Origin: Pristiophorus japonicus
Taxonomy: Eukaryota
Reading direction: 5' to 3'
DNA length: 64,000 nt
Assembly (NCBI RefSeq): GCF_044704955.1
Contig: NC_091985.1
Coordinates: forward strand, 201,252,001 to 201,316,000
A program made the translations under genes and the position numbers. Positions 1 to 64,000 of the stretch are shown piece by piece. Within the stretch, counting starts at the first letter, position 1. The number at the start of each line of letters is the position of its first letter. Under the pieces are notes generated by a model. That model was not told the DNA's origin. It ran no database searches and was given only the letters and a program-made list of their open reading frames with translations.

Positions 1-1
1 C

Positions 2-133
<132 letters not shown>

Positions 134-173
134 AACTCCACGCTGTCCTGACAGAACAAACCCCAAACACAAC

Positions 174-214
174 GGCTCTTTTAAGAGCCACCCACAACCT
201 CTCTGAAAGAGCTG
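174..214 (+). terminator. Histone 3' stem-loop plus purine-rich downstream element (U7 site)
   Basis: GGCTCTTTTAAGAGCC-ACCCA at 174-194, GAAAGAGCTG at 205-214. Confidence 0.92.
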
Positions 215-1058
215 CACAAGCGCATCACCCTTTAGACTCAATTTACTGTAATTATTTCCTGAACATGTGTGTTTGAGAACCTTTGCAGTTCCAGCTGTGG
301 ATTTAGTTTTGATTTCTCATAAGCAGCTTCACTGTCCGGTTCGTCGTTAGGCCGCTGTTGATATTCAAGCTACAAACACGGTTCCTTGTCGCTCGTTCCC
401 ATTTACAGCGCCTGTCGAGGAATTAGGAGCTTGTTTCGGGGATGAGACTCACATTTCAGTCATCTCATTCTCTCGCAAGCCCTTTTCGAGTTTATTTTTC
501 AATTCCTGTTGCGGGTCAATCCGTTTATTAACCCGGGACTCCCCGCAGTGTAAAAACCGAGAATGGGAGTTCGTACAGAGACCAGAACGGGAGCAGTGTG
601 AACACTCTGTCCCTCTTCCCTTTTCACAGAAGGACTTCCAGTTCTGGTCTCACTTCCCCCTGTGCGGAGGATCGATCCATGATCTGTGATTCCCAACTTT
701 TACACAATTTGAGCTGGAATGTGTCCCGTTACAGAGTCAGTGGGGATTGATTGCCATCCGTTACAGACAGATTGACAGTGAACGCGAATTTAATCCTGAT
801 TGTAACAGCCTGGAATTTGTAAGGGAAATATGGAATAAAATAAAAGGAAGTAAAACCTGTTTGTAAACTTTTGGCTAATGGTGAATTTATTAACATAATC
901 CGCACTTAAAAAAATTATTGGCGGTACTTTTGAAATTAAAAATCGTTCGAGGTCTGACTGTTGACAGGAATTTCCGCCCTCGTTTCATTGGTGGTCTCAA
1001 CAGACAATGGGGAAGGCGAGAGATTAACATTCAGCGGCGATTTGAGTAAAGAATCACC

Positions 1059-1280
1059 ATGACTGGATGAGGAGGCAAAGGACTGGGTAAAGGCAGAGTC
1101 AAGCGAATCTCGGGCCTGATCTACAAGAAGACCCGCGTGATACTGAAGGTTTTCCTGGAGAATGTGATCCGGGATGCGGTCACCTGCACTGAGCACGCCA
1201 AGCACAAGATGGCCACTGCCATGGATGTGGTCTACGCTCTGAAACAGCAAGGCCGCACTCTCTATGGGTTCGGCGGCTGA
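1059..1280 (+). pseudogene. H4: Histone H4 pseudogene
   Basis: Reads [21 protein letters not shown]...LYGFGG*; stop at codon 4; 30 codons missing versus H4 at 22773-23084; stem-loop GGCTCTTCTCAGAGCC at 1314-1329. Confidence 0.93.
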
Positions 1281-1552
1281 ACAACGCGACCTTTCCCCCA
1301 AGCACAACACAAAGGCTCTTCTCAGAGCCACCCACCGCCTCACAGAGAGAGCAGTGACCCGGTGAACGGGGGCGAGATAGTTGATTTACATTTTGTTCTG
1401 CATAGATATGTTTTTTGCCAAGATCTATATTGTGGTGTTAGGTGTTTTAAATCAGCATATATCGATGGACAGAACGTCCTTTTAGTTTTCGAATCACAGA
1501 CATTTACGGGGCATTCTAGATGAAGGTAATACTGAAACAACTAATGTAGTTA

Positions 1553-2843
1553 GAACATAAGAACATAAAAACATAAGAAATAGGAGCAGGTGTGGGCCAT
1601 ACGGCCCCTCGAGCCTGCTCCGCCATTTAATACGATCATGGACTCAGGTCTACTTCCCTGCCCCATAAACCCTTATTCCCTTATCGTTTAAGAAACTGTC
1701 TGTTTCTGTCTTAAATTTATTCAATGTTCCAGCTTCCACAGCTCTCTGAGGCAGCGAATTCCACAGATTCACAACCCTCAGAGAAGAAATTTCTCCTCAT
1801 CTTAGTTTTAAATGGGCGGCCTCTTATTCTAAGATTAAGCCCTCTAGTTCTAGTCTCCCCTAGCAGTGGGAACATACTCTTTGCGTTCACCTTGTCAAGC
1901 CCCCTCATAATCTTATATGTTTCGATAAGATCACCTCTCAATCTTCTGAATTCCAATGAGTCGAGGCCCAACCTACTCAACCTTTCCCCATAAGTCAATT
2001 CCCTCATTCCGGAATCAACCTTGTGAACCTTCTCTGAACTGCCTCCAAAGCAAGTATATCCTTTTGTAAATATGGAAACCAAAACTGCATGCAGTATTCC
2101 AGGTGTGGCCTCACCAATACCCTGTACAACTGTAGCAAGACTTCCCTGCTTTTATACTCCATCCCATTTGCAATAAAAGCCAAGATTCCATTGGCCTTCC
2201 TGATCACTTGCTGTACCTGCATACTGACCTTTTGTGTTTCATGCACAAGTACCCCCAGGTCCCGCTGTACTGCAGCACTTTGCAATCTTTCGCCATTGAA
2301 ATAATAACTTGCTCTTTGATTTTTTTTTTGCCAAAGTGCATGACCTCACACTTTCCAATATTATACTCCATCTGCCAAATTCTTGCTCACTCACTTAGCC
2401 TGTCTATGTCCTTTTGCAGAATGTTTGTGTCCTCACACATTGCTTTTCCTCCCATCTATGTATCGTCAGCAAACTTGGCTGTGTTACACTCGGTCCCTTC
2501 TTCCAAGTCGTTAATATAGATCATAAATAGTTGGGGTCTCAGCACTGATCCCTGTGGCATCCCATTGGGTACTGATTGCCAACATGAGAATGAACCATTT
2601 ATCCTGACTCTCTGGTTTCTGTTCGTTAGCCAATCCTCTATCCATGCTAATATATTACCCCCAACCCCATGAACTTTTATCTTGTGCAGTAAGTAACCTT
2701 TTATGTGGCACCTTGTCAAATGCCTTCTGGAAGTCCAAATACACCACATCCACTGCTTCCCGTTTATCCACCCAGTTCGTTACATCCTCAAAGAATTCCA
2801 GCAAATTTGTCAAACATGACTTCCCCTTCATAAATTCGTGCTG
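1553..2843 (-). mobile_element. 5'-truncated CR1-clade LINE (RT end plus 3' tail)
   Basis: ORF pieces YINDLEEG..KFADDT, LVRPHLEYC, RRLRGDLIE; (GAACATAA)n tail at 1553; absent from the paralogous spacer at ~18260. Confidence 0.92.
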
Positions 2844-3422
2844 TTACATCCATGTTACAGCAGTGGCAGAGAAGAAAGGTGTTGAATTAAACGATGGGAG
2901 GAAGGCAGCATCAGGGCGGAAAGACAGTGAGGGCCCCTTGCCCTCATAGAAGGACGCCCAAGTCCTGATCAGAAGTGACCCTCAGGCAATCTCGGTTACA
3001 AACCGGTCAATGTCTCGAACATGTAAACATCTAGATCGACAAACACAGCAGCGAGTTTGCTGTTCAGATATATATATAGGAAAAAACGTGAAGCTCATAA
3101 GTCCGGCCGTCATTAACCATTTTTACCTGAGAGCAGAACAGAAACATAAAGAACAGAGTATAAATCGGGAGGGGATGCAATTGATGACCTCATTCAAGAA
3201 TTTGAGATTATGGCGAGCAATAAATCTGATTGGATGGTTAAAGAGACCAATCAGAGAGATACAGAACAATGGAAATTGACAATGCAGCCAATGAACCAAT
3301 CACAGTCATTGCCTTCACCAATCCGTCATTAGCACAGGGCTGTGGGCGGAGTGTGGGGCTGCCTAGAAAATGCTCGCCTGGAGCAGAATTTGCTTCATAT
3401 CTGTACCTGACTGAACAAGACG

Positions 3423-3797
3423 ATGCCTGAGGAAAAGAAACCAGCTTCGAAAAAGGGTGCCAAGAAAGTTATCAAGAAAACACCACCGAAGGGCGGCAAG
3501 AAGCGCAGAAAGTCGAGGAAGGAGAGTTACTCCATCTACATCTACAAAGTGATGAAACAGGTTCACCCCGACACCGGGATCTCCTCCAAGGCCATGAGCA
3601 TCATGAACTCGTTTGTGAACGATATTTTCGAGCGCATCGCGGGTGAGGCTTCCCGCCTGGCCCATTACAACAAGCGCCGCACCATCAGCTCCCGGGAGAT
3701 CCAGACCGCCGTGCGCCTGCTGCTGCCCGGGGAACTGGCCAAGCACGCCGTGTCGGAAGGGACAAAGGCGGTGACCAAATACACCAGCTCCAAGTAA
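3423..3797 (+). CDS. H2B: Histone H2B (124 aa), intact ORF
   Basis: Canonical H2B sequence; CCAAT boxes upstream; stem-loop at 3836-3851. Confidence 0.96.
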
Positions 3798-3835
3798 AAC
3801 TACACGCTGTCCTGACAACAAACCCCAAATACAAC

Positions 3836-3876
3836 GGCTCTTTTAAGAGCCACCCACAACATCATTGAAAGAGTTG
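3836..3876 (+). terminator. Histone 3' stem-loop and downstream element
   Basis: GGCTCTTTTAAGAGCC then GAAAGAGTTG. Confidence 0.9.
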
Positions 3877-4628
3877 CACAAACACATCTCCCTTTAGACT
3901 GAATTTACTGTAATTATTTCCCGTGTGTGAGAACCTTTGCAGTTCCAGGTGTAGATTTAGTTTTGATTTCTCATAAGCAGCTTCACTGACGGGTTCAACC
4001 TTGGCGTCGCTGGAATTTCCTGCAGAGTCAACTACAAACACGGTCCCTGGTCGCTTTCCCTTTGTTCTAAGACCCGTTCATTCACAGCGCCTGCCGACGA
4101 ATTTATTTTGGGGGGCGGGGAAACTCCGATTTCAGTCACATTCTCACTCAAGCCCTTTTCACGTTTTGTTTTATTCCGTTGCGGCTCAGTCCGTTTATTA
4201 ACCCGAGACTCCCCGCAGTGTAACAACCCAGAATGGGAGTTCTTAGAGACTAGAACAGGGGCAGTTTGAACACTCTGTCCCTCTTCTCTTTTCACAGAAG
4301 GACTCTCAGTTCTGGTCTCACTCCCACAGCAGCTCCTGTGAAAACAAGTTCACTTTTACAAAGCTGGAGCTGGAATGTGTCCCGTTACAGAATCAGTGGG
4401 GACTGAGTCCCGCCCGTTACAGACAGTTTGAAACTGAAGCCGAATTTAATCTTGATTGTAACAGGCTGGAATTTGCAAGGCAAACATGGAATAAGACAAA
4501 AGGAAACAAATTGTTGAGAAATATATGACTAATGGTGAAGTTACTAACATAATCCGCAATTTTAACAATTATTGGCGGGATTTTTGAATTTTAAAAATCG
4601 TTACATTCTGACTGTTGGGAACCAGTAA

Positions 4629-8198
<3,570 letters not shown>

Positions 8199-9047
8199 GA
8201 TCATCAAGTTATGCTGCCGTGCTGATGACATCACTGGCCGCGACTTTGACATCTTAAGTAGGCCACCTGTCTGCTTTTGGTGGGGGTCTCGTCGAGTGGC
8301 TTAATCGTTGACGTAAATATTATGGCTGCCAGGAATGGAGCAGGTTGAAGGCGGGATTTCTAATTTCAAGATTTTAACCCCTCGCCCAACACATTCCTGC
8401 CTGTTGTTGGGGTGGGGGTTAAAATAGAGGCCTAAATTTCTAACTTTTGTAGAGCAGCAAATGCATTAGGTATCCAAGTATGTGCCTAAAATGATAGTTA
8501 ATGCTCCAGTCAGACAGGAATGAAGTAATGCAGAAATCCGCTGGTGTTGAACCCAGAATGTAGCTATTGGTTTCAGACTGGTAGCTGCTGTGTAAATGGA
8601 CCCTGTGAGAATTTGCTATGACAGAAATTTCTGCAATAGACTAACTTGCCAAATGATTCACACCAACTATGGGTGGTCTTGGAATCAGAGTGCAAAAAAT
8701 AGGGGCTATGTAGGCTCTCAACTCGCAAGGGTTTAAGTTACCCGAGATAACCACCAAACCTATCCTTATTCTTAATGGTGCTAAATTAGGACAGATCATG
8801 CAGCTCATAAGGAAATTAATGCAGTTAAGCAAAAGTGTGGTTGGCAGTGGTCTTTCCAAAACCTTCAAATCCTATGGCAATTGCAAATGTATAATATATT
8901 AAAAATAGTAAGTGGCTTCAACAGTCGGTACTGTGCCTGCAAGGGAGGGTCACACTATGTGAACTTTTATGTACAGAGCGCTGGACTAATGTTATGCGAT
9001 AGTCCCTTCCCGTCAATCGCAAGGAAGAAACAATATACAAAGAAAAA

Positions 9048-9452
9048 GAAATGACATGCATTTCTATCGCACCTTTCATGACCTCAGGGCGTTCCAAAGC
9101 GCTTTACAACCAATGAAGTACTTTCCAAATGCAGTCACTGTTGTAAAGTAGGAAAAACAGCAGCCAATTTGTGCACATCAAGCTCTCACTAACAGCAATT
9201 AAATAAATGACCAGATCATCTGTTTTACGTGTTGGTTGAGGATAAATGTCTGCCAGGACACCAGGAGAATCCCCTGCTCGTCCTCGAACAATGCCATGGG
9301 ATCCTCTACATCCACCTGAGAGAGCAGACTCGGTTCCACATCTCTGAAAGATGGCACCTCGAACACCAACACTCCCTCAGCACCGCACTGAAGTGTCAGC
9401 CCAGATCATGTGCTCAAGTTTCTGGAGTGGGCCTTGAACCACAACCTTCTGC
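9048..9452 (-). mobile_element. tRNA-derived DeuSINE (SacSINE1-like)
   Basis: Reverse complement matches the SINEs at 55290 and 61630 (CAGAAGGTTGTGGTTCAAG B-box region, GATCCCATGGCA core, AAAGCGCTTTGG tail). Confidence 0.8.
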
Positions 9453-10522
9453 CTCAAAAATAAAACAGTCACAACAAAGTCCAATTTTTACCCTAATATT
9501 TTTCCACAAGCATCCCAATTGTTAGTAAAAACATACATTTCGAATAATTTAATGATATGATGTATTCATGCATTTACATAAAATTGATTTTTTTTTACAA
9601 TATCTTGGGGTAGAGATCTAGATTGTTTACCTTTGCTTCAGTACTGTGTTAAAAACATTTATTTTAGACAGTCCTGGAGCGCAAGTCAAACCTAATGAAC
9701 TATATTACAGAAGTACAGAGTCAAAGGATGGCAGTGGTAGATTTTGCAGGTGAAATTTCACAGGGAATAATTTATCAGATTTAAGGGTAAGAAGAATAAC
9801 AATTGATCAAAAATTAACTGTTCGTGTATACTGTATGTTACTGTGAGCTGTAAGAGGATGTCAGCCAAATCATTAAATACGAGTTTGTAGCAAGTTTTGA
9901 CAACTTATTCTTTGTAATAGATTGTTTTTTAGATTAAAGGTCATCTGCCAGAATTCTTGGCTAATTTTGAATAGTTTATACACAAATAAATAAAGTATAT
10001 GAAAGTTAACGTTGACCTTCGAATCCTGAGTTAAATTCCATTCAATGGGCATTGATAGGCTCCCCCACCATCTTTACTTTTTCTTCTAATAGTTATCTAA
10101 CTTTATTGCAGAGTTCTCATTACCGACGGTTCTACATCTGCAAAGAACTGCTGATTTAAAATTGATGAAACGGACCTGAAATTAAGGGCTGAATCTTAAC
10201 TCCCAAAAACAGATGGCTGGGGTCGGGTCAAAGATTAAAATTTTAAAAATCTAAAACAGGAACCCAACCAGCCTCGAACCCGCCCACTTCTGGTTTTGAC
10301 GAGTGACCAATCCGCTCACGCGAGGCGGCTTGGTCATTTAAATATTAAAATGCCTGCCTTCATTTTAACAGTCATTCTATTTTTAACTCATGTCGGCTGG
10401 GATTCCCAATCCTTGGGAAACCTGGCGGATGAAAGGAGGTGAGAAGGGCTGAATCCATGAGGGAAGTGTCTTTACAGCACAGCTTGTGGGCCAGGAGCAG
10501 CAGGAATGTTTTCTCCAGAAAA

Positions 10523-10610
10523 CTGCTGCCCAAGAAAACCACCACTTCGTCCAAGAGCAAGTAAAGCGGACAAGATTTAATCTAATAACCCAAAGGCTCT
10601 TTTCAGAGCC
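10523..10610 (+). pseudogene. H2A: Detached 3' end of the H2A at 4809 ([13 protein letters not shown]) plus stem-loop
   Basis: Near-identical to 20377-20464; stop at 10562-10564; GGCTCTTTTCAGAGCC at 10595-10610. Confidence 0.93.
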
Positions 10611-10994
10611 ACTCACAGTATCTGAAAGGGCTGCTTACTGTATTATTGGAGACCTTCAGTTCAGGTACCGATAAATTGGTCTGTTTCAGACCTGTATGCG
10701 GGAGTTTTCAGTTCCTGGTATCTGCATTACGGTTCTCTGCTCACGCAAACTGTTCTAGTTAGCAGCTAATAATTAAATTACAGTTGTCAGAGACTCAAAA
10801 CTTGTATAAATACCGCAACCGGTTCCCTAAATATTATTTAGTCTATCAATGAAAGCTGTATGAAGAGAGTCGGCGGTTATTAAAAGGGCCTAATTTAATT
10901 CTGGTCTGGTTTGAGAGTTTGAATGCTGGTTCTGTTCCCGGGAGCTCCGGCTGTTCCCGGGCTGTGTATTTCTCTCCTTAGCCGGCCAGTTTAG

Positions 10995-11158
<164 letters not shown>

Positions 11159-11261
11159 TGATTCTGTATGGATAGATATTTTCGCCAAGGTCTATATATT
11201 TTAAATCAGCATATGCACGATGGATGGTATATCCTTTTAGTTTCAGAATTATAGACATTTA

Positions 11262-11564
11262 TCATCGAAGCTTCCAGCACGGAAGGAGGCCACTTCGGCC
11301 CATCGTGTCCGTGCTGGCCAACAAAAGGTTATCCAGCCTAATCCCACTTTCCAGCTCGAGGTCCGTAACCCTGCAGATTACGGCACTTCAAGTGCACATC
11401 CAAGTAGTTTTAAATGTGGTGAGGGTTTCTGCCTCGACCACCCATTCAGGCAGTGAGTTCCAGACCCCCACCCTCTGCGTAAAGAAATTTCCCCTCTAAA
11501 CCTTCTGCCAATTACTTTAAATTTATGTCCCCAGTGCTAAGGGAAATAGGCCGTTTATGGCACA
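11262..11564 (-). mobile_element. Short 3' fragment of a second CR1 family (target of the Tx1 insertion)
   Basis: Matches the 3' end of the CR1 at 58196-58500. Confidence 0.8.
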
Positions 11565-14500
11565 ACTCTTTTGGGGAAAACATAATAAATTAATCCAAGT
11601 GCGCCCCGATCTGGGGGACACTCCAAACACTTTTTTTTTGGGTGATTTTAGTGGGGTTTATTTGGGCAGTAAAACCATAATTTACAAGTGCTCCCTATAA
11701 AAGGGGAGGGGGACACTAAAACCCAGCAATTAAAACAAATTAAACTTTAAAACATATAAAATCATATTAAAATTTGGTTGCCGGGGGTGACAATGCACTC
11801 CAGTCCCTCCGGCGCACATCTCTCGCGGAAGGCCGCGAGCATACCGGTGGACACCGTGTGCTCCATCTCTAGGGACACCCCAGCCCGGATGTAAGCACGG
11901 AAGAGAGGCAGGCAGTCAGGCTGAATGACCCCCTCGACCGCCCGCTGCCTGGACTGGCTGATGGCACCCTTGGCCGTGCCCAGGAGCAGTCCTACAAGGA
12001 GGCATTCGGACCTACCCGCTCCCCTCCGCACAGGGTGCCCAAAGATCAGGAGTGTGAGACTGAAGTGCAACCAGAAATTGAGGAGCAGCCCCTTTAAATA
12101 TTGGAACAGGGACTGCAACCTCATACATTCACTAAAAACGTGGAACACGGACTCTTCCAGACCGCAGAAATTGCAGGCGGTCTGGGAGCCCGTGAACCAA
12201 CTTAAACATTTATTGCACGGGACTGCTCCGTGTACCACCCTCTAGGCCAAGTCCCCAATAAATAATGGGAGGACTCCCACGTAGAGTGCACTCCATCCTC
12301 CGGACAGCAAGATGGTACGCCATGGCATGTCCGGACGGCAGACGAGGATGGCAAGGTTGAGAGTGTGCAGGAGCAGCCCGTACAGGAAACCCCTCCGTGC
12401 AGAACTGAAAGGCACGGAGGGGATTTCCCCGAGGCGGCTCAAGTTGTGAGGTGCCGGCTCCCGAGGGAGGTTCCGGGGTTTGGCGCTGATGAGTTTGGAC
12501 GGGATCTCTTCACGTGCTTGAGCCTCCTCGACACACCTAACGGAGTCAGGGCCCAGAGCTGTTTTTAACAACTCGATGGCATCGGCCACGCGGCAGACGT
12601 CGGCCGAATTTAGGCGCCGTGCCAGCATGTCTGGCGCCATCCAGCCCTCTCCTCCGCGATCGAACAGGTCCCTGACCCTGGTCACCTCGCCAGCCGCAGC
12701 CCTCTCGTCTGACTGCCACCTGAAACCTCGGTCGTGGAGGTATGGATTCCCGAGCAGCGGCTCCTGCAGGACAGCCACCACTCCAGCCAGTGGAGAGCTG
12801 CACTTGGTGGAGACTTTGTTCCAGACCCTGATGAGTTCCTGCTAAAAGACAGGCAGCCCCTGGACAGCGGTCCTGATGCCCCTCAAGCTCACAAACAGGA
12901 GCTGCGTGTCATAGTTGAGGCTGTGCTGCTGGCGGAAGAAATATGTTGCCAGCGAATGCCACCTAGGAGGGGGCTCAACGTAAAGGTATCTCTGCAGGGT
13001 CTGAAGATGGAAAGTCGCTAGCTGGGTGCTGACGCACACCAACAACTGACCGCCCTCCCTAAGTGGGAGACTCAAGACCGCCGCAGAGACCCAGTGCTTC
13101 CTGTTGTTCCAGAAGAAGTCCACCAGCTTCTTCTGTATCTTGGCGACAAATGTGGGGGGAGGGGTCAAAGTGACCAGCTGGTACCACAGCATAGCGGCCA
13201 CCAGCTGGTTTCTGACTAGCACTCGACCCCTGTAGGACAGCACTCGGAGCAGTCCTGTCCAGCGCCCTAGGCGAGCGGCGACCTTGGCCTCCAGCTCTTG
13301 CCAATTTGCCGGCCAGGCTTCCTCGTCGGGGCTGAGATAGACTCCCAGATAGAGGAGATGGGTCATGCTCCAGGCAAAAGGCCTGAGCTCCTCCGGCAGG
13401 GAGTCCACCCACCACTGACCCACCAGGAGTCCGGAACATTTCTCCCAGTTGATCCTGGTGAAGGATGCAGCCGAATAAATCTCCTGGCACTCACGCATCC
13501 TCCGCAGGTCAATGGGATCCTCTACCGTGAGGAGCACGTCATCGGCGTAAGCCGAGAGGATGACCTCCATGCCCGGCCCTTGCAGAGACAGTCCGCTCAA
13601 CCTCGTCCGCAGGAGTCGCAGGAAAGTCTCCACGCAGATGGCATATAACTGGCCGACATGGGGCATCCCTGGCGCACCCCTCTTCTAAAGCAAAGGGGCG
13701 CCGTCAAGGACCCATTAACCTCAATCAGACACTCATGGCAGCATGCAAAAGTCGGATCCGGGCGACGAAATGCGTCCCGAACCCGAAAGCGTGCAGAGTT
13801 CCGAACAGATAGTCGTGATCCACCCTGTCGAACGCCTTCTCTTGGTCGAGAGATAGGAAGGCGACTGACAGACCAGCCTCCTGGGAGTGATGGATGAGGT
13901 CCCAGACCAGATGGATGTTATCGTGGATTGTCCGGCCCGGGACCGTGTAGGACTGGTCGGGGTGGATCATGTGGTCCAGCATGGCGCCAAGGCGAGCAGA
14001 CATCATCCTGACGAAGATTTTGTAGTCCGTGGTGAGGAGGGAGACCGGGCGCCAGTTCTTAAGTAGGCGGAGATCGCCCTTCTTGGGCAGCAGGACGATG
14101 ACTGCCCTGCACCAAGAGAGGGGCCTCTCCCCAGTCGCCAGACTTTCCCCCCAGGACCCACGTGTAGTCGCCCCCCAGGATGTCCCAGAACGCCCTGTGG
14201 AACTCCACAGTCAGCCCGTTCAGCCCCGGGGCTTTTCTCCTCGAGAGCGGGTGGAGGGCGCCGGTCAGCTCCGCCAGACTTAGCGGAGCTTCCAGATTTT
14301 CGGCGCCCTCTGGGCAGGTCCTCCCACAAAACTCTATGCGCTTCCTCGCTGGACAGCTCCGGAGAGAACAGAGCCCCGTAATATCCTCGGGCCCTGTTGC
14401 TGACGCCCTCCGGATCCGAGACAAGAGAGCCATCATCGGCCAGCAGCGTCAAGAGCTGCTTACGGACACCCTGTCTTTTTTCCAGTGAGTAGAAGAAGGG

Positions 14501-17500
14501 GGAGCCACGGTCCAGATCACGCAGGAACCGGATCCGCGACCTCACGAACGCGCCTCGGGACCCGATGAATTGCAGGTCCTTCAGTGCGGCCTTCTTCGCT
14601 TTGTTCACTGTCCGCAGGGCCGGGTCCTCGACGACTTGACCGAGACGGGACTCCAGGTCGAGCACCTCTTTTTCTAGGCGACCGACCCTGGCCGCCCACC
14701 CCTTGGTCGACACCCTCACATACTCTTTGCAGAAGACACGGACGTCAGCCTTGCCCACGTCCCACCATAACCTCAAGGAGAGGAAGTCCCCCTGCTTCCT
14801 TCTCCAGTTGGCCCAGAAACGACAGAACGAGTCCTGGAACCACTCGTCCTCCAGCATCTGGTTTTTAAAATGCCAGTACGCGGACCCCATCCTCGCATGG
14901 AGTGAAGCGAGCTCCGCCCACACCAGGTGGTGGTCCGAACACAGCGCCGGCCACATGGAGGCCGTCGGAACACAGGAAACGTACGCCGGAGACACGTAAA
15001 TGCGGTCGATTCTGGACCATCCTCTTCCAGGCCTCACCCAAGTAAAGGCGCTGGAGTTGGGATGGAGATTTCGCCAAACGTCCACCAAGTCGAAGGACCC
15101 AACCAGGTCCCTCAACTTCTCGATCGCTATCATGCTCTGCGGGGCACCGGAGCAGTCCCTCACCTCGAGGGTGCAGTTAAAATCCCCTCTGAGGACAATG
15201 CAGTTGCCGACGTCGACGGGGCCAAGAAGAGCGGACGCTTCTTCGAAGAAGCGCGTTTGCTGCGGGCCGGGCTGAGGGGCGTACACGTTCATGAGATGGA
15301 ACGGCATGTCCCCCAGGCGAACCGTGACGTGCAGCAATCGGCCTGGCATGGGCTCCTCGACCCCCAAGATCTCCGGCTGAAAATGCGGGGCCAGCAAGAT
15401 GGCCACCCCACAAGAAGTGGCAGTGAGGTGGCTCATGCGGACCTCTCCTTGCCATTCCAGGAGCCACGTGGCTTTGTCTCCCAGAACGGTGTGGGTTTCT
15501 TGCAGGAAGCACACCGCATATTTCCACTCCCGCAAGAGCGAAAAATTGTTAAATCTACGGCGTGCCTCTCTGCCACCGTTGATGTTGAGGCTGGCTATGG
15601 TTATCTTCATGAAAAAGCATAGTGCAACCTCTACTTAACCTATTGTGGGGGAGGAGTGGAGTTGTTTGTTGACCTCCACTCCCTCAGCAGCCGAGCGAGA
15701 AATGTTTTGAACTGGTGCAGCTCAAGGTTTTGCGCCTTTGATAAGGGCCCGCCCGCGGCCATGGTTTTAGCAGCAGCGTGGATGGACCTGATGAGGAGCG
15801 CCAGCTTGGACCATTTTTCCAGGGCCAGATAGGCTCGGTTGCGGCGACCCTGGCTCTGGACCATAAAGTCCCTGAGCTCCTTTACAGGAATAAGGGGGGA
15901 CTCAGCAGCGGGCACGAGGAGATCCACCGCCTCACTGGCGATGGACTCCAGATCTTCTCCCGTGCCCTCCACCGAGTCCCCATCTGCTCTGGGAGGTCGC
16001 CGCTAGCAGCCGGTCCGTCGACCGCCCGAGGTACGGCAAACTGCCCGGCCACTCCATCCGGCCCTGGCTCTGCCCCGATCCCGCCCCCAGGATCGTCGGC
16101 AGTGGAGTCTCCACTGGGCTCTTTTAACTTTTAATTGTGGTGCTGGGTCAGGAAGCGGCAGCGGAAGGGGTTCCCCCTCCGCCCCAGGTACCGGGGAACA
16201 TGGAGAGACCTGGTCCAAGAACCGCTCCAGGTCCTCCAAGTCCTCCAGCTCCAAAGTTGGGGGCGAGGGTTGGTGTTGTTCCCCCTTCCCGCCGCCACCC
16301 CCCAGCCCAGCATGTGTAGGTTCTTTAAAATTTTGAAAATTTTCTTTATCTGCCGGATCGAGCAGATCCCGGGAGGTGTTGTATATTGGCTGAGCAGGCT
16401 CAGGTTCGGCCTTTTCAGCCCCGCCCGCCTCAGTCCCCGGGACGCCCGACCCGGCGGCGATGCATTCCTCCGCCGGCCCCACGCCCTCCACAACAGGCAG
16501 ATCTTCCTCGCCATCCCCGGGAGGCAGAGGCTGGGCAGCCTCGACTGTCTGACCCTCCCCGGGGACAGATTCCCCCCCGCCTACGGCGCAGTTTGGGGGC
16601 GCTGGTGGGGGATGCGGGACATGCGGCAGGCACCAACTCCTCCGCGGAGGGATATTGTTCCCCCTCCGCCTCATTGGAGCGGCGCCTCCTTTTTTGTCTG
16701 GGGGGGTGCGGAGGCAGGGAGACCTCCATGTCTGCCAAGGCCTCCCGCTCGCTCCCCCTTTTTGTTTTTCTTGCCCGCGTCCGAGCCCTCTGTGGTATTG
16801 GTCGAGGGCTCGGGCACGGGCTCAGGGCACCCCGCGCTCGCCGGTGACAACGGGTAGGCTGAGCGCGGTGATGGGGCTGTTCAGCGCACTGAGGGGACCC
16901 GTCTCGAGGAATTTTACCTTCCTCCGCGCCTTCCTTCCGCCCGGACGCTCTCCCTACCCCCCGCCAGAGGCCATGAAGACAAAGGCCTCCGATGATGTCC
17001 GCGCACCCACGCGGATGCTACTAGGGGGAGGGGTGGCGGCGGCGCCAGCCTTGGCCGCCTTTGGTGTTTTGGCGGCCTTGGAGGCGGAGCAGTTCTTACG
17101 AACGTGCCCCACCTCCCTACAGGCATGGCACCGCACGCCGTCCGACGTCCAAAAGATGCGGTAGGCAGTCCACTCGAGCACCACATTGAAGGTGCCCTCC
17201 GTCATCTCCTCCCGCGCCAGCCGGACAAAAAGCTGGCAGCGGAATGAGAACACGTGACGCAGGCTGGTCTCCCTGAGGCCGAGCGGTATCGGGTTAATCC
17301 CCGACCTTACCTCCCCCAGTTGATGTAGGTGGGGGAGCAGGAGCTCAGCGGGAACAAAGGGCGGGGCGTTCGAAAGAATGACCCTCTGCATGGTGGCTTT
17401 GAGAGAGTCCAGTGGCTGGAACGTCCCACCTACCGTGAGCCCCTTTTCAACAGCCAGGGACACCGCCCGCTCCGACCCCAGGAAGAACACAGCCTTCGCG

Positions 17501-18077
17501 GACATCTTGGAGGCTGCGACAATGGCCGAGGGGCCGACTACCCCAGCCATCGCCCGCACGCACTCCTTGATGCTCATACTAGGGTGTGTAGCTCTTGACT
17601 CCATATTTTTTAGTTATTAATCTAAATGGTGGCAGGGCAGCAGGAGGCACAGGAGGCACCATGCGTAAGTCTTAACAGGCCCTGCCACCGACGTGGATGG
17701 GGTCTCCATCACAGGGTCCCTTTAAGGGCTACACTCACACCAAAGTCACAGGCCTTAATGGTCTTAATAGGCCTCGTTAAGTGTGTGAGCAGACGGAGCT
17801 CTTAATGAGGCATACCTCTCCCCTAGTTAACGATTGGGGAGGGTCCTTGCTCCCTCTGCTCAGTTGTCTTGATTTTTTAATTAGGAGGAAAGTGCTCTCA
17901 GGGAGAGAGGGGAGAGACAGAGAGAGTGACAGAGAGAGAGAGAGAGAGGTGGGAAAGAGGGAAGCAGTGAGGGGAGGTCTCCCCTCACAGTGCTGGGTGG
18001 GTGTTTTGCTGGGGTGCACTCCCCAGATGGCAAAAAAACACAGTCTTATTCGGTGGTCTTCGGGTGGGGGGGGGGGG
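11565..18077 (-). mobile_element. Near full-length Tx1/L1-clade non-LTR retrotransposon, frameshifted
   Basis: ORF1 (~17709-15640) with CHACREVGHVRKNC zinc knuckle; ORF2 (15610-11762) with MKITIASLNING/LQETH/GDFNC/SDH APE, LDQEKAFDRV and AYADD RT, C-terminal CNFC..H..C; (TC)n in the 5'UTR; flanked by direct repeats. Confidence 0.93.
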
Positions 18078-18724
18078 TTCTGCCTCGACCACCCATTCAG
18101 GCAGTGAGTTCCAGACCCCCACCCTCTACGTGAAGAAATTTCCCCTCTAAACCTGCCAATTACTTTAAATTTATGTCCCCTGTGCTAAGGGAAATAGGCC
18201 GTTTACGGCACAGAAGGTACGGCATATTCCAGTGAAGGTAATACTGAAACAACTAATATAGTTACAGCAGTGACAGATAAGAAAGGTATTGAATTAAACG
18301 GTGGGAGGAAGGCAGCATCAGGGCGGAAGGACAGTGAGGGTCTTTTGCCCTCACAGTAGGACTCCCAAGTCCTGACCAGAAGTGACCTTCAGGCAATCTC
18401 GGATACAAACCAGTCAATGTCTGTCGAACATGCAGATATCTAGATCGATAAAGAACAGATTATGGCTCGGGAGGGGATGTAACTGATGACCTAATTCAAT
18501 AATTTGAGATTGTGGCGAGCAGTAAATCTGATTGGATATTTAAAGAGATCAATCAGAGAATTGCAGAACAATGGAAATTGACAACGCAGCGAATGAACCA
18601 ATCACAATCGTTGCCTTCACCCATCCTTCATTAGCATAGGGCTGTGGGCGGAGTGTGGGGCTGCCTATATAATACGAGCTCCGAGCTGAATTTACGTCAT
18701 GTCTGGGTCGGATTGAACAAGACG

Positions 18725-19102
18725 ATGCCTGAAGAGAAGAAATCAGTTACTGCCAAGAAAGGCGCTAAGAAAGTGATCAAGAAAACGCCATCGAAGGGCA
18801 GCAAGAGGCGCAGAAAGTCGAGGAAGGAGAGTTACTCCATTTACATCTACAAAGTGATGAAACAGGTTCACCCCGACACCGGCATCTCCTCCAAGGCCAT
18901 GGGCATCATGAACTCGTTTGTGAACGATATTTTCGAGCGCATCGCGAGTGAGGCTTCCCGCCTGGCCCATTACAACAAGCGCTGCACCATCAGCTCCCGG
19001 GAGATCCAGACCGCCGTGCGCCTGCTGCTGCCCGGGGAGCTGGCCAAGCACGCCGTGTCGGAAGGGACAAAGGCGGTCACCAAGTATACCAGCTCCAAGT
19101 AA
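18725..19102 (+). CDS. H2B: Histone H2B (125 aa)
   Basis: ATG at 18725; TATATAA at 18666, CCAAT and GC boxes upstream; stem-loop at 19141-19156. Confidence 0.95.
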
Positions 19103-19974
19103 AGCTCCACGCTGTTCTGACGGAATAAACCCCAAACAACGGCTCTTTTAAGAGCCACCCACAACCTCTCTGAAAGAGCTGCACAAACGCGTCATCCGTT
19201 AACCTCCATTTACTGTAGTTATTTCCTGAGCAAGTGTTTTTGACAACATTTAAAGATCCAGGGTAGATTTAGATACGAATTTTTAGATAATCGGTTTTAC
19301 TGTCCGGTTCAGCCTTAGCTTCGCTGATGAATTTCTCTCCCAGTAAACTACAAACATTTCCCTGGTCGCCTGCCGACGATTTATGGTCTTGTTTTAGGGG
19401 GCGAGACTCAGACTTTACTCACCTCATTCTCTCAAGCCCTTTTCAATAAAAACAATTCTAGTTAATCAACCCGCTTATTACCTGCGTGTGCAACAACCCA
19501 GAATAGGAGTTCTTACAGAGACCTGAACGGGGCAGTATGAACACACTCCCTCTTTTTTCACAGAAGGACTCCCAGTTCTGGTCTCACTCCCGCCTGTGCG
19601 GAGGATCGATCCATGATCTGTGATTCCCAAATTGTACAAAGATTGAGCTGGAATGTGTCCCGTTGCAGAATGTTTGACAGTGAACCATAATTTAATCCTG
19701 ATTGTAACATCCTGGAATTTGGAAGGCAATATGGAATAAAAAAAGTGTTTGGAAATCTTTTGCTAATGATGAATTTATTAACATAATCCGCATTGTAAAA
19801 ATTATTGGCGGGGTTTTTGAAATTGAAGATTCGTTGGAAGTCGAACAATAATTTTCGCCCTCTTTTCAGTGGCAAACTAAGCAGATGGTGATTGGTCATC
19901 GGAAAAGACCAATGAAATGCACCGCAGAGCGACCAATCACAAGTTCACTCCCTGCATCCCTCCAGAATGTATAA

Positions 19975-20418
<444 letters not shown>

Positions 20419-20558
20419 AGCGGACAAGATTTAATCTAATAAACCAAAGGCTCTTTTCAGAGCCACCCACAGTATCTGTGGAAGGGCTACTTACTGACTT
20501 AATGGAGTCAGAGCCCTTGAATTCATGTACCGATAGATTGGCTTATTTCAGACCTGTA

Positions 20559-20828
20559 AACATAGGAAATAGGTGCAGGAGTAGGCCATTCGAGCCTGCA
20601 CCACCATTCAATAAGATCATGGCTAATCTTTCACCTCAGTATCACTTTCCTGCTTTCTCTCCACACCGCTTGATCTCTTTAGCCATAAGGGCCACATCGA
20701 ACTCCCTCTTGAATGTATCCAACGAACTGGCATCAACAACTCTCTGCGGTAGGGAATTTCACAGGTTAACAACTCTCTGAGTGAAGAAGTTTCTCCTCAT
20801 CTCAGTCCCAAATGGCTTACCCTTATCC
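20559..20828 (-). mobile_element. Short CR1 3' fragment
   Basis: Matches 5165-5447; absent at the paralogous site ~10696; GTA on both flanks. Confidence 0.85.
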
Positions 20829-21280
20829 GTATGGAGAAGTTTTCAGTTCCCGTTCTCTGCATTACGGTTCTCTGCTCACACATACACTCTTCCAGTTAAC
20901 AGCGAATAACTGAACTACAGTTATCACTCAACAATTGTATAAATACCGCCACCGGTTCCTTAAATATTCTTTCGTCTTGTCTATGGAAACTAGAGAGTCG
21001 GCGGTGATGAATTAATATAGTAATCAAAGGGCCTAGTTTAATTCTGGTCTGGTTTGAGATAATTTGAATGCTGCTTCTGTTCCCGGGCTGTGTGTATTTC
21101 TCTGCATCAGCTAGCGATGTACACACACAGGACCCGGGTCAATTGCAGTGCTTCCCAGATCTGCCTGCCCCCATTCTCCGGCAACACCGATTGGGGAAAC
21201 CTGTGCTCTGCCCCGGGGAACTCAAGCTCAGAGCGACGCAAATCCGATGTCAGTTTCTGAAAATATTAAAGGGCTCATTA

Positions 21281-22045
<765 letters not shown>

Positions 22046-22772
22046 CTAAGCACCGAGAGAGAAAATGAAGGGCGGGGATTACTGGCCCCTGATTGGCTGA
22101 CCTGAAACTGACAGTTGGTCAATTTCAAAAAGCCCGCCAATTTCAAAATATCAACAACAGAGATTAAAGAAACTCTAATTTCCCGCCAGCAATTTAAGAA
22201 TCCGCTCTTTATAACGGCGATTGTGCCCCATTATAAGTCACCAATCCCACTCTGTGTAACATTCCGGTTTGAATTCTGTTCCATTCCCTGATCGGTCTGT
22301 ACCGGGCGGGAATAGATCCCCGGTCACTGCTTCCTGTAAACACAAAGTCCCGCATCATCCCGCCAGTGCCGACCTGTTTAACCGAATCTCAGAAACCTCA
22401 CAACATGACAGGAATTATCGATGAGGGGAGACTGTAATGTTTGGGTAAAGGGGAATGTGTATCCCGCCCGGTGGTAATTGTGACTGTCAGCCTGAGTTTC
22501 TGATCTCTCACATTTACAATACTTGTAAAATATTTAATAATTCCCATATTCCTACAGCGACACAAAAAAGTATTTCATTGGTCTTGGGACGTTCGATGGT
22601 CGTGAAAGGCGCTATATAAATCCAAATATTTATTTCCATTAATTAAACAGCCGAAACCATTTCCCAACCAAACTGTCCGCGCTCCCATCCCCAGGTCACT
22701 GCTCTCTGTGAGGCGGTGGGTGGCTCTGAGAAGAGCCTTTGTGTTGTGCTTGGGGGAAAATGTCCAAGCTAT

Positions 22773-23096
<324 letters not shown>

Positions 23097-23916
23097 TCAG
23101 TTAAACTGCCGCTGACTGAAAAACGAATTGCTGCCGGCTCCTTTTTATAGAGCCGAAGCCGACCTGACTGAGAAAGCCAGAGTGAGAGAGGCGGGAAAGG
23201 GCGGAGACAGAGTTAAGATTGACAGACAGAGCAGAGAGCGACCTCTGATCTTCCAACTCCGCCTCCAGCTTTCTGCAGCCGCCAATTTCAAACCGTTTCC
23301 CGACAATAGAACCGAAACACAGCGCTCCGCACAAATCCTTACAGACTTGGAATTCATCTTCAAGGCTTCCAGGAACCTGAAGCTTTTAAATAAGGTCCCG
23401 TTACAATTAACAATCACGAATATTCCCGCCTATATACAGTCCCTTCCCTGTCAATCTCAGACCTTGTTCCATCTCCCCACACTTCCTCTCACAGACGGGT
23501 TCAGCAGTTTACAAACACCTTATTCCAGCTGATTTGGAGAATGTGGTGCTTGGGGTTTGAGTTGTGAGGCGGGGTATCTCCGCCAGTATCACCGTCTCAG
23601 ACTCTCCCCCTGAATCTGTGAAATGACAATGACCAGGAACTGAGACTGGAGCTGAACACATCCCCAGTTACAGTGAGGCCCGGGCCGGACATCCCATTCT
23701 CTGTGTGTTTTATTGCAGACACTGGGGGAGGGGTGGGTGCAGCCAATGTCAACGAGTCACCGGGGATCCTGGCTTCATGTTCAATGATTTGTCTGAAATC
23801 TGAGCCCGGCCCCGGGACAGGGATCATTTGATTCGGGGATCAGCTCTTTTCTGAGAGGCGTGGGTGGCTCTGAGAAGAGCTTTTGGGTTCAGGTGTTTAC
23901 AAGTTGCACTTTTTAT

Positions 23917-24573
23917 TTACTTTTTGGACGCTGCTTTCTTGGGTCTTGCTGCTTTCTTGGGTCTTGCTGATTTGGCCTTGGCCCTCGGTTTTTCCACCTT
24001 TTTGGACGCCTTCACCTTTGCACCTGAGGCCTTCTTGGGGCCCTTGGGCTTCTGCGCCGCTGCCTTCTTCCCAGCCGCCGCTTTCGCTGTCTTTTTTACT
24101 GTTGGCGCCTTCTTGGTGCTCGTTTTCTTGGCTGGAGATTTCTTGGCTGCTGGTTTCTTGGCTGGAGATTTCTTGGCTGCTGGTTTCTTGGCTGGAGGTT
24201 TCTTGGCTGCTGGTTTCTTCACCTTCCTTCCCACTTTCCCCTGGTTTTCCTTCTTAGCGACTTTGAAGGAGCCCGAGGCGCCCGTGCCCTTGGTCTGCAC
24301 CAGGAAGCCATTTGTCACATTCCTCTTGATACTGAACCTGATCTGGGACCCGCGCTTCTCCACATCCACGCCTTTGGCCGCCAGAGCCTTCTTTATCGCG
24401 GCCAGGGACATCCCCTTGCGATCGCTGCCATCGGCCACAACCTTGAGGATCTGTTCGCCCAACGTGGGGCCGGCTGGCTTGGAGCGGGGAGCCGCCTTCT
24501 TCTTCTTGCTGGGAGCCTTGGTTTGAGTGGCGGCGGCAGGAGGAGCGGTTTCGGCGGCTGCAGTGTCAGTCAT
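23917..24573 (-). CDS. H1: Linker histone H1 (218 aa)
   Basis: MTDTAAAETAPP start, globular domain (GMSLAAIKKAL...QTKGTGASGSFK), K/A/P-rich tail with SPAKK repeats; stem-loop at 23866-23881. Confidence 0.95.
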   Translation of the reverse strand: MTDTAAAETAPPAAATQTKAPSKKKKAAPRSKPAGPTLGEQILKVVADGSDRKGMSLAAIKKALAAKGVDVEKRGSQIRFSIKRNVTNGFLVQTKGTGASGSFKVAKKENQGKVGRKVKKPAAKKPPAKKPAAKKSPAKKPAAKKSPAKKTSTKKAPTVKKTAKAAAGKKAAAQKPKGPKKASGAKVKASKKVEKPRAKAKSARPKKAARPKKAASKK

Positions 24574-24649
24574 GTCCGCGACTCTGTGGAAAACCTCTCT
24601 GACAGTCAGAGCTCGGTCAGAAATGAAACGGGAGGCGGCGGCACAGAGC

Positions 24650-24724
24650 AACTTAAAGGCAGCAAGCGGACGGGGCGGAGACATCCTGCTGTCAGCTCCC
24701 CGCCCCTCCAGCCTCTCTGTGTTT
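24650..24724 (-). promoter_or_regulatory. H1 promoter: H1/AC box, GC boxes, TATA-like element
   Basis: AAACACA (tgtgttt at 24718-24724), GGGGCGG boxes, TTTAAG. Confidence 0.7.
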
Positions 24725-26449
24725 CTCTCTCCTCATTAACTGTCCGATTCCAATTCAACCCGGGCCCTCCAGATTCCCAGACTGGCCTCTTTCTGTCCCG
24801 AACACCGGGATGTTTGTTGTCGAGAAAGTTTCATCCGAACTGAAGGCAGCAATTTGGATTTAAACCCGTTTCATTGCTGCACTGATCGCGCTCTCTCACC
24901 CGATCGCGGACATTTTCTGTTTTTCGACTGAAATTTGAAATCACTTCAAACTTGACGTTTAATTCACACTTTAGACCTGAGCAGGGGAGCAGGGCGATCC
25001 TGTGACAGGGAAATCTTTGAATTTTACACAAGAGAGACTCTGGAATCCGGCGATGAGACGGACACATAAACACAGTGACATTAGTCTCACCGGGCCGCCC
25101 CTTTAACACACTCTCGCTCACACAATGTTCACATCTGCACATTCACAGCACAAACTGTCCCAGATTTACAGCTCCCAGCACAGGGTTTCCTCTCCGCTCG
25201 GCCTGTGCTGCCGATTCTCGGGGTTAGTTGTAGTTTCCCAGCTCAGTAAGTGTTAAACACTCTGAGACCGGCGCCCCTCACAGTGCCAGTTCCAGATTCA
25301 GGGGCGGGAGCCAATCACAGCAGAGGCTGGCTTAACCCATATCTGCTGTTAAGTTGTTATATTGTTCGCACGCAGAAATATGTTTGCTTAACGTGAAAAT
25401 ATAAATTATGTGTTCACCGTCGCACCAGCCTCTTTGTGTCTCTCTCTCCTCCTAAACGGAGGGACATTTAACTGTAACTGGTGTCCTATCCATCTCAAAC
25501 TCAACACCCAGAGATGGCTATCAGAGAGAGCGACAGAGACACAGTACCAGTCTTAAACTTCCTAACTGTGCCTGCTTATTGCGCTCTATGATACTATCAC
25601 ATATTCATGTACAGCATCAGCGGAAAAGAGAGACAGGCACAGTATCAGTCTTACATTGTATATCGGTGTCTCCATATTACACTCAGTCACAGTGCCACAC
25701 CGTCATGTATTGCACCAGAGAGAGAAACAGAAACATTCTCAGTGTTGTACTTCCAACAGTGTTTCCACATCGCGCTAAATAACAGAATCCCGCCTTCACA
25801 GACAGTTCAAGAGAAAGGGGGATAGCGACAGAGAGAGAGAGGGCTGAGAGAGAGAGAGACAGGGGAGTGCGAGGCAGGGCGGTGAGACGCAGAAACATGC
25901 ACAGTATCAGTTCCAGACTGACCTGTGAGGTCCGGTTTTATCCTGAAAGATCCCATTGGAGAGACAGAAGATGCAGTCCCCTCTCTCACTGATATTGTAC
26001 CACAGACAGACACATTATTAATCCCACACTGCGGGACAGTGTCAGAGAGTGAGAGAAACAAGGTCCCATATTTAACCCTCGCTTGCCTGTTGTACTCTCT
26101 GTAATCTTGCAGCTCAGGGCCGTTCGGTATTATTCTCAGTGACCGAGTGTCTCACTCTGATTAAATTAAACTGGGACTGTTTCTGTCAGATATTAACTCC
26201 TGCACAGTCCCAGCAACACTCCTACTCCCCCGTCCCTCCGATGTTTCTGCAGGATTGCTTTGTGAAGACGGGCTCACGAAGGGAAAAACAACCTGCACGG
26301 AATGATCCCAAATTGAGCATCACAAAGGGGCAAGGCCCCCATCTTTAAATATTTTCTGTCCTTGCCCCCCAGGCCCAGTTCCTTTGCTCAGATTCTGATA
26401 AAAGTAAATCGGTTAAAGTGCACTTTGATTTTTAAAGGCTGAATTATTG

Positions 26450-26835
26450 CAGCGAGCTGCGCATGCGGGGATAAGCCCCGCCCCGTGTCGATTTCCAGTG
26501 AGCAGAAGAGCGCATGCGCCCTCCCCTCCCCCAGCCTTGCCTGTGAGCGCCATTCACTCAGTGAGCGGAAGAAGATGGTTTAAACAACCGGGAATTGAGA
26601 CACCACAGCCCCGCGGTAAGGCAGCGAGCGCAGCCTCCTTACAGCAGCACATCGCTTTGGGAGCGTGTCCGCAGATGGGCTCAGAGATCAGCACTGAGTC
26701 CGGGGGAAGTTCAGGGACAGTCGGGGACTGTGTGTAACAGGCGGAGTGGAGCAAGAACTGGTCTCAGTGCGTGGAGTGAGTGGGGGAAGGGAGAGGCCAT
26801 TCTCGGGCTGTGTGTGGACAGCGTGTGTCCCGGGT
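26450..26835 (+). promoter_or_regulatory. CpG-rich promoter-like region with NRF1-type palindromes and a candidate first exon
   Basis: GCGCATGCG at 26459 and 26510; GG|GTAAGG donor at 26834; paralog at 30650-31000. Confidence 0.5.
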
Positions 26836-27544
26836 AAGGGAGACAGAATGGGAAGGATCTGCTGTTTACAATCATTGCTGCTTTCTTCCTGCAGACCAGT
26901 AGTGAACGTTCCTGCTTTAGTTCCAGTCTCACTATGTTTGTTGTCATTGGACAGTGAGCAGTGGAAGCAGAGCCGGACACTGAGGATTTATACAAGGAGT
27001 TTCTATTGCAGGCACCGGGTGAGAAATGTGAAGGACACGTTTTAAACAGCGGTTCTTTGTTCCTGGTTGAACGGTTAGTGCCCTGGGAAAGGGGAGTAGC
27101 AATCTGAGCTGTGTAAAAGTCCGTGCTCCATCGGGTCGTCCCATTCCTGAAGCAGGGCAGGGGTTGGGTTGTGTCTGGATGTCAGTAACTTGCTGTAAAT
27201 CTGCCCAACACACTTGGTGTGCAGAAGCCGAGTGCTGCAGTACTGCAGTGGAGTCAGACACTGACACTGTTTGTATCGCTGGCTTCCCTTTGCGAATGTT
27301 CATAATGAATATTAATTGAACGCTTACATTCATCACTTTAGTCTTTTTTCTACCTCTCCTATTCTTGAATGATCAGAGATATCTTCTCCTACAGGCAAGG
27401 AATTGAAGAAACCGGAACAAATGTGAAGTTTCCTCCACCTGAGACATAAGGAACAGTGTAACCAACTCCTTCTCACACACAGTAGGTACGGTACCTATCA
27501 CAGTGTGCGGGTACACAGACAGGTTATCCGAATTAAACATGTTT

Positions 27545-28482
27545 GTGGTGCTGAATGGCTTCCTCCTATTCCTGTGTAACAGGCCTGAGGGGGCTGATGG
27601 CCACCTCCTGTTCCAATTTAACAGACTGGAGATACTGAGTGGCCTTCTCCTGTTCCTAATGTAATAAACACGAGGGGCTTAATGGCCTCCTCCTGTTCTT
27701 ATGTAACAAGCTCTAGGGGCAGAATGACTTCCCCCTGTGCCTATGCATCAGGCTAGAATGGGATGAATGGCCTCCTTTAGTTCTTATGTAACAGGTTCCA
27801 GGGGCTGAATAGCCACTTCTATTCAAGTGTAACAGACTCCAGGGACTGAATGGCCTCCTCCAGTTCCGATATAACAAGCTCGCGGGTCTGAATGTCCTCC
27901 TCCCGTTCCCATGAAACAGTTCCGTGGGGATGAATGTCCTTGTCCTATTCCTAATGTAACAGACCTGAGGGGCAGAATTGTGTCATCCTATTGCTTTCTA
28001 ACTCCAATTGCTGAATGGCCCTCTCCAGTTCTTAATGTAATATGCTCGAGGAGCTGAATGGCCTTCTCCAGTTCCAAATGTAATAGGCTCAAGGAGCTGA
28101 ATGACCCTCTCCAGTTCCAAATGTAATTGGCTTGAAGAGCTGAATGGCCTTCTCCAGTTCCAAATGTAATAGGCTCGAGGAGCTGAATGGCCTCCTCCTG
28201 TTCCTATATAACATTCTCGAAGGGTTGAATGGCTTTCTCCTGCTCCCATGTCACAGGGCCAAAGGGCTGAATGGCCTGCTTATGATCCTAATTTAACATG
28301 CTTGAGGGGCTGAATGTCCTCCTCCAGTTCCTATATAACATGCAGGAGGGGCTGAAAGGCCTCCTCCAATTCCACTGTAACAGACTCGAGGGACTGAATG
28401 GCCTCCTCCTGTTCCTTATGTAACAGGCTCGAAGGGATGATTTGCCTCCAAGTTCCATGTGCTGAAAGGCCTCCTCAAGTTC
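27545..28482 (+). repeat. Minisatellite, 42-43-bp unit (AACAGGCTCGAGGGGCTGAATGGCCTCCTCCTGTTCCTATGT), ~20 diverged copies
   Basis: GCTGAATG recurs at 28053, 28096, 28139, 28182. Confidence 0.92.
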
Positions 28483-28817
28483 CCAGATCCAAGGACTGTT
28501 CTTCCCCGTTGTTTTGGAAATAGCATCGGGCAGTAAACAGGAGCTCAATGCTTCTTGCCCGCCAGCTCTCTGATCGGGCTCCTCGCGCTGATTATGTTTT
28601 CTCATCTCACTCAAACATCCCCAAATGTTGCTTTCTTTTCCATCACCTCTAGTGTTATTAGCCAAGTTTGCATCGAGCAAATCGTGATCTCACCAGTAAC
28701 AGCACTTTGCCGACGGTTATCCACGAGGCTGCTTCTGACATTTTCTTCTGCGTAAATGTTAACCACCGTAAGTAACTGAAAAGCTTCATTTCTACAGCAA
28801 CAACAAACACTTGCATT

Positions 28818-29145
28818 TATGACAGATACAGAATAAATCTCACATTCACTCACTGTACCCCTGACTGACAGATGCAGAATGAATCCCACACTCACTCACT
28901 GTACCACAGACTGACAGATACAGAGTTAATCCCACACTCACTCACTGTACCAGAGACTGACAGATACAGAGTTAATCCCACACTCACTCACTGTACCAGA
29001 GACTGACAGATACAGAGTGAATCCCACACTCACTCACTGTACCACTCACTGACAGATACAGAATTAATCCCACACTCGCTCACTGTACCACAGACTGATA
29101 GATACAGAATGAATACCACACTTACACACTGTACCACTGACAGTT
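28818..29145 (+). repeat. Minisatellite, ~46-bp unit (CTGACAGATACAGAGTTAATCCCACACTCACTCACTGTACCAGAGA)
   Basis: Direct tandem copies visible. Confidence 0.9.
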
Positions 29146-29259
29146 ATGGTTTATATAATGTACTAATAGCTAGTCTCTACTCCAAATATTTCTGAATCGC
29201 ATTTGTCCAATATAATGAAAAACTTTTGTCTGTTGGGTTCATCTCTGATCTGTAAATTT

Positions 29260-30450
29260 CACAGATATAGGATAAAACACACTCTCACATACCAGAAACT
29301 GACAGATACAGAATAAAACCAACACACAGATACAAAAACTGACAGGTGCAGAATAAATCCCACACTCACATACCAGAAACCGGCAGGTATAGAGGAAACA
29401 CACACTCACCCACCCCAGAATGAGAGATACAGAATGAATCCCACATTCACATTGCACAAACTGACATATAAAGGTAAAAATCCACACGCAGATACCAGAA
29501 ACTGACACCCCACACTTCTGCCACAAACTGACAGGTTCAGAAAAAAACACAATGACATCTCAGAAACTGACAGGTACATATTAATTCCTACACTCACACA
29601 GCAGTAACTGACAAGTACAGAATAAAACCCACATTCACATAGCAGAAACTGACAGGTACAGAATGCAATCCACACTTAGCTACCAGAAACTGACAGGTAC
29701 AGAATACAATCAATACCCAGATTCCAGAAACTGACAGGTACAGAATGCAATCCACACTTAGATACCAGAAAGTGACTGCTACAGATTAAAGCCACAGTCA
29801 CACATCAGAAAATGACAGGTATCGATTAAACCCCATACTCCCATACCGGAATCTGACAGGTACAGAATAAAATCCATACTCCAATCTGAAAAACTGATGG
29901 ATACTGGTCAATATCCACACTCAGATACCAGAAGCTGACGATACAGGTTAAAGTACACACACTCATATCAGAAACTGACAGGTACATGATAAAACACATA
30001 CAGACATAACCAAAACTGACCGATACAGATAAAGACCATACTCATCAGAAACTGATAGATATAGAATAAAACACACACTCACACATATCAGAAACTGATA
30101 GGTACACAATAAAACCCACACTCACATATAAGAAATTGACAGGGAGACAATAAAACCCAAACTCACATCTCAAAATTTGATAGGTACACAATAAATCCCA
30201 ACTCACATAGCAGAGACTGACAGGTACAGAATAAATCTCACATTCACTTCACAACAACTGACAGGTACAGAATAAAACACACACTCAGATACCAGAAACA
30301 AAGAGGTACAGTATGAATCCCACATTCACATCGCAGAAACAGACGGGTACAGTATGAAACCCACACCCATGTATCTGAGCAATAATATGCAAGTAAAACC
30401 CATACACGCCTGTCAGAAACTGACAGGGAAACACATGCCAGAGGCTGACG
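29260..30450 (+). repeat. Diverged ~40-bp minisatellite (CAGAAACTGACAGGTACAGAATAAAACCCACACTCACATAC)
   Basis: Recurring CAGAAACTGACAGGTACA core. Confidence 0.88.
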
Positions 30451-32256
30451 GAATGAGTAAAACAGTTTAGGCACTCGTACTCCAGTGTCAGGCTCACACA
30501 ATCATTTTTTCAGTAATTCGGATGATAACTAACATGCTCGCAATGTAGCCCATTTAATTAGTGATAAAAGCAACTTGTGAAATAATCCCATTTTTGCTAA
30601 TTTAATTTGTGACAAAAAGATGGTCTGAACATGCGCTAAATACACGCTGCTCCTCCCCTCCCCACAGTGTTTAAACCAACTGGAAGGGCCCATGTGAGCT
30701 CCCCTCCCCCAGCTCTGTCAGCGGCTGCCGTTTCCTCTGTGCTCGGCTGATGATCATTGAACACATCAGGGAGCAGAGATATCCCAGGCCCGAGTAAGGG
30801 AGCAAACATCAGCCTCCTTACAGCAGCTCATTGCATTGGGACTGTGTCCGCAGATGGGCTTTGAGTCGGGGTAAGTTCAGCGGCAGTCGGGGGCTGTCTG
30901 TAAGAGGCAGAGTGGAGCAGGAAGTAGTTCCAGAACATGGAGTGAGTGGGGGAAGGGAGAGGCCATTCTCTGGTTGTGTGTGTTCAGTGTAAGGTAACCG
31001 AGAAAGTAAATCACCTCGCTCCTTCAAATCATTGCTGCTTTCTTTCCCCAAATCAGTAGTGAATGTTCCTGATTCAGTTCCAATCTCAGTGTCTGTTGTT
31101 CTTGGACATTGAACAGTGTAAACACAGCCTGGATGTGAGGAGTGTCACAAAGTGCATCTACTGCAGATACCAAAAGAGGAATGTGATAGGAGATATTTCA
31201 AAAATGGGTTATTTTGTTTCGGTGCATTGAATTCTCCAGAACCATGTTGCTGGTGATCGAGAGATACATTGTCGCTCCCTCAGATACATCAGCATCTGGT
31301 AACTGTGACATTCTGTTAATGACACAGGCCCTCAGCTCGGTTTCAATAGACTGAGAACAATTGTTGTACAGCCCAGGTACCTGTGGTTATATTCCAGGAA
31401 GCGATTCAGAATTGTACAGGTAGTCCCATGGGAGTGGGAGATATAAACCTGGACTGTGCCAATCGGGTGTCCCATTCATGGACCAGTGCTGGGTTTGGGT
31501 TGTGTCTGGATGCTGCTAACTTTCTATAGAACTGTCCTACACACCTGGTGTGGAAAATCTGAGTGTCGCTGTACTGCAGTGAGGTCAGACAATGACACTG
31601 TTTGTATCACGGTTTCCTCTCTCCAGATACTTTACTTTATTATACACAAACACATGAATTATAAATTTATTCTCTCCATTGCCTGTCCATATCATAACTA
31701 ATAGTGTTCTCCTATTATTATTCTCAGAGCAAAATACTTCACCAAGCCAGAATAAATTTGATCTTTCCTCAACCCGGAACACAAGAAACAAGTGCAGGCA
31801 GCTCCTTCTCACACACAGTAAGTACATTATCAATCTCAGAGCGCTGAGACACAGAACTGACTGCAATCATATTGCCAAAGATAGCAGAAGCTGTCAGTCC
31901 CACAGTGATCCAAATTCCCAGAGTTATGTTATGAATCCCACAGTCACTTGGAGCAGCACAATAATATGTTGTTCCAAAGTCCAATCATATTGCATTGAAA
32001 GGCAGATCCCTTACTCAGACACATGAACAGAGAGACACTGACACGGTGTCAATCCACACTGGTGTCTGTACACTGACTCTCAAACCCAACTGCTCTCATA
32101 CAAGAGCAGAGAAACAGAGGTAATGGCCTGAACCAAACCTCCTCCTGAGACAGTCATCGATAATCGCAAACTATCATCCGCCTACAGCAGGTGGAGAAGG
32201 AACCAAATCCAACAGTCACACAGAGCAAGAATAGCTCAGTACAAGAGACTGTCAAT

Positions 32257-32915
32257 TACATAATCAATCCCACACTCACACACATCACCAGTCTAACAGA
32301 TACATAATCAATCCCACACTCACACACATCACCAGTCTAACAGATACATAATAAATCCCACACTCTCACAGATCACCAACCTAACATATACATAATCAAT
32401 CCCACACTCTCACACATCACCAGTCTAACAGATACATAATCAATCCCACACTCACACACATCACCAGTCTAACAGATACATAATCAATCCCACACTCACA
32501 CACATCACCAGTCTAACAGATACATAATCAATCACACACTCACACACATCACCAGTCTAACAGATACATAATCAATCCCACACTCACACACATCACCAGT
32601 CTAACAGATACATAATAAATCCCACACTCACACACATCACCAGTCTAACAGATACATAATAAATCCCACACTCTCACACATCACCAACCTAACATATACA
32701 TAATAAATCCCACACTCTCACACATCACCAGTCTAACAGATACATAATCAATCCCACACTCTCACACATCACCAGTCTAACAGATACATAATCAATCTCA
32801 CACTCACACACATCACCAGTCTAACAGATACATAATCAATCCCACACTCTCAAACAGTAACAGAAACTGACAGCTACAGAATTAATCCCACACTCTCAAA
32901 CAGTACCAGAGACTG
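32257..32915 (+). repeat. Homogeneous 44-bp minisatellite (TACATAATCAATCCCACACTCACACACATCACCAGTCTAACAGA)
   Basis: About 14 near-identical copies, period 44 (32257 to 32301). Confidence 0.95.
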
Positions 32916-33144
32916 GGATTAACAATGATTCATAAACTCAGACACATTGAATGACAGATTGAGAAAGAATCACAATCACCTCCAATACCTGAGATTGACT
33001 GACTGATTGAGAGTGAAACCCACACTCCCCTACCAGGCCCTTACAGCTACAGACAAATACTCACACTCGCATACCAGGGACAGATAGTTAGAGAGTGAAC
33101 TCCAGTCACTCACCAGAAACTGAGAGGTACAGAAAAAAAACACT

Positions 33145-33760
33145 TCCGCATTCCAGAGACCGATAGATACAGAGTAATACCCACACTCACATTCCAGAGA
33201 CTGATAGATACAGAATAATACCCACACTCACATTCCAGAGACCGATTGATACAGAGTAATACCCACACTCACATTCCAGAGACTGATAGACAGAGTAACA
33301 CCCACACTCACATTCCAGAGACTGATAGATACACAGTAATACCCACACTCACATTCCAGAGACCGATAGATACAGAGTAATACCCACACTCACATTCCAG
33401 AGACTGATAGACAGAGTAACACCCACACTCACATTCCAGAGACTGAGAGAGTAATACCCACACTCACATTCCAGAGACTGAGAGAGTAATACCCACACTC
33501 ACATTCCAGAGACTGATAGATAGAGTAATACCCACACTCACATTCCAGAGAATGATAGATACAGCGTAATACCCACACTCACATTCCAGAGACCAATAGA
33601 TACAGAGTAATATCCACACTCACATTCCAGATACTGATAGATAGAGTAATACCCACACTCACATTCCAGAGACTGATAGATACAGAGTAATACCCACACT
33701 CACATTCCAGAGACCGATAGATCGAGTAATACGGACACTCACATTCCAGAGACTGACAAA
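33145..33760 (+). repeat. Homogeneous ~41-bp minisatellite (GATAGATACAGAGTAATACCCACACTCACATTCCAGAGACT)
   Basis: Period 41 (33162 to 33203) with shortened variants. Confidence 0.95.
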
Positions 33761-35170
33761 TATAAATTAAAAACCACACTCCCATAACAGAAACCTACAG
33801 GTACTGATTAAAACCCTTACTCAAATATCAGAAACAGATAGCTACAGAATGAAACGCACACTCACTTCCCAGTGATGGACAGATACAGAATAAAACACCA
33901 GAGAGTGACAGAGAGAGAGTAAAATCAACACTGACCTAAAAGTGACTGACTGATTCAATGTCAAACCCCCAATACCACAGCTGTACCAGACACTTAAAGG
34001 CACAGAATGAAATCAACATTTATATAATAGCAACTGACGGGTACAGAAAACATACACACATTAACATGCCAGTGACAGACAGGTAGAATGTGGTAAACTC
34101 CACACTCACATAACAGAAACTGTGACCTATAGAATATAACCCCATTCATAACAGAAACAGACAGGTACAGATAAAAAGTGCCACACTCACACACAAGAAA
34201 CTGACAGGTACAGAGTGAAATCCACGTTCACCCACTTGAATAAAACACACATTCGCATAACAGCAACTGACAGGAGTAAAACCCACATACACATCCCAGA
34301 GACTGACAGCTGTAGAGTAAAATCCACATTCTCATAAAAGTGACTGACAGATAAAGAATAAAACGCACACTCACATCCCAGAGAGTGAAAGATACAGACA
34401 AAAATACACATTCATGTTACTGAGATTGACACTTGCACATAATACCCAAACCCATATACCAGAAACTGACAGATACAGAGAAAAATTCACACTCAAATCC
34501 CAGAGACTGACAGATGGAGTAAAACCCACTCTCACATACCATAGACTGACAAATACAGAGTAAAACCCACACTCACATACCATAGACTGATGGATACAGA
34601 ATAAAACCCACACTCACATACCAGAAACTGACAGGTACAGATTAAAGCCCACATTCACATCAGAAAAACTGAAAGGTGCAGAATGAAGCCCCATTCAAAT
34701 ACCAGAAACAGACAGGTACAGACAGAAGCACACATTACCTGAAACTGACCGAGAGTAAAACCCACACTCACCTACCAGAGATTGAAATTTACCGATACAA
34801 TCCACACATATACCAGAGACTGACAAGTATAGTGTGAAATCCAAACTCACACTCCGAAAACTGTTATATACAGAGTAAAATTCACACTCACATACCATAG
34901 TCTGAGAGATAGAGTAATACCCACACACAAATATCAGAAACAGACACAGGTAAAACCCACACTCACATATCAGAAAATGACAAGGACTGTGTAAATCCAA
35001 CACTCACATACCAGAGAATGAAAGATACAGAATGAAACCCACACTCACTTACCAGTAATTGACAGGTACAGAGTGAAAACCTCCCTTCCATACCATAAAC
35101 TTACATGTATAAAGGAAAAGCCACATTCGCTAACCAGAGACTGACAGATACAGAATAAATACTACACTCA
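33761..35170 (+). repeat. Diverged ~40-bp minisatellite, same family as 29260-30450
   Basis: CCCACACTCACATACCAGAAACTGACAG motifs. Confidence 0.85.
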
Positions 35171-35433
35171 CTGGTGGGCGTAGTCTATAGGCCCCCTAAT
35201 AGTAACTAAACTGTTGGATGGAGTATAAATCAAGAAATAATGGAGGCTTGTAAAAAAAAAAGGAACCGGAATAATCATGGACAATTTTAATCTTCATATT
35301 GATTGAACAAATCAAATTGGCCAAGATAGCCTTGACGAAGAATTCAGAGAGTGTATCTGGGATAGTTTCCTTGACAGTACTTTGTGGAAACAACCAGGGA
35401 GCAAGCTATCTTAGATCTGGCACTATGTAATGA
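35171..35433 (+). mobile_element. CR1 ORF2 APE fragment
   Basis: LVGVVYRPPNS...IIM.NFNLHID-like coding remnant. Confidence 0.75.
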
Positions 35434-36257
35434 GAACATAAGAACATAAGAAATAGGAGCAGGAGTAGGCTACTTGGCCCCTCGAGCCTGCTCTGCCATT
35501 TAGTAAGCACATGTCTGATCTGATCATGGATTCAGCTCCACTTCCCTGCCCGCTCCTCATAACCCTTTATTCCCTTATCGCTCAAAAAATTGGTCTATCT
35601 CCGTCTTAAATATATTTAATGGCCCAGCCACCACAACTCTCTGGGGCAGAGAATTTCACAGATTTACAACCACCTGAGAGAATAAATTCCTCCTCATCTC
35701 AGTTTTAAATGGGTGACCCCTAATTCTGAGACTATGTCCCCTAGTTCTAGTTTCCCCTATGAGTGGAAATATCCTCATTGCATCCACCTTGTCGAGCCCC
35801 CTCATTATTTTATATGTTTCAATAAGACCACCTCACATTCTTCTGAACTCCAATGAGTATTGGCCCAACCTACTCAACCTCTCATCATAAGTCAACCCCG
35901 TCATCTCCGGAATCAACCGAGTGAATCTTATCTTATCCAGTGCAAGTATATCCTTTCTTAAATAAGGAGATCAAAACTGCATGCAGTACTCCAGGTGTGG
36001 CCTCACCAATACCCTGTAAAGTTGTAGCAGGACTTCTCTGCTTTTATACTCTATCCCCCTTGCAATAAAGGCCAACATTCCATTTGCCTTCCTGATGACT
36101 TGCTGTACCTGCATACTAACTTTTTGTGTTTCATGCACAAGGACCCCCAGGTCCCTCTGAACTGCAGCACTTTGCAATTTTTCTCCATTTAAATAATAAT
36201 TTGCTTTTTTATTTTTTCTGCCAAAGCGGACAACCTCACACTTTCCCACATTATACT
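35434..36257 (-). mobile_element. 5'-truncated CR1 LINE
   Basis: (GAACATAA)n tail; KCEVV.FG...LVRPHLEYCMQF. Confidence 0.9.
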
Positions 36258-36688
36258 TGGGACGGACTCCACTTGGAATGTGCTGGGGTTAGGGTCCTGG
36301 CGAACCGAATAACTAGGGCAGCATGGAGAGCTTTAGTAATCAGTGGTGGGTAGGGTTCAGGTGAGCAGAAACCTAAAAGCTCAAAGAATAAGGTGAAGGC
36401 AATAGAGCAGGGTAGCATTGGGGGAAACAAAAACGGAACAGGAAGGGACAGAATCTATAAACATAAGCGTGTATCAGAAGCTGGGGCCATAGCAGGAGAA
36501 AAACCATGCTGACTCTGCTTGACTGAATTATGCTTTTCCAAATGTCCTGCGACAAATGTTAGGTGAACTGGTCTTGTAACACTGTTGTGAAGTGCCTTGG
36601 GACATTGTACTACGTTAAAGGTGCTATATAAATAAAAGTTATTATTATAGGAAAGCTGCAGGTTTATGCGTCGCCACCGAAATTCACC

Positions 36689-36745
36689 GAGACGTAGAGC
36701 GCATGTGTGGCCATCTTTGCAAAAGAGCAAAGTATGGGCGGGGCT
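36689..36745 (+). promoter_or_regulatory. NRF1/YY1-like plus GC-box module upstream of ZNF locus 1
   Basis: GAGACGTAGAGCGCATGTGTGGCCATCTTTGC, homologous to 47910-47941. Confidence 0.5.
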
Positions 36746-36754
36746 ACAGGGTCC

Positions 36755-37005
36755 CAGTGAACCCAGCCAGAGTCAGCACCTTCAGGGGAGGAGAGGGAGA
36801 GGAACCAGTTAGTGTAGAACTGGACCCAGCCAGAGTCAGCACCTTCGGGTGAGGGGAACCAGTGAGTGTGGAACTGGACCCAGCCAGAGTCAGCACCTTC
36901 AGGGGAAGAGAGAGAGGGGAACCAGTGAGTGTAGAACTGAACCCAGCCAGAGTCAGCACTTTCAGGGGAGGGGAACCAGTGAGTGTGGGACTGAACCCAG
37001 ACAGA
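36755..37005 (+). repeat. ~55-62-bp tandem repeat (GAACCAGTGAGTGTAGAACTGAACCCAGCCAGAGTCAGCACCTTCAGGGG...), 4-5 copies
   Basis: Visible tandem copies; inverted paralog at 57410-57575. Confidence 0.9.
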
Positions 37006-37123
37006 GTTGGTGGTGAAAACTGGGAGCGGAGGATACGCTGTCTTCAGACGTGCGATGTGTTTGAATTTCAGCACAGGGAGGACGGAGAGTGCATAGGACA
37101 GTGATTTACAGCTTTGGAGGAAG

Positions 37124-37406
37124 AATAAGGGGTAAGCCATTTCGGACTGAGATGAGGAGAAACTTCTTCACTCAGAGTTGTTAACCTGTGGAATTCTCTA
37201 CTGCAGAGAGTTGTTGATGCCAGTTCATTGGATATATTCAAGAGGGAGTTAGATATGGCTCTTAAGGCTCAAAGGATCAAGGGTATGGAGAGAAAGCAGG
37301 AAAGGGGTACTGAGGTGAATGATCAGCCATGATCTTATTGAATGGTGGTGCAGGCTCAAAGGGCCGAATGGCCTACTCCTGCACCTATTTTCTATCTTTC
37401 TATGTA
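37124..37406 (+). mobile_element. Short CR1 3' fragment upstream of the ZNF locus 1 exon
   Basis: Reverse complement of 5165-5447; absent in the paralog at ~49340. Confidence 0.88.
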
Positions 37407-37848
37407 ACAAGAGAGGAAAAAATGTTCCATGGAATCTAGAATTGTGTGTTCTGAATTTCTGCCCTGTACTTGCAGTAATGATTTTTGTAAACTCCTTTTC
37501 CAAGGTATTGGAAGGGGAGGATTTGCAGACGGGAAACTCAAACCAAACGGAATCACTCGATTCCTCCGGACCTGAATATTATCGGCCTTTGAATGTGGAA
37601 GGAGAAATGTTTGTCTGTTCTGTCTGTGGGAATAGATTTCAAACATCAGTATGACTGGAAAAGCACCAAGACACACACACCCGAGTGAGAGTGTTCCAGT
37701 GCACTGACTGTGGAAAGAGCTTTAACCAGTTACACAGCCTGAAAAAACATCGCACCATTCACAGCGGGAAGAAACTGTACTTGTGTTCTGTTTGTGGCAA
37801 GGCTTCAACTGATCATCCAACCTGGAGAGACACAAGGACACTTGCACC

Positions 37849-38691
37849 ATGGAGAAACCATGGGAATGTGGGGACTGTGGGAAGAGATTCATTTCCCCGT
37901 CTGATCTGGAAATTCATCGACGCAGTCACACCGGGGAGAGGCCGTTCACCTGCTCTGATTGTGGGAAGGGATTCACTTGTTCATCCAACCTTCTAACTCA
38001 CCAGCGATTTCACACTGGAGAGAGACCGTTCATCTGCTCTGAATGTGGGAAAGGATTCACTGTGTCATCCCGCCTGCTGACACACCAACGAGTTCACACT
38101 GGGGAGAGACCGTTCATCTGCTCTGTATGTGGGAAGGGATTCACTATCTCATCCATCCTGCTGATACACCAGCGAGTTCACACTGAGGAGAAGTCGTTCA
38201 CCTGCTCCGTTTGTGGGGAGCGATTCGCTTGGTCATCCCACCTGCTGGTGCATCAGCGAGTTCACGCTGCGGAGAGGCCGTTCATCTGCTCACTGTGTGG
38301 AAAGGGATTCACTCAGTCATCCCACCTGCTGACACACCAGCGCATTCACACTGGGGAGAGACCATTCACTTGCACTGAGTGTGGGAAGGGATTCACTCAG
38401 TCATCCCACCTGCTGAGACACCAGCGCATTCACGCTGGGGAGAGGCCATTCACCTGCACTGAGTGTGGGAAGGGATTCACTCAGTCATCCCACCTGCTGA
38501 CGCACCAGCACATTCACATTGGGGAGAGACCATTCACCTGCACTGAGTGTGGGAAGGGATTCACTCAGTCATCCAACCTACTGACACACCAGCGCATTCA
38601 CACTGGGGAGAGACCGTTCACCTGCTCTGTGTGTGGGAAGCGATTCACTCGATCATTCCACCTGCTGAGACACCAGCGAGTTCACAAGTGA
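37849..38691 (+). CDS. Tandem C2H2 zinc-finger protein, 10 fingers, 280 aa (ZNF locus 1)
   Basis: CxxC-x12-HxxxH repeats with TGERPF linkers; strong Kozak context GCACCATGG; no KRAB/SCAN domain seen. Confidence 0.88.
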
Positions 38692-38870
38692 CTGCAGGGT
38701 TTGGCTACTACTGTTATCCCAGACTGAATTGTGTTCATTCTGACCGTTGGGGTTTCTTTCTGCTGATATTGATTACCCTATAACTGGGCTGGAGTTTAAT
38801 ATTCTGGATATTTGACCAATTAATCAATGGGAAATGGGTCAGATAAAAATAATACCAATTGTGTTTGCAT

Positions 38871-39420
38871 CTCATCATCATAGGCAGTCCCTCAGAATCG
38901 AGGAGGACTTGCTTCCACTCCCAAAGTGAGTTCTTTGATGGCTGAACAGTCCAATATGAGAGCCACAGACCCTGTTACAGGTGGGACAGACATTCGTCGA
39001 GAGAAGGGTTCGGTGGGGCTGGTTTGCCACTGCCTGTGCTTGGCCTCTTCATGCTCTTTGCGTTGAAACTCGAAGAGCTCAACGACCTCCCGGATGTACT
39101 TTCTCCACCTCGGTGGTCTGCCGCCGGGGTCTCCCAGGTGTCAGTGGTGATGTCGCACTTTAACAACGAGGCTTTGAGGGTGTCCTGATAACGTTTCTGC
39201 TGTCCTCCTTTGGCTCGTTTACCATGAAGGAGCTCCGCATAAAGCATTTGCTTAGGGAGTCTCGTATCTGGCATGTGTACTATGTGGCCTGCCCAGCGAA
39301 GCTGATCGAGTGTGGTCAGTGCTTCAATACTGGGGATGTTAGCCTGGTCAAGGACACGGCTGTTGGTGCACCTGTCCTCCCAGGGGATTTGCAGGATCTC
39401 GTGGAGACATCTATACTTCA
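38871..39420 (-). mobile_element. RTE-clade LINE 3' fragment
   Basis: ILQIPWEDR..N..VL..A..PSIE..QLRWAGHIV.MPDTRLPKQ.LY.EL..GKR..GG..KR; (TGA)n tail. Confidence 0.88.
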
Positions 39421-39661
39421 CTCTTTAAAGGGATTTCTTCAAGTACTGAAAGCTGCAACAAATTGAGCTAAACTTTGTTAAACAATTGATAAAATTAATG
39501 GAATCTGCAGGTTGGCTTTGAATTTCTCTGGGATGGCGCTGGACATGATGTGCCTTGAAATACCTCCTGTGTCCAGTAGATGATGCTATCCCTCCAATTA
39601 ACTCCGACTGAGAGGAGCGTGACTGCCCCCTCGAGCAGGAGGAACGAGAGCAGCTCCGGGT

Positions 39662-39838
39662 CAGACACTGCACCCCACAGGGACATCACACACTGCCCCC
39701 TTCCTGGGGCAGCTCAGGGTCAGGTACTGAACATACTGCACCCCACAGGGACATCACTCACTGCCCCCCTCCCTGGGGCAGCTCGGGGTGAGACACTGCA
39801 CCCCACAGGGACATCACACATTGCCCCCTCCCTGGGCA
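39662..39838 (+). repeat. Three tandem ~60-70-bp copies (ACTGCACCCCACAGGGACATCACACACTGCCCCC...)
   Basis: Direct repeats at 39667, 39735, 39796. Confidence 0.85.
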
Positions 39839-39844
39839 GATCAG

Positions 39845-42015
39845 AGTCAGACCTTGGAGTGGGAAAGGGAGGATGCAGTTGTCGTGGACCATGTAGGAAC
39901 CAACGACATAGGTAGGACTCGGTTCTGCTGAAAGTGATGGAGGAGTTGGGGTCCAAATGAAAAAGCTGAACCTCAAAGTTAATAATCTCTGGATTGTTAC
40001 TTGAACCCCACACCAATTGTTTCAGGGATGAGCAGATTAGAACAGTAAATGCATGGTTCAAAGAGTGGTGTGGGAGGCAGGGGTTTTTCTTTACAGACAC
40101 TGGCACCAGCACTGGGCAAAGAGGGAGCTGTTCCCTTGCCATGGGTTCCACTTGAGCTGGGCAGGAACCAGTGTCCTGGCGAATCGAATAACTAAGGCAG
40201 TAAACAGGGTTTTAAACTATTGAAGGCTGGGTGGGGAGATCCAGGAAAGTACAGCACGGTTTAGATAGAGAGAAAAAGCAACAAGAGACATGTCAAGGCT
40301 CTGAAGCTGAGTTTTGGATAACAATAAGCAGAGTGGGTCAGGAAGAGACAGAGAGTAACAAAGGTAATAAGGCATTACGGACTAAGGAGACATCAAGGAA
40401 AAATAGAAGAAAGTCAAAGCTAAAGGCACTATATCTTAATGGATAAAGAATTCTCAACAGAATAGCTGAATTAGTAGAACAGATAGAAATTAATAGGTTT
40501 GATCTAATAGCCATTATGGAGACGTGATTGCAAAGTGACCACGGTTGGGAACTAAATATTTCAGGATACATAACTTTTAGAAGAGATGGCAAAATAGAAA
40601 AGAAGAGGAAGCCCTGATAATAAAGGATGGGATAGAGACAGTAGAGGGAAAGGATCTTAGCTCGGGAAATCAAGAATCAGTTTGGGTGGAGCTAAGAAAC
40701 AGCAAGGGGCAGAAAACATTGGTAGGAGTTGTTTATAGGCCCCCAAACCGTAGTGGTAATGTAGGGCACAGTATAAATCAGGAAATTAAAGGTGCATGTA
40801 ACAAAGGTAATACAATAATCATGGGGGACTTTAATCTGCATATAGACTGAGCAAACCAAATTTGCAGTAATAGTGTGGAGGACGAATTCATGAAAAGTAT
40901 ACAAGATGGTTTTCTCGATCAGTATGTTGAGGAACCAACTAGAGAACAGGTTATTTTAGATCTAGTATTGTGCAATAAGAAAGGGTTAATTAACAACGTT
41001 ATGGTAAAGGGGCCCTTAGGGAAGAGTGACTATAATATGATAGAATTTTACATTAAGTTTGAAAGTGATTTAGTTAAATCTGAAACTTGGGTCTTAAATC
41101 TAAACAAAGGAAACTATGTAGGTATGGGGGGAGAGTTGGTTAAGGTTGATTGGGAAACTACATTAAAAGGTATGATGGTAGAAAAGCAATGGCTATCACT
41201 TGAAGAATTAATACATAATTTACAACAAACACACATTCCTTTTTGGCACAAAAATCCCACAGGAATAGTCGTCCAACTGTGGCCAACAAGAGAAGTTATA
41301 GATAGTATTAGATGACAGAAAGATGCTTAGAATGTTGCCAAAAAGAGCAGTAAGCCTGAGGATTGGGAAGATTTTGGAATTCAGCAAAGGAGGACCAGGA
41401 AATTGATAAAGAAAGGGAAAATAGAATATGAAAGTAAACTAGTGAGAGACAAAATAACAGAATGCAAATGCTTCTATTGGTATGTAAAAAGGAAAAGTTT
41501 AGTAAAAGTAAATGTGTTTCCCCTACAGGAGACAGGAGAAATTATAATGGGAACAAGGAAATGGCAGAGAAATTAAACGCATATTTTATGTCTGTCTTCA
41601 TGGAAAGTGATGCAAAAAAACTTGCTGGATCTACTGGAGAACCCAGGGTCTAGCGAGAATGAGGAACTGAAAGAAATTAATATTCATCAAAAAATGGTAC
41701 TGGAGAAATTAATGGGACTGGAAGCCGATAAAATCCCTGGACCTGATAGCCTACATCCTAGGGTATTGAAAAGGGTAGCTATAGAACTAGTGGATGCATT
41801 GGTTGTCATCTTCCAAAATTCCATAGAGTCTAGAATGGTTCCTGTGGTTTGGAAGATAGCAAATGTAACTGAGCTATTTAAGAAAAGAGGGAAGAGAGAA
41901 AGCGGGGAACTACAGAGCAGTTAACCTGACATCAGTAGTAGGGAAAAGCTCGATTCTATTATTAACAACATGGTAACATGCACTTAGAGAATAATAAGAT
42001 TGGGCAGAGTCAACA
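39845..42015 (+). mobile_element. Degenerate CR1 LINE: ORF1 SGNH-esterase end plus ORF2 APE/linker, truncated by the Gypsy fragment
   Basis: VV.HVGTNDIG motif at ~39878; LKALYLN, VYRPP, IMGDFNLHID, DGFLDQYVEEPTRE; many stops. Confidence 0.88.
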
Positions 42016-44351
42016 ATTCGGTCGGCTGCAGCGATCTTCCAGAGAAACATGGAGAGCCTACTCAAGTCGGTACCAAGCACGGTGGTTTTTCAGGACGAAA
42101 TATTGGTCACGGGTCGGGACACTGTCGAGCACCTACAAAACCTGGAGGAGGTCCTCCAGCGACTGGATCGCGTAGGGCTGCAGCTGAAGAGGTCAAAATG
42201 CATCTTCATGGCAACAGAAGTGGAGTTTTTGGGGAGAAAGATCGCGGCGGATGGCATTCGGCCCACATACGCCAAGACAGAGGCTATCAGAACGTCACGG
42301 AGCTGCGGTCGTTCCTGGGGCTCCTCAACTATTTTGGTAACTTCCTACCGGTGTTAAGCATCCTTTTAGAGCCCCGACATGTGTTATTACATAAAGGTGA
42401 GAATTGGGTATGGGGAAAAAAACAAGTAATTGCTTTTGAGAAAGCCAGAAACATTTTATGCTCCAACAAGCTGCTTGTACTGTATAACCCGTGTAAAGAC
42501 TTGTGCTAGCATGTGATGGGTCATCGTACGGAGTCGGGTGTATATTACAACAAGCTAACGTTGCGGGCAAATTGCAACCAGTCGCGTATGCCTCCAGGAG
42601 CTTGTCTAAGGCCGAGAGGGCCTACAGCATGATTGAGAAAGAGGTATTAGCGTGTGTGTTCGAGGTAAAGAAAATGCATCAGTGGCAGTTTGGCCTCAAA
42701 TTTGAGCTGGAAACCAATCACAAGCCCCTCATATCCCTGTTCGCTGAAAACAAGGAGATAAATACTAATGCCTCAGCCAACATACAAAGGTGGGCACTCA
42801 CGCTATCAGCGTATAACTATACCATCCGCCACAGGCCAGGCATCGAGAACTGTGCAGATGCTCTCGGTTGGCTACCATTGTCCACCACGAGGGTGAAAAT
42901 GGCGCAACCTGCAAACTTGTTGATGGTGGCGCAGCCCGCAGACTTGTTGATGGTCATGGAAGCGTTTGAAAATGATGAATCACCTGTCACGTCCCGCCAG
43001 ATTAGGACTTGGACCAGCCAAGATCCTCTGCTGTCCCTAGTAAAAAAACTGTGTACTGCATGGGAGCTGGGCCAGCATCCCCGTTGAAATGCAAGAGCTA
43101 ATCAAGCCATTCCAGCAACGAAAGGACAAGCTGCCCATTCAGGCAGACTGCCTGTTGTGGGGTAATCGCGTAGTGCTACCCAAAAAGGGCAGGGAGACGT
43201 TCATCTCGGATCTCCACAGCACACACCCAGGTATAGTAATGATGAAAGCGATAGCCAGATCCCACGTGTGGTGGCCCGGTATCGACTCTGACTTAGAGAA
43301 CTGTGTACGGCAATGCCGCATGTGTGCTCAGTTGAACAACGTGCCCAGAGAGGCACCACTAAGTTTGTGGTCCTGACCCTCCAGGCCATGGTCGAGGATC
43401 CATGTCGACTATGCGGGCCCGTTTCTCGGTAAAACGTTCCTGGTGGTGGTGGATGCTTTTTAAAATGGATTTAATGTGAAATAATGTCGGGAAGCACTGC
43501 CACCGTCACCATTGAAAGCCTGAGGGCCGTGTTTGCCATCCACAGCAGGCCATGTTTCACCAGTGCCGAATTTAAAGAATTCATGACCTGCAATGGGATC
43601 AAACATGTCACCTCGGCCCCGTTTAAATCAGCCTCCAATGGGCAGGCAGAGCGGGCAGTACAAACAAACAGAGCCTTAAACGAGTCACAGAAGGCTCACT
43701 CCAAACCCGTCTGTCCCAAGTACTGCTCAGCTACCGCACGAGACCCCACTCGCTCACAGGGGTGCCACCGGCTGAGCTACTCATGAAAAGGACACTTAAA
43801 ACCAGACTCTCGCTGGTTCACCCCAACCTGCATGATCAGGTAGAGAGCAGGCAGCAGCAACAAAATGTAAACGATGGTCACGCCATTGTGTCACGGGAAA
43901 TTGATCTGAATGACCCTGTGTATGTGCTAAACTATGGACATGGTCCCAAGTGGATCGCGGGCACAGTGATAGCCAAAGAAGGGAGCAGGGTGTTTGTAGT
44001 CAACTTAGACAATGGATAAATTTGCAGAAAGCACCTGGACCAAACGAGGCTGCGGTTCACAGACTGCTCTGAACAGCCCACATCAGGCACCACCTTTTTC
44101 GAGCCCACAACACACACCCAAAGGATCAACGACATCACCCCGGACCAGGAAATTGAACCCATCATGCCCAACAGCCCAGCAAGGCCAGGCTCATCCAGCA
44201 GCCCTGCAGGGCCAACAACACACCAGCCCAGCGAGGGCACAGCCAACACACCAGAACAGACATTTGTACCGAGGCGGTCCACCAGGGAAAGAAAGGCTCC
44301 CGACCACTTCACCTTGTAAATAGTTTTCACTTTGACTTTGGGGAGGAGTGA
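42016..44351 (+). mobile_element. Gypsy/Ty3 LTR retrotransposon internal fragment (RT end, RNase H, integrase)
   Basis: FQRNMESLL..VFQD, ACD.SSYGVG, AYASRSL..AE.AYS.IEKE, LHSTHPG..MKAIARSHVWWP..C..C, SNGQAERAVQ; RT-RH-INT order; PPT GGGGAGGAG at 44340. Confidence 0.93.
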
Positions 44352-44556
44352 TGTTGTGTATCTGTAAAGCATGCACTCCCATGTTCCGCCACCAGGGAGT
44401 GCATCCCCTGAAATCCCAAGGGATCCCAGCATCCCTTGGGAGCACTGTATATAAGCCGGCCCCTAAGGCCTGTTCCTCACTCTGGAGTGTCTTAATAAAG
44501 ACTGAGGTCACTATTACTTTAACCTCCCTGTGTGCAGTCTCATCTATGTTAGGAAA
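44352..44556 (+). mobile_element. 3' LTR of the Gypsy element (~200 bp, end clipped)
   Basis: Starts TGT just after the PPT; TATATAA at 44448; AATAAA at 44494. Confidence 0.75.
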
Positions 44557-44559
44557 TGT

Positions 44560-45397
44560 TTAACTGCACATCAAAGTATTTTTTAAATGTGGTGAGTGTT
44601 CCTGCCTCTACCACTCTTTCAGGCAGTGAGTTCCAGAGCCCTACCACCCTCTGGGCAAATCAATTTCCCCTCATATTTCCTCTAAACCTCATACCAATTA
44701 CTTTAAATCTATGCCCCCTGGTTGTTGACCACCTCTGCCAAGGGAAACAGGTCCTTCCTATCCACTCTATCCAGGCTCCAGATAATTTTATAAACCTCAA
44801 TCAGGTCTCCCCTCAGCCTCCTCTGTTCCAAAGAAAACAGACCCAGCTCCTCCAATATTTCCTCATAGCCAAAATTTTCCAGTCCAGGCAACATTCTTGT
44901 AAATCTTCTCCACACCCTTTCCAGTGCACTCACATCTTTCCTGTAATATGGTGACAAGAACTACATGCAGTACTCCAGCTGCAGCCTAACCAGTGTTTTG
45001 TACAGTTCAAGCATACCTCCCTGCTCTTGTATTCAATGCCACGACTTATAAAGGTAAGTATTCCATATGCCTTCTTAACCACCATATCTACCTGGCCTGC
45101 TACCTTCAGGTATCTGTGGTCCTGCACTCCAAGGTCCCTTTGTTCCTCTACACTTTTGAGTGTCGTGCCATTTAATGTATATTCCCTTGCCTTGTTAGAC
45201 CTCCCCAAATGCATTACCTCACACTTATCCTGATTGAATTCCATTTAACACTGTTCTTCCCACCTGACCAGTACATTGATATCTTCCGGCAGTCCACAGC
45301 TTTCTTCTTCATTATCAGCCACACAGCCTATTTTAGTGTCATCTGCAAACTTCTTAATCATACCCCCAACATTTAAGTCTAAGTCATTGATATATAT
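44560..45397 (-). mobile_element. CR1 (second family) RT fragment
   Basis: MEFNQDKCEVMHLG, LEQRRLRGDLIEVYKI. Confidence 0.88.
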
Positions 45398-45404
45398 TGT
45401 TAAG

Positions 45405-45880
45405 AACATGACAAATGGAATATAATGTTATCCACTTTGGTCGGAAACACAGAACAACAGAGTATTTTTAAATGGGAGATTGGGAAATGTTGATGTTCAG
45501 AGGGACCTGGGTGCCCCTTGTACATGAATAACTGAAAGTTAACACCCAAGTACAGCAAGCAATTAATAAAGCAAATGGTATGTTGGCCTTTATTACTAGA
45601 GGATTTGAGTATAAGAGTAAAGATGTTTTACTGTAATTATATAGGGCCCTGGTGAGACTGGACCTGGAGTATTGTGTACAGTTTTGGTCTCCTTATTTAA
45701 GGAAGGATATACTTGCCATAGAGGGAGTGCAACAGAGGTTCACCAAACTGATGCCCAGAAAATGGAGATCGTCCTATCACGAGAGATTGAGTGGATTAGG
45801 CCTATATTATCTAGAGTTCAGAAGTATGAGAGGTGATTTCATTGAAACATACAAAATTCTTACAGGGTTTGACAGGGTAA
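45405..45880 (+). mobile_element. CR1 RT C-terminal fragment
   Basis: LEYCVQFWSPYLRKDILAIEGVQ. Confidence 0.85.
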
Positions 45881-45919
45881 ACAACATACAAAATGAACTT
45901 ACAGTCCGCAAGTGTGACC

Positions 45920-46085
45920 GAGCTTCCAGTCGCCTGTCACTTTAATTCTCCACTCCACTCCCACTCTGACCTCTCCATCCTTGGTCTCCAGCAAAGCTCA
46001 ACGCAAGCTCGAGGAACAGCACCTCATCTTTCGTTTAGGCACTTTACAGCCCTTTGGACTTAACATCGAGTTCAACAATTTGACA
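45920..46085 (+). mobile_element. Penelope-like element fragment (GIY-YIG C-terminal region)
   Basis: Translates PVACHFNSP.HS.SDLSILGL...QRKLEEQHLIFRLGTLQPFGLNIEFNN. Confidence 0.75.
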
Positions 46086-46169
46086 GTGTAACCGCTGCCA
46101 ATTTTTGGCTCCCTCCCACCGCCCCCCCACCCAGCCAGAGCCTGTTTTGTTTCCTTTCTCCTTGTCGCT

Positions 46170-47668
46170 GATTGGATTTTTTGAGGAGGTAACCAAGAGG
46201 GTTGATGAGAGTAGTGCATATGGACTTTAGCAAGGCATTTAATAAGGTCCCACATGGTATACTGGTCATGAAGGTTAAAGCCCTTGGGATCCAGGGCAAA
46301 GAAGCAAGTTGGATCCAAAATTAGCCGCGCTGGCCGACAAAGAGCCGCGCAGCCCTTGGGCAGCAGCCCTAAAGGTTACATATAAACCTATGAACAATGA
46401 CAGAAAGGCAAAGAGTACCCAGCCCAATCAGTACACCTCACACAACTGCGCTATCTCTTATACTGAAACATTCCACACTCCACCCCCAACCAGAGCCATG
46501 TGATCTCTTGGGAGAGGTGAAAACCAGATAAAAATCCAGGCCAATTTAGGGAGAAAAAATGAGAAAATTCCTCTCCGACCCATCCAGGCGATCGAAACTA
46601 GTCCAGATCATCACCCTGGCAGTATTCTATTCCCTACAGTACTTACCATTATATCTGCACCATCCAACAAAAGGTCATCCACTCTAATCCCAATTACCAG
46701 CCCTAGGTCCGTAACCCTGCAGGTTACTGTACTTTAAGTGCCTATCCAACCATCTCTTAAAAGTGGTGAGGGTTTGTGCATCCACCATTCTTCCAGACAA
46801 CGAGTTCCAGATCCCCACAACCCTCTGCATAAAGAAGCCCCCTCTCAAATCCCCTCTAAACCTTCCACCAACCACCTTAAAACTTTACCCTCTTGTTATA
46901 GACTCCTCCACCAATGGAAATATGCCCTTACTATCCACTATGTCCAGGCCCTCAATATTTTGTACACCTCAATGAGGTCTACTCTCAATCTCCTCTGTTC
47001 CAATGAGAACAAACCAACCCAGCCTATCCAATCTGTCCTCATAACTAAGATTCTCCATTCTAGGCAGCATCCTCATAAATCTCCTCTGCTCCCTCTCTAG
47101 TGCAATCACATCCTTCCTATAATACGGCAACCAGAACTGCACGCAGTACTCCAGCTGTGGCCTAATCAAAGTATTATACAATTTAAACATAACCTCCCTG
47201 CTCTTATATTCTGTGCCTCGACCAATAAAGGCAAGTATTCCATATGCCTTCTTAACCACCTTATCCACCTGACCTGCTACTTTCAGGGATCTGTGGACAA
47301 GCACTCCAAGGTCCCTTGTTCATCTACACTATTAAGTGGCCTACCGCTTAATGTTTATACCCTTTCCTTATTAGCCCTCCAAAAGTACATCACCTCACAC
47401 TTCTCTGAATTAAATTCCATTTGCCACTGCTCTGCCCACCTGACCAGTAGATTGATATCCTCCTGCAGCCCATGACTTTCCTCTTCAATATAACCATATA
47501 GCCAATTTTAGTGTTGTCTGCAAACGTCTTAATCATACTCCCTATATTCAAATCTAAATCGTTGATATATAAAGCACAAAAAGCAAGGGGCCCAGTACTG
47601 AGCTTCGTGAAACCCCACTGGAAACATCCTTCCAGTCACAAAAACATCCATCAATCATTACCCTTTGC
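46170..47668. mobile_element. CR1 (second family): plus-strand RT piece 46170-46322 and minus-strand RT/3' part 46323-47668
   Basis: FFEEVTKRVDE..MDFSKAF.KVPHG on plus; VHRSLKVAGQV..PQLEYCVQFW on minus. Confidence 0.82.
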
Positions 47669-47868
47669 CACTGGACCAAGACCTAGCTCTGTCAAGCCCG
47701 TGTGGTGGCTGGTGTGCAACGTTCAGCACACGTTAATCCACACACAGGCATCTTCCACCCCCTCAATTGGAGTTCAGGACTGGATCATCGGATCCTTCAT
47801 TGAAACATCTGTGACCTCGTGTGGAAGCAAGTTATCCTGGTTGAAGGGACCGCCTATGATGATGATGA
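47669..47868 (+). mobile_element. Probable RTE-type 3' tail fragment
   Basis: Ends GGGACCGCCTATGATGATGATGA, like the reverse of the tail at 38871-38892. Confidence 0.65.
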
Positions 47869-47904
47869 AAGGAAAGCTCCGGGTCTGTGCGGTGCCATTG
47901 TGAC

Positions 47905-48480
47905 ACATCGAGACGTACCGCGCATGCGCGGCCATCTGTGCACAACAACAATGTCTTCCCCGCCCGCGCATGCTCAGACAGTGAGGGCCCGGCTCAGCCC
48001 CGCCCACTGGGAGCTGCAAGCCCCGCCCCTCACACACTCCGATTGCTTGGAGGACCAACCGCCCGCTCGGTCCTCCAGTCCCACCCCCGCTCTTCCCATT
48101 GGTTGGGAGCTGCCGTCAATCACCCGGGCAGTGTGAGTTGAGCATGTGCGGGCTGCGGGAGGTGGAGTGGCGACAGCGGGTGAGAGATGGGCGGAGGGAG
48201 GGAGCAGGTTAATAAACCCCGCGGGCTTCACACACACCGAGTGTGGGCCCAGGCCCGAGAGACAACACTCTGCATTATCCGCTTCACACACACCCGGTGC
48301 TGGCCTTAGGCCCCGAACAAGAACCTGCGGCTCCGGCCTTTCCCCGAGCGGGGTCCCCGGCAGTTGCGGGGCTTTCTCCCGGTGACAGGCTCCGGGGGGG
48401 AGAGGGCGCATGCGCGGCCTTTCCCTGGGCCAGGAACCAGGAGGAGAGAATGTTGAGAGTCTCTATCCTGGACTCACAGT
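47905..48480. promoter_or_regulatory. CpG island with NRF1-type palindromes, CCAAT and GC boxes (probable ZNF locus 2 promoter)
   Basis: GCGCATGCGC at 47920 and ~48406, GCGCATGCTC at ~47966; high CpG density. Confidence 0.6.
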
Positions 48481-49430
48481 CAGGGCTTTTGTAAACTGCT
48501 GTTCCAGGCTGGGGTTTAACATTCTGCATAAATAGCCGATTGGCTTATCGGGCCGCAGTGTTTGTTTCAGAACCGCTGTCTGATCTGTCCCCTTAATCAA
48601 GGGATGGGTGGGGATTCAAAAGGAGATATTCGTGTGGAGGCAGAGGGCATGGTTGAGGTTTTAAATGAGTACATTGCTTCTGTCTTCACTACAGAAGAGG
48701 ATTCTGCCAATGTAGCAGCAAACAAGATAGTATCGATATTACTTGGGATAAAAATTATCAGATTGTGGGTGCAGGGGATGGATTGGTCCTGTGGGTGGGT
48801 TTAGAAGCTTTATAAACACCTGGTGTGGGCCTGAGGTGCCAAATAAGAGCCCACAGGCCCCGTGTTTACCTCCCGGTGAGGGGCCCTGTGAGTGACCGCC
48901 CGGGGGAGCGGGCTCACAGGCCGCCAGCTTGGACAGGGCGGGGCTCACTGCGACTGCGCAGTACTTTGGGCAGGAACAAAGAGTGGGCGGGGCTTCAGGG
49001 TCTCTGTCACTTTGATTGGACGACATGTTTCTCCCCATATTAGTGGCCCCTGAAAGGAAGCCTTGTTCTGATTCTTGTCTGGTGACCCTGGGGCAATACA
49101 GTATCACCCTATTGGTCCATCAAAATAAGCCCAGTGTCCAGGAGAGAAAATCATCAGTTCATTGCTTTTATTCCCATTCTACACTCAGGGGTTGTAGAGC
49201 TGAATCCAGCCAGAGTAGAGGGAGGGAGAAAACTGGGAGCGGAGGATAAAATGATGGAGATGGTGCGATGGGTTTGGAGTTTAGCACAGGGAGGAGGGAG
49301 AGTGTGTGGGATGGGGATTTACAGCTTTAGGGGAAGAAGAGAGTAAAAAATGTTCTATAGAAACTCAAATTGTCTGTTCTGAATTTCTATCAATAATTAC
49401 AGTGATGTATTTTGTAAACTCCCTTTACAG

Positions 49431-50037
49431 AGAATCAGAACGGGATGATTTGCAAACGAGAAACACAAACCAAACATCACCTCATGTTCTGACCGAGTCA
49501 CTCGATTCATCAAGACCTGACTATCATCGGACTTTGCATGTGGAAGAAGAAATGTTTGTCTGTGGGAAAAGATTTCAAAGATCAGTGTGACTGGAAAAGC
49601 ACCGAGACACACACACCCGAGTGAGAGTGTTCCAGTGCACTGACTGTGGAAGGAGCTTTTACCAGTTACACAGCCTGAAAAACAGCGCACCATTTACAGC
49701 GGGAGAAACTGTACACGTGTTGTGTGTGTGGACGAGGCTTCAACTGATCGTCCAACCTGAGACACAAGGACACCCGCACCACGGAGAAACCGTGGAAATG
49801 TGGGGACCATGGGAAGGGATTCAATTAACTATCCCGCTGAAAACTAGGGAGAGGCTGTTCAACTGCCCCTTATGTTGAATGTGATTCAATTGTCTAGCAT
49901 GCTGACATGCCAGCGAGCTCGCAATAAAGACCATTCACCTGCTCCATGTGGGAAGAGATTCACTTGTTCATCCCAACTCACTACAGACCAATTTGATCAC
50001 ACTGATGAGAGACCTTTTAAATGTTCTGACTGTGGGA
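49431..50037 (+). pseudogene. C2H2 ZNF pseudogene (locus 2), cut by a CR1 insertion
   Basis: Same leader as locus 1; frameshifted, degenerate fingers. Confidence 0.85.
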
Positions 50038-50980
50038 ACTCCACTTTCCTGCCTGCTCCCCATAACCCTTGATTTCCCTATCGTTCAAAAACATGTCTAT
50101 CTCAATCTTAAATATATTCAATGACCCAGCCTCCACAGTTCTCTGGGACAGAGAATTCCAAAGATTCAAGACCCTCAGCGAAGAAATTCCTCCCCATCTC
50201 TTTCAAATATCCGACCCCTTACTCTGAAACTATGCCCTTTAGTTCTAGATTCCCGATGAGGGGAAACATTTTGTGAAGCCCTCTCAGAATCTTATATGGT
50301 TCAATAAGATCATCTCTCATTCTTCTAAACTTCAATGAGTATAAACCCAACCTGCCAACATTTCATCATAAGACAACCCCTTCATCTCGGGAATCAACCT
50401 AGTGAACCTTGTCTGAATTGCCTCCAATGCAAGTATATCTCTCCTTAAATAAGGAGACCAAACCCATACGCAGTACTGCAGGTGTGGTCTCACCAATGCC
50501 CTTTACAGTTGTAGCAGGACCTCCGTGCTTTTATACTCCATCCTCTTGCAATAAAGGTGAACATTCCATTTGCCTTCCGAATTAATTGCTGTATCTGCAT
50601 GTGAGCTTTTTGTGTTTCATGTAGAAGGACCTCCAGATCCCTCTGTACCGCTGCATTTTGTAGTCGCCTTTAAAATAATTTTTATTCTTCCGACCAAAGT
50701 GGATAACTTCACATTTTCCCACATTATACTCCAGCTGCCAAATTTTTGCCCACTCACTTAACCTATCTATATCTTTTTGCAGATTCTTTGTGTCCTCTTC
50801 ACAACTTGCTTTCCCACCTGTCTTTGTATCGTCAGCAAATTTGGCTACATTACAGACGGTCCCTTCATCCAAGTCATTAATATAAAGTGTAAATAGTTAA
50901 GCTCCCAGCACTGATCCCTGTGGCACTCCACAAGTTACAGTTTGCCAATCTGAAAATGACCCATTTATCTGGACTATCTG
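50038..50980 (-). mobile_element. CR1 LINE fragment
   Basis: AKFADDTK...WAKIWQLEYNVGKCEVIHFG. Confidence 0.9.
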
Positions 50981-51318
50981 GGGTGAGGGAGTACACTGAC
51001 CACGAATAGATTCTGCTAACTATAATGAGGTTTGTTTACTCTTTACAATGTTTTGAATTGTGTGTTTAACTGAAGTCAGACCTTGAGTGCAGTTACGCGC
51101 GGGCACTGGGCTGTTTCTGGTGAATGAATGTGGACAGTGTTAGTGGGGAATAGATTTGTGTGGGATCATTCTGTGCTAAACACTTTGCTGGGCTGTGGGT
51201 TTGCCTCAGTCCCAGTGAAGGAGTGCTGTTGAATCACAAACACGCCAGAGATTTAAACCCCATGGACAATCTCTGTGACGTCATTGTGGCTGGGGGAAAG
51301 ATTCCTTCTAGTCTGTCT

Positions 51319-51490
51319 AGGACCACTTACACTGAGACACCAAATCCAGGGACCACTTTCACTGAGACACCAAATCGAGGACCACTTAACAGACACCAAA
51401 TCCACGGACCACTTACACAGACACCAAATCCAGGACCACTTACACTGAGACACCAAATCCAGGGACCAGTTACACTGAGACTACAAAATG
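51319..51490 (+). repeat. ~30-bp tandem repeat (GGACCACTTACACTGAGACACCAAATCCAG), ~6 copies
   Basis: Visible tandem copies. Confidence 0.88.
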
Positions 51491-52664
51491 GGAATGGGAG
51501 AGCCTCAGTATGGGGAATGGTTGTGGTTGTGAATCCAGCTGTAGTGAGGGCGGAAGGTGGGTAATGGACGAAGTTGTGACGGTGGAATTAGACGGGGACT
51601 GGTGGGGCCTGGTGACAGGTTATTGTCAGAAGCCTTTTTCAGACAGGCCGATAATTGGATGTAACCAGCGCAACATCTGGATCTGACTGTTCTTGTCCCA
51701 AAATCCCAAAGTCCTAATGTCCCTGATGTTTTTTTCTGTCGGAAATGTCGAGATGTGAAAGAATTGGAGGAAAGTGGACTCGGTCAGAAAGAAGGTTCCT
51801 GGAATGAACAATTCATGAGGCTGTTTTGTGACTTGTCTGCGTGTGGTTTAAAAAAAAATGAAATTAAAATCGACGCGTCTAGTAACACGGTGTTGTCAAT
51901 TGTGGTTTATAACCTTAATCACTAACTCGTAAACCGAACATCGTATTGACTATCCACAAATAGCCCCAACCACTAACCCTAAACCTACACCCAAACCCCA
52001 GCCTGAACCAAGGTTTATTGACATGGATCAATGGAGGATCTAATGAACTGATAAAGGAAGTATTTGAAACAATGATCTTGATTAAAGAAATAGTGCAAGG
52101 TATGTTAGCAACAAGAGATTCAATCAACGAGATCAGCAATGAGAGTTACAAAGATCAGAACATTTCAAAGGGTCTCACATGCAATATGTGTGGAGGAGTT
52201 TAAAAAAAAATCAGATCCAAAAAGGGTTAAATGGTACAGAAAATAACAGATTTAAAATCTTATGCAAGATAGGTCTATAAAGGATGGGTCAACAGAACTT
52301 CAGAGGAGTGTAAAGTGAGACACTACAGTTCAGTCTCTCACACCCACAACAAGCTTGGGATTTGATGTGGTAGAATGAGAACTAGATGAGAACTGAAATA
52401 ATCTAGAGTAAGAAAAGGCCCAAAAATGGAACAGTGGGTAACAGAACATCAATTAGTCTCTTATCATGGAGAAATCAAATACTCAACACACTGTTTGAAA
52501 AAAAGCTGATTTATTTAATATTTATCCAGAATATTAAACTCAAGCCCAGTTATAGGGGTTATTAATGTCAGCAGAAATAAAGCACGATTTCCATAGTGAA
52601 CATGATTCAGTCCAGGATGTGGTTAACAGCAGCAAAAACAGCAGAATCCAAAACGCTGCAGTTA

Positions 52665-53425
52665 GTTATGAACTGGCTGGTGTCTCAGCAGAGAGCATGT
52701 TTGAGTGAATCCCTTCCCACACTCAGTGCAGGTGAACGGTCTCCTCAGTGTGAATTCGCTGGTGTCTGAACAGAGAGCATGACTGAGTGAATCCTTTCCC
52801 ACACTCTGCAGGTGAATGGTCTCCTCAGTGTGAGTACGTGGTGCGTCAGCGGATTCTTTGTGCTTTTAAAGCTCTTCTCACAGTCAGAACATTGAAATGA
52901 CGTCTCAACAGTGTGAATAAGTTGGTGTGTCAGAAGATGGGATGATTGAAGTCATCCCTTCCCACACTCAATACATGTGATCGGTCTCTCCCCCATGTGA
53001 ACTCGCTTGTGCGTCTGGAGCTTGGATAACAGAGTGAATCCCTTCCTGCACATGGACCAAGTGAATGGCCTCTCCCCAGTGTGAATACGTCACTGAATAT
53101 CCAGCTGGGATGGGAAATTAAATCCCTTTCCACATTCCCACGGTTTCCCTGTGGTACAGGAGTCCTCGTCTCCAGATTGGATGATCAGTTGAAGCCTCAT
53201 TTTTGTCAGGCTGCGTAACTGGTTAAAGCTCTTTCCACAGTCAGTGCACTGGAACAATCTCACTCGGGTGTGTGTCTCGGTGCTTTTCCAGTCACACTGA
53301 TGTTTGAAATCTTTTGCCATGGACAGAACAGGCAAACATTTCTCCTTCCACATTCAAAGACCGATGATATTCAGGTCCTGCTGAATGGAGTGACTCTGTC
53401 AGATCTTGACGTGATGTTTGGTTTG
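52665..53425 (-). pseudogene. C2H2 ZNF pseudogene (locus 3)
   Basis: Family leader plus about 6 broken fingers; 3' flank 52380-52660 parallels 55690-55925. Confidence 0.87.
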
Positions 53426-54129
53426 ATTGTAGCTAATACCATGTTTAATTAATTAGTAGGTTTGAGACTGTCAGCAACATTAATACCTTATTAAGAAATA
53501 TATGAAGAACAGATTCTGTCCTCTTCCATATCTTGTATTGATCCATCAATCAGAGTAAACATGCAAGTCCCGCGTGTCCACAGTAACTGACACGAGGTCA
53601 GCCCACTGGATGGAACCTCGGGCGCCCTGAGCTTGATCTCTGGTGTCTCCAGTCCTGACTGCTCCCTTACATCAGTCTCCCCTCACTTTTATACCCTGCA
53701 GTGATCCATCTCTGGCATCGACTCTTCTGTGTCTTCTCTGCTGGGTTTGGGCAGGAAGCTGGGAAAGGACAGCTGGAACTTCTCTAATCTGTGATTTACA
53801 AGGACACTTTCCCTGGTTCCCAGTGATTACTTTTCTTCAGTAATTTTCTCATTAACCCTAAACTACCCTGCCTGCTGTTAGTTGTTATTTTTTATAGTTT
53901 CACAATTATAGATCTACACATCACACATTCTAATCTAACCTATTCTATTCCTCACTCTGGTTTAAGCTTATATTGTGGTTACTAACAGACAAACCTGTTC
54001 TTTCCCCTGATCTGATTACAGATTCCAACAAATGGGTTCAGTGTTGCCATGGTGACCTGTCTGCAGTGAATCGATTGTTTGAGTTTCTAACTTAGACTAA
54101 ACTTCTCTTTCCTATAATAAGTCAATGTA

Positions 54130-54640
54130 TTTTTAGCCATTTTATGTTGATAAAGTGGTTAAAAAAGCACATGATCCTAGGTTTTATACATAAGGGTGTA
54201 GTGTATAAATGGGCAGAAGATATGTAAACCTGAACAAATCATTGGTTAGGCTGCAGTTAGAATATTGTGTCAGCTTTTGGGCATCTTACACCAGTGGGAT
54301 GACGAGGCCATGGAGAGGGTGCAAAGATTCACTGAGATGTTACCAGGGAAGAGAGGCTTTAGTTATCGGGAGAGATTGTAGAAACTGGGGTCTTTTCATT
54401 AGAACAAAGGTTACTCTCATGTACAAAGCCCAGCTTCCCATACCTTCCCAGAGTGCCTCTCCTAACCTTGGTATCCAGGAAAGGTATTGGTAACAAGTCC
54501 CTGATAACTAAATAACTTAATTTGTGATCTGAGGGAGGTGTTCAAGATGTAATCAGGTAAATGAGGAAAAACTATTTCCACCAGTCGGTGAGTCAGTAAC
54601 TCGAGGGCATCAAATTCAAATCATCACCAAAAGGCTCAGA
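54130..54640 (+). mobile_element. Old CR1 RT C-terminal remnant
   Basis: KSLVRLQLEYCVSFWA. Confidence 0.65.
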
Positions 54641-54814
54641 CCCAGGGAGGAACTATCGAGCACACTGTACAACAATGTTCGGGACACTCACTGTCCCTCC
54701 GGATCTGTGTCCGGGGGAGGAACTGATGGGTTTCTCTTATCTTTGGGTTAAATTATGTTCTCATCGAGGTGGTGGATATCAGCATTGGGGATTAGGGTAT
54801 TCTGAGGCACTCTC

Positions 54815-55160
54815 CAGTCAGGTACAGCATGGGTTAGATACAGATTAAAGCTCCCTTTACACTGTCTCATCAAACACTCCCAGGGCAAGTACAGCACGGG
54901 TTAGATACATAGTAAAGCTCCCTTCACACTGTCTCATCAAACACTCCCAGGGCAGGTACAGCAAGGGTTAGATACAGAGTAAAGCTCCCTCCACACTGTC
55001 TCATCAAGCACTCCCAGGGCAGGTACAGCACGGGTTAGATACAGATAAAGTTCCCTCTATACTGTCCCATCAAACACTCCCAGGGCAGGTACAGCACGGG
55101 TTAGATACATAGTAAAGATCCCTCCACACTGTCCCATCAAACACTCCCAGGGCAGGTACA
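54815..55160 (+). repeat. 67-bp tandem repeat (GGTACAGCACGGGTTAGATACAGAGTAAAGCTCCCT...CAAACACTCCCAGGGCA), 5 copies
   Basis: Period 67 (54821, 54888, 54955, 55022). Confidence 0.93.
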
Positions 55161-55289
55161 TGGATGTGTTACCGATACCTTCCCTGGATACCAAGGCTAG
55201 GAGTGACAATCTGAAAGATATAGAAATCTAGGATTTGTCCATGAGAGTAACCGAAGGAATGAGAACTGAAATAATCGTGAGTAATGATC

Positions 55290-55675
55290 GGGTGTCAGTC
55301 GTGGCTCAGTGGTAGCACTCTCGTCTCTGAGTCAGTAGGTTGTGGGTTCAAGGCCACCTGCAGATACTTGAGCACAAAATCTAGGCTGATATTCCAATGC
55401 AGTACTGAGGGATTGCTGCACTGCCATCTTTCGGATGAATCGCTCAATTGAGGCTCCATCATCCCTCAACCAATATCACTAAAACAGATTATCTGGCCAG
55501 TATCACATCGCTGTTCGTGGCAGCTTGCTGTGTGCAAATTGTCTGCCGCACTTCCTACAGTGCAACAGTGAACGCACTTCAAATGTACTTTGATGTTGTT
55601 GTATCCTATTGGCTGTAAAGCACTTTGGGAGGTCCTGAGGTCATGTGAGGTGCTACATAAGGACAAGTCTTTATT
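55290..55675 (+). mobile_element. tRNA-derived DeuSINE (SacSINE1-like)
   Basis: A box TGGCTCAGTGG, B box GGTTCAAG, GCCATCTTTCGGATGA core; absent at the paralogous site ~52410. Confidence 0.85.
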
Positions 55676-55925
55676 GAACAAAGGAGATAAGGCCCAAAAA
55701 TGGAACAGTCGGTAACAGGATATCGATTAGTCTCCTCTTATCTTGGAGACATCAAGGAATCGGCACAATGTGTGCTTGAACCAAAGCTGATTTATTTGTC
55801 AGATATCCATAAAATTAACCTCCAGCTCAGTTACAGGGAAAACAAAGCCCAACAATCAGAATGAGCATGGTTCAGTCCTGGATGTGATTAACAGCTGCAA
55901 TAAGAGCAGAATCCAACCCCTGCAG

Positions 55926-56852
55926 TCACTTGTGAACTCGCTGGTGTCTCAGCAGGTGGGACGATCGAGTGAATCCCTTCCCACACATGGAGCAGGTGAA
56001 TGGCCTCTCTCCAGTGTGAGTGCGTTTGTGTCTCATCAGATCATTTCTGCTTTTAAATCTCTTCTCACAGTCAGAACATTTAAACGGTCTCTCATTGGTG
56101 TGAACAACTTGGTGTGCAGTGAGGCTGGCTGCCACAGAGAATCCCTTCCCACACACAGAGCAGGTGAATGGCCTCTCCCCAGTGTGAGTGCGTTGGTGGG
56201 TCAGCAGGTTGGATGAACTAGTAAATCCCTTCCCACACATGGAGCAGGTGAACGGCCTCTCCCCAGTGTGAATGCGTTGGTGTACCATCAGATCATTTCT
56301 GCTTTTAAAGCTCTTCTCACAGACAGAACATTTAAACGGTCTCTTATTGGTGTGAACAAGTTGGTGTGCAGTGAAGTGGGATGACTGAGTGAATCCCTTC
56401 CCACACTCAGAGCAGGTAAACGGCCTCTCGACAGTGTGAACTCGCTGGTGAGCCAGAAGGTGGGGTGAATTAGTGAATCTCTTCCCACACACGGAGCAGG
56501 TGAATGGCCTCTCGACAGTGTGAGTGCGCAGGTGTCTCAGGTGGTGAGATGATTTCATGAATCCTTTCCCACACACAGAGCAGACGAACGGTCTCTCTCT
56601 GGCGTGATCTCGCTGGTGATCAGTGAGGTGAGATGAACAAGTGAATCCCTTCCCACACATGGAGCAGGTGAACGGCCTCTCCCCAGTGTGAACCCGCTGG
56701 TGTACAGTGAGATTGGATGAGTGAGTAAATCCTTTCCCACACATGGAGCAGGTGAACGGCCTCTCCCCAGTGTGACTGCGTCGATGAATTTCCAGTTGAG
56801 ATGGGTAATGGAATTCCTTTCCACAATCCCCACATTTCCACAGTTTCTCCGT
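55926..56852 (-). CDS. Tandem C2H2 zinc-finger protein, 11 fingers (ZNF locus 4); the homologous start codon is ACG, first in-frame ATG at 56744
   Basis: Open frame 56852-55926; ends ...[10 protein letters not shown] like locus 1; AATAAA on minus at ~55791. Confidence 0.8.
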
Positions 56853-57409
56853 GGTGCGGGTGTCCTTGTGTCTCTCCAGGTTGGATGATCAGTTGAAGCC
56901 TCGTCCACACACAGAACACGTGTACGGTTTCTCCCCGCTATGAATGGTGTGATATTTTTTCAGGCTGTGTAACTAGTTAAAGCTCTTTCTACAGTCAATG
57001 CACTGGAACACTCTCACTCGGGTGTGTGTGTCTCGGTGCTTTTCCAGTCACACTGATGTTTGAAATCTTTTCCCACAGACAGAACAGACAAACACTTCTC
57101 CTTCCACATTCAAAGGATGATGATATTCAGGTTGTGGTGAATCGAGTGACTGTTACATCTTGATGTGATGCTTGGTTCGAGTTTTCCGTCTGCAAACCCT
57201 CCCCTTCTAATACCCTGTAAAAGGAGTTTCCAAAATCATCACTAAGGACAGGATAGAAATTCAGATCGGACAATTCTAGTTTCTATGGTACACACATTCC
57301 TCTCTGGTTTCTCCACAGCTGTAAATCACTGTCTCACACACTCTCCCTACTCTCTGTGCTAAAATTCAAACCCATTATACCACCTCCAACATTTTTTCCT
57401 TCTCACTGA

Positions 57410-57575
57410 AGATGCTGACTCTGGCTGGGTTCAGTTCTACACTCACTGGTTCCCCTCGCTCTCCTCCCCTGAAGGTGCTGACTCTGGCTGGGTTCAGTTC
57501 TACACTCACTGGTTCCCCTCGCTCTCCTCCCCTGAAGGCACTGACTCTGGCTGGGTTCAGTTCTACACTCACCAG
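57410..57575 (-). repeat. 62-bp tandem repeat, ~3 copies, same family as 36755-37005
   Basis: Reverse-complement match. Confidence 0.9.
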
Positions 57576-57837
57576 TTTCTCTCAAATATGTGACCCATGT
57601 ACCCAATCTCTATGCATGAACCTCGACAGTGAGTGTCGACGGGCTATTCCACTGTCCTCACCCGAGGCCTCACACGTGCATTTTCCAGCAGGGTCACTGG
57701 AGCCTACTCCCAATGGCTCAGTGGGTAAAGGCACCGCCCAATGTGACTGAGTCCTAGGAACAGGAAGGACCCAGGTTTAATCCTGTCTGCATATCCTCCC
57801 CTTCCAAAAAGCTGTTTACAAAAGTCATCACTGTAAG

Positions 57838-59625
57838 TAGGAACATAGGAACAGGAATAGGCCATTCAGCCCCTGGAGCATGTTCCACCATTCAATTAGA
57901 TCGTGGCTGATCAGTATTTTAACTCCGTCTACCTGCCTTGGTTCCATCACCCTTAATACCCTTGCCTAAGAAGAATTTATCAATCTCAGTTTTGGAATTT
58001 TCAACTGGCCCCCAGCCTCAATTTTAGGGGAACAGAGTTCCAGATTTCCACTACCCTTTAAGAACATAAGAAATAAGGGAAAGAGTAGGCAATATGGCCC
58101 CTCGAGCCAACTCCACCAGTCAATAAGATCAAGGCTGACCTTTGACCTCAACTCTACTTTCCCGCACTATTCCCAGATCTCTTGATTCCTTTAAAATCAT
58201 AGAACCTTACAGCATTTCAGCCCATCGTGTTTGTGCTGGCCAACAAGAGGCTATCCAGCCTAATCCCACTTTCCAGCTCAAGGTCTGTAACCCTGCAGGT
58301 TACGGCACTTCAAATGCACATCGAAGTACTTTTCAAATGTGGTGAGGGTTTCTGCCTCTACCACTCTTTCAGGCAGTGAGTTCCAGACCCCCACAACCCT
58401 CTGTGGGAAGAAATTTACTCTCAAATCCCCTCTAAACCTTCTAGCAATTACGTTAAATTTATGCCCCCTGGATGTTGACCACTGCTAAGGGAAATAGGCC
58501 CTTTTTATGCACTATATCGAGTCCCCTCATAATTTTATACATCTCAATGAGGTCTCCCCTCAGCATCCTCTGTTCCAAGGAAAACAAATCCAGCCTATCC
58601 AATCTGTCCTCATAGCTAAGATTCGCCACTCCCAGCAACATCCTCGTAAATCTCCTCTGTACCCTCTCCAGTGCAATCATGTCCTTCCTGTAATGCGGTG
58701 ATCAGAACTGCACGCAGTACTCTAACTGTGGCCTAACCAGTGTTTTATACAGTTCAAGCATAACCCCGTTCTTGTACTCTGTGCCTCGGCTAATAAAGGC
58801 AAGCATTCCGCATGCCTTCTTAACTGCCTTATCTACCTGGCCTGCTACTTTCAGGGATCTGTGGACATGCACTCCCAGGTCTCTTTGTTCCTCTACACTT
58901 CTCAGTGTCCTACCATTTAATGCGTATTCCCTTTCCTTGCTAGCCCTCCCCAAATGCATTACCTCACACTTCTCTGGATTAAATTCCATTTGCCACTGTT
59001 CTGCCCACCTGACCAGTTGATTGATATCTTCCTGCAGTCTGCAGCTTTCTTCTTCATTATCAGCCACACAGCCGATTTTAGTATCATCTGCAAACTTCTT
59101 AATCATATCCCCTATATTCAAGTCTATATCATTGATGTATACCACAAAAAGGAAGGGACCTAGTGCTGAGCCCTGGGAGTCCCACATGAAACATCCTTCC
59201 AGTTACAAAAACTCCCATCAACCATTACCCTTTGCTTCCTGCCTCTGAGCCAATTTGGATCCAACTTGCCACTTTTCCCTGAATCCCATGGGTTTTTACT
59301 TTCGTGACTAGTCTGCCATGTGGGACCTTATCAAAGTGTCAAAATGTCTATCGATCTCAGCCCTGAATATACTCAAAGACTGAGCATCCACAGCCCTCTG
59401 GGATAGAGAATTCCAAAGATTCACAGTGAAGAAATTCCTCCTCATCTCAATCTTAAATGACCGACTCCTTATCCTGAGACTATGACCCCCTAGTTCGAGA
59501 CTCTTCAGTCAGGGGAAACATTTGTGTGAGGAAGTGCTTCATGGCATCACCCTTGAATGGCCTAGCTCTAATTTTAAGGTTCTGTCCCTTTCACCAGAGG
59601 AAATCGTTTCTCTATCTACCCTGTT
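57838..59625 (-). mobile_element. Three nested CR1 3' fragments (outer 57838-58058 + 59521-59625; middle 58059-58194 + 59336-59520; inner 58195-59335)
   Basis: Three separate tails; interrupted sequences resume collinearly; the inner copy has KKFADDTK RT. Confidence 0.8.
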
Positions 59626-60261
59626 AACTGAACTAAAAAGGAAATAAATGACTTTTAAACACCTGGTCCACTTGGCACTGAAGTGTCTGAAACTCATGAT
59701 AGGAACTCCAGGAAAACAAAATACTGACAAATGTTAAACTGTTTTGTTGACAAAAGAAATCTCAATTTAACTTTTAAAAGATAAATTGTTTAACAGGGGT
59801 TCACACTGACTCACCTGTCAGGCCGCCCCTCGAGCACCACGATTGGTTGCAGAACACGCTGCTCCCTGAGCCCTCCGGCCTCTGAGCTCTCTTCCTGTTG
59901 GTTCCCAGGGCAATCAATCACCACTCGCCAACATTATGCTGCCAGATGAAGTTGAGGGGCTCAGAGGAAGAAATAAAACGAGGCCGTGAATCTGAGTTAA
60001 TAAATAAATTAGAGAAGCATGACTACATTTATAAACTTAACTATTTAAAGTCAAGTCAATTGAATTGTTGCAATTAATATATTCCTTTTGCACCAAGTGG
60101 GAAACAACTGATGTGTGGGCTGTGCAGAGTGTCTGTGCCCGGTTACACAGCGTGTCCCTGGCTCTCCGCTCCAAATACACATGTTTCAGCTCACATCCAA
60201 CTGACTGGATAAACCTCGCCCGTCTAAACCCCATCACAGAAATATCAGCATTTGATGTTTA

Positions 60262-60770
60262 GTTATACTAAACCTTTATAAAACACTGGTTAGGCCTCAG
60301 CTGGCACATTGTGTTCGATTGTGGGCACCACACTTTCAGAAGGATGTATACAGTTTAGAGAGGGTGCAGAAGAGATTTACTAGAATGGTACCAAGGATGA
60401 GGGACCTCAGTTATGTGGCAATACTGGAGAAGCTGCAGTTATTCTCCTTCGAGCAGAAAAGTTTAAGAGGAGATTTCATTAAAGTGTTCAAAATCATGAA
60501 CAATTTTAACAAGGAGAAACTTTTCCAGTGGCAGAAGGGTTGGTAACCTGAGGAGACAGAATAAGGTGATTGGCAAAAGAAGCAGAGGCGACATGAGGAA
60601 ACATTTTATAAGCAACGAGTTGTTGCAATCTGGAATGCACTGCCTGAAAGGGTGGTGGACGCAGATTCAATAGTAACTTTCAAAAGTGAATTGGATAAAT
60701 ACTAAAGGGACAATATTTGCAGAGCTATTGGGAAAGATCAGGAGAGTGGAACTAACTGGATAGATCTGCC
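60262..60770 (+). mobile_element. Degenerate CR1 3' region
   Basis: WAPHFQKD..LERVQKRFTRM. Confidence 0.8.
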
Positions 60771-61625
60771 ATAGAGGTAACTGGGAGGGTCGATGGGGGT
60801 AGTGCATTTGATGGAGTGTATATGTATTTTAACAAGGCTTTTGATGAGGTCCCACATGCCAGACTGGTTACCAAAATAAAAGCCCATGGGATCCAAGGCA
60901 AAGTTAGATCCAAAATTGGCTCAGAGGTAGAAAGCAAAGGGTAATGGGCTGCAGGAAGATATCAATGGACTGGTCAGGTGGGCAGAACAGTTACAAATGG
61001 AACTTAATCCGAAGAAGTGTGAGGTAGTGCATTTGGGGAGGGCTAACAAGACAAGGGAATTCACATTAAATGGTAGGACATTGAGAAGTGTAGAGGAACA
61101 GAGGGACTTTGGAGTGCATGTCCACAGATCCCTGAAGGTAGCAGCACAGGTGGATAAGGTGGTTAAGAAGGCATTTGCGATACTTGCCTTTATTAGCCTA
61201 GGCACAGAATGTAAGAGCAGGAAGGTTATGCTTGAACTGTATAAAATACTATTTAGGCTACAGCAAGAGTACTGCGTGCAGTTCAAGTCACCACATTACA
61301 GGAAAGATGTGATTGCACCAGAGAGGATAAAAACATTTACGAGGATGTTGCCTGGACTGGAGAATTTTAGCTATGAGGAAAGATTGGATAGGCTGGGGTT
61401 GTTTTCTTTGGAACACAGGGTGCAGACGTGGAACCTCAATGAGGTGTATAAAATTATGAGGGGCCTAGATAGAGTGGATCGGAAGTCCTATTTTCCTTCA
61501 TAGAGGGGTCAATGGATTTAAAGTAATTGGTAGAAGGTTTAGAAGGGAGACCTAATTGAGGTGTATAACGTTATGAGGGACCTGGATAGAGTGAATAGCA
61601 AGGACCTATTTCCCTTAGCAGAGGA
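60771..61625 (+). mobile_element. CR1 (second family) RT fragment with an internal deletion and a short duplication
   Basis: ORF 60997-61503 MELNPKKCEVVHLG... Confidence 0.85.
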
Positions 61626-61629
61626 TTCA

Positions 61630-61937
61630 TCCATGGCTTAGTGGGTAGCACTCTCACCTCTGAGTCAGAAGGTTGTGGGTTCAAGTCCCGCTCCAGGGAC
61701 TTGAGCACAAAAATCTAGGCTGACACTCCAGTGCAGTCCTGAGGGAGTGCCGCACTGTTGGAGATGCTATCTTTCCGATGAGACATTAAACCAAGGCACC
61801 GCCTGTTATCTCTGGTGGGCATAAAAGATCCCATGGCACTATTTTGAAGAAGAGCAAGGGAGGTATCCCCGTTGTCCTGGCAATATTTATCCATCAATCA
61901 ACATAACAAAAACAGTTTATCTGGTAATTATCACATT
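61630..61937 (+). mobile_element. tRNA-derived DeuSINE, 3'-interrupted by a CR1
   Basis: TGGCTTAGTGG A box, GGTTCAAGTCC B box, Deu-like core. Confidence 0.85.
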
Positions 61938-62913
61938 AACAAGATAAGAAATAGGAGCAGGAGTAGGCCATTTGGCCCCTTGAGCCTGCTCTGCCATTTA
62001 ATAAGATCAAGGCTTTTCTGATCATGAACTCAGCTCCACTTCCCTGCCAGCTCCCCATAACCCTTTATTCCCTTATCGCTCTAAAACCTGTCTATCTCCG
62101 CCTTAAATATATTCAATGACCCAGCTTCCACAGCTCTCTGGGGCAAAGAATTCCACAGATTTGCAACCCTCAGACAAGAAATCCCTCCTTATCTCAGTTT
62201 TAAATGGGTGGCCTCTTATTCTGAAATTGTGAGTGGAATTATCCTCACTGCATCCACCTTGTCAAGCCCACTCATTCTCTTATAAGTTTCAATAAGATCA
62301 CCTCTCATCCGTCTGAACTCCAATGAGTACAGGCCCAACCTATCTTCATAAGTCAACCCCCTCAGCTCCAGAATCAACCTAGTGAACCTTCTCTGAACTG
62401 CCTCCATTGCAAGTATATCCTTGCTTCAATATGGAGATCAAAACTTTACGCAGTACTCCAGGTGTGGCCTCACCAATACCCTGTACAGATGTAGCAGGAA
62501 TTCTCTGGTGTACATTTATTGCAAGGGGAATACTATATTCCCCTTGCAATAAATGCCAACATTCCATTTTCCTTCCTGATTACTTGCTGTACCTGCATAC
62601 TAACTTTTGTGTTTCATGCACAAGGATCCCTAGGTCTTTCTGTACTGCAGCACTTTGCAATTTTTCTCCATTTAAATTATAATTTGCTTTTCTATTTTTT
62701 CTGCCAAAATGGATAACCTCACATTTTCCCACATTATACTCCATCTGCCAAATTTTTGCCCACTCACTTAGCCTGTCCATATCCCTTTGCAGATTTTGTG
62801 TGTACTCCTCACAATTTGCTTTCCCACCCATCTTAATATCATCATCAGCAAACTTGGCTACATTGCACTCGGTCCCTTCATCCAAGTCATTAATATAGAT
62901 TGTAAATAGTTGA
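61938..62913 (-). mobile_element. 5'-truncated CR1 LINE
   Basis: Tail at 61938; AKFADD, EYNVGKCEVIHFG. Confidence 0.9.
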
Positions 62914-62984
62914 GTGTGGGATTAATCATGCTTTAATCAGTATTTGCCACTTAATGTAAGTGTTGACTTCGTTCAATGTCTGTC

Positions 62985-63435
62985 AACTTCTGGTATAGTT
63001 TGTGAAGGTGGGCTCATTCTGTATCTCTCAGTCTCCAGTACAGTTTATGGAAGTGGTATTGATTCTGTAACTCTCAGTCTCTGATACAGTATATGAGTCT
63101 GGGATTCATTCTGTATCTCTCAGTCTCTGGTACAGTGAGTATGGGATTCATTCTGTATCTCTCAGTATCTGGTACAGTGAGTGCGGGATTCATTCTGTAT
63201 TTCTCAGTCTCTGGTACAGTGAGTGAGTCTGGGATTCACTCTGTATCTCTCAGTCTCTGGTACAGTGAGTGAATCTGGGATTCACTCTGTATTTCTCAGT
63301 CTCTGGTACAGTGAGTGTGGGATTCACTCTGTATCTCTCAGTCTCTGGTACAGTGAGTGTGGGATTCACTCTGTATCTCTCAGTCTCTGGTACTGTTAGT
63401 GATTGTGGGATACATTCTGTATCTTTCAGTCTGAA
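62985..63435 (-). repeat. ~42-46-bp minisatellite, reverse-strand relative of 28818-29145
   Basis: GGGATTCACTCTGTATCTCTCAGTCTCTGGTACAGTGAGT units. Confidence 0.9.
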
Positions 63436-63737
63436 CCTTATGATGTGGATTTATTCTATACCTTTCAGATACTATTTGTCTATTCTCTCTGATAGTTAAT
63501 TTGTCACTATGGCTGCACTATTGAGAGATTAACATTGTGCCTTTCCAGCTGATAATGGGTGTGTATTTTGACTGGGATTGATGTATCTACCTGTGAACAG
63601 TACTGAGTTATGGTGAAATGTTAACAACTTCTGTCTCTCCTGCTCTGTTTGATTGCTGGATTGAAAATGTATATCTGGAAATTGGGATCATTGCGGGACT
63701 GACTACTTCTGCTGTCGATGAGTGTGGAATTGATATT

Positions 63738-64000
63738 AAGAACATAAGAAATAGGAACAGGAGTAGGCCATACGGCCCCTCGAGCCTGCTCCGCCATTTA
63801 ATATGATCATGGCTGATCCGATCATGGACTCAGGTCCACTTCCCTGCCCGTGCCCCATAACCCCTTATTTCCTTATCGGTTAAGTAACTGTCCATCTCTG
63901 TCTTAAATTTATTCAATGACCCAGCTTCCACAGCTCTGAGGCAGCAAATTCCATAGATTTATAACCCTCAGAGAAGAAATTTCTCCTCATCTCAGTTTTA
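63738..64000 (-). mobile_element. CR1 3' end (continues beyond the window)
   Basis: Near-identical to 1560-1810. Confidence 0.9.

Follow-up and report, generated by a model that had tools for sequence, protein, structure and literature searches.

The window, that is, the whole stretch of 64,000 nucleotides of Pristiophorus japonicus DNA analysed here, contains a Tx1-clade LINE that has inserted into the tail of an older CR1-type LINE and is flanked by a target-site duplication (TSD) of 138 bases, about ten times the usual length. We consider it probable, though well short of certain, that this reflects a single insertion in which the G-tailed cDNA paired with a G-rich patch 138 bp away from the first nick rather than at a distance of 10–30 bp.

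The Tx1 element and its host locus

The element occupies 6,513 bp on the minus strand (11565–18077) and is a decayed, full-length LINE. Read in its own sense, it starts with 12 C (G on the plus strand at 18066–18077) and ends in CCCCAAAAGAGT without a poly(A) tail, with an AATAAA motif and an A9 run located 98 and 75 nt inside the end; the C-run start and the absence of a poly(A) tail had both been noted in the original prediction. The 3′ UTR was assigned to 11565–11761 and the 5′ UTR to 17722–18077 (both minus strand), the latter comprising a TC-rich tract at 17900–17960 and the 12-C leader and being covered by public contigs at family-level depth. A Kibi-like element targeted to (TC)n was considered and rejected, as the TC tract belongs to the 5′ UTR and no such tract is present beyond the 3′ end.

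Based on tblastn and Pfam matches, ORF2 (11762–15610, minus strand) encodes an N-terminal APE endonuclease (Exo_endo_phos, PF03372, E 2e-11), a reverse transcriptase (RVT_1, PF00078, E 4e-19 and 6e-8) and a C-terminal CCHC-type motif, with the motifs QETH, GDFN, SDH and YADD present. Stops at 12844 and 12244, together with frame changes near 14.3, 14.15 and 13.7 kb, break the reading frame. The ORF1 region (15640–17721, minus strand; C-terminal extent approximate) lies upstream of ORF2, likewise in several broken frames, and carries a zinc knuckle of the form CxxCxxxxHxxxxC at 17130. This domain organization, with a zinc-knuckle ORF1 followed by an ORF2 with endonuclease and reverse transcriptase, is that of the Tx1 clade. 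The Pfam zf-CCHC model was matched below its curated cut-off and in one homologue (P0108) alone. ORF1 homologues had identities of 49–72 %, including one from Scyliorhinus torazame at 62 %, and ORF1 proteins at 64–72 % were found in JGI contigs.

The predicted Tx1-clade identity was borne out by named protein matches, by tblastn against Xenopus Tx1 and by an endonuclease tree. The best named matches of ORF2 were Tx1 proteins of turtle, sturgeon and Xenopus at 41–48 % identity, and its first 430 residues were 44 % identical to YTX2_XENLA (P0009). Identity to the Xenopus Tx1 ORF2 was 42–52 % across residues 1–1291, distributed over several frames in the tblastn alignment. The copy is full-length and dead, given that this match runs over several frames with stops. 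A phylogeny of the APE domain, which had been suggested as a check, placed the element with the Xenopus Tx1 ORF2 (P0009), P0007 and seven turtle rows at an SH-aLRT of 94, nested in a clade with Takifugu Tx1 at an SH-aLRT of 99. These values are from a quick IQ-TREE search on the endonuclease only, without a named mammalian L1 outgroup, using 97 rows (the window sequence and 96 of 106 hits, ten being dropped as too short or weak).

The insertion is located in a histone gene spacer. Its left neighbour is a histone H4 3′ remnant (10995–11080, plus strand), identified by translation, in which the last codons alone match, and by a DNA match to the intact H4 near 22.7–22.9 kb; its right neighbour is a histone H2B gene (18725–19102, plus strand) with a 3′ stem-loop at 19136–19181. 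Histone stem-loops were the only Rfam matches in the window, and the target of the element is a LINE tail in this spacer, not the rDNA target of an R9-like family. The host DNA of the insertion is a 5′-truncated remnant of an older LINE (11262–11552, minus strand), comprising an ORF2 C-terminus and a 3′ UTR with its own 3′ end at 11262, which we take to be of CR1 type from its motifs. Three further copies of this repeat are present in the window, one of which, at 58213–58504, matches it at 83 % and adjoins an RVT_1 ORF (58702–59187); the duplicated DNA is part of that abundant tail. At the CR1 truncation junction there is an extra piece of 17 nt (18201–18217, plus strand) that resembles the CR1 3′ end, agreeing with the end of that repeat at 11270 in 13 of 17 positions, and that is missing from the empty spacer (contig joint 11261 to 18232).

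The empty form was represented by one public contig, found in three of four runs at a depth of 91–127, which joins 11261 to the spacer beyond 18219, and a paralogous spacer at 1445–1552 has neither the CR1 piece nor the Tx1 element. Because spacer forms without it exist, 11262–18219 is taken to be entirely inserted DNA, with a 2-bp TA overlap. The inferred order of events is an empty spacer, followed by acquisition of the CR1 tail with the 17 extra bases, followed by insertion of the Tx1 element into the extra piece. Of the pre-insertion forms, the older, fully empty spacer alone was seen, a CR1-only form not being among the joints listed.

The first nick is placed inside the 17-nt piece, after 18212, which is equivalent to after 11564. 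The nick thus falls inside a CR1-3′-end-like 17-mer in this one copy (n=1). On sequence grounds, this position hints at targeting, and the Tx1 lineage often targets other transposons (PMC1950540; PMC4494074). Many Tx1 families, though not all, prefer a particular target sequence. Among the 24 loose-end rows listed (with 9,359 more), none had a shared flank near 11553 or 18077; this argues only faintly, if at all, against a single flank being dominant in the family.

Origin of the duplicated arms

The left arm of the TSD (11427–11564, plus strand, 138 nt) adjoins the 3′ end of the element and the right arm (18078–18212, plus strand, 135 nt) adjoins its 5′ end, in both cases with no spacer. Global alignment of the two arms reproduced exactly the coordinates, four substitutions and one 3-nt indel of the original prediction, and their BLAST match within the 64-kb window had an E value of 6e-59. 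Derived changes were private to each arm, with three substitutions on the left and one substitution plus the gap on the right. The resulting divergence of 3.0 % (95 % interval 0.8–7.4 %) is compatible with the decay of the element and with the condition of its family, which is very abundant in public contigs, most of them 90–99 % like the window copy. A longer TSD of about 149 bp, taking in the G-rich patch described below, was also considered and rejected, as it would need three substitutions to G and three extra G within 11 bases.

Three deletions, of 3, 10 and 12/15 nt, are common to the two arms and were missing from all three other copies of the repeat in the window, and the majority loose-end letters behind 11471 keep the first two deleted segments (76–77 contigs in two of four runs, X2 and X3). 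Both arms also cross the CR1 truncation point into the 17-nt extra piece, a junction specific to this locus. As the deletions and the junction are common to both, the arms derive from one local repeat copy. The flanking of the element by two unrelated CR1 copies is made very unlikely by the same shared features. The direct repeat therefore has the properties of a TSD from target-primed reverse transcription (TPRT), in that it abuts both ends of the element and stems from one copy of the pre-insertion site, and the genuine duplication that had been proposed stands on the deletions and junction common to both arms.

Membership of the 135-bp sequence in the element consensus had been named as one of two findings that would refute the original prediction. 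The summed contig depth at 18073, five bases inside the element, was 38–152, mostly with the CR1 letter A, compared with 195,000–244,000 in bin 17626–17876 and 9,000–13,000 in bin 18128–18378, all depths being from four public runs of one sample and the sums not representing copy number. Given how low this depth is relative to the 5′ UTR, the contigs of the family do not extend into the arm, and the arm is not part of the consensus.

More broadly, it could be supposed that no duplication took place, the repeat being element consensus, two independent CR1 copies or an assembly join between two paralogues. The arms do belong to a very abundant repeat, and no single contig spans the locus. Given the deletions and junction common to both arms, the near-zero depth across the 5′ junction and the independent derived changes on each arm, we regard this as extremely improbable.

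A different origin of the arms would be a recombinant or carried copy: either two Tx1 insertions 138 bp apart, in alleles or paralogues of the spacer, recombined through the element, or the RNA of a parent copy brought along 135 nt of target from its upstream side, which was then joined by homology. The multicopy nature of the spacer (an empty form at a depth of 91–127 and a paralogue in the window) and the abundance of the family are in keeping with such a history. Tx1-type elements with target-derived U1/U2 5′ heads exist (PMC4494074), and two of the loci recovered here (L050 and L087) have a U1-like start. Recombination would however need two insertions of the same family and in the same direction into one private CR1 copy, and no CR1-only or reciprocal contig was found among the 15 joints listed (with 467 more). 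An origin of this kind was thus judged quite improbable, and the preferred reading remains a duplication made by one insertion.

Position of the far junction

Just outside the left arm lies the G-rich patch GTGGTGAGGG (11416–11425, plus strand), which is the likely annealing site for a G-tailed cDNA end. With 7 G, it is unmatched by any other 10-mer in the 500 bp to that side of the first nick (491 positions). Three of 486 junction positions qualified at 7 G and 10 of 486 at 6 G in this test, which was designed after the junction had been seen and is therefore post hoc. The predicted duplex at the patch was −9.9 kcal/mol, against −7.3 kcal/mol for the next best; with a 15-nt tail the patch was no longer the best, 9 of 486 positions scoring equal or better. 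The exact letters in common at the far junction are three G after one skipped base. Few contigs cover the outer part of the G run, so that it may be partly non-templated or private to the window copy. The sequence of the far junction would nonetheless favour joining by annealing over a nucleosome ruler, since the patch offers a local cause for the position of the junction, a coincidence that a ruler does not predict.

Under the preferred reading, a plus-strand nick made by the APE domain after 11564 would have primed reverse transcription up to the C-rich 5′ end of the RNA, yielding a plus-strand cDNA ending in a run of 12 G. This G run could have annealed to the complement of GTGGTGAGGG at 11416–11425, where a distant nick or host repair at the patch would have primed second-strand synthesis. 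Fill-in would then have copied the intervening 138 bp, after which both arms and the element would have decayed neutrally.

A later repair of an insertion with a short or no TSD, in which a template switch at a nearby break copied 138 bp to the other end, would give a similar arrangement. Microhomology at one junction is also a mark of host template switching and is counted here in favour of this possibility, and the wide interval of the arm divergence allows a later date. The duplicate is however flush with the 3′ and 5′ terminal bases of the element, with no element or target sequence lost, and no nested short TSD is visible. Later repair is accordingly considered very improbable, and annealing during the insertion itself is retained as the preferred reading.

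Related events in human L1 bear on this reading in both directions. In HeLa cells, as many as 10 % of L1 events gave TSDs longer than 100 bp, and in NER-deficient cells most of them did; use of a distant nick has been modelled for the former and proposed for the latter (PMC5223499). Joining of the 5′ end by annealing is itself an established pathway (PMC4245944). Full-length human L1 insertions usually have no microhomology and TSDs of 10–20 bp (PMC2912911; PMC4245944), and their joining without microhomology (PMC2912911) counts against the annealing reading. The original statement that TSDs longer than 100 bp are described for a few elements only understated the case, as they recur in a minority of human L1 inserts (PMC5223499). 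Judged on priors, a duplication of this length is probably the exception, and most sister copies would carry short TSDs.

Alternatively, long duplications would be characteristic of this Tx1 family, which would then have either a fixed stagger of around 135 bp (nucleosome-spaced, for example, as in the original prediction) or a C-run leader that routinely seeks out a distant complementary patch. The R9 non-LTR family has a fixed 126-bp stagger (PMC6895275), and a 258-bp direct repeat, at most a candidate TSD, surrounds L084, a distant relative of Tx1-like type. G-rich patches occur within 30 bp of just 6–7 % of window sites, and patch-guided joining, if it were the rule, would therefore give long TSDs. 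A fixed ruler, in contrast, does not predict the coincidence with the G-rich patch. APE LINEs generally have TSDs of 10–20 bp (PMC6895275), and crocodilian SINEU elements, likely moved by Tx1-Mar, have TSDs of approximately 10 and 16 bp (PMC4494074). Overall, a family trait appears unlikely. A stronger version, in which an abundant Tx1 family of a cartilaginous fish routinely makes duplications of more than 100 bp through G-tailed cDNA seeking the nearest patch, with an endonuclease possibly homing to the CR1 3′ end, is distinctly unlikely. If true, the target sequence would determine the TSD length of an APE-type LINE that parasitizes the tail of another LINE.

Sister copies were sought in several ways. 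No second copy of the element is present in the 64-kb window, where it matches only itself and a TC tract. Patterns from the 3′ UTR gave no matches in metagenome, viral or genome contigs, and endonuclease and ORF1 queries gave no same-family loci in viral or genome contigs. The 93 loci recovered with reverse transcriptase queries did not exceed 56 % identity and had short DNA matches only, for which reason they were assigned to other families. Of these, 26 had sufficiently long flanks for a flank-repeat scan, which recovered microsatellites, RNA-gene arrays and short matches, and no usable TSD distribution. A search of phage sequences with the repeat gave no match, a result that carries no information here. 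In the public contigs, the summed depth of the family climbs from approximately 2e5 near the 5′ end to more than 1e6 towards the 3′ end, the gradient that 5′ truncation would produce. No publication on the TSD lengths of shark Tx1 families was found in a search that was thin on subscription papers and Repbase reports.

Comparison with known systems

Of all the steps in LINE insertion, second-strand cleavage and 5′ joining are the least well understood. Since long-TSD events are already known, a single old copy flanked by a long duplication contributes little in itself. The possible readings differ in the TSD length expected of full-length copies, which would track the nearest G-rich patch under annealing, peak at approximately 135–150 bp if chromatin sets the distance and be short if the present copy is an exception. 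If long duplications were the rule, the family would copy host DNA with each insertion and could be removed by recombination between its arms, and the duplications would escape standard TSD searches with an upper limit near 50 bp (e.g. PMC13295347).

One close likeness is to Tx1L of Xenopus laevis and its turtle and sturgeon relatives, which share with the window element two ORFs, an APE endonuclease with a reverse transcriptase and their grouping in the endonuclease tree. The window copy differs from Tx1L in being decayed and in its target specificity, which is at most putative, and the Tx1L duplication is 23 bp, compared with 138 bp here. Like the window element, Tx1L lies inside another transposon, Tx1D (PMC1950540), and so does Tx1-Mar, in Mariner-N4_AMi (PMC4494074).

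Human L1 insertions with long TSDs (an L-TSD class of more than 20 bp, with more than 100 bp in NER-deficient cells) are likewise products of an APE-type LINE with duplications longer than 100 bp, and have likewise been explained by a distant second nick or by annealing-type 5′ joining (PMC5223499; PMC4245944). Long-TSD inserts in HeLa cells were mostly 5′-truncated (PMC2912911), whereas the window Tx1 is full-length. The window element is moreover an old, fixed genomic copy, whereas the human L1 long TSDs are those of reporter inserts in cultured cells.

The R9 family of the rotifer Adineta vaga has a restriction-like endonuclease. It is rDNA-specific with a family-fixed stagger, whereas the window element has an APE endonuclease and a non-rDNA site, its duplication having been measured in one copy. 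The length of the duplication is nevertheless similar in the two, the R9 value being 126 bp (PMC6895275).

Histone genes and insertions in the H4–H2B spacers

Positions 1–24700 of the window are a histone cluster in decay. Intact-looking copies of H2B (at 3423 and at 18725), H2A (19984), H4 (about 22.7–23.0 kb, minus strand) and H1 (23917–24684) were found. Beside them lie two damaged copies of H4, one frameshifted near 1.0–1.3 kb and the other reduced to a remnant at 11.0 kb, as well as an H3 whose C-terminus is altered (21278–21907) and a shortened H2A, cut at 5174.

The H4–H2B spacer paralogous to the one holding the CR1 tail (a 5'-truncated CR1-type LINE piece) and Tx1 (the decayed Tx1-clade LINE) carries a separate LINE-type insertion at 1557–2853, independent of these two elements. 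This insertion displays a short overlap, GTTA, and lies ~45 bp from the point equivalent to the entry of the CR1 tail and Tx1 in the 11–18 kb spacer. The H4–H2B spacer seems to be insertion-prone.

Where the CR1 tail is truncated on its 5' side, 17 additional bases (18201–18217) resemble the CR1-type element's own 3'-end motif. This piece looks as if reverse transcription had switched template back onto an RNA 3' end.

Other features of the window

Large minisatellite arrays with 41–46-bp units occupy 27500–35100, and tandem C2H2 zinc-finger ORFs are present on opposite strands at 37849–38691 and 55926–56744.

Distant Tx1-like elements in public contigs

Among the loci matched by the RT queries, several distant Tx1-like elements lie inside or adjoining U1/U2/5S arrays and U4 and U5 genes (L050, L083, L087, L088, L068, L074 and L075). 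In L050 and in L087 the element stops at a U1 gene, and its start is a U1-like head. Apart from the RNA-gene-associated loci, seven further loci are flanked on both sides by (TC)n.

LINEs were also present in records titled as bacterial MAGs (L083, L084, L087, L088 and neighbours L081–L091), in three loci accompanied by spliceosomal snRNA arrays; this combination points to eukaryotic contamination of these records.

The distant Tx1-like element of L084, within a tRNA array, has on either side a 258-bp direct repeat (4127–4384 and 10171–10428, 96.5% alike) comprising a tRNA gene and about 190 bp, which may be a long target-site duplication or a target-derived 5' head.
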